Shown here: piece after piece, positions 1 to 64,000 of the stretch
Layout of the letters: each line of letters starts with the position of its first letter
How positions within the stretch are numbered: position 1 is the first letter of the stretch
Assembly: GCA_965203555.1 (NCBI GenBank)
Contig: CBDBCY010000004.1
Location: 2,026,007 to 2,090,006 of the forward strand
Direction: 5' to 3'
From: Acidimicrobiia bacterium
GTDB taxonomy: Bacteria; Actinomycetota; Acidimicrobiia; Spongiisociales; ZC4RG35
Length of the DNA stretch: 64,000 bases
Notes under the pieces: generated by a model
What the model saw: the letters and a program-made list of their open reading frames with translations, nothing else
What the model was told of the DNA's origin: nothing
The model's database searches: none
Made by a program: the position numbers and the translations under genes

Positions 1-1905
1 CACGTCCGCATTGGCCAGGGTGGTCACATCTCCAAGCTGCCGCTGTTCGGAGATGTCCTTGAGAAGGCGACGCATGATCTTCCCCGAGCGGGTCTTGGGA
101 AGATCGTGGGTGAAGACGATCGACTTGGGGCTGGCGATCGGCCCGATCACCTGCCTGACGTGGGTCCGCAGTTCCCCTATCAACTGACTATCGCCGGTTT
201 GGGTTCCCCGGAGGGTCACGAAGGCGGCGATGGCCTGCCCGGTGATCTCGTCCTTGCGCCCCACCACGGCCGCCTCGGCGACAGACGGATGGGAGACCAG
301 GGCCGACTCGACCTCGGTGGTGGAGATGTTGTGCCCCGAGACCAACATGATGTCGTCCACCCGGCCCAGCAGCCAGTAGTAGCCCTCCTCGTCCCGTTTG
401 CAGCCGTCCCCGGGGAAGTAACGGCCGGGGAAGCGTGACCAGTAAGTATCGACATAACGATCCGGGTCTCCGTAGATGGTGCGGGCCATGGAAGGCCAGG
501 GCCGGTTGATCACCAGGTACCCACCCCCGCCCAGCGGGACCGAGGCGCCATCGTCGTCCACGACGTCCGCCGATATTCCGGGGAAGGGGAAGGTGGCCGA
601 ACCGGGCTTGGTGGTCACCACTCCCGGAAGGGAAGTGATCATGATGGCGCCGGTTTCGGTCTGCCACCAGGTGTCGACGATGGGACAGTTCTCCCCGCCG
701 ATGTTGCGGTGATACCACATCCAGGCTTCGGGGTTGATAGGCTCGCCCACCGTTCCCAGCACCCGCAACGAAGACATGTCGTGACGAGCGGGGTATTCAT
801 CACCCCATTTCATGAAGGCCCGGATGGCGGTGGGAGCGGTGTAGAAAATGGTGACGCCGTACTCCGCCACGATCGACCACAAACGATCCAAATCGGGATG
901 GTTGGGGGCCCCCTCGTACATGACGCTGGTCGCTCGGTTGGCCAAGGGGCCGTAGACGATGTAGGAGTGGCCCGTCACCCATCCGATGTCCGCCGCGCAC
1001 CAGTAGATGTCATCGTCAGGCTTGAGGTCGAAGACGTAGGAATGGGTGGTCATGACCGAGGTGAGATAGCCGCCCTGGGTGTGGACGATTCCCTTCGGTC
1101 GTCCGGTGGTGCCCGAGGTGTACAGGATGTAGAGGGGATGCTCGGCCCCCAGGCGAGCGGGCTCCAGCTCGGTGGGCTGTCCCTTGACCAGGTCATGCCA
1201 CCAGTGATCCCGGCCTTCGGCCATGTCAACGCGGTTTTCGGTCCTGCGGACCACGACCACCGAGGAAACATCGGGACACCTCTCGAGTGCGACGTCGGTG
1301 TTGTCTTTCAGTGGGACCACGTTCCCGGCTCGCCAGGATCCGTCCTGGGTGATGACCACACGGGCGTCGGCGTCGAGGATCCGATCGGCCAGGGAGTCGG
1401 AAGAGAAACCCCCGAACACCACCGAGTGCACCGCCCCGAGCCGAGCGCAGGCCAGCATGGCCACCGGCAGTTCGGGGATCATGCCCATGTAGATGGCAAT
1501 CCGATCTCCCTTCCTGACCCCCAGGCCCACCAAGGCATTGGCGAACTGGCATACCTGGTTGTAGAGGTCCCGGTAGGTGATGGTGAGAGTGTCGCCGGGC
1601 TCACCGACCCAGTGATATGCCACCTGGTCGCCGTGGTCGGTCAGATGGCGGTCCAGACAGTTATAGGACAGATTGACTTCCCCGTCCTCGAACCACTTGT
1701 AGAAGGGCGGATTCTCGTCGTTGAGAACCTGGGTGGGCTTAGTGAACCAGTCGATCCGTTCGAGAGCCTGGGTCCGCCAGAAATCGAGCCAGGCAGCGTC
1801 GGCCTCGGCGTGGACGCCCTCCCGGGCGTTGGCTTGGGCGGCGAATTCGGCGGAGGGAGGAAAGGTCCTCTCCTCGATCAGCAGGTTCTCCAGGGTTTCC
1901 GCCAT
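1..1905 (-). CDS. acs: Acetyl-CoA synthetase (AMP-forming), 3'-truncated at the window edge
   Basis: The reverse-complement reading gives the N-terminus MAETLENLLIEERTFPPSAEF... and, at the window edge, ...PKTRSGKIMRRLLKDISEQRQLGDVTTLANADV, which is the canonical Acs C-terminus. ATG at 1905 is preceded by GGAG. The 6-frame track has no matching minus ORF because there is no in-window stop. The + strand ORF 709..1968 is the antisense artifact. Confidence 0.9.
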   Translation of the reverse strand, partial: MAETLENLLIEERTFPPSAEFAAQANAREGVHAEADAAWLDFWRTQALERIDWFTKPTQVLNDENPPFYKWFEDGEVNLSYNCLDRHLTDHGDQVAYHWVGEPGDTLTITYRDLYNQVCQFANALVGLGVRKGDRIAIYMGMIPELPVAMLACARLGAVHSVVFGGFSSDSLADRILDADARVVITQDGSWRAGNVVPLKDNTDVALERCPDVSSVVVVRRTENRVDMAEGRDHWWHDLVKGQPTELEPARLGAEHPLYILYTSGTTGRPKGIVHTQGGYLTSVMTTHSYVFDLKPDDDIYWCAADIGWVTGHSYIVYGPLANRATSVMYEGAPNHPDLDRLWSIVAEYGVTIFYTAPTAIRAFMKWGDEYPARHDMSSLRVLGTVGEPINPEAWMWYHRNIGGENCPIVDTWWQTETGAIMITSLPGVVTTKPGSATFPFPGISADVVDDDGASVPLGGGGYLVINRPWPSMARTIYGDPDRYVDTYWSRFPGRYFPGDGCKRDEEGYYWLLGRVDDIMLVSGHNISTTEVESALVSHPSVAEAAVVGRKDEITGQAIAAFVTLRGTQTGDSQLIGELRTHVRQVIGPIASPKSIVFTHDLPKTRSGKIMRRLLKDISEQRQLGDVTTLANADV

Positions 1906-2077
1906 GGTGCGCTCCTTTGTCGTTTCTTGACTCGCTCCCCGAACAGGGGCGCTGAATCCGTTGGATAGGCCGATGATTTCCCGATATGACCATGGTAGGT
2001 GACAAATCGGCCGGTCGCGTTGTTCCCACCCGTGAAGTAACAAGGCAAGTGTTTGTCAACTGCTGCCGGTCTTGGGA

Positions 2078-2449
2078 TTACCACCAGTCCGATCGGTCTG
2101 CTTCATCCTCTCGGATCCGGCGCGTCTGCGCGTCAACTGCAACGACCCTCTCTTCCTGCCGCGCCATCTCCCGGGCGGTCCTGGTTTGCACATTTGCCAC
2201 AGCCTGGTGGGTCCTGGCTTGCTGATCTGCCGTTGCCCGATTCACTTCTACCTGGAGGCCGGTGGCTACTCGGAGGCGCCCTTCATCAGGATCCGCCCGG
2301 TTGGCGCGACGAGCGGGCGGCCTCGTGGGCTCGTCGTGACCGCCTGTTCGCCTCCCGACGGGACGGAACAACAGGTAGACCGCAAGGAAAAGCAGCACTT
2401 GGACCAATGTGAACGTCATCGGCGGAACGCTAGAGATGCGGTGTGACAA
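2078..2449 (-). CDS. Hypothetical small protein, possibly membrane-anchored (internal start MTFTLVQVLLFLAVYLLF...)
   Basis: An ORF between lnt and acs on the same strand with a hydrophobic N-terminal segment. Codon bias is weak and there is no recognisable homology. Confidence 0.2.
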   Translation of the reverse strand: MSHRISSVPPMTFTLVQVLLFLAVYLLFRPVGRRTGGHDEPTRPPARRANRADPDEGRLRVATGLQVEVNRATADQQARTHQAVANVQTRTAREMARQEERVVAVDAQTRRIREDEADRSDWW

Positions 2450-2504
2450 AGAACGACCCGGGACGCCTGCGGCCTCCGGCGGGAGAGGGGCCGAGTTGTT
2501 GCCG

Positions 2505-4019
2505 CTAACGACGGAGGCTGGGATAGCGGTGGCGGAACCGTGAATGGAGCAATTCGCCGATCAATGCCAATATCGACAGAAGCTGCAACCAGTCTCCCAG
2601 CCTGACGTAAAGGGTCGGGCCCTGGTCCGCGGCTCTGGTCTGTGTCTCCCCGATCAGCAGCGCCTCTTCGGCGAGGGGGGTGCGGGGACCGGTTTCCCCG
2701 CCATGTGTTATGAGGGTGGACCGGCCTGTCACCGCCGTGTGGATCAAGGGCATGCCCAGTTCGGCGGCCCGCATGCTGGTGATGCCGATGAACTGGTCCG
2801 AGGCGACCGACCTGGGGTAGCTTTCCTGGCTGGTGGCGAGTATCAGCAGCCCGGCGCCTTCCCGGGCGTTCTCCCGGCCATAACGGGCGAATGATCCTTC
2901 GAAGGAGATCACCGAGCCGAAGAGACCGAAACCCAGGTCCCAAAGTACCGGACCGTCTCCGCGAACCATGTCGCGGGTAGGCAGGTCCGCATGGAGGTTC
3001 TCCACCCACTTGAACCAGGATCTGGCGGGGATGTATTCGCCGTAGGGAACCGGATGCTGTTTGTGATACTCACTGACGATCGTTCCCGTTTGGTCGAACA
3101 CCACGTTGGCGTTGACCCAATCGGTGTCGTTCAGAGGCCGGTCCCCTCCGGCCAGCAGGACGGTGCCGATTCGGGCCGCTTCGGCGCCCATGGCCTCTCC
3201 CACCTCCGGAGCGTTGATGGGATCGGCCGTCCATGAACCGGTTGAACCCTCGGGCCAGATCACCAGGTCCACACTCCCTGGTTCCAGGGTGCGGGTTATC
3301 CGCAGATGGTTCTGATAGGTCTGGTAGCGTTCGTTGGCGCAGTGCGTTCCCGGACACGGGTTGTTGCCCTGCACCACGGCCACCCGGACCACCTCCCCTT
3401 CAACCTGGGGTGGCCACAGAGCGCCGCTCACCAGCAGGAAGACCACCGCCACCGCCACGCCTCCGGCGATGCGGGCGGAGGCCGCCAGTCGGAAGCGGCG
3501 GGAAGTCAGCAGGACCAGGGCGGCGGCGGCAGCGACCATCATTACCGTCCAGCCCGAGGCTCCGATCCAACGCGCTGCACCGCGGGGCGGCGCCCAGGCG
3601 CTCAGGGCATAGCCGGACATTCCCCATTCCAGTCCTCCCAGGGGCCACCGCACCCGGATCCATTCCATCAGCGACCATCCGCCCACCGCCCTGATAAACC
3701 ATCGGGAAGCCGACAGATCGGTGGCCACGGCCATGAAGACGGCGTACAGAGTAGGCCAAACCGACAGGACCACCACGGGGGGTATGAGCGCGATGAATCC
3801 CAGTTCCCCCAGCCAGGGCATGAGGAACCCGAAAAAGCAGAGCCCGAACACGAAACCGGCCAGCACCGCCGACGGAACCGTTTGAAGTCGCCTGGTTTGC
3901 AAAAGGAACAGTGCGATGGCAGGGACGGCTATCCACCACCAGCCCCGAGGCGGGAAAGCCAGTGACAAAGCAACTCCGGCGACGGCCGAGAGCAGGATGG
4001 GAGGGACGCGTTCGGTCAT
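2505..4019 (-). CDS. lnt: Apolipoprotein N-acyltransferase (CN-hydrolase domain)
   Basis: Multi-TM N-terminal region followed by a CN-hydrolase domain (VVRVAVVQGN..., IWPEGSTG, PYGEYIP). The likely start is ATG at 4019 (MTERVPPILLSAVAG...), preceded by AAGGTGGA. The track ORF's upstream 38 aa have no RBS. Confidence 0.85.
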   Translation of the reverse strand: MTERVPPILLSAVAGVALSLAFPPRGWWWIAVPAIALFLLQTRRLQTVPSAVLAGFVFGLCFFGFLMPWLGELGFIALIPPVVVLSVWPTLYAVFMAVATDLSASRWFIRAVGGWSLMEWIRVRWPLGGLEWGMSGYALSAWAPPRGAARWIGASGWTVMMVAAAAALVLLTSRRFRLAASARIAGGVAVAVVFLLVSGALWPPQVEGEVVRVAVVQGNNPCPGTHCANERYQTYQNHLRITRTLEPGSVDLVIWPEGSTGSWTADPINAPEVGEAMGAEAARIGTVLLAGGDRPLNDTDWVNANVVFDQTGTIVSEYHKQHPVPYGEYIPARSWFKWVENLHADLPTRDMVRGDGPVLWDLGFGLFGSVISFEGSFARYGRENAREGAGLLILATSQESYPRSVASDQFIGITSMRAAELGMPLIHTAVTGRSTLITHGGETGPRTPLAEEALLIGETQTRAADQGPTLYVRLGDWLQLLSILALIGELLHSRFRHRYPSLRR

Positions 4020-4049
4020 GGATCCACCTTGTCCTGTCAGGCTACCCGG

Positions 4050-4871
4050 ATGGCGAAACCAAGTATTCTGTGTCCAGTGAACAAGGCCCACATTGGAAGC
4101 GATCTGGAGCTGGCGCTGGCGGTTGCCCGCCACGCGGCGCGGCGGCTGAGGGAGGCCCTGGGCAAAAGCGCCGAAGTGGAATTCAAGGGGCAGGTGGACC
4201 CTGTCACCGAGGTGGATCGGAGGGTGGAAACCGAGATACGACAGATGTTGGAAGCCCAGCGTCCTGCCGACGCCATCGTGGGAGAGGAAGAGGGCGGGAT
4301 TCTCTCTTCACAGGGACGGGCTTGGATCATCGATCCCCTGGACGGCACGGTCAACTTCATACACGGCTTGGCGCCGGTCAGCGTGTCGGTTGCGCTGTGG
4401 GAGAACCGATCTCCGATGGTGGGGGTGGTGATCGAGGCCATCCACCGGGAGGAATTCACCGCGGCGCGTGGCCAGGGAGCTTGGCGGGGCGGCCAGCCGA
4501 TCGCGGTCAGTTCCAACGAACGACTCTCCCAGGCGCTGGTCGGCACCGGTTTCCCCTATGATCGGCAGGAGCGGGCCTTCGAGTACGCCGCATTGCTGGG
4601 GGCGGTTCTCGCCAAATGCCAGGGAGTTAGGCGGAGGGGATCGGCGGCTTTGGATCTCTGCTACGTGGCCGACGGCAGATTCGACGCCTTTTGGGAACAG
4701 GGACTGGCGATCTGGGACGTGGCTGCCGGGATTCTGATCGTTGAGGAGGCAGGGGGTAGGGTAACCGGTCTGGATGGAGGACAGGTCCCATTGGACGGAT
4801 CGATGGTGGTTGCCACCAACGGCGTCATACATGACCCGTTCGGACAGGTGCTGGCCCGGGCGGTGAACTGA
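4050..4871 (+). CDS. Inositol monophosphatase family protein (SuhB/ImpA-like)
   Basis: IMPase motifs: EEEGG, IIDPLDGT, WENRSP..., WDVAAGILIVEEAGG. The start is ambiguous among TTG 4029, ATG 4050 and GTG 4077. The gene is divergent from lnt with only 9 bp between the outermost candidate starts. Confidence 0.8.
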   Translation: MAKPSILCPVNKAHIGSDLELALAVARHAARRLREALGKSAEVEFKGQVDPVTEVDRRVETEIRQMLEAQRPADAIVGEEEGGILSSQGRAWIIDPLDGTVNFIHGLAPVSVSVALWENRSPMVGVVIEAIHREEFTAARGQGAWRGGQPIAVSSNERLSQALVGTGFPYDRQERAFEYAALLGAVLAKCQGVRRRGSAALDLCYVADGRFDAFWEQGLAIWDVAAGILIVEEAGGRVTGLDGGQVPLDGSMVVATNGVIHDPFGQVLARAVN

Positions 4872-4887
4872 TTAGAGCGAAGAGGGA

Positions 4888-6867
4888 GTGACTATGGGAG
4901 AATCCACAGCCCAGATATTCGATTACACCGGGATTACCGCGGAGCGGATCGAGGAAATCAGCGCAGCCGCCGTGGCGGATGCCGAACTCTTGCGGTCGCA
5001 GATTCTGGAAGCCGGACTTCCTCGCACCTTCCGGAACACCCTTGCTCCTCTCGAGAGGGTGGGGGAGGTGTTCAGCACAGCTTTTGGCGAGGCCGGGTTC
5101 ATGGGCTATGTCCACACCGACCCGGAAGCCAGAACGGCGGGTCGCGCCTGCGCCGAGCGGCTCTCGAAGTGGCAAACAGAACTCATCTTCCACCCGGAGC
5201 TTTACCAGGCCGTGGAGGAATTCGCCGGCACCGAAGAGGCGGCTGCCCTGTCGGGAGAACGCGCCCGGTTGCTGGAGTTCGTTCGCAGGGATCTCAAGAA
5301 GGCGGGGCACCATCTTCCGGCCGAGTCCCAGGCGCGCGTCAAGGAACTCACCCAGCGTCTAATCGAACTTGGGGTTGCTTTCTCCCAGAACATCGCGGAA
5401 TACGACGACGCTCTGGAGGTTTCCCGTGAGGACCTGGACGGGTTGCCGGCGTCTTATATCGATTCTCTTCCACCTGCCGAGGGGGAAGGGCGGCTTCGGG
5501 TGACGATGGCCTATCCCCATGTCGTGCCCTTCATGGAAAACGCTCATCGCCGGGACCTGCGCCAGAGCCTCATTAAGAAATTCAACAACCGGGCGGTGGA
5601 CAGCAATCGGCCGATCCTGGAAGAGGCGGTGGCAATCCGCCTGGAAATAGCGTCCCTGTTCGATGAGCCTTCCTGGGCTCATCACCGCCTTTCCGAGCGG
5701 ATGGCCAAAACACCGGAGACAGTGGAGCAGTTTTACGAATTGCTGCTGGCGCCGCTCCGTACCGCTGGTCGCCGCGAGCTCGATCGGATCACGGCAATGC
5801 TCGAAGCCGACAACGAGGAGGGCCCTGCCCAGGTGTGGGATTGGCGGTACTACGACAATCAGATCCGACGGACCGAGTACGGAGTAGACCAGATGGAGGT
5901 GGCGGGGTACTTTCCGCTTTTCCAGGTAGTGGAAGGGATGCTGGATCTCACCGGAGAAGTCTTCGGACTCCGATACCGAGGGGTGGATGCGCCGGTCTGG
6001 CACGAGGATGTGATTACGTATGAGGTCCTCGACCGGGCTTCGGGTGAGCCCATCGCCCACTTCCACATGGACCTGTTTCCCAGAGAGGGCAAGTTCAGTC
6101 ATGCCGCGGCATTCCCCTTGGTGGGAGGGCGTTTACTGGAGGACGGGTCTTACCATCGGCCGCGTTCCTGCATAGTGGCCAATTTCACCCCGCCGCTCGA
6201 GGGAACACAGGCACTGCTGCAGCATTCGGAAGTGGTGACCCTCTTTCATGAATTCGGGCATATCCTCCACCAGATTCTCACTCGCGCCGAACTCGGGCGC
6301 TTCTCGGGATCCAGCACAGAGTGGGATTTCGTGGAGGCGATCAGTCAGATCATGGAGAATTGGACCTGGCAGCCTCAGATCTTGGCGCGGTTCGCCTTCC
6401 ATCATGAAACCGGTGAACCCCTGCCCGCCGAACTCCTGGAGAGGCTCACCGGCGCCCAATTGTTGAATATTGCTATCTCAAAACTTCGCCAGGCGAGCTT
6501 CGGGCAGTTGGACATGGCTCTGCACGGCCCCGACCGTGACAAGGACATCGACGAGATACTGGATCGCACCACCAAGGTGTCGCTCTTTCCCCGGCAGGAA
6601 GGGACCTTTTCACCGGCCAGCTTCGGTCACCTCATGGGTGGATACGACGCTGGGTACTACGGCTATTTGTGGTCGGAGGTGTTCGGGGACGACATGTGGA
6701 GGCGTTTCGAGGAAGAGGGAATCACCAACCCGGCGGTGGGCATGGCTTACCGGCGGGAGGTATTGGAGGTGGGGGGCTCCCGCGACGCGATCGACACGCT
6801 CCGCGCCTTTCTGGGAAGGGAGCCCGACAACAGCGCCTTCCTTCGCAAACTCGGAATTGACGGGTAA
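4888..6867 (+). CDS. M3 family zinc metallopeptidase (oligopeptidase A / peptidyl-dipeptidase Dcp-like)
   Basis: 659 aa with the HEXXH zinc motif in LFHEFGHILHQIL and the M3 family length and architecture. RBS AGAGGGAG precedes the start. Confidence 0.9.
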   Translation: MTMGESTAQIFDYTGITAERIEEISAAAVADAELLRSQILEAGLPRTFRNTLAPLERVGEVFSTAFGEAGFMGYVHTDPEARTAGRACAERLSKWQTELIFHPELYQAVEEFAGTEEAAALSGERARLLEFVRRDLKKAGHHLPAESQARVKELTQRLIELGVAFSQNIAEYDDALEVSREDLDGLPASYIDSLPPAEGEGRLRVTMAYPHVVPFMENAHRRDLRQSLIKKFNNRAVDSNRPILEEAVAIRLEIASLFDEPSWAHHRLSERMAKTPETVEQFYELLLAPLRTAGRRELDRITAMLEADNEEGPAQVWDWRYYDNQIRRTEYGVDQMEVAGYFPLFQVVEGMLDLTGEVFGLRYRGVDAPVWHEDVITYEVLDRASGEPIAHFHMDLFPREGKFSHAAAFPLVGGRLLEDGSYHRPRSCIVANFTPPLEGTQALLQHSEVVTLFHEFGHILHQILTRAELGRFSGSSTEWDFVEAISQIMENWTWQPQILARFAFHHETGEPLPAELLERLTGAQLLNIAISKLRQASFGQLDMALHGPDRDKDIDEILDRTTKVSLFPRQEGTFSPASFGHLMGGYDAGYYGYLWSEVFGDDMWRRFEEEGITNPAVGMAYRREVLEVGGSRDAIDTLRAFLGREPDNSAFLRKLGIDG

Positions 6868-6951
6868 TCATCGCTTTGTCTCCAACCCCTAGAACTTGGC
6901 CGGGGGCCTGATCACTACTGCCCGTTGATCGCCTATGGTCGAGTCGGAGGC

Positions 6952-7653
6952 TCAGGACTCCAATTCGATGCCTCCGAACAGGCAGGTCCCGGTTATCGTG
7001 AGCCGGCCTGCGGCGGTGCCGGGAGACGGTGGGGAACGATCATCGTCGACGCCGCCGAATAAATTGGTGGTTCGAACATCAACGATCCAACCGTCGGGGA
7101 CGCGAATCGAAACGCCGCCGAATACCGCCGTGACGTCCAGGGTGGCTTCGCCGGCGGCGAGGCCCGCGTCCAGCAGGTTTAACTTGGAACCACCGAACAC
7201 GCAGGTAATCCGGCCGCCCGAGAAGTTGTGATCCGTGACTCTTCGTCTGTCTTCTCTGAAGACGGTGGTGACGTCCAATTCGCCCGGTACGGAATTGTCG
7301 TCAAGATAGGGTTCGGGCGCCTGTCGGGCCCTTTTCCTCTTCCGGCTCAACAGCATCTTTGCTCCCACCAGGATCAGGACCACCGGCCAGAACCGCCAGA
7401 TGTCCCCAATGGTGTACTCCCAAACATCCTGTGTATCCAGGAGGAAGAACACGCCCAAGGCGATCAGCACCAGGCCCCCGAACCAGGAGCGGTTCCGTGC
7501 CATGTTCCAGAGTCCCACCGCGATCAGGATGGCGGGCCACCATCCACCCCACGGGATGTTCCAATCGGTGAGATTCTCCAAAAGGAACACGACACCGATG
7601 ACGAGGAACGCCAATCCGACGACAACTCGGCGGCCTCGATCAGATTTTGCCAT
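6952..7653 (-). CDS. LiaF-like (DUF2154/toast-rack) membrane protein
   Basis: N-terminal Trp-rich TM helices (DWNIPWGGWWPAILIAVGLW) and a C-terminal repetitive beta-solenoid segment (FGG...FGG...FGG). The start is ATG 7653 (MAKSDRGRR...) with AAGGAG 8 nt upstream. Confidence 0.6.
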   Translation of the reverse strand: MAKSDRGRRVVVGLAFLVIGVVFLLENLTDWNIPWGGWWPAILIAVGLWNMARNRSWFGGLVLIALGVFFLLDTQDVWEYTIGDIWRFWPVVLILVGAKMLLSRKRKRARQAPEPYLDDNSVPGELDVTTVFREDRRRVTDHNFSGGRITCVFGGSKLNLLDAGLAAGEATLDVTAVFGGVSIRVPDGWIVDVRTTNLFGGVDDDRSPPSPGTAAGRLTITGTCLFGGIELES

Positions 7654-7803
7654 CTCTTCTCCTTGTCTCCTGTTTCTTCCGGCCGATGGTAGGGGAAGCA
7701 GAGCACAACATAATCGGGGGATGACCGCGCGGGCGGACTCGGGCAAGCGCCGTTCTCAACCCCTGCCTTTGCTTGAAGGCAGGCCAAAAAGAGTGGCAAA
7801 ATC

Positions 7804-7847
7804 TTTTGTAAAGGTGTTTGACAAATAGGTTGTAGTGCACTTACACT
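7804..7847 (+). promoter_or_regulatory. Candidate sigma70-type promoter (TTGACA 7818-7823, TACACT 7842-7847) overlapped by inverted repeat TTTGTAAA-N5-TTTGACAAA (7804-7825)
   Basis: An AT-rich patch in an otherwise 65% GC window, sitting 75 bp upstream of the ROK regulator and its operon. The near-palindrome (8 of 9 positions) overlaps the -35 box. Confidence 0.4.
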
Positions 7848-7922
7848 GCAATTTCAAACCCACACGGGAGCCTCCGACCTCCCTTGCCAACGGCCTTTAG
7901 GAGCGAAAGGTATGGAAAGCCA

Positions 7923-9128
7923 GTGATCGAAGAGTCGGGTTCCGGCATGCTTCGACTCCGAAACGGTCAGGCCGTTTTCGACCACTTTGTCGAAGCCGGC
8001 AGCCAAACCATCTCCCGGGCCGAACTTGCCCGCCTGACCGGACTGTCAAAGCCCACGGTGAACGCGCTGGTGTCCGACCTGGAGAAGTCGGGAGTGGTGA
8101 AACTGATTCCCTCCGTCCAGACCCGCGGCCGGATCGGTAGGCCGGCGGCTTCTTACCAATTGGCGGCTGACGCGGCCATGGTGGTGGGTGTCGACATGGG
8201 AGCAACGAAGACCCTGGTGGGAGTCGCGGATCTGCTGGGAGAGGTGATAGCCGTGGAGCGGATCGAGACCGCACCCCACGCAAGGGCGGCGGTTGACGGG
8301 GTGGTGGCCACCACACGTCGTCTGCTGGAGGGCCTTGGGGAGCGGGCTTGCCGGCTCGAGGGCGCCTGTGTAGGAGTTCCGGGCGTCTACCGGCCCGAGT
8401 TGGACCGAGTGGAAATGGCGCCCAACCTGCCGGGGTTCGGGGATCTGGCGATCGCGGCGGAGTTGTCGAGGCAACTGGGGATTCCGGTGAGCATTGAAAA
8501 CGACGTCAATCTGGCCACTGTGGGAGAGGCGAATGCCATGACCGGGGAGGGGGTAAGGGATTTTGCGGCCATCTCGATCGGAACCGGGATCGGTATGGGG
8601 ATGGTCCTGGACGGGGAACTTTATAGAGGCGCCCATGGGGCGGCCGGCGAGATCGGGTCGGTAAAGCTTCCCCGGGTGGGCGGTGACGTGTTTCACGCTC
8701 TCACGCTGGAGGACGTGGCGTCGGCGCCGGCTATCCGCAAACTGTTTCACCGAGCGGTCGAGGCCGGGCATCGTACCGGTTTGAACGGTGACGTCGACGT
8801 GCCCGCCATTTTCTCCGCTTCGGCCCAGGGGGACGAGGCAGCGAGGGCGGCGCTTCGCATAGCGGCCGACTCGGTCGCTTTTGCAACGTCCTACTTCTGC
8901 TGGGTAAATGACCCCGCCCTGGTGGTGTTCGGGGGAGGCGTAGGCGCCAATCCCGTTTTTGTGGAGGCGGTAAGAGCGCGGATCGGACGCTACCTGACGG
9001 TGGTTCCGGAACTGGTGCCTTCCACTATCGGTGGACAAGCCGCATTTTTGGGGGCGGTCTCCACGGCGCTCTCCTCGGTGCACAAGTCGTTGGTCACCAG
9101 GCGACTGGGACGAAGGAGCGGGAGATGA
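7923..9128 (+). CDS. ROK family transcriptional regulator (N-terminal wHTH + sugar-kinase-like domain)
   Basis: HTH segment ISRAELARLTGLSKPTVNALVSDLEKSGVV followed by the ROK fold (MVVGVDMGATKT..., GIGMGMVLDGELYRGAHGAAGEIG). Start uncertain: TTG 7884, GTG 7923 or ATG 7944. Confidence 0.8.
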   Translation: MIEESGSGMLRLRNGQAVFDHFVEAGSQTISRAELARLTGLSKPTVNALVSDLEKSGVVKLIPSVQTRGRIGRPAASYQLAADAAMVVGVDMGATKTLVGVADLLGEVIAVERIETAPHARAAVDGVVATTRRLLEGLGERACRLEGACVGVPGVYRPELDRVEMAPNLPGFGDLAIAAELSRQLGIPVSIENDVNLATVGEANAMTGEGVRDFAAISIGTGIGMGMVLDGELYRGAHGAAGEIGSVKLPRVGGDVFHALTLEDVASAPAIRKLFHRAVEAGHRTGLNGDVDVPAIFSASAQGDEAARAALRIAADSVAFATSYFCWVNDPALVVFGGGVGANPVFVEAVRARIGRYLTVVPELVPSTIGGQAAFLGAVSTALSSVHKSLVTRRLGRRSGR

Positions 9129-10384
9129 AGAACGCGGCGGCCGTCATCGCCGCCGCGGTCGATGCCGACTCTCTGGTCGACCTGGTCCGGGATGCGGTGC
9201 GGATTCCCAGCATCACCGCGGATGAAGGGCGTTTCGCCGATTGGGTGAGAAGCCGGCTGGAAGAGGGTTGCTGGCACGAGGTCGATCAGGTGGAGGTGGA
9301 GCGGGGCCGCCCGAATGTGTATTCACGGGCAGGCGCCGGAGAGCATGGAACCCGGTCCCTGGTGCTGGCCGGGCACCTGGACACTGTCCATGCCGAAGAC
9401 TGGACACAGGAGTGGAGAGGCTCTGATCGTGACGATCCGTTCGCCGGTCAGGTTGTCGACGGGGAGATTTGGGCGAGGGGAGTAACCGACCAGAAGGGAG
9501 GGATCTGCTCCATCATCGAAGCGGTTCGGGCGATCTATCGGGCCGGATACCGACTGAGGGGGTCGGTGATCGGATTGTTCGTATGCGATGAGGAGTCCGG
9601 CCAGCCGGGAAGCGGGGTCTCCCTGGGGATGCGAGCCGCAGTCAAGGAGCTCTTGGAAGGCTCTGGTAGCCCGCCCGACTTTGCGATCTACACAGAGCCC
9701 ACCACCGGCGCCATCTACACCGCCCAGATGGGATTTCTGATAGCCGACATCACCCTGGTGGGCAAGTCTGCCTATTTTGGCAGGCCCGAACTGGGAGTGG
9801 ACGCGCTGAAGGCAGGGCACGCCCTGCTCGGTGCTCTGTGGGATCACAACGAGACGCTGTCTACGGGAGAAGCCCACCACCTGCTGGGAGAGCGGTTCCT
9901 GCTGGTGACCACGGTCGGGTCGGGGGGTAACATCGCCGTGCCCGGAAAGTTCGAACTGTCGCTCATTCAAAAGTTCCTGCCCGGGGATGACCTCGATGCG
10001 GCGGCCACGGCCTTGCGGGAGATCACCGCCGGAGTCGCCGAAGAGCACGGGGTCTGTTCCGAGGTGGTCTTCTCCGCTCCGAGAGATCACTCGGTGGGGG
10101 GTACCCCCGATGAGATATCGGCTAATCATCCGGGTGTGCTTGAGTTGGCCGGCGCCATCGAAGCGACCGGCGGCCGGCAGGCGAGAATCGAAGGAGCGCC
10201 CTACTGGTCGGAGAAACCGATGCTTCGGTCGGCAGGCATTCCAGGCGTCTACTTCGCGGCAGGTGATATCGCCACCTGTCACACACCTTTTGAACGACTA
10301 CCGATAGAGGATTTCGTGTCTTTGACCCGTGCCCTGGCCTACTTCGTGGCGTCGTGGTGCGGGGTGGAGAAGTCCGCAACCTAG
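9125..10384 (+). CDS. M20 family metallopeptidase (ArgE/DapE/dipeptidase-like)
   Basis: M20 signatures (LAGHLDTVH, VTDQKGG, FVCDEESG) and ATGA overlap with the ROK gene. Confidence 0.85.
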   Translation: MKNAAAVIAAAVDADSLVDLVRDAVRIPSITADEGRFADWVRSRLEEGCWHEVDQVEVERGRPNVYSRAGAGEHGTRSLVLAGHLDTVHAEDWTQEWRGSDRDDPFAGQVVDGEIWARGVTDQKGGICSIIEAVRAIYRAGYRLRGSVIGLFVCDEESGQPGSGVSLGMRAAVKELLEGSGSPPDFAIYTEPTTGAIYTAQMGFLIADITLVGKSAYFGRPELGVDALKAGHALLGALWDHNETLSTGEAHHLLGERFLLVTTVGSGGNIAVPGKFELSLIQKFLPGDDLDAAATALREITAGVAEEHGVCSEVVFSAPRDHSVGGTPDEISANHPGVLELAGAIEATGGRQARIEGAPYWSEKPMLRSAGIPGVYFAAGDIATCHTPFERLPIEDFVSLTRALAYFVASWCGVEKSAT

Positions 10385-10392
10385 GAGGAACC

Positions 10393-12597
10393 ATGAAAGG
10401 AACCCGCAAATACAAACGCAATACATCCGCAAGGTGGCTCATAACCGGTCTGGTGGCAGTGCTCAGCCTGGTTGCGGCGGCTTGCGGCGACGATGCCGAG
10501 GGCGAAACCACTACTACCCGGGCCGCCGCCGAAGCCACCACTACCCAAGCACCTGCTACGACGGAAGCTCCTCCAGAGCCTGTGGCGCCGGTTACTCAGG
10601 GGCCTGGTGGTGAGGAGGCTACCGCGTCGGGTGAGATTGTTTTGAGTGGTGATGAGATTGCGCAGGTGCAGTCTGGGGGGTATACGGCGGCTTTGCTTTG
10701 GCATACGGCGGGTGCTTTCACCGATGCGGTGAGTCAGGGTGCTCGGGATGCTTTTGCCGAGTTGGGTATTGAGGTGATTGCCGAGACGAATGCTCAGTTT
10801 GATGCTGCTCAGCAGGCCAATGATGTGGAGACTGTGTTGGCGCAGGATCCTGATGTCATTATCAGTTTGGTGATTGATCCGGTGTCGGGCGCGGAGGCGT
10901 TCCGTCCTGCGGTCGAGGCCGGGGTGCAGTTGGTGTTCTTGAGCAATGTGCCCGAGGGCTATGTGCACGGTGTCGATTATGTGGGGGTGGTGACCGATGA
11001 TCTGGCTGCGATGGGGATGGCGGCTGCGGATTTGTTGGCTGATGCGTTGGGCGGCTCCGGGGAGGTGGGTTTCATCTTTCATGATGCTGCCTATTACGTG
11101 ACCAATCAGCGTGATCAGGCGTTCAAGACTTGGATCGAGCAGCGTTATCCGGGGATCGAGATCGTTTCTGAGCAGGGGTTGGCTGATCCGGCTGCTGCTG
11201 AGGAGATCGCGGCTACGTTGTTGACGCGCAATCCTGATCTTGATGGTATTTATGCGCCGTGGTCGGCTGGTCCGGCCGACGGGGTGTTGGCTGCTTTGCG
11301 GGCGGCTGGTGCTTCTGATGTGGCGGTGGTGACTTTGGATCTGGATACCAATGTTTCGTTGGACTTGGTGGAAGGCGGGAATGTGGTTGGTATCGCGGCG
11401 GATGAGGCGTATGCGCTGGGACGGACCATGGCGTTGGAGGGTGCTTACGGTCTGTTGGGCAAGGACGCTCCTCCGTTTACGGTGGTACCGGCGATCGCAG
11501 TGACCGCTGACAACATCGTGGATGCCTACCGCCGGTCACTGGCCACCGACCCACCTCCCGAAGTCATGGCCGCACTCGGCGAGTCCGTGCCTGTGGCGCC
11601 GGTTACTCAGGGGCCTGGTGGTGAGGAGGCTACCGCGTCGGGTGAGATTGTTTTGAGTGGTGATGAGATTGCGCAGGTGCAGTCTGGGGGGTATACGGCG
11701 GCTTTGCTTTGGCATACGGCGGGTGCTTTCACCGATGCGGTGAGTCAGGGTGCTCGGGATGCTTTTGCCGAGTTGGGTATTGAGGTGATTGCCGAGACGA
11801 ATGCTCAGTTTGATGCTGCTCAGCAGGCCAATGATGTGGAGACTGTGTTGGCGCAGGATCCTGATGTCATTATCAGTTTGGTGATTGATCCGGTGTCGGG
11901 CGCGGAGGCGTTCCGTCCTGCGGTCGAGGCCGGGGTGCAGTTGGTGTTCTTGAGCAATGTGCCCGAGGGCTATGTGCACGGTGTCGATTATGTGGGGGTG
12001 GTGACCGATGATCTGGCTGCGATGGGGATGGCGGCTGCGGATTTGTTGGCTGATGCGTTGGGCGGCTCCGGGGAGGTGGGTTTCATCTTTCATGATGCTG
12101 CCTATTACGTGACCAATCAGCGTGATCAGGCGTTCAAGACTTGGATCGAGCAGCGTTATCCGGGGATCGAGATCGTTTCTGAGCAGGGGTTGGCTGATCC
12201 GGCTGCTGCTGAGGAGATCGCGGCTACGTTGTTGACGCGCAATCCTGATCTTGATGGTATTTATGCGCCGTGGTCGGCTGGTCCGGCCGACGGGGTGTTG
12301 GCTGCTTTGCGGGCGGCTGGTGCTTCTGATGTGGCGGTGGTGACTTTGGATCTGGATACCAATGTTTCGTTGGACTTGGTGGAAGGCGGGAATGTGGTTG
12401 GTATCGCGGCGGATGAGGCGTATGCGCTGGGACGGACCATGGCGTTGGAGGGTGCTTACGGTCTGTTGGGCAAGGACGCTCCTCCGTTTACGGTGGTACC
12501 GGCGATCGCAGTGACCGCTGACAACATCGTGGATGCCTACCGCCGGTCACTGGCCACCGACCCACCTCCCGAAGTCATGGCCGCACTCGGCGGATAA
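10393..12597 (+). CDS. Sugar ABC transporter substrate-binding lipoprotein (PBP type I, RbsB-like) carrying an exact in-frame tandem duplication of its binding domain
   Basis: AGGAGG is followed by ATG 10393. The signal and lipobox read MKGTRKYKRN...LVAAAC. Each repeat unit is a complete periplasmic-binding-protein type I domain. The track start at 10354 is unlikely. Confidence 0.8.
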   Translation: MKGTRKYKRNTSARWLITGLVAVLSLVAAACGDDAEGETTTTRAAAEATTTQAPATTEAPPEPVAPVTQGPGGEEATASGEIVLSGDEIAQVQSGGYTAALLWHTAGAFTDAVSQGARDAFAELGIEVIAETNAQFDAAQQANDVETVLAQDPDVIISLVIDPVSGAEAFRPAVEAGVQLVFLSNVPEGYVHGVDYVGVVTDDLAAMGMAAADLLADALGGSGEVGFIFHDAAYYVTNQRDQAFKTWIEQRYPGIEIVSEQGLADPAAAEEIAATLLTRNPDLDGIYAPWSAGPADGVLAALRAAGASDVAVVTLDLDTNVSLDLVEGGNVVGIAADEAYALGRTMALEGAYGLLGKDAPPFTVVPAIAVTADNIVDAYRRSLATDPPPEVMAALGESVPVAPVTQGPGGEEATASGEIVLSGDEIAQVQSGGYTAALLWHTAGAFTDAVSQGARDAFAELGIEVIAETNAQFDAAQQANDVETVLAQDPDVIISLVIDPVSGAEAFRPAVEAGVQLVFLSNVPEGYVHGVDYVGVVTDDLAAMGMAAADLLADALGGSGEVGFIFHDAAYYVTNQRDQAFKTWIEQRYPGIEIVSEQGLADPAAAEEIAATLLTRNPDLDGIYAPWSAGPADGVLAALRAAGASDVAVVTLDLDTNVSLDLVEGGNVVGIAADEAYALGRTMALEGAYGLLGKDAPPFTVVPAIAVTADNIVDAYRRSLATDPPPEVMAALGG
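10579..12592. repeat. Perfect direct tandem repeat, 2 x 1,011 bp (10579-11589 and 11590-12592), in frame
   Basis: Every line I compared between the two units is identical when offset by exactly 1,011 nt. The unit encodes PVAPVTQGPGGEEATAS...PPEVMAALG(ESV). The first ~880 bp of each unit use T/G-ending codons (ttg, gat, ggt, gct, att), unlike the C/G-ending host bias; the last ~130 bp revert to host usage. Confidence 0.9.
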
Positions 12598-12640
12598 CCT
12601 TCCATGAACAGCTGATCGCATAGGGAAACGGTCGCAAGAG

Positions 12641-13654
12641 ATGAGAGCCCATGTCCTGGCCGGCGTCGCCACCCGGTTGAGGCAGGCATGGGCCAGACAG
12701 AGCGACGACGGCGGGTTTCGACGTTACGTGGTCTATTTGGCCTTCGTTTCGATTCTCGCCGTCTTCGCTCTCATGCTGTGGGACGATGGTTTCCTGAGTT
12801 GGTCGAATCTTTTGAACATCGGCCGCCAGGCAGCGCCGATCGCGGTCATGGCGGTGGGTATGGCCTTCGCCCTGGCCTCGGCGGAGATAGATCTTTCGAT
12901 CGGATCGACCGTGGCGCTCTCCTCGTTGGTTGCCGCAGTAGTGGTCGGCGACCATGGATTCCTCATCGGAGCGCTGGCGGCGGTGGCCGTGGGTGCACTG
13001 GTGGGGCTGGCGAACGGCCTGATCACCGTCAAGATACGGATCCCATCCTTCCTGGTGACGCTGGGGATGCTGGGGATCATCAGCGGGATTGCCCGCAACA
13101 TGAACAATCTGCAGTCGATGCCGATCAGAAACGACGCCTTCTCCGCCCTGTTCGGCGCCGGGTCGCTGGGTCCTGTCTCGTCTTTGGTGATCTGGACCGC
13201 GGTGGCCTTTGCCTTGGGCCACTTTGCACTGCACCATCTGCGGTGGGGAAGGCATGTGCTCGCCACGGGGGCCAATCGGGCGTCGGCCAAAGCGGCCGGC
13301 CTCAATACCGACCGGATTCGGATCAGCGCCCTGGTGGTCAGTTCGGTGGCTGCCTCCTTCGCCGGGGTGCTGCTGGCTGGGCGTCTGGCCATCGGCCGCC
13401 ACGACCTGGGAGAGAACGATCTGCTCACCGTGATTGCCGCGGTGGTGATCGGTGGTACCAGTTTGTTCGGCGGACGCGCGTCCATCGCCGGCGCGGTGAC
13501 GGGCGCCCTGATCATGGCGATGCTCAACAATGGATTGATTCTGATGGGCCTCGAGGTGGCGGACCAGTTGATCGCCCGGGGGCTCATCATCATTGTGGCG
13601 GTGGCTCTGAGCATGAGGGCGCCGTCGGAAAGCGTGGGTGACGATGTTCCTTGA
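12641..13654 (+). CDS. Sugar ABC transporter permease (RbsC/branched-chain-sugar type)
   Basis: Ten-TM-like hydrophobic profile with conserved RbsC-type segments (GIDLSIGS, VIGGTSLFGGR). Confidence 0.85.
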   Translation: MRAHVLAGVATRLRQAWARQSDDGGFRRYVVYLAFVSILAVFALMLWDDGFLSWSNLLNIGRQAAPIAVMAVGMAFALASAEIDLSIGSTVALSSLVAAVVVGDHGFLIGALAAVAVGALVGLANGLITVKIRIPSFLVTLGMLGIISGIARNMNNLQSMPIRNDAFSALFGAGSLGPVSSLVIWTAVAFALGHFALHHLRWGRHVLATGANRASAKAAGLNTDRIRISALVVSSVAASFAGVLLAGRLAIGRHDLGENDLLTVIAAVVIGGTSLFGGRASIAGAVTGALIMAMLNNGLILMGLEVADQLIARGLIIIVAVALSMRAPSESVGDDVP

Positions 13655-14846
13655 ATCTCTGATCGGAAGGAACCGGGCCTTTCTGGAGGCCGCGGTACGG
13701 CTTCACCAGGAAAACCGGATTCCGGCCAACAGTTATGTGCTTGACCTGGACGCGGTGGAGTCGAACGCTCGCCTCATGACAGCTGAGGCTCACCGCCGTG
13801 GCTTGACGGTGTATGCCATGAGCAAACAGGTCGGACGGGCCCCGGGAGCGCTTGACGCGATCACCAGGGGTGGGGCAGACGGTTATGTGGCGGTCGACAT
13901 GGGATGCGCCCGGCCCATTGCCGCCAACGGACACGCAATCGGCAATCTCGGACATCTGGTGCAGATCCCGCGAGCCGAAGCGGCCGAGGCTGCGAGCCTG
14001 GCCCCGGAGTATTGGACCATCTTCTCCCGCAACAAGGCGGTTGAGGCTTCACGGGCAGTAGCAGCCCAGGGACGCAGGCAAAAGGTGCTATTGCGGATTT
14101 GGGAACAGGGCGATGTCTTCTATCCGGGCCACGAGGGCGGGTTTCACCTTGATGAACTCTGCCAGGCGATCGACTTCGTCAACGGTCTGCGGGGATTGCA
14201 ATTCGCAGGACTCACCACCTTTCCGGCCCTGCTTTTTGACGGGGCGGCGAAAAAGGTGAACCCCACTGCCAATGTCGAAACGCTGGCTCGGGGGGTGGAG
14301 GCTGCTCTCGGCCACTTGGGCTCGGGCTTTGCCATCGAAGTCAACGCTCCCGGGACCACCTCCACGGCGGTGCTGGATGTGCTGGCAGAGGTTGGCGCCA
14401 CCCAGGTGGAACCGGGGCACGGCCTAACCGGCACCACCCCTTTGCATGCGGTGGAGGAGCTTCCCGAACAGCCTGCAGTGCTGTACCTGACGGAGGTGGC
14501 CCACGTTCATCAGGGAGTGCCCCTGTGTTTTGGAGGGGGGTTCTATGTGGATCCGGTGTTCGAGCCTTATCCAACCACCGTTGTGGCTGCCGCCGGGCCA
14601 GAGGATGTGAGCCGGCAGCGGGTGCCGATCGACATGCCGGATCCGGCCGGTATCGACTATTACGCGCGGCTCCACCCGGAGGGTCGGGTGCTGCGGGAGG
14701 GCGACACCGTTATCGCCGGCTTCCGCATCCAGGCTTTCGTCACCCGCTCTCTGGTGGTGGGCGTGACCGGCGTCCGCGCCGGCGCCCCGGTGGTGGCCGG
14801 GATCTGGAATGTGGAAGGGGCGCCGGTCTCCTGGGGTGGCGGATGA
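13638..14846 (+). CDS. PLP-dependent alanine-racemase-fold (fold-type III, YhfX-like) enzyme; putative amino-acid or amino-sugar racemase or dehydratase
   Basis: TIM-barrel N-terminal racemase-like segment (YVLDLDAVESNARLM, MSKQVGRAPGALD) and a beta C-terminal domain. It overlaps the permease 3' end and is ATGA-coupled to the downstream ATPase. The start is GTG 13638 or ATG 13644. Confidence 0.55.
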   Translation: MTMFLESLIGRNRAFLEAAVRLHQENRIPANSYVLDLDAVESNARLMTAEAHRRGLTVYAMSKQVGRAPGALDAITRGGADGYVAVDMGCARPIAANGHAIGNLGHLVQIPRAEAAEAASLAPEYWTIFSRNKAVEASRAVAAQGRRQKVLLRIWEQGDVFYPGHEGGFHLDELCQAIDFVNGLRGLQFAGLTTFPALLFDGAAKKVNPTANVETLARGVEAALGHLGSGFAIEVNAPGTTSTAVLDVLAEVGATQVEPGHGLTGTTPLHAVEELPEQPAVLYLTEVAHVHQGVPLCFGGGFYVDPVFEPYPTTVVAAAGPEDVSRQRVPIDMPDPAGIDYYARLHPEGRVLREGDTVIAGFRIQAFVTRSLVVGVTGVRAGAPVVAGIWNVEGAPVSWGGG

Positions 14847-15610
14847 CGGCGCCTGCTCTCTCGGTGCGCAACATGTCCAAGTCGTTTCGGGCCGTGCAGG
14901 CCCTGGACGATGTGTCGTTGGACCTGCGCCCCGGTCGGGTTACGGGACTACTGGGAGACAACGGCGCCGGTAAGTCCACCCTGGTCAAATGCATCGCCGG
15001 GGTGTACCAGGCGGATGCGGGGACGATCAGTATTGATGGAGCCGTCCATCGGATCTCGTCTCCGGATGCGGCGCGCACCCTGGGCGTGGAGACCGTACAT
15101 CAGAATCTTTCGCTGATAGACAGCCTGAATGTGGTGGAGAACCTGTTCTTGAACCGGGAATACACGCGGGGCGGTCGTTTCGGCGCCAGGATCGGCTTCT
15201 TGAACAAGAGGCGAATGCATAGAGAGTGCAAAGCGACCCTGGCCAGGCTCGACATTGCCATTCCCTCGATGCGCCGACCGGTTGGTCTGCTTTCGGGAGG
15301 ACAGCGCCAGGCCATCGCGATCGGCCGGGCAGTGGCATGGGGACAACGGATCGTGCTCTTGGACGAACCCGCTGCCGCCCTGGGAGTGGAACAGGCGCAA
15401 AGGGTCATGGATCTCATTCTTTCCCTGCGAGACGCAAGGGTGGCTGTTCTGCTGATCACTCACAACATGGATCGCGTCACCGCAGTTTGTGACAATGCCG
15501 TAATTCTGCGTCAGGGCCGCAAGGCTGCCGAGGTTGAAGTCAGCCGGGTGAGCAAGGATGACTTGGTGGCCTTCATAACCGGGGCCAAATCTGATCAACA
15601 ACCGGCCTGA
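14843..15610 (+). CDS. Sugar ABC transporter ATP-binding protein (single NBD)
   Basis: Walker A GDNGAGKST, signature LSGGQRQ, Walker B LLDEPAAAL and an H-loop. ATGA overlap with the upstream gene. The track ORF start at 14525 is a wrong upstream extension. Confidence 0.85.
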   Translation: MTAPALSVRNMSKSFRAVQALDDVSLDLRPGRVTGLLGDNGAGKSTLVKCIAGVYQADAGTISIDGAVHRISSPDAARTLGVETVHQNLSLIDSLNVVENLFLNREYTRGGRFGARIGFLNKRRMHRECKATLARLDIAIPSMRRPVGLLSGGQRQAIAIGRAVAWGQRIVLLDEPAAALGVEQAQRVMDLILSLRDARVAVLLITHNMDRVTAVCDNAVILRQGRKAAEVEVSRVSKDDLVAFITGAKSDQQPA

Positions 15611-15668
15611 AGGGACTGCTTCGCTCTACACCCATGACGAGAAGCTGTCTGTCGGAGGCGCCGCTCGG

Positions 15669-16406
15669 ATGGAGGTAATCGTGGAACCGGATGGCGCCGG
15701 CGTTACGCGCACCGCGGCCGACCTGGTGCAGGAGTACCTGTGCGCCACGAGAGAGCCGGCCCTGGGCCTGGCCACCGGCGGGTCCGTTGCAGCCCTTTAC
15801 CGCGAATTGGTGCTCCGATACCGGCAAGGCCGGTTGGATTTTGGCAGGGCGCGGGCCTTTTTGTTGGACGAGTATGTGGGGCTGGGGCGCTCGCATCCGC
15901 AGCGATACGCCAATGTCATTCTGAACCAGTTGGCAAGACATGTCGGCCTCGATCCTCATCGTGTTCGCGGACCCGACGGCGACGCTCCTGATTTGGCGGA
16001 GGAGTGTTCTCGCTACGAGCACCTGGTATGCGGCGCCGGAGTGGGATTGCAGATTCTCGGAGTCGGGCGCAACGGTCACCTGGCTTTCAACGAACCTGGC
16101 TCTTCCCTCGAGTCCCGTACGCGAGTGGTGGAGTTGGCCGAGACCACCAGGGCCGACAACGCCCGGTTCTTTCCCAGTCCCGCAAACGTGCCCTTCCTGG
16201 CCATCACCCAGGGTTTGGCCACCATCAGCCAAGCGGCGCATCTGTTGGTATTGGCCACCGGATCGAACAAGGCTGCAGCTGTGCGGGCAACGCTGGAGGG
16301 AACGGTCACTTCTGCTGTTCCGGCTTCGGCCCTGCGACTCCATCCACGAGTCACGTTGCTCTTGGATCCGCCGGCTGCCCGGCTAACTCGATTCGCTCTG
16401 CCCTGA
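15669..16406 (+). CDS. nagB: Glucosamine-6-phosphate deaminase/isomerase family (NagB/6-phosphogluconolactonase fold)
   Basis: LGLATGGS, AFLLDEYVGL and LQILGVGRNGHLAFNEPGSS motifs; 245 aa. Confidence 0.8.
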   Translation: MEVIVEPDGAGVTRTAADLVQEYLCATREPALGLATGGSVAALYRELVLRYRQGRLDFGRARAFLLDEYVGLGRSHPQRYANVILNQLARHVGLDPHRVRGPDGDAPDLAEECSRYEHLVCGAGVGLQILGVGRNGHLAFNEPGSSLESRTRVVELAETTRADNARFFPSPANVPFLAITQGLATISQAAHLLVLATGSNKAAAVRATLEGTVTSAVPASALRLHPRVTLLLDPPAARLTRFALP

Positions 16407-16432
16407 GACTTCTCACAGGGACTGAATGGCGT

Positions 16433-17224
16433 CTAGCCGCTCGCCTCGGTGGTAGTCGTTGTCGGCTCTTCGGAGTCGGCCTCCTCCGATTCGGTTTCTT
16501 CGGAATCAACCGGGCCCGGCGCCGTCAGATCCCGGCTAACGATGAGGGCCGTTATCTCTTCGTCTCCGATGTACTCGGCGATGATCGCGTCGATGCCTTC
16601 TTTGAAGACCCCGAACGCGGCGTTGAGCCCCACCTGCGCCGCCTGACGCTGCTCGCCGGTGTCAGACGACTGCAACCCGGCCAACATCTCCATTGCAGAT
16701 TCAGCGATCTGGCCAACTGCCGAGACGACGGTCAGGTGTTTTGGCGGGAAATCGCCGGTTGGGGGAACTGAAATAAGGTCGAAGTCAACCCGAGCCGTCT
16801 GGATACTCTCTGCGGCCGCTTCCATCGCCGCTTCGGTATCCGAGAAACTGACATCCGTCTCGGACCGGTTGTCCCAATCGTTGCTGATGCCGATGATCTC
16901 ATTCACCAACCGACTGACTCCCACCTCCGCCGTAAGAAGCTGTTTGAGATAATTCCGGACCACTTCGGCGGGAAACGTGGATGCAGCAGCGGGTGGTTGG
17001 GTAGTGGTGGTCGTGGAAGGCTGAGTGGTGGTCGTGGGTGGTCGGGTGGTGGAAGTCGTGGCCAGGGGGGCGATGGTGGTGGGGGGAGCGGAGGTGGAGA
17101 CCGTGGCCGCGGTGGTGGTACTGGAAGGTGGGGCCTCGACCGGATCCAGCAGGCATGAAGATCCGCCCAGAAAACTCAGGGAGAGGATGAGGAGCAAGAC
17201 GGCAGGTTTACGCATGATCGGCAC
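16433..17224 (-). CDS. Secreted lipoprotein with Thr/Pro-rich linker; paralog 1 of 3 of an uncharacterised family
   Basis: Signal and lipobox (MRKPAVLLLILSLSFLGGSSC), a poly-Thr/Pro linker, and a conserved approximately 170-aa domain (NYLKQLL..NDWDNRS..SFSDTEAA) shared with ORFs 18405-19346 and 19363-20136. Confidence 0.6.
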   Translation of the reverse strand: MPIMRKPAVLLLILSLSFLGGSSCLLDPVEAPPSSTTTAATVSTSAPPTTIAPLATTSTTRPPTTTTQPSTTTTTQPPAAASTFPAEVVRNYLKQLLTAEVGVSRLVNEIIGISNDWDNRSETDVSFSDTEAAMEAAAESIQTARVDFDLISVPPTGDFPPKHLTVVSAVGQIAESAMEMLAGLQSSDTGEQRQAAQVGLNAAFGVFKEGIDAIIAEYIGDEEITALIVSRDLTAPGPVDSEETESEEADSEEPTTTTTEASG

Positions 17225-17711
17225 TATTCACATGGACAGCGGAAAGCCCCAGGCGCCTTCTTGGGCGGGCATTTCCCTGCTGGATTTGTAGGTTGGTTCC
17301 ATGAGTCCGAATATACCCGCAGGGTCACCTGGAGCAAGGTAATAATGGGACTGGGAGAGTCTCTCTCGGCAGGCTTTCTTCCGGTTGGTGGTCCTTCCAC
17401 CACCGACAAGTCCCCTTCCACGACTCCAAACAGGCGTTGTACAACTCAGATCACATGCCGAACACCTCGGTCAGGCGGCGATGCCGAGAGGACGAGGGCT
17501 CGACCGCAAAGCGCCGGGTCTGCACCGTCTGGGACATGAACCAAAGAGTCTCCCAGAGTTGTGACAACAATCACACGCCACCCAATCGTCAACCCGGGGG
17601 AACTCCATCCCGCAACAGACCTCAACTCGACCCCAGCGGCAGGACGTGACGGAATCCGGGTTCTCTCCGGGACCCCAGGCCGGCTGCCGGGAGGAGCTCG
17701 GTCATACCGGG

Positions 17712-17717
17712 TTATAC
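17712..17717 (+). promoter_or_regulatory. Candidate -10 element TATACT, 10 nt upstream of the antitoxin ATG, implying a leaderless transcript
   Basis: There is no SD sequence before ATG 17728. Leaderless TA mRNAs are common in high-GC Gram-positive bacteria. Confidence 0.3.
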
Positions 17718-17727
17718 TACCGCGTAT

Positions 17728-17964
17728 ATGAAAGTTGCGGTGTCGATTCCCGACGCGGTGTTTGAAGCGGCGGAACTACTGGCCAAGCGTCGTCGGTGTT
17801 CACGTTCGAGTTTGTACACGGAAGCCTTGGAAGGCTTGTTGGCAGTTGCTGACCGTGACGAGATCACTGCCCGTTTGGACGCTGTGTACCAAAGTGATCC
17901 TTCAGAGATCGGACCGCTAATGCTGGAGGCACAGCAACGGGCGCTGGACGACGATCATTGGTAA
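17728..17964 (+). CDS. Type II antitoxin, ribbon-helix-helix (MazE/ParD-like)
   Basis: 78 aa beginning with a beta-strand, MKVAVSIPDAVFEAAELLAKRR, typical of the RHH fold. It overlaps the downstream toxin by 7 nt. Confidence 0.7.
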   Translation: MKVAVSIPDAVFEAAELLAKRRRCSRSSLYTEALEGLLAVADRDEITARLDAVYQSDPSEIGPLMLEAQQRALDDDHW

Positions 17965-18329
17965 TCCATAGAGGCGATATTTTCTGGGTCGATTTTCGCC
18001 CGCCGATTGGATCCCAACCGGGATACAGGCGCCCGGTTTTGGTTGTGTCGAGCGAGCAGTTCAACAGAAGCAGAATCGCTACGGTGGTGGCTGTTGTAAT
18101 CACGTCCAATCTGCGTCTTGCCTACGCGCCGGGAAACGTCATGCTGCCGGCCGAGACCTCCGGCCTGGATCGGGATTCCGTTGCAAACGTGTCCCAGATA
18201 GTGACTCTCAACAAGAGTGATCTTTCTCAAAAAGAGGGCCGGGTCGATGACGCGATGATGCGGATGATCGAAAAGGGCTTGGAGTTGGTGCTGGGCCTAT
18301 CGCCGAAGCGGGGACCACGGGTTCCTTAG
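17958..18329 (+). CDS. mazF: Type II toxin, PemK/MazF family endoribonuclease
   Basis: RGDIFWVDF...GSQPGYRRPVLVVS...VVAVVITS is the PemK/MazF signature. The stop codon lies within the 7-bp-stem hairpin CCTTAGC-ccg-GCTAAGG (18324-18340). Confidence 0.8.
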   Translation: MVIHRGDIFWVDFRPPIGSQPGYRRPVLVVSSEQFNRSRIATVVAVVITSNLRLAYAPGNVMLPAETSGLDRDSVANVSQIVTLNKSDLSQKEGRVDDAMMRMIEKGLELVLGLSPKRGPRVP

Positions 18330-18404
18330 CCCGGCTAAGGGTTGGCCGAGAGTCAAAGGCTCAGGTAACAGGAGAAACCGCCCGACTACTGTGGTAGGCG
18401 TCCC

Positions 18405-19346
18405 TCAGGGCAGTAGTTCGCAGGCCAGGTTGTTTTCATTGGTGTCGAGCAAGGCGACGTCGCCGTAAAAGGGGAAGTAGGCGTCGAACCACTCTTGAGC
18501 TTCGGCCTGGGTGGAGAAGTCACTGCAGTTTTTGGTATTGCCCGGGTCCGGCGGGGCCGTACCCAAGGTGGCGCCGGTGGCGGCAGAGGTACTGGAAGTG
18601 GTAGTGGTTTCCTCAGGTGTGGTGACCGGAAAGGAGTCATCGGCCCTGCTGGCTTCGAGCATCTCGATCCCTTCCTCTCCGGTGATGGCGGCCACTCGGT
18701 CGATTACTTGCCCAAAGAGGTCGAACGCAGTCAAAAACCCCGCCAGCACCGCCCTGCGTGCCTCGCCGGTGTCAGGTGAACGTAGCCCGTCAAGCATCTG
18801 CGGGGGGGAATCCACCAGGATGCCCACCGCTGAACTGGCCACGCGGTGCTCATCCCGAAGACCGAATTCGGAGGGCGCCTTTATCAGAACGAAGGTGTCC
18901 TGCAGGCTTTGGGCTCGGGCAACGGTCTCCTCCAAGGCGAGTTCGGTGTCCGAGAATGAGACCCCCGTTTGAGATCTGTTGTCCCAATCGTCGTTGATGT
19001 CCCTGACTTCCATCACAAACCGAGCTATTTCAGCTTGGGCGGCCAGCAATTGCTCCAGATAGTCGAGCGCCACCCGGACAGGGGAAGTTGTCGTGGTGGA
19101 TTCGGGGACCGAGGAAGTGGTGGTGGTCGGCGGCAGGGTGGTGCTTGTGGCCGGGGAGGAATCGGTGGTGGATGTCGATTCGGCAAGGGTAGTGACCGGT
19201 GCGGTGATGGTGGGGGTGGGCGCCAGGGAGTCCTCGGGTTCGAAAAGCGCACATGAAGAAGCCCCACTCACGAGTAACGCCAACCAGGCGGGCCCCAGGA
19301 TGTGGAGATAAGGAAAGCGACTGGAGAGGGTACGGTTAGATGGCAA
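18405..19346 (-). CDS. Secreted lipoprotein paralog 2 with a C-terminal Excalibur-like calcium-binding domain
   Basis: The likely start is TTG 19346 (MPSNRTLSSRFPYLHILGPAWLALLVSGASSC), not the track ATG at 19442, which would add a 45-aa pre-signal. The C-terminus CSDFSTQAEAQEWFD...DTNENNLACE resembles the Excalibur motif. Confidence 0.55.
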   Translation of the reverse strand: MPSNRTLSSRFPYLHILGPAWLALLVSGASSCALFEPEDSLAPTPTITAPVTTLAESTSTTDSSPATSTTLPPTTTTSSVPESTTTTSPVRVALDYLEQLLAAQAEIARFVMEVRDINDDWDNRSQTGVSFSDTELALEETVARAQSLQDTFVLIKAPSEFGLRDEHRVASSAVGILVDSPPQMLDGLRSPDTGEARRAVLAGFLTAFDLFGQVIDRVAAITGEEGIEMLEASRADDSFPVTTPEETTTTSSTSAATGATLGTAPPDPGNTKNCSDFSTQAEAQEWFDAYFPFYGDVALLDTNENNLACELLP

Positions 19347-19362
19347 GTCTTCCCATCCTGTC

Positions 19363-20136
19363 CTATGCGACTCCGGGATGCCACCACTGTGCCTCCACCC
19401 GCCCGATGGCGTCGGAAGCGGCGGCTGTTGTTGTGGTTTCATCGTCGGGACTTTGTAGTGCTCCGGTTCCTACATTTCCCACCATCGAGGCCACCTGCTC
19501 GATCGCGTCGGTGAAGATGTCGAAGACCGCTTCCAGCCGCACCAATGCCGCCCTGCGAGCCTCGCCGGTATCCGCGGACCGTAGTCCGTCCAGCATCTCC
19601 GAGACCATGTCGGGCATCCGGCCGACTGCCGTTGCGGCCATCCGATGTGCTTGTGAAAAGTCGACCCCCGACGGCGCTTCGATCGATGCGAAGGCCTCGA
19701 CCAAATCCCGGGTGCGTTGTACGGCATCCTCCAAGGCGGCTTCAGTATCCGAATAAGAGACAGACCCTCCGGACCGATTGTCCCATTGGTCGTTTACAGA
19801 GCGGACCTGTTCCACCAGCGCCTTTACACCGGTCTCGGCCGAGAGGAGGTCTCGGAGATAATTCGAAGCGGCCTCGGTGGGAAAGGTCGTGGTGGTAGTG
19901 GTGGCCGGCGCAGCAGTGGTCGTTGTTCCAGGCTGGACCGTGGTGGTGGTTACCGTGGCGATGGTGGTTGCCTGGGCCGAAGTGGTGGTCGGTGTCCCCG
20001 CGGCGCCTGCTGAAGTGGTCTCTGGAGCATCTGCCGCATCAGGCGAACATGACGCTCCCAGGGCAGGGAGCAACATGATCGCAACAAGGACACAGGACTT
20101 TCGGAGTGTGACAGAGGAGGTATGCACCGCTCTCAT
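19363..20136 (-). CDS. Secreted lipoprotein paralog 3 (Thr-rich linker plus the conserved family domain)
   Basis: MRAVHTSS...LLPALGASC lipobox, a poly-Thr linker, and the shared SNYLRDLLSAETGV...NDQWDNRS...SYSDTEAA domain. Confidence 0.55.
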   Translation of the reverse strand: MRAVHTSSVTLRKSCVLVAIMLLPALGASCSPDAADAPETTSAGAAGTPTTTSAQATTIATVTTTTVQPGTTTTAAPATTTTTTFPTEAASNYLRDLLSAETGVKALVEQVRSVNDQWDNRSGGSVSYSDTEAALEDAVQRTRDLVEAFASIEAPSGVDFSQAHRMAATAVGRMPDMVSEMLDGLRSADTGEARRAALVRLEAVFDIFTDAIEQVASMVGNVGTGALQSPDDETTTTAAASDAIGRVEAQWWHPGVA

Positions 20137-20213
20137 TCTCTAAAACAGCTTCGCTCCTCCTGAAAATACTCACATGGACGCGCAGAAGATGGGATTGATC
20201 AAGTGGCAGGCGC

Positions 20214-20867
20214 CTACCGGGAGGTCTTACGTTTCCAGGCCTTGGACAGGTAGGGAATGGCTTCGGGGGTCTTGCAGGAGGTCTTTCCGTGGTCGACCTC
20301 GACTTTCCCTATCCGTCGCGCCGCCTGTATCGCCGCCCGACGCAAATGCGGGTTCCGACAGCCGATGGCAATCAAAGCGCCGTTCATGGAGTGCCGCACC
20401 CGGTTGGCTGCCCGCGAGATATAGTGTTCTATGTGAATCAAGCGGCCGCTGAAGTAGTCGTCGGGCAAGCCGCCCTTGGCGTCCAAGGCCTGGGAGGCTA
20501 CCAGTGACCACCCGGTGGCGCCCACCCATTCATCTTCGGGGTCGGCAGTCCATTCCTGGGCGAAATCGTCTCTCAGGGAGGTTCGACCGACCAGCGACGC
20601 CAGGGCGTCGGCCAGAACGTAATTGTCGACATCCATGATCCTTTGGCGAATAATCTTGGCGGTGATCCGAGACGGATCATCCACCATGGTGGCCAAAACT
20701 CGCGCATCGTGGTTGCCGGACATCCACAGCTCTTGCGCCAATCGAGAATTGGGAGCCAGTCGTTTGGCAACTTTCCGCAGATTGGCGTAGCTGACTCCGA
20801 ACAGCGGCGCCTGCACGCCATGACGAGGATAGACCTTGCGATTCTGGGCGGTCCCGAGCACTTCCAA
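20214..20867 (-). CDS. DNA alkylation repair enzyme (AlkD-like HEAT-repeat glycosylase family)
   Basis: YANLRKVAKRLA...LAQELWMSGNHDARVLA matches the AlkD/AlkC HEAT-like repeat family. The first canonical start is TTG 20867. The open in-frame stretch upstream still encodes conserved-looking AlkD-like residues (AVISSALYDETLAELEV) and follows a GGAGGAG, so the true start may lie upstream and be non-canonical. Confidence 0.65.
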   Translation of the reverse strand: MEVLGTAQNRKVYPRHGVQAPLFGVSYANLRKVAKRLAPNSRLAQELWMSGNHDARVLATMVDDPSRITAKIIRQRIMDVDNYVLADALASLVGRTSLRDDFAQEWTADPEDEWVGATGWSLVASQALDAKGGLPDDYFSGRLIHIEHYISRAANRVRHSMNGALIAIGCRNPHLRRAAIQAARRIGKVEVDHGKTSCKTPEAIPYLSKAWKRKTSR

Positions 20868-21050
20868 CTCGGCCAGTGTCTCGTCATAAAGGGCGGATGA
20901 AATGACAGCGGGCGACAGGGTGTCTCCTCCAATGGTTGGCCTCGGTCTCGGTCCAGTTTAAGGTCCACGCGAAAATCTATCTATCTGTGACGGGCCTAAG
21001 GCTGAAGCACGCTCTTACCATTCCAGAGAAGTGGCTGAAAGGAGCCTGAT

Positions 21051-22223
21051 ATGAGCAACTTGACCGCGGCGGCTGATGCCGTCCTTGACGGGGTGACATC
21101 GGGAAGCCCACGGGTACCCGGCGTCGTGGCTTTGGCAACCAACCGTGACGGCAATATCTACGAAGGCGCGAGAGGGGTCCGCTCTCTTGGCAACGGCGCG
21201 GCGATGACCACCGACACCATTTGCGCGATCTTCTCGACCACCAAGGCCATCGGTGGTACCGCCTGCCTGCAGTTGGTGGAGGAAGGCCGGCTCGACCTTG
21301 ACGCACCGGCCAAGAACTACACCCCCGACATAGGGGAACTGCAGGTACTGGACGGTTTCGACGACAACGGGGACCCGATGCTCCGGCCCCCGAAACGTGA
21401 TGTGACAACCAGGATGCTGCTCCTCCACACCGCAGGCCTGTCCTACTTTTTCTTCAACGAAACATACAATCGGTTGGCGCAGGACCACGGCCAGGTCAGC
21501 CCGGTCACCTCTTCCAAGGAATCCCTTATGACGCCCCTGCTTTTCGATCCGGGAGATCAGTGGGAGTACGGAACGAATATCGACTGGGCCGGTCAGGTGG
21601 TGGAAGGGATCACCGGCAAGCGCCTGGGCGAGGTGATGCAGGAGCGGATCTTCGAACCCCTGGGGATGGATTCCACGTCCTTTGACCTGAGCGATGAGAT
21701 GCGGAGTCGGATGGCTTTGATACATCACCGGGGCGACGACGGAGAGTTGACGCCTCTCGACTTCGAGTTGCCGCCGGATCCCGAGGTGCACATGGCCGGT
21801 CACGGCTTGTACTCGACCGTTGAGGACTACATGAAGTTCATTCGTATGTGGCTGAACGACGGCATGGGTCCCGGCGGGCAGGTCCTCGCCAGGGAGACCG
21901 TGGAGATGGCAGTCCAGAACGGGTTGGGAGAGATGAAGATCAAGGGTCTTCCCGCAGTGGACCCGTTTCTCACCAACTACGCCGAGTTCTTCCCCGGCAT
22001 GCCCAAGTCCTGGGCGTTGAGCTTCATGATCAATGACGAGGAGGCTCCGACCGGCCGGCCGGCGGGCGCTCTGGCCTGGGCGGGCCTGGCCAACCTCTAC
22101 TACTGGATCGATCGCCAGAACGATGTTGGGGGTTTCTGGGCCACCCAGATCTTCCCGTTCGCCGATGGGACATCGGTTGGCGGTTTCATGGACTTCGAGA
22201 CCGCGATCTACAACAACCTGTAG
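21051..22223 (+). CDS. Serine hydrolase of the beta-lactamase/class-C esterase family
   Basis: S-x-x-K motif in FSTTKAIGG; approximately 390 aa; RBS AAAGGAG. Confidence 0.85.
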
Positions 22224-22340
22224 GGAGACCTGCACAAGCTCACATTGATTAAAGAGATGGCTCCCCAGGTCATGCCGGGAGCCATCTCCTCATAAAACCC
22301 TCTTGAGTTGTGGCCGACTGCGTCCCTGTGGGGAACCCGG

Positions 22341-23287
22341 CTAGCGGTAGCCGCCGCCTCGCCGGAGGCTGTCGAGCGTTACGGCGATGATCAGTATGGC
22401 GCCGCGGACTACCGACTGCCAGTAGATCTGCACTTGCAGGAGGATCAGTCCGTTCTGGACGACCCCGATTATCAACAGTCCCAGGAGGGTTCCCAAAAGG
22501 CCTCCCCGTCCTCCGCTCAGGGCGATGCCGCCCAGCAGTACTGCGGCGATGATGTCCAACTCGGCGCCGTTCAGGGCGCTTGGCAGGGCCGTTCCGCTCT
22601 GGGAAGTGAGCATCAGACCCGCCAACCCCGCCAGGCAGGCCTGGGCCACGTAGGTCCAGCCTCGCAGGCGGTCGACCCTGATGCCGACGTTGCGGCAAGC
22701 TTCGCTGTTTCCGCCCACGGCGTAGAGGTGATTGCCTGCCACGGTGAATCGCATGAAGCACATTCCCAGCACCACCACCGCCAGGAACAACCAGACGGTT
22801 ATGGGGGCTCCCAGCCAGGACCCTCTTCCCAGTTCGCTCCACGCGTTGACCCCGATCACGATGTTGTCGCCGCCCGTGGAAACGAAGGCCAAGCCCCGAT
22901 AGAAGAGCAGGGTTCCCAGGGTGGCGATGATCGGGTTGATTCTGAACTTGACGATCAACAGGGCATTGAACGCGCCCAGCACTCCTGCGGCGGCTACTCC
23001 CAACACACCAACCAGGACGCTGTTGACGTCCAGGGTGATCAGGCTGGCAGTGACCATACCCGCCACTGCCGCCACTGCCGCCATGGACAGGTCCAATCCT
23101 CCGGCGATCATCACCACCGTCAGACCGATAGCGATCAGACCTCTGATAGAAATGGCCTGTCCGATATTGATGAAGTTGCGGGTCGTGAAGAAAAACTCGG
23201 ACTGCCAACTGAATAGGGCAATCATCAACAACAGGGTGATGAGCAGACCGATCAGCGTCCAGTTGTCCTGCCTCTTGAAAACCGAGA

Positions 23288-23291
<4 letters not shown>
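22341..23291 (-). CDS. Sugar ABC transporter permease (RbsC-like)
   Basis: MISVFKRQDNWTLIGLLITLLLMIALF... with a polytopic profile. The start at 23291 overlaps the ATPase stop (ATGA). Confidence 0.85.
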
Positions 23292-24061
<770 letters not shown>

Positions 24062-24089
24062 ACCTCTCTACCGATAAGGAAGGGAGGTA

Positions 24090-24122
24090 CTCGGCGTACG
24101 AACCGGGGCTCGAAACGCCGAG
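24090..24122 (-). other. Intercistronic stem-loop (8-bp perfect stem CTCGGCGT/ACGCCGAG, 17-nt loop) between the binding-protein and ATPase genes
   Basis: It lies in the 85-bp gap of the minus-strand operon. Such hairpins commonly stabilise the upstream binding-protein transcript segment. Confidence 0.35.
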
Positions 24123-24146
24123 TCCTCTTTTGTTAGTTGGCTGTCT

Positions 24147-26180
24147 CTATCCGGGATAGAGGTCGAAGACGTTGTCCCGGGTTACGGGTGAGACCGAGGG
24201 TATTAGCCGTTCGGGAACGGTCTTTCCTTCGATCAGGTCGACGATGGCCGGCACCAGGTAGGTCCCGTAGCGCTCGGGGAAGTAGGAGATGGTGGCTTTG
24301 AACACAGACTCCTCGTCAGAGCGCTCCCGCAAATCCACCAGCGCCTCGTCGGAGGCGCCCAGGCTGGCAGCGGCCGCGTGACCCAGGTAGCCACTCTGCT
24401 CCAAAGCCAGCGCGCAGTCCACGCCGGGCTGGTCGCTGTGGCCGAAGCACAGCACGTGCTGTGCGCCGGGGTTGGCAGTCGCCCAGGTGGTCACGTTGGG
24501 AAGGGTGTCGGTCAGGCCCTCGGTGGGGATGTCGTGGATGTTCTCGTCCGGGATGTCGAACGATTCCCGCACGCCGTCTCGGGCGCCGTCGGCGCGGGCC
24601 TTGTGGACCGGCACATCCGGAGTCCACACCAACAGCAGATGGGTGTCCTCGGGCGCCCAACCCTGCTCTTGGGCGAAGCCGGCCAGATATCGGCCGGCCT
24701 CCAGCGCCGCGTTGTAGTTGTCCGGGCCGAAGGCCACGCATCCGGGGTGGGGTCCGTCGTAGGAGACACATGGAATCCCGGCGTCGTGGAAGATGCCGGC
24801 GATCAGTTCTTCGGTGCCGGCGATCCAGTTGGCGAAGATCACTCCGTCAACCTCTTGGGTTACCAGCAGGTTGGAGCACTCCACGGTCCGCTCCTGGTCG
24901 TAGGCGTTGTCGCAGTAGACGATCTCCACGCCCATCTCGGCGGCGATGGCGTTGATGTTGTCGGTCACGCTGTCCGTAAACGGGATACCCGACAGGCCGT
25001 CGCCGTAACCGATCCTGAACGCTCCGGAAGCTTCTCGAATCACGGCTTCGTACTCATCCTCCTCAGCCATGGCTGCTTCGTCCAGTTCGCCTCCCGGATA
25101 CAGTTCCTCGACGTTGTCACGGGTGACAGGCTCCACCGAGGGGATGATCCTCTCGGGCAGGTCGGTGCGGTCTTCAATGAGATCGACGATGATGGGCACC
25201 AGATACTGTCCGTAACGCTCGGGGAAGTATGAGATAGTGGCCTTGAACACAGACTCGTCATTGCCACGCTCGCGCAGCTCCACGAGGGCTTCAGTGGATG
25301 CACCGGTTCCCGCGGCCGCGGCGTTGCCCAAGAAGCCGTTCTGTTCCAGGGCCAATCCGCAGTCGACGCCGGGCTGGTCGCTGTGGCCGAAGCACAGCAC
25401 ATGCTTGGCATCGGGGTTGGCGATCGACCAGGTGGTCACGTTGGGCAGTGTGTCGGTCAGGCCCTCGGTGGGAATGTCGTGGATGTTCTCGTCCGGGATG
25501 TTGAACGACTCCCGCACGCCGTCGGTGGCGCCGTCGGCCCGAGCCTTGTGGACCGGCACGTCCGGGGTCCACACGAGCAGCAGCTCAGTCTCTTCGGGCG
25601 CCCATCCCTGCTCAAGGGCGTACTGCGCCAGGAAGCGACCGGCGGCTACTCCGGCCTCGTAGTTGTCGGGGCCGAAGGCCACGCATCCGGGGTGGGGGCC
25701 GTCGTAGGAGACGCATGGAATCCCGGCATCGTGGAAGATATTGGAGATCAGTTCTTCGGTGCCGGCGATCCAGTTGGCGAAGATCACTCCGTCGACTTGT
25801 TGGGTTACCAGCAGGTTGGAGCATTCCACGGTCCGCTCCTGGTCGTAGGCGTTGTCGCAGTAGACGATCTCCACGCCCATCTCGGCGGCGATGGCGTTGA
25901 TGTTGTCGGTCACGCTGTCGGTAAATGGAATTCCCGACAGTCCGTCACCGTAACCGATCTTCCACGGTTGTTCGGCCGGGCGGATCACGGCTTCGTAGGG
26001 GCCGGAAGGCGCCTCTGGCTCCTCCTCCATTACCTCATCTTCGGGGGCCTCTTCAACCGCGGCGGCCGTGGTCTCCGGGGCGGCGGTGGTGCCAGGAGCC
26101 TCATCCTCGTCTCCCCCGCAGGCGGCCACCAATAGGGCAATGACCGCCACTCCAACTATCAGCTTGCGTGACATTCTCAA
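24147..26180 (-). CDS. ABC transporter substrate-binding lipoprotein with an internal, diverged tandem duplication of the binding domain
   Basis: MRMSRKLIVGVAVIALLVAAC lipobox. Two approximately 315-aa halves are about 85-90% identical (...IGYGDGLSGIPFTDSVTDNINAIAAEMGVEIVYCDNAYDQERTVECSNLLVTQ... appears twice). At the DNA level, blocks of 20-36 nt are identical about 950 bp apart. Confidence 0.8.
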   Translation of the reverse strand: MRMSRKLIVGVAVIALLVAACGGDEDEAPGTTAAPETTAAAVEEAPEDEVMEEEPEAPSGPYEAVIRPAEQPWKIGYGDGLSGIPFTDSVTDNINAIAAEMGVEIVYCDNAYDQERTVECSNLLVTQQVDGVIFANWIAGTEELISNIFHDAGIPCVSYDGPHPGCVAFGPDNYEAGVAAGRFLAQYALEQGWAPEETELLLVWTPDVPVHKARADGATDGVRESFNIPDENIHDIPTEGLTDTLPNVTTWSIANPDAKHVLCFGHSDQPGVDCGLALEQNGFLGNAAAAGTGASTEALVELRERGNDESVFKATISYFPERYGQYLVPIIVDLIEDRTDLPERIIPSVEPVTRDNVEELYPGGELDEAAMAEEDEYEAVIREASGAFRIGYGDGLSGIPFTDSVTDNINAIAAEMGVEIVYCDNAYDQERTVECSNLLVTQEVDGVIFANWIAGTEELIAGIFHDAGIPCVSYDGPHPGCVAFGPDNYNAALEAGRYLAGFAQEQGWAPEDTHLLLVWTPDVPVHKARADGARDGVRESFDIPDENIHDIPTEGLTDTLPNVTTWATANPGAQHVLCFGHSDQPGVDCALALEQSGYLGHAAAASLGASDEALVDLRERSDEESVFKATISYFPERYGTYLVPAIVDLIEGKTVPERLIPSVSPVTRDNVFDLYPG

Positions 26181-26327
26181 CCTTTCTCTCTTTCAACTGT
26201 GATGGTGACGAAAATGGTCTTCGTCAAACCGGAGTCAGGTACACCGCCGTATGACGGTATACCACCATTTCCGGTCAGAAAAATAGCCTAACCCCGCCTA
26301 TCCCTCAAAAGCCAACCTTGACGTTCA

Positions 26328-27627
26328 CTATTTTGGCCGCGAAATGCCTTCGGCATATTCGACCATGCTGGCGTTGACGGGATCTTCAAATTGAAATTCA
26401 CCAGGTTGCAGAGTGGCGACATCAACAGGCTGTCCTCCCCGAATTACCTCCCGCACCCGGCGAATGTGGCTTATGTCAGAGAGGGGGTTTCCCTCCGTAA
26501 TGAGAAGATCGGCCGCCTTCCCCTCCGCGAGAGTGCCGGTGAGGTGGTGCACGCCGAGGCGGCGACTTCCTTCCCGGGTGGCAGCCGTGAGGACTTGCGC
26601 CGGTGTGAGCCCGGACTTTGTCAACATCTGCAATTCGTCGTGGAGGCTGAAACCGGGGATCAAGTATGGCCAGGGCGCGTCGGTCCCCACGACGATGGGC
26701 ACGCCGGCTTCATAGAACTTGGGGATGACCCTTTGGATCTCTGCAACCGCCGCCATTCGGCCCCGGGATCCTTGCGGATCGTGCCGGTGGGGGAAGGCAT
26801 CCCAGCACTCACGAATCTTGTCGGGCACCCACCGCAGCCGCGGATCGGGCCGGGAGGCGAAGTGGCTGAGACGAGCCAGGCGATCCCAGACGATGACAGT
26901 GGGACATAGCGCCGTGTTCGCCTCGATCAGTGCTTTCGTTATGTCCTCCAGATCAGCCAGATGGGTGCCGTCGAGGGGGTGAATGATCCCGCTCAGGTGC
27001 TGAAGTTCGGCCACGCCCGCCCCGGCGGCTTCCAGCGCGTTCACCTCTCCCAGGTGGGCGACTACCGGCACCCCGTTTCTTCTCCCCGCTGCCACGGCCG
27101 CCTTGACCTGCTCCAGGTCCAGGTGAACGTAGAGCTTGATCTCGTTTACCCCGGCGGCGGCCAGCAGGTCGATCTTGGCGGCCACCGCCTCGGGATCGGC
27201 GTGGCCTTCTCCGAGGCGAGGCCAGTTGACGTGCTCACCGTCCAGAACCGGGCCGCAGCAGCGCACCCGGGGAGTCGGCCGGGGGTCGGCCGCAAGTCGG
27301 CTACGCAGCCCCAGTATCCAGTCAAGGTCGTTGCCGATGTCCCGCACCGTGGTCACACCGGCAGCCAGGAGAGCGGGAACCATCCACGAGGCCATGTGAA
27401 TGTGGGCATCGATCAGCCCGGGCATGAGGGTGCATCCCGGAAAGACCATACGGTCGACGTCACCTGGCAGGGTCCTGGCATCCGCCACTCCTTCGATCTT
27501 GCTCCCTGATATCACCAGGGCCTTCCCCGATTGAGGCTCGGAATCCGGTGGATTCCACACCAGGTCTGGAACCAGCGCCAAGCGCGGTGAGCGTGGGTGT
27601 TGGGAGGGAGGAGATCGATGTTGCATG
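26328..27627 (-). CDS. Metal-dependent amidohydrolase family protein
   Basis: PGLIDAHIHM (the HxH metal motif), VVAHLGE and VGTDAPW segments. The track ORF extends to 28265, but the first approximately 210 aa are low-complexity read-through. The start is ATG 27627 or more likely GTG 27515 (MISGSKIEG...), where codon bias begins. Confidence 0.75.
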
Positions 27628-27707
27628 CAGTGGACCCGGTTGTCAGCGAGATTTACCCTACCGGATGAGGACCGCAGAAGCCAGCCTCGCCCTAGCCTTC
27701 TGAGACA

Positions 27708-28487
27708 ATGACTGACGACCAACTCTCCTTGGGGGCGGGACTCTCGGGGCGCGGGGTGATAGTCACCGGCGCAGCCAGCGGGATCGGACGAGCGACTGCT
27801 CGTCTCGCCGCGGCTTGCGGGGCCCGGGTGTGTGGGGTGGACCTGAACGGTCCGGCCTTGCGGGCGGAGAAGGAGCAATGGGACGATCCCGGTCGTCATC
27901 TGGCAGTGGAGATCGACTTGACCGGCGACGATGCTCCTCACACGGTGGTTGAGACCGTGCTGGAGGAGTTCGGCGACCTGTGGGGACTGGTCCACTGCGC
28001 GGGAGTGCTGGTCCGCCGATCCAGCCCTGCCGAGGTGACCCGACAGGAATGGGATCTCCAGCACAGCGTGAACCTGAAAGCCTCCTTCTTCATCAACCAG
28101 GCAGTGGGCGAGGCGCTGAAAGCCCGCGGCGGGGGTGGGCGTATGATCACTCTCAGTTCGCAAGGGTGGTGGACGGGCGGAAGCCATGGTGCGGTGGTCT
28201 ATTCCGCTTCGAAGGGGGGCATCGTCTCCATGTGCCGCGGTCTGTCCACCTCTTACGCTCCCCACGGGATCATGGTGAACTCCATCGCGCCCGGGGTGGT
28301 GGACACCCCCATGCTGGGGATTGGACTAACTGAGGCCGATCTCGAGGCGATCGCCGCCTCCTGCCCCATGGGAAGATTGGCGAGGCCTGAGGAGATCGCC
28401 CAGGTTGCGGTGTTCCTGCTGTCCGCCCATGCCAGCTACATCTCGGCCGCCACCATCAATGTCAGCGGTGGTCTGCTCTTTTACTGA
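27708..28487 (+). CDS. Short-chain dehydrogenase/reductase (SDR)
   Basis: TGAASGIGRATA Rossmann motif and the YSASKGG catalytic motif; 259 aa. It is a paralog of the partial SDR at 63433. Confidence 0.85.
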   Translation: MTDDQLSLGAGLSGRGVIVTGAASGIGRATARLAAACGARVCGVDLNGPALRAEKEQWDDPGRHLAVEIDLTGDDAPHTVVETVLEEFGDLWGLVHCAGVLVRRSSPAEVTRQEWDLQHSVNLKASFFINQAVGEALKARGGGGRMITLSSQGWWTGGSHGAVVYSASKGGIVSMCRGLSTSYAPHGIMVNSIAPGVVDTPMLGIGLTEADLEAIAASCPMGRLARPEEIAQVAVFLLSAHASYISAATINVSGGLLFY

Positions 28488-28600
28488 TCCGGTCGTCGGC
28501 CAACCGACAAATACATCAGCAGGGGAGGACCAACCTGGGATTCTTCCCTATAGTCGGGGCTGTTGGATTACAGATAGAGGACAAGTCAAGGAGGGCACTC

Positions 28601-30061
28601 ATTACTGCTAAAAACACAAGTTTACGTGGAGGGGTAGGCCGGACCGACATAACCCCGCCCGTTCCCGCGGACCTGGTCGGATATGTACGCCGTTGGCGGC
28701 CTGCCATCGAGGTGCGATCTCCGCTGACGGCCACCGCCTTGGTGCTGGAGTCCGAGACCGAGCGAGTGGCGATACTGGGAATAGACCTGGCCATTCTCAA
28801 CCCCGAATACGCCACCATGATCCGGGAGATGATCGCCGAAGCGATCGACACGCGCCCCGAGTCGGTACTGTTGAATGTGAGCCACACCCATGCCGGGCCG
28901 CACACCCCCGGGCGCGTGAAGCTGGGAGGCCTGCTGGATGAGATCAGGCCTTCCGAGCAGGCCTATGCGGAGATACTTCCACACCAGATGGTCTCCGCGG
29001 CCCTGATCGCTGCGGAGAACACGGTGCCGGTGAGAGTGGGTTCGACCAGCACCGAGGTGCAGGGATTGACGGTGAACCGCCGCGAGCGGGTGCAAGGCGT
29101 GGAGGGGACGGTCGGGTCGCTAAACACCATCCTGGGCTGGAATCCCGACGGTCCGATCGACCGGGATGCGGGGGTGATCAGGGTCGACCGCCAGGACGGT
29201 TCGCCCCTGGCGGTGGTGGTGAGTTTCGGCTGCCACCCGGTGGTGGTGGGGCCCGAGGACCCGGCTATCAACCCCGACTTCCCCTGGCCGCTGCGAGACG
29301 CCGTGGAAGAGGCCACCGGGGCGATGTGCGTGTTCCTGCAGGGCGCCGGTGGGAATGTCCTGCCCTTGCAGGCGTTCATACCCGACCCCGCCGCGGGGGT
29401 GGAGTTCGGCGAGAAACTGGCGGCGGAGGCGCTGCACGCCATGGCTGGCATCGAAACGTTTGAAACTGAAATCGAGCGCCATGATTACGGTTCGGTCACT
29501 CCCATCGTCCTCTACCGGGTGGTGAGGGCCGAGAACCAGCCTCCCCAGGAGTTGGCCGTGGCTTCCACCGTGGTGGACCTGCCGCTCAAGAGAGTGCCCT
29601 CGATCGAAGAAGTGCAGGCCGAGCGGGATCACTACCGAGGCAACCTGGAGAAAGCGAAAGAGGCAGGCCTCGGACCCGAGGAACTCAATCCCATCCAATA
29701 CCACATCAGCTGGGCGGAAGCGGCGATCGCCCAGTTGGAGGAGGCCCCCTATGACCGGGTCCCGGCCTTCATTCAGGCGATCAGGATTGGAGACACCGCC
29801 ATCGTTGCCATCCCCGGGGAAGCTTTTGCCGAGATCGCCCTGGCCATCAGGGACCGGTCCCCCACAGACCGGGCCAGCACTCTCTTCTCCGGATACTCCA
29901 ACGGGGTTATTTCATACCTGCCCAGCGCCGCTGAGTACCCTCATGGTGGTTACGAGGTGGACTATGCCCACCATAGTTACGGTTTGATCGAACAGGTAGC
30001 CCCCGAGACGGAGGCGATCCTGGTTGAGGCAGGAGTGGCGATGCTCGAGGAGTTGTGGTAA
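28601..30061 (+). CDS. Neutral/alkaline ceramidase-like hydrolase (ceramidase N-terminal domain family)
   Basis: The LNVSHTHAGP motif matches the GxSHTHxGP ceramidase signature. The conserved N-terminus (VGRTDITPPVPADLVGY) lies upstream of the track's GTG at 28712, and no ATG/GTG/TTG occurs in frame between 28481 and 28711. AAGGAGG (28588-28594) is followed 6 nt later by ATT 28601, so an ATT start is inferred. Confidence 0.65.
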   Translation: MTAKNTSLRGGVGRTDITPPVPADLVGYVRRWRPAIEVRSPLTATALVLESETERVAILGIDLAILNPEYATMIREMIAEAIDTRPESVLLNVSHTHAGPHTPGRVKLGGLLDEIRPSEQAYAEILPHQMVSAALIAAENTVPVRVGSTSTEVQGLTVNRRERVQGVEGTVGSLNTILGWNPDGPIDRDAGVIRVDRQDGSPLAVVVSFGCHPVVVGPEDPAINPDFPWPLRDAVEEATGAMCVFLQGAGGNVLPLQAFIPDPAAGVEFGEKLAAEALHAMAGIETFETEIERHDYGSVTPIVLYRVVRAENQPPQELAVASTVVDLPLKRVPSIEEVQAERDHYRGNLEKAKEAGLGPEELNPIQYHISWAEAAIAQLEEAPYDRVPAFIQAIRIGDTAIVAIPGEAFAEIALAIRDRSPTDRASTLFSGYSNGVISYLPSAAEYPHGGYEVDYAHHSYGLIEQVAPETEAILVEAGVAMLEELW

Positions 30062-31080
30062 TGGTTCGGATGCGGATGAACCAGGCGGTGGCTGCCGCCC
30101 TGGGTGATGAGATGCGCGAAGACCCCAGCGTGGTGGTGTTCGGGGAAGACGTGGCGGCCGCCGGAGGGCCGTTCAAGACTTCGGACGGGCTGTTGGAGGA
30201 GTTCGGGCCCCTACGGGTTCGGGACACTCCCATCTCCGAGATGGGGTTCCTCGGCATGGCCGTAGGCGCCGCGGCCTCCGGTCTTCGCCCGGTGGCCGAA
30301 ATCATGTTTATCGAGTTCTTGGGGGTGGCGCTCGACCAGGTGGTGACGGAAGCTGCCAAATTCCACTTCCTTTCGAACGGGGTGTTCACATGCCCGATGG
30401 TGGTGCGGGCTTCGATCGGCGCCGGCTTGGGTTTCGGGTGCCAGCACTCTCAGACGTTTGAGAACTGGATGAGTCATGCCCCTGGGCTGAAGATGGCGGT
30501 CGTGTCCGGACCCCAATCCGCCTACGGGTTAATGCGATCGGCCATCCGGGATCCCAATCCGGTGGTGGTGCTGGAACCGCGGGCTCTCTACGGTGGCCGC
30601 GCCCAGGTGACTATCGGGGAGGAGGGGATCATTCCGCTGGGGGAAATCGCCAGGGTCCGGGAAGGCGACGACGTGACCATCATCACCGCAGGGGCGATGC
30701 TGCGGGTGGCCATGGCCGCCGCCAAGGCTTCGGATGACTGGTCGGCGGAGGTGATCGACCTTCAAACTCTTATCCCCTGGGATCGTGAGGGAGTCGTTTC
30801 GGCAGTGCGGCGGACCGGTCGGTTGGTGATCGTGGAGGAAAGCCCCTACACCTCCGGTTGGGGGACGGAAATCTCCTCCTACGTCGGCTCGCGTTTGTTC
30901 GGCGAACTCAGGGCGCCGGTGCTTCGGGTCACATGCCCCGATGTTCCCGTGCCGTTCGGGAGAGAACTGGAGTTGCGCTACATGCCGAACAAGGAGTACG
31001 TAACAGAGCAGATCGATCAACTGATGGCCACCGGCCGGGTACCCGACCCCTGGTGGGTGGGAGAAGGGAGCAGCGTCTGA
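30061..31080 (+). CDS. 2-oxoacid (pyruvate/acetoin/branched-chain) dehydrogenase E1 component, beta subunit
   Basis: Transketolase-like beta subunit (VVVFGEDV..GGPFKTSDGL, RDTPISEMGF). The TAATG overlap with the upstream ceramidase-like gene places the start at 30061. It precedes the alpha subunit. Confidence 0.85.
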   Translation: MVRMRMNQAVAAALGDEMREDPSVVVFGEDVAAAGGPFKTSDGLLEEFGPLRVRDTPISEMGFLGMAVGAAASGLRPVAEIMFIEFLGVALDQVVTEAAKFHFLSNGVFTCPMVVRASIGAGLGFGCQHSQTFENWMSHAPGLKMAVVSGPQSAYGLMRSAIRDPNPVVVLEPRALYGGRAQVTIGEEGIIPLGEIARVREGDDVTIITAGAMLRVAMAAAKASDDWSAEVIDLQTLIPWDREGVVSAVRRTGRLVIVEESPYTSGWGTEISSYVGSRLFGELRAPVLRVTCPDVPVPFGRELELRYMPNKEYVTEQIDQLMATGRVPDPWWVGEGSSV

Positions 31081-32072
31081 TGGGCGACGGAACGAAGATG
31101 GAACGCCGTTTGGCTTTGGCTGACGACCGGGTGGCGCGCTACGAGCGGATGGTGGAGATACGCGCTTTCGAGGATCGGGTGCAGGGCCTCTTTGCCGAGG
31201 GACTGGTGCATGGCACTACTCATACCGCCCAGGGACAGGAAGCGGTGGCGGTGGGCATTGCCGCCGTGGCTCGCACCACCGATACGGTCACCTGCACCTA
31301 CCGGGGACATGGCATGGGATTGGCCCTCGGAATGACCCCTGAGTTGATCCTGGGAGAGATCATGGGTCGGGAGATGGGATGCATCGGCGGCATCGCCGGT
31401 TCCATGCATCTCGTCGACCGGGAACTGGGCCTGCTTCCTACTTTCGCCATCATCGGCGCCGGTATTCCGGTGGCGGCGGGGGCGGCTCTGACCGCCCAGG
31501 TGAAGGGAACCGATGATGTGGCGATCGGAGTGTTCGGCGACGGGGCGTCCAATATCGGCGCCTTCCATGAAGGTCTGAACCTGGCCGCTATCTGGAATCT
31601 GCCGGTGGTGTTCATCTGCGAGAACAACCAGTACGGCGAGTACAGCCGGATCAACCTGACCACGCCCATCGACGATCTGGCCGACCGGGCCGTCTCCTAC
31701 GGGATCCCTGGAGTCATGGTGGATGGGCAAGATCCCGACAAGACGGTGGTGGCGGTGAGCGATGCTCTGGAGAGGGCGCGGTCCGGCGAAGGTCCGACCC
31801 TGCTCGAGATGAAGACCTACCGTTACGCCGGGCACTCCCGGGCCGACAAGGCCGAGTACCGACCCGAGGGCGAGTTCGAGCGCTGGTACCAGCGGGATCC
31901 GATCAACACCTTCCGGGCAAGACTGGAATCAGAGGGCCTGCTGGCCGAAGGGCAGGCTGCCGAAATCGACCGGCAGGTGGCAGCCCGCATAGAGGCGGCG
32001 GTGGAGACCGTGAAAACAAGTCCCCCTGCCGGTGTCGATGCGATGTTCCGGAACATCTACGCGCCCGCATAG
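31080..32072 (+). CDS. 2-oxoacid dehydrogenase E1 component, alpha subunit (TPP-binding)
   Basis: TPP motif GDGASNIG...NN, YRGHGMG and the phosphorylation-loop-like region YRYAGHS. The ATG overlaps the beta stop (TGATG). Confidence 0.85.
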   Translation: MGDGTKMERRLALADDRVARYERMVEIRAFEDRVQGLFAEGLVHGTTHTAQGQEAVAVGIAAVARTTDTVTCTYRGHGMGLALGMTPELILGEIMGREMGCIGGIAGSMHLVDRELGLLPTFAIIGAGIPVAAGAALTAQVKGTDDVAIGVFGDGASNIGAFHEGLNLAAIWNLPVVFICENNQYGEYSRINLTTPIDDLADRAVSYGIPGVMVDGQDPDKTVVAVSDALERARSGEGPTLLEMKTYRYAGHSRADKAEYRPEGEFERWYQRDPINTFRARLESEGLLAEGQAAEIDRQVAARIEAAVETVKTSPPAGVDAMFRNIYAPA

Positions 32073-32089
32073 AAAGGATGTACTAACCG

Positions 32090-32326
32090 ATGCAGTTTGA
32101 GGTGAAGATGCCCAGGCTGGGCGAGACAGTGGACGAAGTGGTGCTTCTGGAGTGGATGGTCGAGGTGGGCGACGAGGTGGAGGAGGACACCGAACTTGCC
32201 TTGGTCGAAACTGACAAGGTGGAGACCGAGGTGCCTTCTCCCGTGGCGGGAACCGTGATCGACATACTGGTGGAAGAGGACGCCGAAGTCGTCACCGGAG
32301 AGGTGATCTGCGTCATTGAGACGTAG
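32090..32326 (+). CDS. Stand-alone lipoyl (biotin/lipoyl attachment) domain protein, 78 aa
   Basis: MPRLGETVDEVVLLEWMVEVGDEV...ETDKVETEVPSPVAGTV is an E2-type lipoyl domain with the lipoyl-lysine in ETDKV. No catalytic acyltransferase domain follows. Confidence 0.75.
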   Translation: MQFEVKMPRLGETVDEVVLLEWMVEVGDEVEEDTELALVETDKVETEVPSPVAGTVIDILVEEDAEVVTGEVICVIET

Positions 32327-32369
32327 CCGTCAGGCTTTGCCTCGGGGGTTGGGGATGGCGACGCAGGCG

Positions 32370-32450
32370 ATTTCCACCCGCGACGCCGGGAGGCGATAGC
32401 CGAGCCTGATCCGTCGAGGGGCCCCGATCCCTCGGCGCGCGGGTGGAAAT
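32370..32450 (+). other. Structured intergenic element: 13-bp perfect inverted repeat ATTTCCACCCGCG / CGCGGGTGGAAAT enclosing a 55-nt GC-rich segment with a nested stem (CGAGGG/CCCTCG)
   Basis: It sits immediately after the lipoyl-domain gene and about 160 bp upstream of the purine permease gene. There is no U-tract. Confidence 0.4.
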
Positions 32451-32608
32451 TGGCCCCTAAAGGCCGATTAGGGCGCCGGGGAGGGCGAATTCAACCCGGT
32501 CGGCGTGGAAAAAACCACCGTTGGCGCTCCGAAATTCCGCTCTGTGGGAATAGCATGAGGAGTGGCTAGTTGTCAAATCAGTGGACAACATTGTGGAAGG
32601 AGGTGGAA

Positions 32609-33928
32609 ATGGAAGGTTTAGATACCTATTTCCGAATCTCAGAGCGCGGTTCCTCGGTAGGCACCGAGGTCCGCGCGGGCATCACCACATTCCTGGTGAT
32701 GGCCTATATATTGTTCGTAAACGCCTTGATTCTCGGCGACGCGGGTCTCGATCCTGCTGCCGTGGCAGCCGGGACGGCGCTGGTAGCCGCCATCATGACG
32801 ATCGCGATGGGGGTTTTCTCCAACTACCCGATCGCCATGGCGGCCGGTCTCGGGCTCAACGCAGTGGTGGCCTACAGCCTGACGGCCCAGGGCCTCTCGA
32901 TAGAGGGAGCAATGGGCGTCATAGTTTGGGAGGGTGTCATAGTCACCGTCCTCGTCTTGTTTGGCCTGCGGGAAGCCGTGATGGCAGCTATACCGACCAG
33001 CCTCAAGTACTCGATCGGGGTGGGCATAGGCCTCTTCATCCTGTTCATCGGGTTGGTCAACGGCGGGCTGGTCCACGGAGAAGGGGGCACGATCGTAGAG
33101 TTCGTGTTTCCCACCGAAGCCGGTCAGGGGGTGACCTTGATCGGGGTACTGATCGGTGTGGTTCTGGTGGCGCGCAAGGTCAAGGGGGCGATGATCATCA
33201 CGATCGTGGCAACCACCGTCGTGGCCCTGATTGCAGGGGTTGCCAGCGTGCCGGACAGTATCGCGGCATCCGTGAGCCTCGAGACCCTCTGGGGCTTCGA
33301 CCTCGGCAACTCGTTTGCGGAACTCGGCTTCCTGTCAGCGATCTTGGCAATCTTCACGCTGATGCTTGCCGACTTCTTCGATACGATGGGCACCGCCACT
33401 GCCATCGTCGAGCAGGCAGGATTGACCGATGAGGAAGGCAAGATCCCTCGTCTCAAAAGCCTCCTGCTGGTGGACTCGCTCGGCGCCGCGCTCGGCGGCG
33501 TGGCCGGAGTCAGCTCGAACACGAGCTACATCGAGAGCTCGGCGGGGGTGGCAGAAGGAGGAAAGACCGGTCTCACGTCCGTGGTCACGGGGATACTCTT
33601 CCTGATCGCCATTGTCCTGTCGCCGCTGGCCGGGATCGTCCCGGCACAGGCGACTGCACCGGTGCTGATCCTCATCGGGTTCCTCATGGTCGGGTTGCTC
33701 AAGCACATCGACTTTACGGACATGGAAGAAGGATTGCCGGCGCTGCTGGCCATCATTCTCATGCCCTTGACGTACTCGATCACAGTCGGGATAGCGGCCG
33801 GGTTTGTGACGCACACGCTGATCAAGGTGGTGAGGGGCAAGTCGAGCGAGATTCACGTTTTGATGTGGATAGTCTCGATTGCCAGCCTGGTCTACTTTGC
33901 CAGCGACTGGATCGAGCTGTTCATCTAG
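32609..33928 (+). CDS. Purine (adenine/guanine/hypoxanthine) permease, NCS2/AzgA (COG2252) family
   Basis: GGAAGGAGG followed by ATG 32609, then MEGLDTYFRISERGSSVGTEVRAGITTFLVMAYI, which is the characteristic AzgA/PbuG N-terminus. Polytopic profile. Confidence 0.85.
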   Translation: MEGLDTYFRISERGSSVGTEVRAGITTFLVMAYILFVNALILGDAGLDPAAVAAGTALVAAIMTIAMGVFSNYPIAMAAGLGLNAVVAYSLTAQGLSIEGAMGVIVWEGVIVTVLVLFGLREAVMAAIPTSLKYSIGVGIGLFILFIGLVNGGLVHGEGGTIVEFVFPTEAGQGVTLIGVLIGVVLVARKVKGAMIITIVATTVVALIAGVASVPDSIAASVSLETLWGFDLGNSFAELGFLSAILAIFTLMLADFFDTMGTATAIVEQAGLTDEEGKIPRLKSLLLVDSLGAALGGVAGVSSNTSYIESSAGVAEGGKTGLTSVVTGILFLIAIVLSPLAGIVPAQATAPVLILIGFLMVGLLKHIDFTDMEEGLPALLAIILMPLTYSITVGIAAGFVTHTLIKVVRGKSSEIHVLMWIVSIASLVYFASDWIELFI

Positions 33929-34059
33929 CCCCGTCCGGTTAGTTATATGTACGAGAGAGCGCTTCCCGGCGCTCTCTCGTATTTCACATGCCGTGTATCC
34001 ACCAGTAGCTGTATACAACGTTCCGGCAAATAGCGGACCTGCCAAAGGAGAACCTGGGA

Positions 34060-35076
34060 ATGGATAGCTTCGTCCGGGGCCTTCCAAAGACCGAGTTGCA
34101 CATTCACATCGAGGGGACGCTCGAGCCGGAGATGATGTTTGAGATGGGGGAGCGCAACGGTGTGGCGTTGCCTTTCGGGTCTGTCGAAGAGGTGAGAGCA
34201 GCCTACGAGTTCGACGATCTCCAGTCTTTCCTCGACATCTATTACCAAGCTGCCGAGGTACTGCAAACCGAGGATGACTTCGCCCGGTTGATGGCGGCCT
34301 ACCTGAGAAAGGCGGCATCCGACGGGGTGCGGCATGCGGAGATCTTCTTCGACCCCCAGACGCACACCGAGCGCGGTATCGGCATCGGGACGGTTATTCG
34401 GGGATTGGCGCGTGGACAACAAGAAGTAGCGGATGTGTCCTCGACCCTGATCCTGTGTTTCCTGCGTCATCTGCCGCCTGAATCGGCTGTCGAGGTGTTC
34501 GAGCAAGCCCGACCGTTCCTCGATTACCTCCAGGGGGTAGGACTCGATTCGGGCGAGTTGGGCAATCCTCCCGAGTTGTTCGCCGAGGCCTACCGCCGCG
34601 CCGTCGAGGCAGGCTTGAGGCCGGTCGCCCACGCCGGCGAGGAGGGCCCGGCGGAATACATCTGGTCGGCTCTCGACGTATTAGGTGTGGAGCGGATCGA
34701 CCACGGGGTGCGCGCCGGAGACGACCCGACCCTGGTGGACAGGTTGATTAGGGAGCAGATTCCCCTGACCGTGTGTCCCCTCTCGAACCAAAAGCTCCAG
34801 GTGTTTCCCGATCTTCGAGACCACAATCTCAAGGAGTTGATGGATGCCGGAGTGCTGGTCACCGTCAACTCCGACGATCCTTCCTACTTCGGTGGTTACG
34901 TCGGAGATAACTACCTCGGTATCGCATCGGCCCTGGATCTATCCCGTGACGATCTGATCCAGCTAGCCCGCAATTCGGTGACAGCCTCCTTCCTGCCCGA
35001 GGGTCGGAAAGAGGCTCTCCAGAGGGAGATCACCGACTACATCATCTCCTCTTGGCCTGGATCCACCCAAGGGTGA
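34060..35076 (+). CDS. Adenosine/adenine deaminase family protein
   Basis: [12 protein letters not shown] metal-binding motif, SLDL...HAGE and the C-terminal TVNSDDP segment. Confidence 0.85.
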
Positions 35077-35387
35077 ACTTGTTACCCGACAGAGCAAGAA
35101 CGTCGTCCGGGCTCGCTCCTTTTCTGACATGCTTGAACGGAGCCTGCGCCGCTACCAGAACAGGGCCAGGAAGGCGGGCCAGGTCTGAATCCTGGGCCGC
35201 GTGAACGCAAGTCGATCTACCTTTTCGTAAAGCTTCTGGTCGGAGACCCTCACCGGGAACTGCTTTGCAAAGGTATCGTGCTCCCCCGTCGCATAACCGG
35301 ACAACGCGTGGGTGCGTTTCTTTAGACACAGATGTGGTTGTGTACTACAATTCGGGTGAAGATGGCTGAACACGGGAGGTTGTCATA

Positions 35388-35663
35388 GTGAAAGCTGTTC
35401 AACGAACGGCGCTGCGGGAGGCAGGGTTTACCGAGGCTCAGACAAATGCCTTGGCCATAGCACTCGAGCCGTTTGCAACCAGGGAAGACCTGAGGAGCAT
35501 GGTGGAAGAGTTGCGTCATGACGTGGAAGAGTTGCGTCATGACGTGGGGGTGTTGCGTCATGATATGGGAGTGTTGCGTAATGATTTGCGGTGGATGAAG
35601 TGGGTAGGTGGCGCTATCGGCGTAGCGGTGCTGACCGAAATGGTCAGTAGCCTCTTTCTTTGA
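35388..35663 (+). CDS. Small coiled-coil, C-terminally membrane-anchored protein (DUF1640-like)
   Basis: GTG start after GGGAGG. It encodes MKAVQRTALREAGFTEAQTNALAIALEP..., then heptad repeats (VEELRHD x2, VGVLRHD, MGVLRND), then a C-terminal hydrophobic helix WVGGAIGVAVLTEMV. Confidence 0.55.
   Translation: MKAVQRTALREAGFTEAQTNALAIALEPFATREDLRSMVEELRHDVEELRHDVGVLRHDMGVLRNDLRWMKWVGGAIGVAVLTEMVSSLFL
35502..35585. repeat. 21-bp tandem repeat x4 (GTGGAAGAGTTGCGTCATGAC x2 plus two degenerate units) encoding heptads
   Basis: Read directly from the sequence. It lies inside the DUF1640-like CDS. Confidence 0.85.
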
Positions 35664-35839
35664 AGCAAAGTCGGTTTCGAATCTGTCTGCGCTGTTTCCG
35701 TGCGTCTAGTACGCGCTTCGGCAGTCCGCTTTCTGCCGGAAGAGCGACTCTGGCGAATACGGCCCGAATATGACTTACCCTTACATCATGACGTCCCCGG
35801 CGTGACAGGCCGGGTGGCATTACCCAAGAGAGGTGGACC

Positions 35840-36250
35840 ATGGAAGCTTTGTTGATTATCGGTCGGATTATGTTCTCGTTGATTTTCCTGGGGGCGGGGA
35901 TAGGACACCTTGCTCAACCCGGCGCCACCGCCGGGTATGCGGCGTCGCGGGGAGTTCCTGCCGCCGGGTTGCTGGCCCGGGTCTCGGGTGTGCTCATCGC
36001 CGCAGGCGGTCTCGGGGTCATTTTGGGGGTGTGGATGGACCTGGCCGCGCTCGGACTGGCGGTGTACGTGTTGCTGGCCGCCTTCATGGTCCATCACTTC
36101 TGGTCCGACGAAGAGCCGACCAAGACCGCCGAGATGTCGATGTTCATGAAGAACCTATCTATCTGTGGTGCCGGACTGATCCTCTTCGCCATGTCCGCGA
36201 CCGGCGCCGACATGGGCTGGGAACTGGGAACACGCCTGTTCAATCTCTGA
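35840..36250 (+). CDS. DoxX family membrane protein
   Basis: 136 aa with four TM helices and the DoxX-type GAGIGHL...HHFW pattern. Confidence 0.75.
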   Translation: MEALLIIGRIMFSLIFLGAGIGHLAQPGATAGYAASRGVPAAGLLARVSGVLIAAGGLGVILGVWMDLAALGLAVYVLLAAFMVHHFWSDEEPTKTAEMSMFMKNLSICGAGLILFAMSATGADMGWELGTRLFNL

Positions 36251-36331
36251 GATACGCGTTCTTCGGACAGCGGTAGGAAGGATTGTCCGCCTATTATCAG
36301 CCGGAGGAATCGAACACGGGAGGCGGCAAAA

Positions 36332-36616
36332 GTGAAAGCAGTCCAACGGACGGCCCTGCGGGAGGCGGGATTCGCCGAGCCTCAGATGAATGCGTTGGCC
36401 ATGGCTCTAGAGCCGCTGGCAACCAAGGAAGACTTAAAGGGCGTCGTAGAGGTGATTCGCTATGACCTGGAAGCGATTCGTAATGACTTGCGATGGATTA
36501 AAATGGGTAGGAGGAGCCGTCGGCATCGCGGTGCTGGCCGAACTGGTCGGCGGTCTCTTTTCTTAGAGGGGTTCGGATCCCGAACGGCGGCTAATAGGAA
36601 GCCGTGGGATCTTTGA
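36332..36616 (+). pseudogene. DUF1640-like paralog disrupted by a +1 frameshift in an A-run (TTAAAATGGG)
   Basis: The N-terminal 60 aa are about 75% identical to the 35388 gene, and the upstream region (GAACACGGGAGG...GTGAAAGC) is also conserved. After RNDLRWIK the frame yields an Arg-rich tail. Deleting one A restores WVGGAVGIAVLAELVGGLFS*, the TM anchor. Confidence 0.5.
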
Positions 36617-36640
36617 CCAGGCTCCTGTAGGATTCTGAAG

Positions 36641-37732
36641 GTGGGCACCAACCAATCCCCGCTAAAAGTTGCCGTAATCGGTGCCGGTTGGTGGGCGGTG
36701 GAGAACCACCTTCCCGTGCTGGCGTCCCGTCCCGACGTGGAAATCCGGGCTGTCTGTCGCAAGGGCGCTGCGGAAGTACAAGCGGTAGCAGAACGGTTCG
36801 GCGCGCCGGTGGCGACCGAAGATCATGAACTCCTGCCCTGGGACGAGCTGGATGCGGTGGTGGTTTCATCGCCGCACAGCCTTCACCACGAGCACACCAT
36901 GGCCGCCCTGGACCAGGGACTGCATGTGATGTGCGAAAAGCCGCTGGCGATCACTGGCGCAGATGCCTTCGATATGGTTACTAGGGCGGACGAACAGGGG
37001 TTGGTGTTACTTGTTCCGCACGGATGGCAGTTCTTTCCCCAGGCTGCGGTTGCCCGTCAATGGATCAAAGCAGGTCGCATCGGCCGTTTGGAGCATGTCG
37101 TCGCCCAGATGGCGTCTCCCGCTCGGGGCCTTTTTTCCGGCGAAGAGGACTCTATCCCAGGCGCGGAGAGCCCACCCGAGCCATCCACCTGGGTGGGGAA
37201 GGAGGGCGGGTACGCCTACGGGCAACTGAGCCACCTCTACTCATTGGTGTTCTGGCTGACCGGCTTGGTTCCCACCGAGGTGATGGGGGCAGTCAGTCCC
37301 GGCCCGGCAGGAAGCGACATGTATGACGCCTTTCTGTCTACCACCCGCCAGGGTCCTCTCATCTCTGTGTCCGGAGGAGCGGGCGTGCCGACCTCCCAGC
37401 GGCATCACATGGAGGTGCGGGTATTCGGAACTGAAGGAGTGGTGATCGTGGACCTGGAGCGGGACCGCATAGAGGTGGTCCGTGAGGACGGAGACGACTA
37501 CTCCTTTCCCCTGATGAGAGGCGCGGCCATCTATCCGGGGACGCTACCGGTGCACGCCTTCTGCGATCTGGCGTTGGGCTACCTCGACGCCGTAAACCAC
37601 GGCGATGCGGTTGCGTCCGCCCTTGGCATTGCGGTGATCGAAGCGGCTCTTCGCTCTGCCCGCACCCGCCGCTCGGAGCCGGTTTCTGCTGCGCTCAGTG
37701 CAGCAGAAGCAAAGGGGATAAGACTGGATTAG
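36641..37732 (+). CDS. Gfo/Idh/MocA family NAD(P)-dependent oxidoreductase
   Basis: N-terminal Rossmann KVAVIGAGWWAVENHLP and the Gfo/Idh/MocA C-terminal domain. Confidence 0.85.
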   Translation: MGTNQSPLKVAVIGAGWWAVENHLPVLASRPDVEIRAVCRKGAAEVQAVAERFGAPVATEDHELLPWDELDAVVVSSPHSLHHEHTMAALDQGLHVMCEKPLAITGADAFDMVTRADEQGLVLLVPHGWQFFPQAAVARQWIKAGRIGRLEHVVAQMASPARGLFSGEEDSIPGAESPPEPSTWVGKEGGYAYGQLSHLYSLVFWLTGLVPTEVMGAVSPGPAGSDMYDAFLSTTRQGPLISVSGGAGVPTSQRHHMEVRVFGTEGVVIVDLERDRIEVVREDGDDYSFPLMRGAAIYPGTLPVHAFCDLALGYLDAVNHGDAVASALGIAVIEAALRSARTRRSEPVSAALSAAEAKGIRLD

Positions 37733-37933
37733 CTGGGCCACCCTGCGAATACTCCTCGGTTCACGTCAAACCAGGCAATAACGCACGGCGACTCTTCTCT
37801 TTAGGATCTACTTGCCCGCCGTCTGCCTCCACGGACAACGCCGAACAACCGGCCACACCTGGATTGGAAGACGCAGGATTCGCTGAAAAAAATCTGTCTC
37901 GACCCGGCGAGGCAATGATTCTCAACCTAGCAT

Positions 37934-37959
37934 GATCATTAAATGATCGGGTCATATGA
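37934..37959 (+). promoter_or_regulatory. Two AT-rich palindromes: GATCATTAAATGATC (37934-37948) and TCATATGA (37952-37959)
   Basis: They lie 35-60 bp upstream of the 37992 CDS in a GC-rich genome and are candidate operator sites. Confidence 0.35.
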
Positions 37960-37991
37960 TGATCCGAGTAGTGAAGAATAGAAGGTGTGCA

Positions 37992-38771
37992 ATGTCAATG
38001 GTTCTTCCTCCCGACGAACGCCCGCTCCTGGTCTGTCGCGTCGACTGTCCGCCCCCTCTCCAAGAGGAGCTTGACGGCTGGACTGCCTGGCACTTTGACG
38101 ACTTCGGCCGTCACTACGCGGTGTTGGGGGCGTCCAGCTACAAGATCATTCGCGACTTTGATCCTGAGACAGGACTCCCCGCGGCATTTAACGCTTCCCA
38201 GGCCACCCGTTTCATTCCATACGTGGCCACCAATATTCCGGACATGCATGCTTGGATCGGAAGCGAGGTGGTAACAGGAGGGTTGGATGAGCCCACCTTG
38301 GAACGCGAGTCGCAGTATCCGTCACTGGAGCAGGAGCCGTTCAACGGGACCATGATGACCATTTCCAAGGTGATTGGAGCCTTGGGCAGGGATCAAGTGG
38401 GAAGCGGCGGCTGTGTTGTCGAACGCTTTGAAGTTGGTCCCGAACATGAAGAGGAGTTTGACGAGTGGCTTGATGGTCCACATCTCGCCAGCTACGCAGA
38501 ACTGGACGGATGGGTGAGGATTCGCACCTTCCGGGGAGATCGGACAGCTGACTACGCCTTTCCCTGGAACCGTTACCTGGGTAAAGGAAATCGCATGCTC
38601 TGGTGCGAGTTGAAGGCGGACGTGGACCCCAAAGAGTTTGTTCGACGTCCCGAATACAACGAGATTCTGAAGGACTCGCTGCGATGGGATTCGGTGCTGC
38701 CTTACATCACCCGCGAAGCTTGCGAGGAATTCATCGTTCGCGACCTGTCGCAAATCCCTTCGGCAGTCTGA
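37992..38771 (+). CDS. Hypothetical protein with two internally repeated approximately 100-aa domains; paralog of 42136..42861
   Basis: GAAGG RBS then ATG 37992. Internal repeat: LLVCRVDCPPPLQEELDGWTAWHFDDF versus CVVERFEVGPEHEEEFDEWLDGPHL. It shares ERFEV..EEFDEW... and DSLRWD..L.YI.RE with the 42136 gene. Confidence 0.6.
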   Translation: MSMVLPPDERPLLVCRVDCPPPLQEELDGWTAWHFDDFGRHYAVLGASSYKIIRDFDPETGLPAAFNASQATRFIPYVATNIPDMHAWIGSEVVTGGLDEPTLERESQYPSLEQEPFNGTMMTISKVIGALGRDQVGSGGCVVERFEVGPEHEEEFDEWLDGPHLASYAELDGWVRIRTFRGDRTADYAFPWNRYLGKGNRMLWCELKADVDPKEFVRRPEYNEILKDSLRWDSVLPYITREACEEFIVRDLSQIPSAV

Positions 38772-38867
38772 CATTGGGGACACAGCTACCGACTAATGCC
38801 GGGTCATAATCACTGTCTCGTAGAACGGGGCAGTGCGAGAAACTGCTAAGGAAAGGAAGATCAAGCA

Positions 38868-40268
38868 ATGAGATTAAGCAAGGAAATGGAGATAATCCGG
38901 CGGGCGAAGCAGGCCGGAATGTCCCGACGAGAGTTCATCCGGTTGGGCGGCACCGCGGCTGCCGCCGCGGCCTTCCTGGCGGCGTGTGGCGACGACACCG
39001 TCGAAACCACGGCCGCTGCCACCACGACGGCTGCCCCCGCCACCACGGCGGCGCCGGCCACTACCGCCGCGCCAACCACCACGGCGGCGCCCGACGCCGA
39101 CGAGGTCGGCGGCGAGATCACCCTTTGGGCATGGGGCGCCGGCTTCGAAGGAGAGGTAATTCAACAGCGCATCGACTACTTCAACAGCAAGTATCCGAAT
39201 GTGCAGGTCAACTGGGAGCCGCTGGCTGCCAACGGTTACGAGGAGTACCCACAACTTCTGGCCCGGTTTGCCGCTGGAAATGCGCCGGATGTCATGAGGA
39301 TGCTCAACTTCCAGTTGACGCAGCTCACCGCTGAGGGTGAGGCGCTTCTCCAAGTGGACGACTACATCGCAAGGGACGCCGAAGAGTTGAATATGGGCGA
39401 CTTTATCCCCACCACTGTTGAAGGCGCCAAGGTCGACGGAAAGATGTACGGACTGCCCGATAACACTGAGCCGTATGTCATTTACTACAACCGGGACGCC
39501 TTTAACGCGGCAGGACTGGAAGATCCGCAGGTGCTCTTCCAAAACGGCGAGTGGAACGAGGAAGCGTTCACAAATTCCATCGATACGCTGGTGGACAACG
39601 GGATGCGCTTCGGGGTGTCCTTCGAGTCTTGGAACTACGATACGTTCTGCTTCATGGGTGGAGGGACGATTCTCAACGAGAACCTGGAACCCACCATCCA
39701 TCAGGGCGCCAGTCCCCAGATGCTCGGCTATTTCGCCAAGCTCATCGAAGACGGCAAGTCTCCCAATCCCGTGGTGGCTGGAGGAGCTCACTTGGAGGCC
39801 TTCCGCAACCAGCAGACCGGCATGTACCTCATGGGTCCGTGGTGGTACGGAGCCCTGGCGGGCACCCTGGATTTCGACTACGACGTGACCGCCCTCCCGA
39901 GTTTCAACGGAGTGCGGGCCGGGAAACTCGAGTTGGGAACCATCTCGATTTCCTCCCAGTCGAAGAATCCCGAAGCTGCATGGGCTTTCACCAAGACCAT
40001 CACCGATACCAGAGGACTGGAGATATGGAGCCAGGTTGCCACGCCGACTCGTCGGAGCGCCTTGGAGGCCGCCGGTTTCAACGACGTGCAGTGGAAGAAG
40101 GACGCGGTCGCCATGGTAGAGGCCGGGACGTGGACGCCGTTCACCACGCAGGGCTTCGCGGTCGACACCGCATGCGCCGCCGCATTGGACCTGTTGTGGG
40201 CCGGTGAAGCCACCGCCGAGGAAGCGACCCAGGATGCGGCGAACAGAATCACGGAAGCACTGGCGTAA
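38868..40268 (+). CDS. Carbohydrate ABC transporter substrate-binding protein (family 1, CUT1), Tat-lipoprotein
   Basis: Twin-arginine motif SRREFIRLGG plus lipobox FLAAC, a Thr/Ala linker, and the family-1 binding-protein body (ITLWAWGAG..., PDVMRM). Confidence 0.85.
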   Translation: MRLSKEMEIIRRAKQAGMSRREFIRLGGTAAAAAAFLAACGDDTVETTAAATTTAAPATTAAPATTAAPTTTAAPDADEVGGEITLWAWGAGFEGEVIQQRIDYFNSKYPNVQVNWEPLAANGYEEYPQLLARFAAGNAPDVMRMLNFQLTQLTAEGEALLQVDDYIARDAEELNMGDFIPTTVEGAKVDGKMYGLPDNTEPYVIYYNRDAFNAAGLEDPQVLFQNGEWNEEAFTNSIDTLVDNGMRFGVSFESWNYDTFCFMGGGTILNENLEPTIHQGASPQMLGYFAKLIEDGKSPNPVVAGGAHLEAFRNQQTGMYLMGPWWYGALAGTLDFDYDVTALPSFNGVRAGKLELGTISISSQSKNPEAAWAFTKTITDTRGLEIWSQVATPTRRSALEAAGFNDVQWKKDAVAMVEAGTWTPFTTQGFAVDTACAAALDLLWAGEATAEEATQDAANRITEALA

Positions 40269-40277
40269 CTAGCCTGG

Positions 40278-41246
40278 GTGACGACCATCACCAACCTAAA
40301 AACTGTCAGAGCGAATGCGGGGGACCCGCTGGTCGAGTCTCCCGCATTCAAGAAGCCAAGGGTGCGATGGAGGCGTAAAAGCACCCTGATTGCGTATGCC
40401 TTTCTGGCGCCATGGATCGTTGGTCTGGCAGTGTTTTACCTGGGGCCGGTGGCAACCTCGGCCGTTCTGTCGTTTACCGATTACAACATCATCTCGCCGG
40501 CGGAGTTCACCGGCTTCGACAACTACGAGAAGATGATCACCGATGGGGAATTCGTGCAAGCCCTGAAAGTGACCCTCTATTACACGGCCTTCTTCTTGTT
40601 GATGTACGTTGTCCTCTCGCTGTTCGTGGCCATTCTGGCCAACCGGCCGGGACGGGGAACCGCCCTGTTCCGGTTGATCGTCTTCCTTCCGTCTCTGATC
40701 CCGTTGTTCGCGGCCGCCGTCCTGTGGGGGTGGATATTCAACACCGACTTCGGGCTGATCAACTACCTGTTGGAGCAGGTGGGCCTCCCCCGGCAGGGGT
40801 TTTTCCAGGATCCCCAGCAGGCATTGCCCCTGGTGGGAATGCTGACCTTCTGGTCGATCGGATCGGCCTTTCTGGTCTATCTATCAGGGTTGCAGTCGAT
40901 CCCTGTACACCTCTATGAGGCGATCACTGTCGACGGGGCGTCAGGCATCCGTCGGTTCTGGCACATCACCCTCCCGATGCTCAGCCCGGTCATCTTGTTC
41001 AATCTCATCATCGGAATCGTGCTTTCGTTCCAGGTTTTCGACATCGCCTGGGTCCTGACTGACGGCGGCCCGGCCAATCGCACGCTCTTTTGGGTGCTGT
41101 TGATTTTCCGCCGGGCCTTCCAAGACTTCCAAATGGGATATGCGTCGGCGCTGTCGTGGGTCCTGTTCATCGTCGTCGCGGGCGTGACCGGACTGATCTT
41201 TCGCACGTCCCGGTGGTGGGTCCACTACGAGGGAAGGGCCCAGTGA
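40278..41246 (+). CDS. Carbohydrate ABC transporter permease (MalF/UgpA-like)
   Basis: EAA-type motif region and a 6-TM profile. The start is GTG 40278 or GTG 40362. Confidence 0.8.
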   Translation: MTTITNLKTVRANAGDPLVESPAFKKPRVRWRRKSTLIAYAFLAPWIVGLAVFYLGPVATSAVLSFTDYNIISPAEFTGFDNYEKMITDGEFVQALKVTLYYTAFFLLMYVVLSLFVAILANRPGRGTALFRLIVFLPSLIPLFAAAVLWGWIFNTDFGLINYLLEQVGLPRQGFFQDPQQALPLVGMLTFWSIGSAFLVYLSGLQSIPVHLYEAITVDGASGIRRFWHITLPMLSPVILFNLIIGIVLSFQVFDIAWVLTDGGPANRTLFWVLLIFRRAFQDFQMGYASALSWVLFIVVAGVTGLIFRTSRWWVHYEGRAQ

Positions 41247-42136
41247 CTGCCTCTGGAACGGCGCTTCGTCCGGTTCCCACCGGGAACCTGGCTCAACGTT
41301 TGCAGCGGCGGCGCAAGGCCCTGTGGTACCTGAGCATGGTGTTCATAGGTTTGGTCATGATCCTTCCCGTCTACTACATGATCTACCTGGCCTTCTCCGA
41401 ACTCGGGAAGGAGTTCGTCTTCCCGCCCGGGTTCTTGCCGGACCCGATCAAATTCGAGAACGTGCTCAAGGCGCCGGAGGGTACGGCAACCCCTCTCTGG
41501 GGATACGCAAAGAACAGCCTCCTGTACGCGGGGCTGGGCACCCTGGGAGCGTTGGTTGCGGAGTCGATGGCAGGCTTTGCCCTGGCCCGGATGCGCTTTC
41601 CGGGCCGTAACGTCATTTTCGCCCTCACGGTGGGCATGCTGATCATGCCTTTCGTCGCCACCATCATCCCCAAGTTCCTGCTGTTCAGCAGAGTCGGGTT
41701 GGTGGACACCTACTGGGCACTGATCCTGCCCTGGTGGTTCGGAGGGTCGCCGTACGGGATATTCCTGATGCGCCAGTTCTTCCTGACCATTCCACGGGAA
41801 TTCGATGAAGCCGCACTGATCGACGGCGCCGGGCCGTGGAGAACCATGTGGCTGGTGCTCATGCCCCAGGCGGTTCCGGTGCTGGTGGCCCTGGGCATGC
41901 TGCACTTCGCCTACTTCTGGAATGACCTGCTGGGGCCACTGGTGTTCTGCCAGACACGGGCCTGCAAGACCCTGCCCCAGGGCATCCTGGCCAACTACCA
42001 GGCGACCTGGGATCCGCAGTGGGCGATGTTCATGATGTCCACGGTGCTGATGGTGCTGCCGGTGGCGGTGGTGTTCATCCTGGCTCAACGGCGGTTCAAG
42101 CAGGGATTCTTGTTCTCGGGACTGGGGGGACGGTGA
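41243..42136 (+). CDS. Carbohydrate ABC transporter permease (MalG/UgpE-like)
   Basis: GTG start overlapping the upstream stop (GTGA). Polytopic profile with DEAALIDGAG in the EAA loop. Confidence 0.85.
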   Translation: MTASGTALRPVPTGNLAQRLQRRRKALWYLSMVFIGLVMILPVYYMIYLAFSELGKEFVFPPGFLPDPIKFENVLKAPEGTATPLWGYAKNSLLYAGLGTLGALVAESMAGFALARMRFPGRNVIFALTVGMLIMPFVATIIPKFLLFSRVGLVDTYWALILPWWFGGSPYGIFLMRQFFLTIPREFDEAALIDGAGPWRTMWLVLMPQAVPVLVALGMLHFAYFWNDLLGPLVFCQTRACKTLPQGILANYQATWDPQWAMFMMSTVLMVLPVAVVFILAQRRFKQGFLFSGLGGR

Positions 42137-42861
42137 TGCCGCTGCACCTCGGCGCCGTGCTCATTGCCCGGGCTTGGCCGCAACGGCACGCGCTCGAGGA
42201 GTTCGATCGGTGGCAGCAGACCAAGCATCTGGTCGACCTTGTGGCATTGCCGGGTGTCCGCCGGGTCAGCTACTACGCCACCCGGACGGCCGGCGTCCCC
42301 CAGGCCTGGCAGGGGAGCGGCAACCGGATGGCGGCTTACTGGGGCGAGGATCTGGAGGGGCTCAACCGTTGGATGTCCGATCCGGGCCTGGCGGAGGCCA
42401 TCGAAGACGGCAGCCAATTCTTCGATTCGTTCAACGAGTTGGACGACAGCACCTACACGGGGAACGTCTACCAACTCGGACCCAGATGGCCGGGAGATCC
42501 GGAGCCATCGTTGCAGGGGTGTCTTCTAATGCAACGATTCGAAGTGACCGATCACGAGAAAGAAGAATTCGACGATTGGATCATCCGCAAGCACCTGCCG
42601 GCCCTGCGCAGCATCCCGGGATGGCGGTGGGTCCAATGGGGCAAGGCGGTGAGGGGTCTTCCCGTGCAGTACTACAACTCCCCGGGCAATCGGGTGGTGC
42701 TGGCGGAATTGGATCACCCGACGGCGCCTGATCTGACTTCCGGACCTGTAGACCGCGTCTTGGCCGATTCGCTCAGGTGGGATCGCCGCCTCAACTACAT
42801 CCGCCGAGAGGTTGACGAGCGGGTCGCTTCTTTCGACAAACCTGTGGGGGCATCCGCATGA
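42136..42861 (+). CDS. Hypothetical two-domain protein, paralog of 37992..38771
   Basis: The ATG overlaps the permease stop (GTGATG). It shares QRFEVTDHEKEEFDDWIIRKHLP and DSLRWDRRLNYIRREV with the 37992 protein. Confidence 0.6.
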   Translation: MPLHLGAVLIARAWPQRHALEEFDRWQQTKHLVDLVALPGVRRVSYYATRTAGVPQAWQGSGNRMAAYWGEDLEGLNRWMSDPGLAEAIEDGSQFFDSFNELDDSTYTGNVYQLGPRWPGDPEPSLQGCLLMQRFEVTDHEKEEFDDWIIRKHLPALRSIPGWRWVQWGKAVRGLPVQYYNSPGNRVVLAELDHPTAPDLTSGPVDRVLADSLRWDRRLNYIRREVDERVASFDKPVGASA

Positions 42862-44075
42862 GTTTTGTAACCATGGAGAACGTTTGGAAGGTGTACCTCG
42901 ACGGTACGGTGGCGGTCGAGAGCCTCGATCTCAGCGTCGAAGAGGGCGAATTGATGGTGCTGGTAGGACCGTCGGGTTGTGGAAAGTCATCCATTCTGAG
43001 GATGATCGCCGGCCTTGAGGAGATATCGGCGGGTTCGCTCTACATCGGAGGGGAACTGGTGAACGAGGTCTCTCCCGACAAGCGCAACATCGCCATGGTC
43101 TTCCAGAACTACGCGCTCTATCCCCATATGACGGTGGCCGAGAACATGGGGTTCAGCCTGAGGCTCCAGCACGTGGCCAGGGCCATCCGGGACCGGGTGG
43201 TGGGTGAGACCGCCAACGTGCTGAGCTTGAGCGAATTGTTGAAACGGCAGCCGGCGCAACTGAGCGGAGGCCAACGGCAAAGAGTGGCGATGGGACGCGC
43301 CATGGTGCGGGATCCGCGGGTCTTCCTCCTGGATGAGCCCCTCTCGAATCTCGACGCCAAGCTGCGCACGCAGATGCGAACGGAGGTGCGGGAACTGCAG
43401 CGCCGTCTCGGTGCGACCATGATCTATGTAACCCACGACCAGGTCGAAGCCATGACCATGGCCGACCGGATCGCGGTGCTGCGGCGGGGTGTGCTGCAAC
43501 AGGTGGGGACACCCCGAGAGCTCTACTGGGAGCCCGCCAACCTTTTCGTGGCGGACTTCATCGGCTCACCCGCCATGAATCTGCTCCAGGGCACGCTGGA
43601 AGTTGACGGCGACCGAGTCAGCATTCTGTACGGCGAGGGATTGACATTCGAACTGCCCTCGCGGCTGCGGACCGGTCGGACGCGGTCCGATGCTCAGGGG
43701 AAGGAAGTAATCCTCGGTGTGCGGCCGGAGCACTTCGCCGTGGCCCACAACGGATCGGAACGGGGGATTCCCGTGAAGGTGCGGTTTTCCGAGGTACTGG
43801 GGTCGGAGACCCTGGTGCATGTCGATGTGCCCGCGCCAACCGTGGTGACCGAAGGGCTTCGCGAGATAGCCCAGGACATCGACGACACGGTGTTGAGTCA
43901 ATTGGAGATGTCCAAGGAAAGCCGATTCGTCGTCAAGCTGAACGGAGACCGCCCGGTGGAATCGGGAGCGCAACTGCAGATCGTTCCCGACGAGGACTGC
44001 CGTCTTTACTTCTTCGATCCACAGTCGCCTGCAACGCCCGCCTGGTCGTTGAAACCCAAGGAGGATGATTTATGA
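42858..44075 (+). CDS. Carbohydrate ABC transporter ATP-binding protein (MalK/MsiK/UgpC-like with C-terminal TOBE domain)
   Basis: Walker A GPSGCGKSS, signature LSGGQRQRVA and Walker B FLLDEPLSNLD; approximately 405 aa. Confidence 0.9.
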   Translation: MSFVTMENVWKVYLDGTVAVESLDLSVEEGELMVLVGPSGCGKSSILRMIAGLEEISAGSLYIGGELVNEVSPDKRNIAMVFQNYALYPHMTVAENMGFSLRLQHVARAIRDRVVGETANVLSLSELLKRQPAQLSGGQRQRVAMGRAMVRDPRVFLLDEPLSNLDAKLRTQMRTEVRELQRRLGATMIYVTHDQVEAMTMADRIAVLRRGVLQQVGTPRELYWEPANLFVADFIGSPAMNLLQGTLEVDGDRVSILYGEGLTFELPSRLRTGRTRSDAQGKEVILGVRPEHFAVAHNGSERGIPVKVRFSEVLGSETLVHVDVPAPTVVTEGLREIAQDIDDTVLSQLEMSKESRFVVKLNGDRPVESGAQLQIVPDEDCRLYFFDPQSPATPAWSLKPKEDDL

Positions 44076-45091
44076 GTGACTCGAAGCTCTCGAAGCTTGC
44101 TCTCGGCTGCTACCCGCTCGGCGGTGGGTATGGGAATCTGGAGTTGGAGACGGCACGAGCCACCGTGGATGCCGCCTTGGATGCCGGCTGGACGTTCTTC
44201 GACACGGCCGAGGGATATCTCGACTCCGAGGTGAGGCTGGGACAGTTCTTGGCAGGACGCCGTGATCAGGTGTTCCTGGCCACCAAGGTGTTTCCCAACG
44301 AGCCCTATACCTACGAAAACATGAGGGTCTCCTTGAACAACAGCTTGAGGAAACTGCGCACGGACCGGGTTGATCTTCTCCAGTTGCACGGTCCCCCGGA
44401 CTGGGTGATCACCTTCGACGACGCGCCTTCAATGGCCGAGGTGGGAGAGTCCCTGGCTCGATTGGTAGAAAGCGGTGATGTCCTCAAAGTGGGGGTCTGC
44501 AACCTCCCCGTTTCTCTGATGGAGGAACTCTCCACCACTGTCCAACTCTTCTCCACCCAGAACCTGTGGTCGCTCTACGATCAGGTCGGCACGGACGACG
44601 GGATCCACCTGCCGGTGGGTGAGTCCATCATTCCCTGGTGCCGCGACAACAGTGTGCATGTCTTTGCCTTCAGTCCGCTGGCTCGAGGTCTGTTGGCCGA
44701 CGGATTGTCGCCCGACCGCACCTTTCCGACCCACGACGAGCGGTATTACCTGCCCCGCTTCCAGCCCGACGTCTACCCCGACTGGGCGCGCCTTTCCAAT
44801 CGGCTGGAGGGATGGGCGCGGGACAACGGTCGCACCCTGGTGCAGTTGGCGGTGGCTTGGACCCTGGCCACTCCCGGAGTCACTTCCACCCTGATCGGCG
44901 CGAAGACGCCGCGCCACATCGAGGCCATGGCCGGCGCCGATGAATGGGAGATGTCGGAGAGCGACCTGGCGGAAATCGACGACATCATCGCCACGCTCCC
45001 ACCCAGAGCGGCCGCAGCCCTATCCATCGTCTGGGACCACTTTCCCGAAAATGCGGTCCGGGCCATGGCCGATCGTCGACACGGGCGGTAG
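44072..45091 (+). CDS. Aldo/keto reductase
   Basis: AKR fold signatures (FFDTAEGY, LATKV, LQLHGPPD); ATGA overlap. Confidence 0.85.
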   Translation: MSDSKLSKLALGCYPLGGGYGNLELETARATVDAALDAGWTFFDTAEGYLDSEVRLGQFLAGRRDQVFLATKVFPNEPYTYENMRVSLNNSLRKLRTDRVDLLQLHGPPDWVITFDDAPSMAEVGESLARLVESGDVLKVGVCNLPVSLMEELSTTVQLFSTQNLWSLYDQVGTDDGIHLPVGESIIPWCRDNSVHVFAFSPLARGLLADGLSPDRTFPTHDERYYLPRFQPDVYPDWARLSNRLEGWARDNGRTLVQLAVAWTLATPGVTSTLIGAKTPRHIEAMAGADEWEMSESDLAEIDDIIATLPPRAAAALSIVWDHFPENAVRAMADRRHGR

Positions 45092-45319
45092 CTGGAAACG
45101 CCACCCGTCACAGCCATGATCCGATAATTGTGTGTCAAGCGGATTGTCTATGTGACTCGGTATGGGGGATGTCTACCTTTGAGGGTGGCTCTCGCGTCAG
45201 CGAGGCCTTCTCCGTTACCCACCCTTTTCAGACTCGCGGCTGGACTCAAGCGTAACGTGTCATGCGGTGCGAGAGTGATAGTACTTCTGCGCATTGCCTA
45301 CTTGACCTGGCGTTTCAAT

Positions 45320-45342
45320 CTACTCTAACATTGTTAGAGTAG
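45320..45342. terminator. Hairpin CTACTCTAAC-att-GTTAGAGTAG (10-bp stem) between convergent genes
   Basis: A perfect inverted repeat between the end of the + strand AKR gene and the stop of the minus-strand gene at 45344. There is no U-tract. Confidence 0.4.
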
Positions 45343-45343
45343 G

Positions 45344-46846
45344 TTATAGCCCGGGTGTTTGAGGTTCGTGTTCCGTTAGTACCCAATATGCCTGTGGGTC
45401 CTGCCGTGAGCTTCCCACCCACTTGACCAACCCAGCGGTCTGCAAGGTTTTGATGTGACGTAGAACGGTGGGTCGGGAATGGAAGGTGGCGGCCATGATC
45501 TCGCCCGTGGAGAGCCGGGTTGCTACCCGTAATAGCTGCAGCACTTGTCGAGCGGTCTGCGGCAGTGCTTCCTCCACACCCTTGACGGTGGTGCGGGCGA
45601 GCAAAGTAACGTGAACCGAGGATGATCTCTGTTCAAAAACGGGATCAACCAGGCCCTCCCTCCGCATCCGGTCGAACATGCGGCGTATTCCTTCTCCCAA
45701 CTCTTGGCCGAACCGCATGTCTGCACATACGCGGGCTATATTGGGGTTCCGGGCGTACCGCATCACTTCACGAGGATCGGCGCTGTTGGCGAGACCAGGA
45801 AAGCGCCCCGGGCTGTGCACTTCGATTCGGTTGTCGAATATCTCGAATCGAATGTGGTCTCCGGACATGCTGTATGAGCGGTGCACGACCGCATTCACAA
45901 GCGCTTCGCTCCACACCTCGGTGGGGATGATCGGCACAGTCTCGAATCGGCCCCGGTGTCCGAAGGCTTCCCGGGAAGGCATGAGGCTCTTTATGGAACG
46001 ACGGGCCTCTTCGATCTGACCGAGCAGAGACCCGTCAACCTGCCGATCAGTCTCCAGTTGCTGTCCGCGGCCGACCCCACGGGCATTGCCCCGGTATCTC
46101 AAGATACGCACCCGAGCCTGGGGGAACCAGGCTTGGGGCGTGATTCCGAATAGCAACACTGCGGCGACTGTGATCTGTCCGGCCCGGTCCACGAGTCCTC
46201 TTGCGGTAAGAAGTCGCTCTCCATTCCCGGATCCCAATGCCGAAGCCCAGGATGTCATGGCGCCGGGGTCCAGGTCGGCCTGGGAGGCGTCAGGTATCGG
46301 CGTTGCTTCGTAAATGCTCTGTCCCTTGTCATGCAGCAATTCCCGCCGCTGATCGAACCGGAGCTTTCGGGTTTCGTCGCCCACTCGAAGAAATACCTCG
46401 TCGGCGACCGTGGCATGAACCACGTTCGACTTCCTGATCCGGAATACCAACAGATGATCTCTCTGCCCGGATTGGTTGACACATGCCAGCAGTTCGGTGG
46501 AAATGGGGACCACAGGTACGGTGAAGTCGATTGCGGCCTGCTGCCAGGATGAAAGCAGCCTCGGACCGGAGTGGTAAATTCCGACGACGCAGCTCCTTTC
46601 GACTCCTTCAGAGCGGTCTTTGCTAAGACCAACCACCACGATTCCCCCGTCAGCATTGGCGAACGCCACCAGAGTGTTGGCCAGATCTCTCGCGGCGACA
46701 CGCGGGCCTTTGCGCTCGAACCATTGGCTTTCGGGAACCTGGCAAAGCAACGTGCCGCATCGAGATTCGTCGGCGATTAGTGCTTGTTCAGCGGCGGCGG
46801 TGGTCACTAGGTCGGTGATCTCTCTCAAGAAAGCCAGTCTGGACAA
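45344..46846 (-). CDS. Schlafen/AlbA_2-like ATP-binding protein with HATPase_c_4 and C-terminal winged-HTH (putative transcriptional regulator, often misannotated as RecG-like)
   Basis: AlbA_2 motif WFERKG...LVAFANADGGIVVVGL, HATPase_c_4-like EALVNAVVHRSYSMSGDHIRFEIFDNRIEVHSPG, and a C-terminal HTH (LSTGEIMAATFHSRPTVLRHIKTLQTAGLV). TTG start. Confidence 0.7.
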   Translation of the reverse strand: MSRLAFLREITDLVTTAAAEQALIADESRCGTLLCQVPESQWFERKGPRVAARDLANTLVAFANADGGIVVVGLSKDRSEGVERSCVVGIYHSGPRLLSSWQQAAIDFTVPVVPISTELLACVNQSGQRDHLLVFRIRKSNVVHATVADEVFLRVGDETRKLRFDQRRELLHDKGQSIYEATPIPDASQADLDPGAMTSWASALGSGNGERLLTARGLVDRAGQITVAAVLLFGITPQAWFPQARVRILRYRGNARGVGRGQQLETDRQVDGSLLGQIEEARRSIKSLMPSREAFGHRGRFETVPIIPTEVWSEALVNAVVHRSYSMSGDHIRFEIFDNRIEVHSPGRFPGLANSADPREVMRYARNPNIARVCADMRFGQELGEGIRRMFDRMRREGLVDPVFEQRSSSVHVTLLARTTVKGVEEALPQTARQVLQLLRVATRLSTGEIMAATFHSRPTVLRHIKTLQTAGLVKWVGSSRQDPQAYWVLTEHEPQTPGL

Positions 46847-46850
46847 CTAT

Positions 46851-46869
46851 ACTATAAACTTTTTATAGT
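46851..46869. promoter_or_regulatory. AT-rich inverted repeat ACTATAAA-ctt-TTTATAGT immediately upstream of the Schlafen-like gene start
   Basis: It sits directly upstream of the TTG start in a strikingly AT-rich 40-bp patch, a candidate operator. Confidence 0.35.
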
Positions 46870-47063
46870 AGATTACACCAACCCCGTCCTTATGTGATGG
46901 TGCCTCCCAAGCCTCTATTACCTCGACGGATGGCGCCCCACATGTTCGTAACAAGCGACATCGAAGGCTCTCCCAAGGCGCCATCAGCCCTGCGAGACGG
47001 TGAAACGGTTGCTCATCACTGAACCAACTCAGGTCGATTCAGCCAGTGGGGCCAGACCGCGCT

Positions 47064-49337
47064 TTACGGTTGGTTGGCGGCCCCAGGGGTGGGGTTGTCA
47101 ACGGTTTGAAAGTCGCCGGTGGCGTCGGGCAGGCGGGCGTAGCTGTGATCCGCGGGAGATTGGCCTTCGCTCCAGTCGACACTGGAGACGAGGGCGCCGT
47201 CCAGCAGCCAGATTCCCAGTTCCTCGTCTCCGCCCAAGGCGAAGCCGGGCCAGCCGTCCTTGTCCAACCTGAACTGCACGTACCCGCCCGGTTGGATGCT
47301 GGCGCCGACCGGGAAGGAGACCCGCTTGGCGGCGTCGGTGAGGCTGTCGGCCACCACAAAGCCGTCGAGCGACACCGGATGGGACAGCGGGTTGTGCAAC
47401 TCGAACCAGTCCAGGGGGTCACCCTTGGCAGCCACCTCGTTGATGACCAGGCCGACCTGCGGAGGAGGGTCGGGGTCCGGTGCCTGCGGGACGTCGCCAC
47501 CGGTCGACGGCGGACGCCCGAAAACGCCGGAGAAGGCGCCGGCCACCGTGGAGCCGGGCGTCGTCCCCGCCTTCGACAGTTCCAGTGTGCCCTCGGTGAA
47601 GGGCGAGAAGGCGTCCGGCGCCGCGGCTCCAGCCGGGATGGACCACGTCCCCCCGGCGATGGCGTCCTCGCCAATGAGCAGCCTGGCGCCCTCGGCCAAG
47701 CGATCGAGGTCCATGGTCAGCGTCATTCCGGTGAGGGAACCGTCGTCGTTGAACCTGATGACGGTGACGGACCCGGGCCTATCGACGTCCGGTAGCAGGC
47801 TGCTCTCCTCCGGGCTGGAGTGGCCGGCCAGAACTGCCATGCCCTCCCCCGAATCCTCGGAGCCGTTCAGCAGCAGGTTGCTGATCGTCCCCTCCCCCCA
47901 AGGCTCGGAACTCAGGTTGCTTCCCCAAGTCGTCTCGAAGACGATTTCCAGGGTGCCCGACCCGGCGTCCGGCGGGGCGGATGTCTCCGACTCGGGCCAC
48001 TCGGGCGGACTGGGTATGAGGTCCGCCAGTATCTCGCCTCTCCGCTTCAGGATGAACTTGCGCACCCGCTCCGTGTCGGCGGAGGCCTCCTCTCTGGCCT
48101 CCGGTAGAGCGTGCCGCTGCACGATGGCGGCCATTTGGTCCACAACGGCCAGCAGTTCCTCCTCGTTCCAGGCGATGCCCAGGATCTCCTCCAGGCGGGC
48201 GGTGTATTTGCCCCGCCAATCGGGATGGTTGTAAAGGCGGTTGGGGATGGCCGTGAGGGCCAGCACCGACGGGGGCGGGTCGCTGATGTTGTCGAAGGGA
48301 TTGGGGTCGTCCTTCAGGTGGAAGGTGTCGTCGACGCCCCACGGTATGAACACGAACGGCCCGTCTGGCTCACGGTAGAAGTGATAGTTGTTGCGGTTGC
48401 CGGCGTACCCGTCCCAGTGTCCCACCAGCACCTCCGTCGCCCAAAAGGAGAGGAACCGGTCCAGGTCCGCGATCTCGCCCAGCGCCTCCAGGCCGGCGTC
48501 GGACGGGTCCTGCAGGGCTGCCACCACCGCGTCTATGTCCGACCAGTCGGCAACGTCTTCGTTGGTCTTCTTCTCGATGGTGCCGCGAAACTCCGGCGTG
48601 AAGTCGCTTACCGTGCCTTCGTACAGGTTGCCCTCGGCGCTATCGAAGTGCCGGGACAGAAACGGCGCCTTGATTTCTTCGACATGGACGTACAGTCCCA
48701 GATCCTTCCCGTTCACCGACACGGTGGCGAAGTTGCAGCGCGGCGCGGGAATACCGGCGGCGGCGAACACCCGGTACGACAGGCAGGTGTTGACCATGGA
48801 GGGGTCCTGGATGCTGTTGTTCAGGGTCATCCGCTTCATGATCCCGCCGAGGGACCGGCCGTCCACGTACTTGTCGAACCGCAGCTTCAGGGACGGCTTG
48901 GTGTCGCTCTGGGAGCCGACGAACCCCTTCTTGCGAATCCCGATGTCGGTGTGGGTCTCGCCGTCCACGGTGACGGTGCCGGAAAACCAGGTGTAGATAT
49001 CGGCAAAGGGCCGGGAGAGGCCGAATTCCTCGATCTCCGCCATCACGTCCTCCAGCGTCCGGGTCTGGTGGCGCAGGGTGTCCCAGTCCTCGCCGGCGAT
49101 TTCGATGCTGATGTCCAGCACGCGGTCCAGGGCGAAGTAGGCATCGCCGGGGAAGGTGGTGGTGGCGCCAGAGGTGGTGGTGTCGGAGGTGTCCGCCACC
49201 GTTGAGGTGGTACCGGCAGGGGATACGTCGGCGTCGTCGGTCTCGTCCCCGCAGGCAACCGCAATCATCACGGCCGCCGCCAGCACCATGGTTAGTCGCC
49301 GGTACACAATCCTCAGGGTATCGGACCACGGTCCCAA
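47064..49337 (-). CDS. CotH-kinase-family protein with C-terminal lamin-tail domain; secreted lipoprotein
   Basis: Lipobox MVLAAAVMIAVAC, then a CotH-like core (SVNGKDLGLYVHVEEIKAPFLSRHF..GNLYEG; WDGYAGNRNNYHFY) and an LTD-like C-terminus (VINEV...DWFELHN...DGF). The start could be TTG 49337, GTG 49307 or ATG 49289. Confidence 0.7.
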   Translation of the reverse strand: MGPWSDTLRIVYRRLTMVLAAAVMIAVACGDETDDADVSPAGTTSTVADTSDTTTSGATTTFPGDAYFALDRVLDISIEIAGEDWDTLRHQTRTLEDVMAEIEEFGLSRPFADIYTWFSGTVTVDGETHTDIGIRKKGFVGSQSDTKPSLKLRFDKYVDGRSLGGIMKRMTLNNSIQDPSMVNTCLSYRVFAAAGIPAPRCNFATVSVNGKDLGLYVHVEEIKAPFLSRHFDSAEGNLYEGTVSDFTPEFRGTIEKKTNEDVADWSDIDAVVAALQDPSDAGLEALGEIADLDRFLSFWATEVLVGHWDGYAGNRNNYHFYREPDGPFVFIPWGVDDTFHLKDDPNPFDNISDPPPSVLALTAIPNRLYNHPDWRGKYTARLEEILGIAWNEEELLAVVDQMAAIVQRHALPEAREEASADTERVRKFILKRRGEILADLIPSPPEWPESETSAPPDAGSGTLEIVFETTWGSNLSSEPWGEGTISNLLLNGSEDSGEGMAVLAGHSSPEESSLLPDVDRPGSVTVIRFNDDGSLTGMTLTMDLDRLAEGARLLIGEDAIAGGTWSIPAGAAAPDAFSPFTEGTLELSKAGTTPGSTVAGAFSGVFGRPPSTGGDVPQAPDPDPPPQVGLVINEVAAKGDPLDWFELHNPLSHPVSLDGFVVADSLTDAAKRVSFPVGASIQPGGYVQFRLDKDGWPGFALGGDEELGIWLLDGALVSSVDWSEGQSPADHSYARLPDATGDFQTVDNPTPGAANQP

Positions 49338-49351
49338 CCAGGTTATCCGGC

Positions 49352-49379
49352 CCGAAGCCGGACTCCGACCCGGGTTCGG
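49352..49379 (-). terminator. Imperfect GC-rich hairpin (CCGAAGCCGG ... CCGGGTTCGG) downstream of the isomerase gene
   Basis: It lies in the 100-bp gap between the stop at 49440 and the CotH-like start. There is one mismatch in the 10-bp stem. Confidence 0.3.
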
Positions 49380-49439
49380 CTCACCGCACGGCGCCCGGGG
49401 GAGCAGCTACCGGGGGACCCAGCTTTCAGAATAAGGGTC

Positions 49440-50300
49440 TTACCCCGAGTCGGCCAGGGCCTGGCGGATCTGGTCGCGGACGTAGATCGTCTCGCACAGG
49501 TTGTCGACCCTGTCGCAGCCCCACTTCTGCATCCACACGTACTCGGCGGCTATGAAGCCCTCATAGCCCTGATCGACCAGCCGACGAACCAGACGTTGGA
49601 TGTCGATCGTTCCCTCATAGGAGATGGCCTGCATCACTTCCGGCGCCGCCTGGCGGACCTGGTGGTGCCTCGAGATCGGCAAGAGGGTCTCGATGCGCTC
49701 CTGGGAGATGCCCTGGTAGACGAAGTGGGCAAAGTCGAGGCAGACCTTCAGGCCTGGGACCTCTGCGACGAGTTGAGCCGTTACCTCGGGAGTCTCGGTG
49801 ATGGAGCCGATGTGCGGCTCGAAACCCAGTTCCAGCCCTGCGTCCTGTGCCACCTCCACCCGCCAGGCCAGCTCCTCCACCGCCAAGTCCCAGTCGCGGG
49901 CTGGATCGCGATCCTGGAATGGACAGCCCGGCAGGATGGTCAATCCCGGAGACTCCAGCACCAGGGTGAACTCGATGAAGCGGCGGAAGTCCTCTCGGGC
50001 CTTGTCGCGAACCTCGGCGGACGGATTGTTCGGCGCCGCCGACTGCACGTCGAACACTGGCCTGAAGTCGGTGATCACGATGGGAAAGACGTCCGCCACC
50101 GCCAACCCGTGATCGTCGGCCATCGCCTTTATCCGTCGGCCGACGCCGGTGGGATCGGCGATGACGTCCTCGGCGGAATTGTTGGGATTTCCCGAGAAGA
50201 CGGCAACGTCCACCGCGTCGAACTCCAGTCCCTTGATCAGGGCAAGGTTCACGTTGTACGGCAGGAGCGGGAAGGAATAGTCGGCGCAGGAAAGCCGCAT
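49440..50300 (-). CDS. Sugar phosphate isomerase/epimerase (xylose-isomerase-like TIM barrel)
   Basis: MRLSCADYSFPLL N-terminus after AAAGGAAC; Xyl-isomerase-like TIM family pattern. The track start at 50471 is an unlikely extension. Confidence 0.8.
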   Translation of the reverse strand: MRLSCADYSFPLLPYNVNLALIKGLEFDAVDVAVFSGNPNNSAEDVIADPTGVGRRIKAMADDHGLAVADVFPIVITDFRPVFDVQSAAPNNPSAEVRDKAREDFRRFIEFTLVLESPGLTILPGCPFQDRDPARDWDLAVEELAWRVEVAQDAGLELGFEPHIGSITETPEVTAQLVAEVPGLKVCLDFAHFVYQGISQERIETLLPISRHHQVRQAAPEVMQAISYEGTIDIQRLVRRLVDQGYEGFIAAEYVWMQKWGCDRVDNLCETIYVRDQIRQALADSG

Positions 50301-50356
50301 GGCAGTCGTTCCTTTCGTCATCGGGATGTAGCGTGCTATTAAAGTTAGGCCGACCG

Positions 50357-51775
50357 ATGAGTCGCCCCTCCCCAGACCGCCCACCTCGTATCGGCCAGTT
50401 GTCGGTTTACTTCGGACTCTTCGACGCGGCGATGCCCCCCGAGTTCCGCCGCGACCGGGAAGCACTGGCAAACCGCTTCACCGAGTTCCTTTCCGCCGGC
50501 GGGGACGTTGTCTTTCCCGGTCTGGTGGACTCCGAGGAAGCGGGACGCCGGGCGAATGACGTGTTTGCCGCCGAGCAGGTGGACGTGGTGGTGTTCGTTC
50601 CGGCCATGGCTGCCCCGCCCAGCTACGGCTGGGAGGCCATCTCCGGTCTGGGCATCCCGGTCATCTCGGTGGCGGCCCAGGAGCTCACCTCGATACCCGA
50701 TGTGTACACCACCGAGGAGGGGACGCAGCGGAGCACCCTGGTGGGCCTGGTGATGTTCACCAACGTCATGGCCCGGGAGGGAAAGCCCATGGTGACATTG
50801 GTGGGGCGGTTGGAGTCGGAGGAATTCGCCGCGGAGGTGGCGCAGACCGTACGGGCGGCCGCCCTGGCGAAACGCCTGCAAGGTGCGCGGGTGGGCGCCA
50901 TCGGGGCTCCGATCGGGGGGTATCTGGACGTGGAGGCCACCCCCGAGGAAGTCGACGGCTTGGGATTGGAGATGGTCTCGATATCGAGGGAGGAACTGAA
51001 CGCGGCTTTTGCCGGAGCATCCCAGGAGAGCGTTGGGGAACTCGTTGACGGTCTGCGGGACAGATTCGATACCGACCGGACTCCCGACGAGACCCTTCAG
51101 CGGTCCGCCCGGCTGGCCGTAGCCCTTCGGGACATCTGCGAACGAAACGACCTGGTGGGGGGGACGGTGAACTGCCACGGCGACATGTTCCGCTGGAACC
51201 CGGAGGTGGGGATCACGGCCTGTCTGGGGGTGACCTGTCTGACCGAGGCGGGAACGCCCCTTTCCTGCACCGGCGACCTTCCCGCCGGTATCGCCCTGGT
51301 GATCGGGAAGGCCGTGGCGGGAGGGTCCCTGTACTGCGAGGTCTACGGGGTCGACTTCGAAGGAGACTGGGTGCTGCTGGCCAACGGCGGCGAGAGCGAT
51401 GTCTCGATGGCCGATACATCCCGGCCGATCACCCTCCTGCCCGAGGACCACTACATGGGTGAGCAGGGTCCGGGCACCGCCATCGTGTTCTCCCTGCCCA
51501 CCGGGCCCGCCACCCTGCTGAGCATGTCTCCCATCGCGGGGGCCGAGGGAGGTTGGGCGTTGGTGGTGGGCGAGGGGGAGATCATCGGTTCGCGGCACGA
51601 GTCGATCGAGGGCCCCAACGGGATGTTCCGCTTCTCCTCGGGTCCTGCGTCCGAGGCCTTCCAGCGGTTCTGCAACGCCGGCGCCACTCATCACAGCGCC
51701 CTGACCCCCGGCCACCACCTCCGGACGCTTCGGATGATGGCGGAGTGGATAGGCTTCGAGGTCCGGGCGGTCTGA
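50357..51775 (+). CDS. L-arabinose/L-fucose isomerase family protein (AraA-like)
   Basis: N-terminal RIGQLSVYFGLFD, the approximately 475-aa length and the C-terminal beta-barrel domain typical of AraA/FucI-like isomerases. Divergent from the 50300 gene. Confidence 0.65.
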   Translation: MSRPSPDRPPRIGQLSVYFGLFDAAMPPEFRRDREALANRFTEFLSAGGDVVFPGLVDSEEAGRRANDVFAAEQVDVVVFVPAMAAPPSYGWEAISGLGIPVISVAAQELTSIPDVYTTEEGTQRSTLVGLVMFTNVMAREGKPMVTLVGRLESEEFAAEVAQTVRAAALAKRLQGARVGAIGAPIGGYLDVEATPEEVDGLGLEMVSISREELNAAFAGASQESVGELVDGLRDRFDTDRTPDETLQRSARLAVALRDICERNDLVGGTVNCHGDMFRWNPEVGITACLGVTCLTEAGTPLSCTGDLPAGIALVIGKAVAGGSLYCEVYGVDFEGDWVLLANGGESDVSMADTSRPITLLPEDHYMGEQGPGTAIVFSLPTGPATLLSMSPIAGAEGGWALVVGEGEIIGSRHESIEGPNGMFRFSSGPASEAFQRFCNAGATHHSALTPGHHLRTLRMMAEWIGFEVRAV

Positions 51776-51914
51776 TACCGGCCTCTGCCCGGGGACTCTC
51801 CCCGCCAATTAACTCTCTTCCCCACCGAAGCGCCGGAGGGTCTGTGCTCTACCATTACCTAATAGGGTTTTCTTGCAGAAGCAGGGGCTGAGAGGTCCCG
51901 GAACAGGAGAAGTG

Positions 51915-53039
51915 ATGCGCATATCCAAAGTAACTCCAATCTCGGTCGCCTATCCCGAGCCCAACGATTCGGGCGCCACCCGGCACCTCACCTTTTGCCG
52001 GATCGAGACCACCGATGGGACCGTGGGCTGGGGAGAGGCCATAACCATGTGGCCGGAGGCGTGCCGGGCCACCGAGCAGATCATCTCAGGGATGGGAGAT
52101 CTCATCGTGGGAAGAGACGTGGCCGACAACATCGCCATCTGGCGGGAGTTGCGCAAACACGCCTGGTGGTATGGATATCGCGGCGGGATTTCTCACTTCG
52201 CCCTCTCGGCGATCGACCTGGCCCTGTGGGACCTGAAGGGGAAGGACCTGGGACAGTCGGTTCTCAAGATGATGGGCGGGCCCGTCCGGGAGTCGCTGCC
52301 GGCCATTGCCAGCACGCACGCCTTCCTGACCATGGACGAGGAGATCGAAAAACACGGACGGTGGGTGCAGGAAGACGGTTACCGGGGGGTGAAGATCGGA
52401 TTGGGCAAGGCGGGGATAACCCGCCTGGGTTACGACGCCAACCGGGACATCGAATTCATGCGCCGTCTCCGGGAGGCGGTGGGCCCCGACGCCTGGATCA
52501 TGCTGGACCGCGGCGTCAATTGCACCTGGGACCTGGAACACGCCATCCGACTGATCAACGCATGGGAAGAGTACGGATTGCGGTGGATGGAGGAGCCCTT
52601 CGAGCCCCGCGAATACATCAACTACCAGAGACTCCGAGTCGCCGTGAACACCATGCTGGCCTGGGGAGAGCGGGAGTGGGACGAGGACGGCTACCGCGAG
52701 GTGATCGGCACCGGCAACGCCGACGTGTTGGGAGTCGACCCCGGTCGCGTCGGGGGGATCACCGGCGCCCTGCGGATCATTCGCCTGGTGGAAGACGCAG
52801 GAGTGTGGTTCAACGCCCATGCGTGGAGCGGCGCACCGGTGACCGCCGCCAGCCTGGCGCTGTCGTTCAGCACGAACCGATGCCTGCTGTTCGAGTTCAA
52901 GCCCATCGAGAACCCGATGCAGCATGAACTGGTCACCAACCCCTTCGTCCATGATCGGGGCACCGTCGGCATCCCGCCGGAGCGACCCGGTCTGGGCATC
53001 GACGTGCAGGAGAAAGTGATCCAAAAGTATCGGCTGTGA
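51915..53039 (+). CDS. Enolase-superfamily enzyme, mandelate racemase/muconate lactonising (sugar-acid dehydratase-like)
   Basis: MRISKVTPISVAYPE...GWGEA capping domain, KIGLGK and the metal-ligand D/E/D pattern (MLDRG..., WMEEP, EREWDEDG). AGGAGA then ATG 51915. Confidence 0.85.
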   Translation: MRISKVTPISVAYPEPNDSGATRHLTFCRIETTDGTVGWGEAITMWPEACRATEQIISGMGDLIVGRDVADNIAIWRELRKHAWWYGYRGGISHFALSAIDLALWDLKGKDLGQSVLKMMGGPVRESLPAIASTHAFLTMDEEIEKHGRWVQEDGYRGVKIGLGKAGITRLGYDANRDIEFMRRLREAVGPDAWIMLDRGVNCTWDLEHAIRLINAWEEYGLRWMEEPFEPREYINYQRLRVAVNTMLAWGEREWDEDGYREVIGTGNADVLGVDPGRVGGITGALRIIRLVEDAGVWFNAHAWSGAPVTAASLALSFSTNRCLLFEFKPIENPMQHELVTNPFVHDRGTVGIPPERPGLGIDVQEKVIQKYRL

Positions 53040-53086
53040 TCTTGGCGGCGTGCTGAGGTTCCGATTGGTTCCAACATGGCGCCGGG

Positions 53087-53947
53087 TCAGGCGCCGCAGA
53101 CGACCTCTATGTAGGCGGTGATTTCTCGGAACGTGACCACCCCCAGGGCGCGATTGGTCTCATTGGTGAGCACCAGGTAACGATGGCCCAGCTCGGCCAT
53201 GACGCCCAGGGCCTCGCTGATTGGCGTACCGGGGGCGGCGGCGGCGATCTGGTGGTTCATCCAGTCGCCCACGGGCTGGTCCTCAAGGTCCTCCACTCGG
53301 CAGGCGATCTTCCAGAAAATGTCGTACTCGGTCAACTCGCCGATCACCGCCCCTCGGTGGTTGACCACCGACACCAACCCGGTTTGCGCGGAGATCATGG
53401 CCTCGATGGCGACAGACAGAGAATCGTCGGCTGTGACCAGCAGCGGCTCGTGGGCGGACAGCCCGGTGAGGTCCACGAAGTGCAGATTGTGCTCCGGGGA
53501 CAGGTCGGGGCCCAGGTCGCTTTGGGATTCCAGGAAGGCCGCCGCCATCCGAACCAGGTCATAATGGGTGACGCTGCCCAGAAGGTCGCCGTCGGGGCTG
53601 GTCACGGGCAGGTTCCGGAACCGGTGGGCGTTCATAAGGCGCAGCGCGTCGATGGCCGAGGCGTCGTGGTCGATCACCATCGGGTCAACGGTCATGAAGT
53701 TGTCAACCGGGGCGTCCCACATGTCGGGAGATCGCACCACATGGTTGGTGATGTCTCGCTCGGTGAAGATCCCGGCCAGCCCGCCTCCGTGGGTGACCAC
53801 CGCGCACCCCGTGCGCTGGGCAGCCATGGCCGCCACCACCTTGCGAACCCGGCGGCCGCTGGGAACCAAGACGTTTGACGACAGCTTCATGCGCGACAGA
53901 GGCATTCTTTCGAAGTGCTGCACGATGTTGATGCTTGTCACGGTCAT
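53087..53947 (-). CDS. CBS-domain protein (four CBS motifs)
   Basis: Repeated CBS-pair pattern (VVTHGGGLAGIFTERDI, FRNLPVTSPDGDLLGSVTHYDL, LVSVVNHRGAVIGELTEYDI, RYLVLTNETNRALGVVTFREI). Confidence 0.8.
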   Translation of the reverse strand: MTVTSINIVQHFERMPLSRMKLSSNVLVPSGRRVRKVVAAMAAQRTGCAVVTHGGGLAGIFTERDITNHVVRSPDMWDAPVDNFMTVDPMVIDHDASAIDALRLMNAHRFRNLPVTSPDGDLLGSVTHYDLVRMAAAFLESQSDLGPDLSPEHNLHFVDLTGLSAHEPLLVTADDSLSVAIEAMISAQTGLVSVVNHRGAVIGELTEYDIFWKIACRVEDLEDQPVGDWMNHQIAAAAPGTPISEALGVMAELGHRYLVLTNETNRALGVVTFREITAYIEVVCGA

Positions 53948-54017
53948 ATCCTCCGTTTCCGGCGACGTTCTCTAGCCTAGCCCGAATTCGCCGTTTGGGC
54001 CGGGGCGGCCCGGTCGT

Positions 54018-54630
54018 TCAGCGGCGCATCACCTTGGGAGCGACGGTGCCGAACTCCGACGGAAGTTTCAACACGGTCACGCCGCATTCCCGCATGATCT
54101 GGACTTTCTCCGCCGCCGACTCCCCGACGGTCGACACGATGGCCCCGGCGTGGCCCATCTTACGACCCTTGGGGGCGGTGAGGCCTGCGATGTAGGCCAC
54201 CACCGGTTTGTGCATGTGGTCCCGGGCGTACAGGGCCGGCTTGGGCCTCCTGCGGCCCTCCGATTTCGCCCACCATCACCACCGCTTCGGTCTGGTTGTC
54301 AAGCTCGAACAGCTTCAGGTGGTCGAGGAACGAGCTGCCATTAATGGGATCGCCGCCGATGCCGACACTGGTGCTGACCCCGATGCCGACCGCTTTGAGC
54401 TGAGATGCCGCCTCGTAGCCGAGCGTTCCCGACCGGCTGATGATTCCGATCGAGCCCCGCCGGTAGATGTGTCCGGGCATGATGCCCATCATGGCCCGGC
54501 CCGGGCTGATCACGCCGGCGCCGTTGGGGCCGATCAGGCGCATCCGGCGAGCGTGCCGGTAGCGGCGAAGGTAACGCTTGACTTTCAGCATGTCCTGGAT
54601 GAGGTCGGCGGCGGCCTGGGAGCCTTCGCC
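54018..54630 (-). pseudogene. sucD: Succinyl-CoA synthetase alpha subunit (sucD) remnant: N-terminally truncated and frameshifted
   Basis: The two minus-strand pieces (54160-54663 and 54018-54215) match the SucD middle (RLIGPNxxGVIxPG...GIVSRSGTLxYEA...VGIGGDPxNGS) and C-terminus ([24 protein letters not shown]). Removing 1 nt in the GCCGGCCC run near 54205 restores ...[23 protein letters not shown].... The first approximately 115 aa, which hold the CoA-binding Rossmann domain, are absent, and there is no sucC. Confidence 0.6.
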
Positions 54631-54723
54631 GGTCGGTGCTGGCGGATCGGCTTGATGGGCCACACGGCTCGGCTTGACAACGTGTCGCGGGTGCTGGCCG
54701 CCTTGGACGAAGTGCTGGTGTAG
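54590..54723 (+). pseudogene. C-terminal fragment (about 40 codons) of a class-V aminotransferase (serine-pyruvate/alanine-glyoxylate type)
   Basis: ...[38 protein letters not shown] matches the conserved AGXT-family C-terminus (GGLGPLAGKIWRIGLMG...RVL.AL). Upstream in the same frame there is no homology. It abuts the sucD remnant on the opposite strand. Confidence 0.4.
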
Positions 54724-54819
54724 ATCCAGAGGAGGCGGATTTAGGCGGGTTGCATCGCGCCGCTCCTCCCACCGGGCGGTTGACTAAAGGGCGTCCGAGA
54801 AAGGGCCGGTTGTTCGGCG

Positions 54820-55677
54820 TCAGCGTTCCGTCTTGTACGGATTGAGGAGGTCGGTGAGGGTGTCGCCGAGGAGGGTGAAGACCAGCACCGTTATGAATAT
54901 GGCGCTTCCCGCTCCCAACGCCAGGTAGGGATTGGTGGAGACCAGGGTCTTGCCGGCCAGCAGCATGGCGCCCCAGGACGGGGCGGGAGGCTGAGCGCCC
55001 AGACCCAGGAAACTGAGGGCGGCTTCGGTTAGCACCGCGGTGGCGAAGGTGAGAGTGAACTGCACCAGGATGATCGAGGTCAGGTTGGGCAGGAGCGACC
55101 GCTGCATCAGATATACATGACTGGCGCCCAAGGCTCTGCCCGCGGTGATGAATTCGCTCTCTTTGAGGGAGAGGGCCATTCCTCGCACCAGACGGGCGAA
55201 GCGGGGGATCTGGACTATCCCGATGGCAATGATGGTATTGCGCAGATTGGTTCCCAGCACCGCCACCATGGCCATGGCCAGGATGATGGGGGGAAACGCC
55301 AGCAAGCCGTCGGTGGTGCGCATCATTATGGTGTCGGTGAGCTTCCCGAAGTACCCGCTGACCACGCCCATCGGCACCCCGAACACCACCGCGATGGCGG
55401 TGGAGGCAAAGCCCACGTACAGGGAGACTCGCGACCCGTGGATGAGACGACTGAAGATGTCCCTTCCTATCGAGTCGGTGCCAAGCCAGAACTGTGCGGT
55501 GGGCAACTCGAAGGGATAGGCGACCACTTCGGTGGCGCCGTAAGGCGCCAGGAGATCGGCGAACAGCGCGGTCAGCACCAGTAGCGCCACCATGCTGAGC
55601 GTGAAGAGGTGGAGGGGATTGCGGACGATCCTCCTCCAGATCTTGCGTCTCTCCGAGAACTGTGCGGCAGATGTCAT
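54820..55677 (-). CDS. Peptide/nickel ABC transporter permease (DppC/OppC-like)
   Basis: N-terminal RRIVRNPLHLF...; ABC-2 type permease with the conserved EAA loop. Confidence 0.85.
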   Translation of the reverse strand: MTSAAQFSERRKIWRRIVRNPLHLFTLSMVALLVLTALFADLLAPYGATEVVAYPFELPTAQFWLGTDSIGRDIFSRLIHGSRVSLYVGFASTAIAVVFGVPMGVVSGYFGKLTDTIMMRTTDGLLAFPPIILAMAMVAVLGTNLRNTIIAIGIVQIPRFARLVRGMALSLKESEFITAGRALGASHVYLMQRSLLPNLTSIILVQFTLTFATAVLTEAALSFLGLGAQPPAPSWGAMLLAGKTLVSTNPYLALGAGSAIFITVLVFTLLGDTLTDLLNPYKTER

Positions 55678-55699
55678 ATCCGGGTTGGTCCTTGTGCGC

Positions 55700-56647
55700 T
55701 CATGAACGGGCGATCCTCGGGTCGAGCCAGGAATAGGTCAGGTCCACCAGCAGGTTGACGATCACGAAGGTGGCGGCCGAGACCAGCACGGCTATCTGAA
55801 CCACGTCGAACGCCCGGGTGAGGATGGACTGGATCATAAGCCATCCCAACCCCGGCCAAATGAAGATCTGCTCGATAACCACCATCCCTCCCACCAGCAA
55901 TCCGAAGTTGACGCCCACCTCGGTGACCAGCGGGATGGCGGCGTTCCGGAAGGCATGCCAGTAGTTGACCCGACGCTCCGTCAGGCCCTTGGCGCGGGCG
56001 GTGCGCACGTAGTCGGCGCTGAGCACTTCCAACATCCCTGCTCTCATGAACCGGGTCAGCCGGGCGGCGGTCACCGACGCGATGGTGAGCACCGGCATTA
56101 TCAGTTGACTGAGGTGCTTGACGGGATCTTCTCCAAAGGGAACGTACCCCCCGGGAGGTAGAAGGGGGAACACTTCCGCCAGCAGGATGAGCAAGCCGAT
56201 TCCCATCACATAGGTGGGCATGCTGAACCCCAGGGTGGTGAACACCCGGGCGATGTGGTCCACCCATGTCCCTTCCCGGATGGCCGAGATCATCCCCAGG
56301 GGCACGGCCACAATCACGGCCAGGAGTATGGAGAGAGCAGCCAGTTCCAAGGTTCTCCCCAAGGCGGGAAAGACCAGGCTGGACACCTCGGCGTAGCCGT
56401 GAGTAATCGACTTCCCGAAGTCGCCGCGGGCCAGGTTCCCCATCCAGCGCAGGTATTGGACGTGGGTGGGGTCGTTGAGGCCCAACTCCTCTCGGAGTGC
56501 TTCGTAGTCCTCCGGTGAGGCGTCGAGGCCGAGTGTCATGGCGGCGGGGTCGCCTGGGACCAGCCGGAAGATCACGAACACGGCGGTCGAGACGATCCAC
56601 ATGACCAGGATCCCGTGCAACAGGCGGCGGGCAACGTATCTGGTCAT
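55700..56647 (-). CDS. Peptide/nickel ABC transporter permease (DppB/OppB-like)
   Basis: MTRYVARRLLHGILVMWIVSTAVF...; 315 aa. The track ORF extends to 57487 through the ATPase gene in another frame and is rejected. Confidence 0.85.
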   Translation of the reverse strand: MTRYVARRLLHGILVMWIVSTAVFVIFRLVPGDPAAMTLGLDASPEDYEALREELGLNDPTHVQYLRWMGNLARGDFGKSITHGYAEVSSLVFPALGRTLELAALSILLAVIVAVPLGMISAIREGTWVDHIARVFTTLGFSMPTYVMGIGLLILLAEVFPLLPPGGYVPFGEDPVKHLSQLIMPVLTIASVTAARLTRFMRAGMLEVLSADYVRTARAKGLTERRVNYWHAFRNAAIPLVTEVGVNFGLLVGGMVVIEQIFIWPGLGWLMIQSILTRAFDVVQIAVLVSAATFVIVNLLVDLTYSWLDPRIARS

Positions 56648-57654
56648 GATCGAGCGCTCCAGTGGCTTTCGGCGCCCGGGTAATGGCAGGCCACCAAGCT
56701 GTCGGAGACAGGCGCCAATGGGGGGTCCTGTTCGACGCAGAGTTGGTCGCCTCGCCAGCACCGGGTTCTGAACCGGCAGCCGGAGGGCGGATCGAGGGGA
56801 TTGGGCAGGTCGCCGGTGAGAATTATCCGTTCCCGGGTCTGTCGACCCTGGGCGGCGGAGATGTCGGGGATCGCCGACAGGAGGGCGATCGTGTAGGGAT
56901 GCTGGGGGGAGTTGAAAACCGCGTCCCGGGGGCCTTCTTCCACGATCCGGCCGAGGTACATGACCGCCACGCGATCGGAGACCTGGCCCACCACCGACAG
57001 ATCGTGGGCGATGAACAGATACGCCAGGCCGAGTTCGGTTTGCAGGTCTTCCAGCAAGTTGAGAATCTGGGCCTGGATGGAGACGTCCAGCGCCGACACC
57101 GGTTCGTCCAGCACCAGAAGAGAGGGCTCCAGGGCCAGGGCTCGGGCGATGGCGATCCGCTGTCGCTGACCGCCGGAGAACTCGTGGGGGAACCGGCGCA
57201 GGGAGTCGGGTGGCAACTGGACCAGGGACAGCAGTTCCGGGATCTTTTTGCTGGCCACCTTTTTGGAGATGCCATGGATCCGGAAAGGCTCGTACAGGAT
57301 CTGGCGGACTCTGAACCGGGGATTGAGGGAGGCGTAGGGATCCTGGAAGACGATCTGCATCTCCTGGCGCAGGGGACGCATCTGTTGGTGATCGAAGTGG
57401 GTGATGTCCTCTCCCGCGAAACTCACAGTTCCGGCAGAGGGTTCCAGCAGTCGGATGATGGTCCTTCCCAGGGTGGACTTGCCGCACCCCGACTCACCCA
57501 CCAGCCCCAGAGTTTCACCAGGCTTGATGGACAGGGTGACGTCCTCCACCGCCACCAGGGTGGTGGCCTTCTGGGCGCCGCTGCGTCGGATGTGGTAACT
57601 GGTGGTGATGTCCCGGATGTCGAGAATCGGCTTCCGGGCGGCGGCGGTGTTCAT
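56644..57654 (-). CDS. Peptide ABC transporter ATP-binding protein (DppF/OppF-like)
   Basis: Walker A GESGCGKST, signature FSGGQRQR and the C-terminal oligopeptide-ABC extension with Cys residues; ATGA overlaps. Confidence 0.85.
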   Translation of the reverse strand: MNTAAARKPILDIRDITTSYHIRRSGAQKATTLVAVEDVTLSIKPGETLGLVGESGCGKSTLGRTIIRLLEPSAGTVSFAGEDITHFDHQQMRPLRQEMQIVFQDPYASLNPRFRVRQILYEPFRIHGISKKVASKKIPELLSLVQLPPDSLRRFPHEFSGGQRQRIAIARALALEPSLLVLDEPVSALDVSIQAQILNLLEDLQTELGLAYLFIAHDLSVVGQVSDRVAVMYLGRIVEEGPRDAVFNSPQHPYTIALLSAIPDISAAQGRQTRERIILTGDLPNPLDPPSGCRFRTRCWRGDQLCVEQDPPLAPVSDSLVACHYPGAESHWSARS

Positions 57655-58661
57655 GTTGCTCTCCCGGTGAGCCAGGATGCCGCCTCCTCGGTGAAGTGAC
57701 AGGCTGCCTGGTGTCGGGTTCCCACTTCCAGCAGCCGCGGGGAGTCGGATCGGCAGACCGAACGCTCCCCTCCGACGGCGCACCGGGGATGGAAGGGGCA
57801 TCCCGGGGGGACGTTGGCCATATCGGGAGGCTGGCCGGGAATGGAGTAGAGTTTCGTCCTCTTTTGCGTGATCGAAGGAATGGAAGCCAGCAGTCCGATC
57901 GTGTAGGGGTGCCGTGGCCGGGAGAAGATGTCGCCGATGCGCCCTTCCTCCACGATCCGACCGGCGTACATCACTATCACCCGGTCGGCAATCTGGGAGA
58001 CCAGCCCCAGGTCGTGGGTGATCAGGATGGAAGCCGCCCCCGTCTCCTGGCGGGCTGCCTTGAGGGTTTCGATCACCTGCGCCTGGATGGTCACGTCCAG
58101 GGCGGTGGTGGGCTCGTCGGCGATCAGCAGCTTGGGCCGGTTGGCCATGGCCATGGCGATCATGGCCCGCTGGCGCATACCGCCCGAGTACTCGTGGGGA
58201 AACTGGTTGTAGCGCCGTTCCGGCTGCGGGATCCCCACCATGTCCAGCAATTCGATGCCGCGCCGGCGGTGATTGGACCTGGAATCGGAAGGATTGTGGG
58301 TCCACAGAGCTTCCCGCAGTTGCTCCCCCACCTTGATAACCGGGTTCAAAGAGGTCATGGGATCCTGGAACACCATGGAGATCTCCTGTCCCCGGATCGC
58401 GCGGAGGGCTTCCGTGGACAGGGGCAACAAGTCCTGCCCCTCGAAGAGAGCCCTTCCACCGGTTATCTCCCCGGGGGGTTTGGGGATGAGTCCCAGGATG
58501 CTCAGCACCGTCACCGTCTTGCCGGATCCGGACTCGCCGACTATTCCGAGGGTCTCCCCGGTGTTGAGGGAGAAACTCACGCCATTGACGGCATTGATCA
58601 ACTGATCATGGGTGTTGAACCGGACTGAAAGGTTCTCGACGGTTAGCAACGGAACTGGCAT
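57651..58661 (-). CDS. Peptide ABC transporter ATP-binding protein (DppD/OppD-like)
   Basis: LLTVENLSVRF..., Walker A GESGSGKT, signature YSGGMRQR. Confidence 0.85.
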   Translation of the reverse strand: MPVPLLTVENLSVRFNTHDQLINAVNGVSFSLNTGETLGIVGESGSGKTVTVLSILGLIPKPPGEITGGRALFEGQDLLPLSTEALRAIRGQEISMVFQDPMTSLNPVIKVGEQLREALWTHNPSDSRSNHRRRGIELLDMVGIPQPERRYNQFPHEYSGGMRQRAMIAMAMANRPKLLIADEPTTALDVTIQAQVIETLKAARQETGAASILITHDLGLVSQIADRVIVMYAGRIVEEGRIGDIFSRPRHPYTIGLLASIPSITQKRTKLYSIPGQPPDMANVPPGCPFHPRCAVGGERSVCRSDSPRLLEVGTRHQAACHFTEEAASWLTGRAT

Positions 58662-58762
58662 CGGGATTGAAAGATACCTTGCTGGGCGAGGTTTGGGCGG
58701 TAGGAGAGGAGGGGCGGGGACGCCGAAGCGCCCCCGTTCTCCTCAGTTTGCGTTAGCGGAAC

Positions 58763-60649
58763 CTAGTTCTCTGACAGGTAGACGTCGGTGAGGTACAGGG
58801 TTCCTTGAGTGTGCGAAATGAAGCCGTGGACATTGGGACTGTGGGGTATGGGGTTCAGTCGCCCTCCGAGGACGATCTGGGGTTGTTCCTCCATGGCCCA
58901 CTCCTGCAACTGGTATATGGCTTCCTTGTACTCGATGTTGGAGGCGATGGATCGGGCACTGGCCAGCAACTCGAAGAACTCGGGCTTGTGGTCGATCCAT
59001 CCCATGGTCTCAACGAAGAGCTTGTTGTAGGGATGGTTCAGCAAGTCGTACTCGTCCGGCTTGGGCACCATTGCGCACTGGGCCAGGTCGTACAGGCCAA
59101 GCTGGTCAGGATCATTCGTATGCGTGGGGAGCGTTCTGTCAACATAGGTCGCCACATCCATGATGTTCAGCTCGATCTGGATGTTCAAGCCGGTTTTCAG
59201 TTGCTCCTGAACGGCCTCGGCCAGCCAGGTGTGCTCGATGTTAGTAGCGCAAACTATCATCTCCCCGCCGTCGAAGCCGTCGGCATACCCCGCACTCGCG
59301 AGAAGGGCCTTCGCTCCCTCGACGTCAGGAGCGTTGTATGAGGCCGCGTCCGGGTTGAAGAACTGCGCGTTGCTCTCCATGGGGTTGGAAATAACCTGCA
59401 TGTGGCCCAGCAGGGTTCGTTGCAGCGCAGGGCGATCAATCGCCATGCTGACCGCCTGGCGCACCAGGGGATTCGACCAGATGTCCCTGCGGGTGTTGAC
59501 GTGGAAGTGATACAGGCCGGTGTTCCCCGATGGAGGACTGGCGATTACCATGCCCGCTTCGCTGAGGGCTGCCAACTCGGGCAACGGACCCTGGGCCAGC
59601 ATGTGGACCTCGCCGGATCGAAGCTGAAGCGACTGGACGTTCTCATCAGGAACGGTGACGTACTCGATCCTGTCCAGGTAAGCCTCGCCCCAGTAGTCGG
59701 GGTTGCGCTCTATGACAACCTTTTGGTTTTTCTCCCAGGACACGAACCTGTACGGACCGGTGCCGGTAGGCGTCGCGTTCAAGTCGATGTCCTCGGCAGG
59801 CGATATATACACGTCGATCAGCGTGCTGTGCAATATGCGATCCGGCTCTGAGAGTCGAACCTCCACGGTGAGGTCGCCAGTCGCTACGACTTCCGCGACT
59901 CGAGTCAGCAAGGAAGCTGTCCTTCCCGCCCCGGGCTCCTGCGCGCGTTCGATTGAGCGAACAACGTCAACGGCGTCCAGATCCGAGCCGTCGTGAAAGA
60001 CCACGTCCGGACGAATATGGAATTCATGCGTCAGACCGTCTTCTGAGACATTCCAGTGAGTGGCCAGCAAAGGCCTGATCTCGTAGGTGTTCAGGTCGAA
60101 CTCAACCAGGGTTTCATACATGTTGGTGACGACGTTGCGGCCAGCTGTGGATCCGTACCGGTTGGGATGCATTTGGTTTGGATCGGCCGTTTGGGCGATG
60201 ACGAGAGTCCCACCACGGGGAATCATCTCCTCTTCCATCGCCATGGTGGCTTCTTCCAACTCCTGTTCGGCCATGGCGGCTGCCTCTTCGGCTTCGGCTA
60301 CCATCGCTTCGGCTTCGGCTGCCTTAGCTTCGGCTTCGGCTGCCTTAGCTTCGGCTTCGGCCAATGCTTCCATGGCTGCTTCGTCCCCTTCTTCGGCGGC
60401 CATCTTCGTGTCTTCCAGTTCCGCCATGGCCTCATCCAGGGCAGCTTGCGCCTCGGCAGCTTCCGCGGCCGCGGCCGCGGCTTCGGCCGAGGCGGTTTCG
60501 GCTGCCGCCTGTGCCTCGGCTGCCTGTGCTTCGGCTGCGGCGCGGGCTGCTGCTTCGGCTTCGGCTGCGGCCTCGGCTTCCGAAGTGTCCTCCCCACAGG
60601 CCGTTGCAACCAGGGCCAGAATGGCCAGCATCGCGAGTAGTTTCTTCAT
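58763..60649 (-). CDS. ABC transporter substrate-binding lipoprotein, family 5 (peptide/nickel, DppA-like), with an approximately 130-aa Ala/Glu-rich linker
   Basis: ATG 60649 (MKKLLAMLAILALVATAC) after AAAGGAG. It then has about 130 aa of AEAEAAAKAAEAEA-type low complexity before a typical family-5 binding-protein body. Confidence 0.85.
   Translation of the reverse strand: MKKLLAMLAILALVATACGEDTSEAEAAAEAEAAARAAAEAQAAEAQAAAETASAEAAAAAAEAAEAQAALDEAMAELEDTKMAAEEGDEAAMEALAEAEAKAAEAEAKAAEAEAMVAEAEEAAAMAEQELEEATMAMEEEMIPRGGTLVIAQTADPNQMHPNRYGSTAGRNVVTNMYETLVEFDLNTYEIRPLLATHWNVSEDGLTHEFHIRPDVVFHDGSDLDAVDVVRSIERAQEPGAGRTASLLTRVAEVVATGDLTVEVRLSEPDRILHSTLIDVYISPAEDIDLNATPTGTGPYRFVSWEKNQKVVIERNPDYWGEAYLDRIEYVTVPDENVQSLQLRSGEVHMLAQGPLPELAALSEAGMVIASPPSGNTGLYHFHVNTRRDIWSNPLVRQAVSMAIDRPALQRTLLGHMQVISNPMESNAQFFNPDAASYNAPDVEGAKALLASAGYADGFDGGEMIVCATNIEHTWLAEAVQEQLKTGLNIQIELNIMDVATYVDRTLPTHTNDPDQLGLYDLAQCAMVPKPDEYDLLNHPYNKLFVETMGWIDHKPEFFELLASARSIASNIEYKEAIYQLQEWAMEEQPQIVLGGRLNPIPHSPNVHGFISHTQGTLYLTDVYLSEN
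60288..60363. repeat. 21-bp tandem repeat (CTTCGGCTTCGGCTGCCTTAG x2 plus partial units) within the Ala/Glu-rich linker coding region
   Basis: Read directly from the sequence; on the coding strand it encodes (A-E-A-E-A-K-A)n. Confidence 0.85.
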
Positions 60650-60805
60650 CTTGATCGCTCCTTTGTTGTCGGACATGTCCATCAGTATCGCGACTGTAAT
60701 AGCTAGACTAGAACTCTTCAATAGTCACAACCATCTGAAAAGTAAAAGAATTCTTTGCAAAACCGTTAATAGCCCTGCCCCTTTGCCAGGTAAGACCTAT
60801 AGAAG

Positions 60806-61171
60806 ATGTTTAAGATGGGTAACGGCAAGCCTATGTCTGACTTTCTGAAGCGCCCCCGACTTCCCGCTGGCATTGACGGGTCTCGGCTTGATCTGTGGGA
60901 GGAGTTCCGGCGACGGCCCTTCGGCCAGCATTCACCTGATCTGCAGGCGCTGTTGGACTACATGCGGGGTGGTCCGATCACTGGCAAGTTTTTCCTGAAG
61001 CTGACCGGCCCTCATTCGGAGTGGACCCTGGCGCGGTTCAGCACCACCTACCCATTGACCACCGAAACTCTGCCCGAGCATGTCTTCACCACCATCGAAG
61101 ACGCCGAGTATTTTGTGTTCCGCCGCCGCTGGGAGGAGATGTTCGGCGCCGACCCGGGAGCGGAGTCGTGA
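60806..61171 (+). CDS. Small protein (121 aa), candidate small subunit of the downstream DMFase-like amidase
   Basis: GC3-rich coding bias from about 60833 onward, and the stop overlaps the downstream GTG start (GTGA), which indicates translational coupling. No homology is recognisable by eye. The start could be ATG 60806, 60815 or 60833. Confidence 0.45.
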   Translation: MFKMGNGKPMSDFLKRPRLPAGIDGSRLDLWEEFRRRPFGQHSPDLQALLDYMRGGPITGKFFLKLTGPHSEWTLARFSTTYPLTTETLPEHVFTTIEDAEYFVFRRRWEEMFGADPGAES

Positions 61172-63396
61172 GCGTCAAGGCCGCGGTCATGGGATATGCG
61201 GACCGCCAGAGCCTGCGGCCGGGAGAGCGCATCGAGTTCAAGGTGAGCGCGTTGGGCCCGGAGACCTACCGGGCGGACATCGTGCGGTTGATCGCTCCGG
61301 AAGTGGGTCTGGGCGACGACTGCCCGGACTTCTGCGAGATTGAACTCCACACCGAGGTTTGCGGTGACTATCCCACGGAGTGGCAGCCCATGCATCCCGG
61401 TTCGGCGGTGCGGGTCCCGGGGGGTCTTCCCCTGGATGAGGGAGTGACCCTCAGCGCCAACATCTTTCCCACCTTGATCGAGGCGGGTCGGCAGGCCATC
61501 CTGGGAACCTACAGTCCCACCGACGATTCGGGCCTCAGCCTGATCCTGGAGGACGGGGCTCTCGCTCTGGTGGTGGGAAGCGGGGGGTCCACGGCCATCG
61601 TGACCAGTTCGATTACCCCGGTGGAGCACCGTTGGACGGCGGTGGCCGTCACCTATGAGCCTGACGCCGGCACGGTGGAATTCCATGCCCGGGGAATGGA
61701 GACCCATCGCCTCGAATCTTCACTGTCATCCCGGGAGAGGATGGAAGGGGCGGCGCCCGGAGCATCGGGAGGAAGCCACTTCCACATAGGGGCCGCCCGA
61801 GCCGTGGATGACCGCGGCGTGGAGCACACCGCGCTCTGTTTCAACGGCCGGGTCGAAAGGCCCCGGGTCTACGCCCGGTTGCTGGACCATGAAGACATCT
61901 CCCGTCTGTCGGCGGTGACCGGTCCGGCGCCGGTTGCAGGAGCGTATGCAGACTGGGACCTCTCCATCGGTATCGACACCGATTCGGTCACCGACGTGTC
62001 GGGCAACGGCCGTCACGGAGAGACGGTAAACCTGCCCACCCGCGCGGTGGGAGGCTCCAACTGGGCGGGTGAGACCGACAACTGGCAACTACGGACCGAG
62101 CAGTACGGCGCCATCCACTTCCACGACGACGACGTCGATGACGCCCGGTGGCGGACCAGTTTCGCCCTGGTGGTACCCGAGGACTGGAAGAGCGGATGCT
62201 ATGCGGCCCGCCTTCGGGCCGACGACGCCGAGTTCTACGTGCCCTTCGTGGTGCGGCCGACTCCCGGCAAGGAGGCCGATGCGGTGTTGCTGCTGTCCAC
62301 CGCCACCTACGGCGCCTACGCCAACCTGAGGCTTCGGGTCGTCTTCCCATGGAACGAGTTGATCCACGGTCGCCTGACGGTGCTGGACGACACCGATCTG
62401 CTGATGCTCCGGTTTCCCGAGATCGGCTCCTCCACCTACGACAGCCACACCGACGGGAGCACCGTTGTCTATGCCTCGATGCGGCGCCCGGTCACCAATT
62501 TCCGCCCCAAGGGCCGCATCTACAAGTTCTGCCAGGACATGCTGCTGGTCTCCTGGCTCGAGGAGGACGGATACGACTTCGACGTGATCACCGACGAGGA
62601 CGTGCACCGCGAGGGCCTGTCTGCCCTGGAGCCCTATCGGGTGGTCATCACCAGTTCCCATCCCGAGTACTTCAGCACCCGGATGTTCGACGCCACCGAG
62701 GACCATGTCAGGCAGGGAGGACGGATGATGTACCTGGGAGGCAACGGCTGGTACTGGGTGATCGGTTATCACCCCACCCGCTCGGGAATAGTGGAGGTCC
62801 GCCGGCCCGACGCTCCCCGGCTGTGGGCGGCCGACGTCAGCCAGGGTCATCTCTCGTTCACCGGAGAGCGAGCCGGTACGTGGTCATGGGCGGGCCGTCC
62901 CCCCGAGACCTTCCTGGGAGTGTGTTTCATCACCCAGGGCTTCGACGAGTGTTCCTATTACCGACGCACCGAGGCCTCCGACGATGAGCGCGCTGCCTTC
63001 ATTTTCGAGGGCGTCGACGACGAGCTCATCGGAGACTTCGGCCTGTTGATGGGAGGAGCGGCAGGATATGAGATCGACCGGGCGGACTACCTTATGGGGA
63101 CCCCGCGGCATGCGCTGGTTTTGGCGTCGTCGGAGGGCCATTCCAACCTCTACGACTTGATGGTCACCTCACTGGTCGATACTTTGCCGCCCACCAATCC
63201 CGATGATCCCGACCGGATCCGTGCCGACATAGTGTTCTACGAGACCCCCGGTGGCGGTGCGGTGTTCTCGGTGGGCTCGATTGCCTGGTCGGGAAGCCTC
63301 AGCGCCGCACGGTACGACAACAACGTGGCGGCGGTCAGCCGTAACGTCCTCAACCGCTTCCTGGATCCCGAGCCCTTCCAGATGCCCGCCGAATGA
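61168..63396 (+). CDS. N,N-dimethylformamidase large (beta) subunit family protein
   Basis: Approximately 743 aa in a multi-domain beta-rich arrangement (RIEFKVSALGPETYRADIVRLIAPEV...), whose length and domain order fit the DmfA2-like family. The start is GTG 61168 (coupled) or ATG 61189. Confidence 0.6.
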   Translation: MSVKAAVMGYADRQSLRPGERIEFKVSALGPETYRADIVRLIAPEVGLGDDCPDFCEIELHTEVCGDYPTEWQPMHPGSAVRVPGGLPLDEGVTLSANIFPTLIEAGRQAILGTYSPTDDSGLSLILEDGALALVVGSGGSTAIVTSSITPVEHRWTAVAVTYEPDAGTVEFHARGMETHRLESSLSSRERMEGAAPGASGGSHFHIGAARAVDDRGVEHTALCFNGRVERPRVYARLLDHEDISRLSAVTGPAPVAGAYADWDLSIGIDTDSVTDVSGNGRHGETVNLPTRAVGGSNWAGETDNWQLRTEQYGAIHFHDDDVDDARWRTSFALVVPEDWKSGCYAARLRADDAEFYVPFVVRPTPGKEADAVLLLSTATYGAYANLRLRVVFPWNELIHGRLTVLDDTDLLMLRFPEIGSSTYDSHTDGSTVVYASMRRPVTNFRPKGRIYKFCQDMLLVSWLEEDGYDFDVITDEDVHREGLSALEPYRVVITSSHPEYFSTRMFDATEDHVRQGGRMMYLGGNGWYWVIGYHPTRSGIVEVRRPDAPRLWAADVSQGHLSFTGERAGTWSWAGRPPETFLGVCFITQGFDECSYYRRTEASDDERAAFIFEGVDDELIGDFGLLMGGAAGYEIDRADYLMGTPRHALVLASSEGHSNLYDLMVTSLVDTLPPTNPDDPDRIRADIVFYETPGGGAVFSVGSIAWSGSLSAARYDNNVAAVSRNVLNRFLDPEPFQMPAE

Positions 63397-63432
63397 TCTC
63401 GGGCTTCGGATCCGAAGAAGCCGCCGATGGGT

Positions 63433-64000
63433 GGGGACAGGCATGACCGCACCGGACTGGTCGCTGGGCGCCGGTCTCCGGAACCAGGCGGTGCTGGTGA
63501 CCGGAGCGGCGAGCGGCATCGGAAAGGCGACCGCCCGGACCATGGCGGCCCTGGGCGCCAGGGTGGCGGCATTGGACGTTCAGGAGACGGTGCGGGAAGT
63601 GGTGGGGGACTTGGAGGACCCCGGCCGGCACCTGCCGGTGGTCTACGATCTGGCTGACAGCGGGTCGATGCCGTCGTTGGTGGCCGACATCGAGGCGCGG
63701 CTGGGCCCGCTGTGGGCGCTGGCTCATGTGGCGGCCTACCTGCGGCGCAAGGAGTTGGGCGATGTGACCGAAGAGGACTGGGACGCTCAGCTGGATGTGA
63801 ACCTGAAGGGTTCATTCTTTCTCAACAAGGCGGTTGGAGAGGCGATGATCGCCACCGGCAGAGGGGGGCGCATCATCAACTTCACGTCCGGAGCTTGGCT
63901 GAGCGGACCGGTGCATGGCAGCCACATCTACGTGGCCAGCAAGGGGGGTGTGGTCTCCATGACCCGGGGGTTTGCCCGGGCCTACGGGCCACATGACATT
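63433..64000 (+). CDS. Short-chain dehydrogenase/reductase (SDR), 3'-partial at the window edge
   Basis: VLVTGAASGIGKATA and YVASKGG motifs. It is a paralog of the 27708 SDR (the shared N-terminus is SLGAGL...TGAASGIG.ATAR). It is absent from the ORF track because it has no in-window stop. Confidence 0.8.

Follow-up and report, generated by a model that had tools for sequence, protein, structure and literature searches.

A predicted mononuclear-iron amidase of the N,N-dimethylformamidase family encoded by overlapping small- and large-subunit genes in an Acidimicrobiia genome

The comparisons reported here confirm, at the level of sequence, that the window (the whole 64-kb stretch of DNA that was analysed) carries a small- and a large-subunit gene for an amidase of the N,N-dimethylformamidase (DMFase) family with a predicted intact iron active site. 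A two-gene DMFase-like amidase was what the first-pass annotation had read at this position; this reading is supported, and all the checks proposed with it turned out positive. The product of the locus is, in our view, likely to be a heteromeric (alpha + beta) amidohydrolase with a mononuclear iron site, acting on a larger natural N-acyl amide. Within a family already modelled by Pfam, the pair is an uncharacterised and unexceptional member.

Organization of the locus

The features at the end of the window are the following.

60833..61171, + strand: alpha (small) subunit gene, 112 aa; the longest open reading frame, from 60806, has 121 aa
61168..63396, + strand: beta (large, catalytic) subunit gene, 742 aa, GTG start
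61156..61171, + strand: predicted translational-coupling junction, GGGAG (61156-61160), 7-nt spacer, GTGA
63443..64000, + strand: SDR-family oxidoreductase gene, ATG start, 185 aa inside the window, then the window edge
60650..60832, no strand: intergenic region between the divergent transporter and alpha-beta operons, 183 bp, relatively AT-rich

The small open reading frame at 60806..61171 and the large one ending at 63396 lie where they had first been placed. The two-gene arrangement stands, with both sizes corrected: the large protein has 742 aa instead of 743 (743 codons including the stop), and the small one 112 aa instead of 121, if counted from the conserved start. The proposed GTGA coupling is borne out as well, since the alpha TGA (61169-61171) overlaps the beta GTG (61168-61170) when read from the sequence; a Shine-Dalgarno-like GGGAG lies 7 nt 5' of this GTG. 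The overlap is kept in orthologous loci (related loci carry L numbers), as GTGA in L011, the closest relative, and as ATGA in L002. The beta gene stops at 63396, and after a gap of 46 nt, in which the promoter and terminator scan revealed no terminator-like site, the SDR gene begins with ATG at 63443, so that the SDR expected after the large gene is indeed present (adh_short, 5e-36). The alpha and beta genes would be translationally coupled via the overlap and are probably co-transcribed with this SDR gene. The only site returned by the scan, at 63797-63815, falls within the SDR coding sequence and can be accounted for by chance.

On the other side, the divergent intergenic region 60650..60832 is partly conserved with L011 and L002. 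Neither a sigma-70 consensus (promoter and terminator scan) nor an inverted repeat (inverted-repeat search) was found in it. A second DMFA2 paralog was sought throughout the 64-kb window, and none was detected.

The large subunit and its iron site

The beta protein matches PF20254 (DMFA2_C) with an E-value of 2e-92 and 310.9 bits, the cut-off being 27, and shows an additional weak match to LamG; its family labels are Pfam PF20254 DMFA2_C and KEGG K03418. It also aligns at full length with the large chain of the Paracoccus enzyme, 6LVB_A (4.2e-136; query residues 5-737 to chain residues 4-759), across the Ig-like, pentraxin/LamG and catalytic domains of DmfA2. The search with DmfA2-family models that had been suggested for the large protein was thus clearly positive.

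In the DMFase of Paracoccus (ParDMFase), the Fe(III) ligands are Y399, Y440, and E521, and H519, N547, and E657 are each essential according to mutagenesis (PMC7686228). The corresponding residues of the window protein are Y384, Y424, and E500, the two tyrosines and the glutamate whose conservation was to be checked, together with H498, N526, and E635. The positions of Y399, Y440, H519, E521, and N547 are invariant in 124 aligned family members, window protein included, and the position of E657 is kept in 122 of the 124, among them the window protein (E635). By analogy with the Paracoccus enzyme, the beta subunit would hold the active site, with Fe(III) bound by the tyrosinates Y384 and Y424 and by the bidentate E500; E635 would serve as the general base, N526 would stabilise the oxyanion, and H498 would be essential.

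The small subunit and its association with the large one

All close homologs of the small protein begin with MSDFLKRPRLP, and an in-frame stop lies 2-3 codons 5' of this methionine in L002 and L011; the ATG at 60806 is unconserved. Because it is conserved among homologs, the start was placed at 60833, giving a protein of 112 aa. Comparison with two orthologs revealed 31-34 synonymous and 9 non-synonymous codon changes, with 34-35 differences at third codon positions and 6-7 at each of the other positions. The gene is under purifying selection, and the coding bias noted earlier for the small open reading frame holds: it is clearly coding.

The similarity to the DMFase small subunit, also proposed in the first-pass annotation, was found at the levels of profile, family model and predicted fold. 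The single sequence matches 6LVB_B with a phmmer E-value of 0.0015, and a profile built from 69 alpha homologs reaches 9.5e-11 against the same chain, the next match being at 0.18. PF26354 (DMF_alpha) is precomputed on an alpha ortholog (P0001) with 92% identity. The AlphaFold model of alpha (pLDDT 89.5) matches only 6LVB_B (Foldseek probability 1.00, TM 0.66, rmsd 2.0 A), and the unrelated matches, from rank 4 onward, all have TM <0.3. No match to alpha was obtained in the copies of Pfam and NCBIfam searched directly; since PF26354 is newer than the Pfam copy used, this is no argument against homology. On the basis of the family assignment of the ortholog, the profile match and the predicted fold, the small protein is a true DMFase alpha subunit. 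As in the Paracoccus enzyme, the 112-aa alpha may pack on the catalytic domain, stabilise it, and help to form the substrate entrance.

The family of alpha subunits comprises 372 cluster representatives at E<=1e-3. According to the profile searches, alpha is common and is adjacent or fused to beta: it lies directly upstream of beta or is fused to it in 53 of the 77 assessable related genome loci, a positive outcome for the co-conservation check, and no alpha was detectable in the other 24. Every one of the 12 assessable loci with a beta identity of 45% or more has an adjacent or fused alpha. In nearly all relatives with a separate alpha, the distance between the two genes lies between -12 and +55 nt, and natural alpha-beta fusions of ~865 aa are numerous and occur in many lineages. 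In a previous survey, 4.5% of complete genomes had homologs of the large subunit, but no more than 41 genomes and MAGs had a small one. The Paracoccus beta subunit alone is inactive (PMC7686228).

The conserved gene neighbourhood

The transporter and accessory genes of the window are listed below.

54820..60649, - strand: divergent Dpp/Opp-type ABC importer (Pfam)
58763-60649, - strand: lipoprotein SBP_bac_5, ATG at 60649 preceded by AAGGAG
57651-58661 and 56644-57699, - strand: two oligo_HPY ATPases (Pfam)
55674-56600, - strand: permease gene, no Pfam match, assigned by position and orthologs
54820-55677, - strand: permease gene (Pfam)
49440-50471, - strand: AP_endonuc_2 / xylose-isomerase-like TIM barrel (Pfam/NCBIfam)
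50333-51775, + strand: arabinose/sulfoquinovose-isomerase-like (Pfam/NCBIfam)
51873-53039, + strand: enolase-superfamily (MR_MLE), acid-sugar-dehydratase-like (Pfam/NCBIfam)
26328-~27707, - strand: Amidohydro_1, COG1228-type (Pfam)
27708-28487, + strand: paralogous SDR (Pfam, paralogy)
28712-30061, + strand: ceramidase-like protein, tentative label (sub-threshold Pfam match)

An ortholog of the downstream SDR (42-93% identical) was found near beta and on the same strand in all 10 non-redundant loci with beta at least 50% identical, in most of them immediately downstream of beta. At E<1e-3, the downstream SDR has a single further SDR match in the window, to the gene at 27708..28487 (49% identity over 186 aa), in agreement with the paralogy suggested earlier. 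The latter gene (+) is divergent from the Amidohydro_1 gene (-) and not co-directional with it. The idea of a link to the 27.7-kb genes is better founded than was first apparent, as L011 and L010 have orthologs of the 27.7-30 kb genes in the alpha/beta gene string. Instead of a recurring hydrolase + dehydrogenase module present twice, the two sites seem to form a single conserved gene set.

Among relatives, the gene sets were followed in loci L001-L012 and L026. In L011, orthologs of the 27.7-kb SDR (86%) and of the ceramidase-like gene (89%) directly follow alpha, beta, SDR and amine dehydrogenase genes, and the accessory orthologs of the 49-53 kb region are syntenic, with 84-93% identity. 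The Dactylosporangium locus L010 has homologs of MR_MLE and AP_endonuc_2 in a one-strand string with an alpha-beta fusion; the same string includes an SDR and a ceramidase-like gene, and L010 also has GFO_IDH_MocA. Homologs of Amidohydro_1 (37-46% identical) stand right after the SDR in an alpha/beta-PTE-SDR string in L005, L006, L007, L012, and L026. Thus, judging from gene order in relatives, the genes at 26-30 kb of the window look like members of the conserved gene set of the alpha/beta pair. A Dpp-type transporter is located beside the alpha/beta genes in L002, L006, L007, L010, L011, L012, L026, and L092; the BLAST count of such transporters over 80 loci missed cases proven by Pfam and is taken qualitatively. 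The clusters of relatives also hold a PTE-type hydrolase gene, which matches E. coli PHP (1bf6), and an amine dehydrogenase gene (Ord-like), which matches native amine dehydrogenases (6g1h, 6iau).

Conservation of the accessory set is limited to the clade with beta identities of ~50% or more, and within this clade the composition differs: PTE is present in L001-L003 and absent from L011, and the Amidohydro_1, PhyH and cupin genes are confined to the 58-61% clade. An ectoine-related role, with the cupin and PhyH proteins being EctC/EctD-like and the enzyme an N-acetyl-diaminobutyrate deacetylase, was considered but is not supported, as NCBIfam gave neither an EctC nor an EctD match.

The Amidohydro_1 product matches prolidase, Cc2672 and ochratoxinase-type amide hydrolases, and the ceramidase-like protein has no match among PDB sequences or in NCBIfam. 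The MR_MLE, PTE, SDR, binding-protein and amidohydrolase products all fall below the NCBIfam equivalog cut-offs, and therefore no substrate can be read from the accessory enzymes.

The potential pathway

The conserved neighbourhood permits a tentative scenario, which we put at somewhat less than an even chance, in which the alpha/beta amidase performs the entry step of an uncharacterised catabolic pathway whose conservation extends from Acidimicrobiia MAGs as far as Dactylosporangium. The compound degraded would be a natural amine in N-acylated form, for example an N-acyl amino sugar or a metabolite of glyco/peptide-like character. The chemistry of such a pathway is deduced from the predicted functions of the accessory enzymes. 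In the preferred explanation of the locus, which we consider likely, the substrate would be a natural N-acylated amine larger than DMF and of a peptide-like or amino-sugar-like kind, taken up through the divergent Dpp-type ABC system. After its deacylation by the DMFase-family enzyme, the products may pass to one or both of the SDRs, to the native-amine-dehydrogenase-like enzyme, and to the PHP/PTE-type hydrolase, the last two being known from just downstream in orthologous loci. Further steps might involve the enolase-superfamily dehydratase, the sugar-isomerase-like enzymes and, from 26-30 kb, the COG1228-type amidohydrolase together with the ceramidase-like protein.

Substrate specificity and alternative explanations

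The beta protein is 35.9% identical to DMFase and 35.2% identical to N-acetyl-(R)-beta-phenylalanine acylase, and these two enzymes share 33.8% identity with each other. The catalytic residues are common to the acylase too and do not discriminate between substrates. DMFase itself is limited to small formamides by a constricted aromatic pocket with the gate residue F693, which is contributed by the neighbouring subunit. Phenylalanine occupies this position only in ParDMFase, whereas other family members have L or V; in the window protein it corresponds to L673 (MAFFT) or D671 (phmmer), an assignment of moderate confidence in an uncertain loop alignment. No methylamine, dimethylamine or formate genes were found by Pfam among the ~40 larger open reading frames of the 64-kb window, nor any C1-amine or formate oxidation genes in the orthologous loci. 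Given the distance from DMFase, the missing F693 gate, and the neighbours, DMF is most likely not the physiological substrate. The distance from the solvent-degrading enzyme and the conserved neighbours suggest the cleavage of a natural amide. ParDMFase also hydrolyses N-methyl- and N-ethylformamide, so that activity of the window enzyme on small natural formamides is conceivable.

A genuine N,N-dimethylformamidase or N-alkylformamidase, scavenging carbon or nitrogen by splitting small formamides into formate and a (di)methylamine, would be in line with the two-subunit architecture, with a catalytic set that is complete and identical to that of ParDMFase, and with a bit score of 458 for ParDMFase against 401 for the acylase; moreover, homologs are named 'N,N-dimethylformamidase' by JGI and NCBI, and ocean metaproteomes contain DmfA-annotated proteins. 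We nevertheless regard this as quite improbable, since the 36% identity to ParDMFase represents about the same distance as that to the acylase, the gate residue is not conserved, and the amidase AceAB shows that the alpha/beta architecture need not mean DMF activity. Furthermore, the neighbours (Dpp-type importer, SDRs, PTE-type hydrolase, amine dehydrogenase and a sugar-acid-dehydratase-like protein) include no C1-amine oxidation genes, and the closest relatives are Acidimicrobiia MAGs, and DMF is a synthetic compound that is not known in nature. An enzyme of the acylase type, deacetylating an N-acetyl (beta-)amino acid with the small protein as an accessory only, would explain the full-length match to 8HUY_A (7e-119) with all catalytic residues kept, the peptide type of the importer, and the presence of a COG1228 prolidase/carboxypeptidase-like amidohydrolase in the conserved set. 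It is, however, unlikely in view of an identity of only 35%, the constant presence of alpha in the window clade as opposed to an acylase PDB chain without a fused alpha domain, and a neighbourhood largely of the sugar type (isomerase-like, MR_MLE dehydratase-like, and GFO_IDH_MocA in L010) rather than of the amino-acid type.

The small open reading frame could also be a chance one or a degenerate remnant, with the large protein acting alone. The empty direct searches of Pfam and NCBIfam, the 24 of 77 related loci without a detectable alpha, and the acylase PDB chain, aligned from residue 9 without a fused alpha domain, might be cited in its favour. Such a reading is hardly credible and is effectively refuted by homology (PF26354 on the ortholog, profile and fold matches to 6LVB_B), by purifying selection, by the conserved 4-nt overlap, and by the alpha-beta fusions in many lineages of a family of 372 representatives. 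We therefore retain the heteromeric amidohydrolase of a larger N-acyl amide as the preferred explanation.

Implications for the DMFase family

DMFase is noted for its unusual 2-Tyr-1-Glu iron site, with which it cleaves a highly stable amide bond. DMF was first made in 1893 and is not known in nature, which raises the question of what this widespread family does naturally; our literature search found no study of the role that DMFase homologs play in nature. The conserved neighbourhood in one clade offers a concrete and testable route toward the natural substrate. If the pathway proposed above is real, it would illustrate a natural, pre-industrial role for a family known mainly from solvent degradation. 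'DMFase-like' should not be taken as 'degrades DMF', and such genes in metagenomes should not be annotated as those of DMF degraders.

Comparison with characterised systems

The closest structural counterpart is DmfA1/DmfA2 of Paracoccus sp. DMF (6LVB; EC 3.5.1.56), which is likewise encoded by adjacent small- and large-subunit genes. The three beta domains align, the 2-Tyr-1-Glu ligands and the counterparts of H519, N547, and E657 are conserved, and the predicted alpha fold is similar (TM 0.66). However, the window beta is 36% identical and the alpha ~27%, and the F693 gate residue is absent from the window protein in the loop alignment. The window alpha is also shorter (112 aa vs. 132 aa); the alignment begins at about residue 37-41 of the Paracoccus alpha, and the window alpha model has a coil at 1-18, so that the long N-terminal 'wedge' helix appears to be missing. 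In addition, the genomic context comprises a Dpp-type importer and sugar- and amine-processing enzymes, not C1-amine metabolism.

The acetamiprid amidase AceAB of Pigmentiphaga sp. D-2 is another two-subunit alpha + beta amidase of the DMFase family. It is inactive on DMF and cleaves a C-N bond of a far larger substrate (review PMC11573777), and hence provides a precedent for the divergence of substrates within the alpha/beta architecture. Its substrate is a synthetic insecticide and its host a betaproteobacterium.

The N-acetyl-(R)-beta-phenylalanine acylase (8HUY, 8I59, 8I5A) is a full-length homolog of beta (7e-119, 35% identical), and every catalytic residue of the window beta is conserved in 8HUY_A. 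The acylase shows that an enzyme of this fold can act on larger amines in N-acetylated form. Its PDB chain differs in that it aligns from residue 9 and has no fused alpha domain, whereas the window clade always has an alpha subunit and the window enzyme is one of the alpha-containing members of the family.

Gene organization of the alpha/beta unit

The genes for the small (alpha) and the large, catalytic (beta) subunit of a candidate enzyme of the N,N-dimethylformamidase (DMFase) family are followed by an SDR gene on the same strand. According to the ORF list and the raw sequence, the unit is composed as follows:

60806-61171, plus strand, small ORF (alpha), TGA at 61169-61171
61168-63396, plus strand, beta, GTG at 61168-61170 overlapping the TGA of the small ORF
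63443 to beyond the window end, plus strand, SDR gene, ATG at 63443, 46-nt gap after beta

In the raw sequence, a GGGAG motif lies 7 nt 5' of the beta GTG, and a terminator scan of the gap between beta and the SDR gene found no terminator-like site. The TGA/GTG overlap and the large ORF ending at 63396, both reported in the first-pass annotation, were borne out, but the lengths of 121 and 743 aa were not: beta has 742 aa (743 codons counting the stop), and comparison with relatives indicates that alpha most likely starts at ATG 60833 and has 112 aa. All close alpha homologs begin with MSDFLKRPRLP, a stop lies 2–3 codons 5' of the corresponding Met in the related loci L002 and L011, and the ATG at 60806 is not conserved. 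Where alpha meets beta, L011 reads GTGA and L002 reads ATGA. L002 (7960-8010; among the 86% relatives) carries a tandem duplication of a 26-nt segment that includes the alpha start (GATGGGTAACCGGATACCATGTCTGA); the window has no such duplication.

Family assignment and active site

Beta matched PF20254 (DMFA2_C) at 2e-92 in Pfam, with a weak LamG match, and among all PDB sequences it aligned end to end with 6LVB_A, the large chain of the Paracoccus DMFase (ParDMFase), at 4.2e-136. The match to 8HUY_A, an N-acetyl-(R)-beta-phenylalanine acylase, was nearly as good (7e-119). Since the BLASTP identities are 35.9% between beta and ParDMFase, 35.2% between beta and the acylase and 33.8% between the two references, the three represent roughly equidistant lineages of one family.

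In ParDMFase, Y399, Y440 and E521 are the ligands of Fe(III), activity depends on H519, N547 and E657, the large subunit requires the small one to be active, and the pocket is constricted by F693 of the neighbouring subunit (Arya et al., PMC7686228). In an alignment of 124 sequences (the window beta, 121 homologs and two PDB references), Y399, Y440, H519, E521 and N547 were invariant and E657 was kept in 122. The window counterparts are Y384, Y424, H498, E500, N526 and E635, so that the iron ligands anticipated by the first-pass annotation (two Tyr and one Glu) and the essential residues are all present and the catalytic machinery is intact. At the F693 position, Phe occurs only in ParDMFase, and the family mostly has Leu or Val; the window residue is L673 by MAFFT and D671 by phmmer. 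With moderate confidence, given the alignment of this loop, the feature tied to small-formamide specificity appears not to be conserved.

Pfam and NCBIfam scans of the small ORF gave no match, the Pfam version scanned predating PF26354; P0001, an ortholog 92% identical to alpha, carries a precomputed match to PF26354 (DMF_alpha). The best phmmer match in the PDB was the DMFase small subunit 6LVB_B (E = 0.0015), and a profile from 69 alpha homologs reached it at 9.5e-11, with the next match at 0.18. The AlphaFold model (pLDDT 89.5; three helices, three strands) matched only DMFase small-subunit chains, 6LVB_B best (TM 0.66, rmsd 2.0 Å over 89 columns), and unrelated structures all had TM < 0.3. 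Codon changes relative to two orthologs (31–34 synonymous, 9 non-synonymous) indicate purifying selection on alpha.

Co-conservation of alpha and beta

In an exhaustive profile search, the alpha family comprised 372 cluster representatives, 132 of them at 1e-10; most have 100–130 aa, and several are joined to a beta domain. Many beta homologs have ~865 aa with PF26354, PF13385 and PF20254. We surveyed 80 loci on one-genome-per-species contigs, searching six-frame ORFs with the alpha HMM. Among the 77 assessable loci, a separate alpha lay directly upstream on the same strand in 48 (gap mostly −12 to +55 nt), was fused to beta in 5 and was not found by this search in 24; where beta shares 45% identity or more with the window beta, every assessable locus (12 of 12) has alpha. 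The DmfA2 similarity is clear, and the small ORF is coding and conserved at orthologous loci, in agreement with the two-gene, DMFase-like amidase initially proposed. In an earlier KOfam survey, 4.5% of genomes had the large subunit and only 41 had the small one; our profile matches show alpha to be much commoner than that survey indicated.

Single-chain fusions (P0168, P0171, P0176-P0190 and P0013; ~845–911 aa, PF26354 and PF20254; loci L006, L007, L010, L012, L016, L024 and L026) are common in several phyla. They interleave with split versions of similar identity, which implies repeated fusion or fission events.

Genomic neighborhood and related loci

A Dpp/Opp-type ABC importer, made up of a lipoprotein SBP_bac_5, two oligo_HPY ATPases and two permeases, is encoded divergently from the alpha/beta-SDR unit. 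On its far side are genes of the MR_MLE (acid-sugar-dehydratase-like), arabinose/sulfoquinovose-isomerase-like and AP_endonuc_2 types. Several ABC importers, as well as peptidases and sugar-type enzymes, are among the larger ORFs of the window; none of those scanned was a methylamine, dimethylamine or formate oxidation gene, and all accessory enzymes scored below the NCBIfam equivalog cut-offs. Other features of the window are:

10354-12597, plus strand, periplasmic binding protein, 747 aa, two Peripla_BP stretches
10354-13654, sugar-type ABC system
13638-14846, plus strand, YhfX-like PLP protein (Ala_racemase_N and YhfX-like_C), adjoining that system and the gene of the next row
15669-16406, glucosamine-6-P-isomerase/6-phosphogluconolactonase-family gene
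24147-26180, minus strand, periplasmic binding protein, 677 aa, two Peripla_BP stretches
26328-27707, Amidohydro_1
27708-28487, SDR divergent from Amidohydro_1, followed by a ceramidase-like gene
45344-46846, minus strand, Schlafen/AlbA_2, HATPase_c_4 and winged-helix protein, 500 aa
47064-49337, minus strand, CotH kinase and lamin-tail protein, 757 aa, adjoining the conserved cluster; not seen at related loci
58763-60649, minus strand, SBP_bac_5 lipoprotein: lipobox LVATAC, low-complexity Ala/Glu-rich linker of ~115–130 aa, then the binding domain

The linker region (60240-60590) yields long spurious plus-strand ORFs (60056-60640 and 60087-60848). Both long binding proteins look like the tandem-domain type of sugar-type or branched-chain-type ABC systems, and Schlafen/AlbA_2 proteins with HATPase_c_4 are usually annotated as putative DNA-binding or ATP-dependent regulators.

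Acidimicrobiia MAGs are the closest relatives, with L011 (isolate SB0665_bin_24), the nearest of them, at 93% identity. As had been noted, the SDR that follows beta is a paralog of the SDR at 27708-28487 (49% identity). In L011, alpha, beta, SDR and amine dehydrogenase are followed by orthologs of the 27708-28487 SDR (86%) and the ceramidase-like gene (89%). A single strand in Dactylosporangium (L010) bears SDR, ceramidase-like, PTE, AP_endonuc_2, GFO_IDH_MocA, Ord-like, MR_MLE, SDR, an alpha-beta fusion and a Dpp-type ABC system. These gene orders sharpen the connection suggested by the first-pass annotation: the alpha/beta site and the 27.7-kb site are parts of one conserved gene set.

The operon in L001-L003 reads alpha, beta, SDR, PTE and an Ord-like gene that matches the native amine dehydrogenases 6g1h and 6iau. 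Its PTE most resembles E. coli PHP (YhfV), whose gene belongs to the E. coli yhf cluster, as does that of YhfX; a functional link of the YhfX-like window gene to this PHP-like PTE is possible. Three SBP_bac_5-matching fragments (190, 80 and 42 aa) separate the transporter from alpha in L002/L003 (~6900-7870) and are apparently what is left of another binding-protein gene; they are absent from the window. At a beta identity of 50% or more, an SDR ortholog stands beside beta in 10 of 10 non-redundant loci. The 58–61% clade (L005, L006, L007, L012 and L026) combines alpha/beta, often fused, with PTE, SDR and an Amidohydro_1 37–46% identical to the window gene. This clade also has a cupin (~135 aa) and a PhyH-family dioxygenase (~320 aa) on the minus strand, 3–6 kb downstream of beta; the pair matches neither EctC nor EctD, and the window lineage lacks it. 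At more distant loci, alpha/beta is accompanied by other genes (for example, an acyl-CoA-synthetase-like gene in L091 and a Dpp ABC in L092), suggesting substrate diversification across the family.

Predicted function and comparison with known enzymes

By homology, the window pair is a predicted alpha/beta Fe(III) amidohydrolase that has the full catalytic set and translationally coupled subunits, in an operon with the SDR. It has all the family-level features of the DMFase alpha/beta family; those specific to EC 3.5.1.56, namely the gate residue, orthology-level identity and C1 context, are missing. It is probably not a DMFase in the strict sense, because it is equally far from ParDMFase and the acylase, the F693 gate is absent, the window scan revealed no C1-amine or formate oxidation genes, and another alpha/beta member of the family, the acetamiprid amidase AceAB, has no DMF activity (PMC11573777). 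The substrate would instead be a natural N-acylated amine taken up by the cell. Once the acyl group is removed, the amine dehydrogenase would deaminate the amine oxidatively, and the carbon skeleton would pass to the SDRs, the MR_MLE dehydratase, the PTE-type hydrolase and the isomerase-like enzymes, with other amide bonds left to the COG1228 amidohydrolase and the ceramidase-like protein.

Both subunits are already modelled in Pfam, and JGI and NCBI label homologs as DMFase-family; the pair is therefore an uncharacterised member of a known family. The conserved cluster could possibly represent a new catabolic pathway, one that would show what the family does in nature. Compared with the Paracoccus small subunit, the window alpha is ~20 residues shorter; the alignable part starts at about residue 37–41 of the former, and residues 1–18 of the alpha model are coil. 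The window alpha and its relatives in the family thus seem to lack an N-terminal segment of ~30 residues, which forms the inter-subunit "wedge" helix in Paracoccus (Arya et al., PMC7686228), and the quaternary packing may therefore differ from that of ParDMFase.
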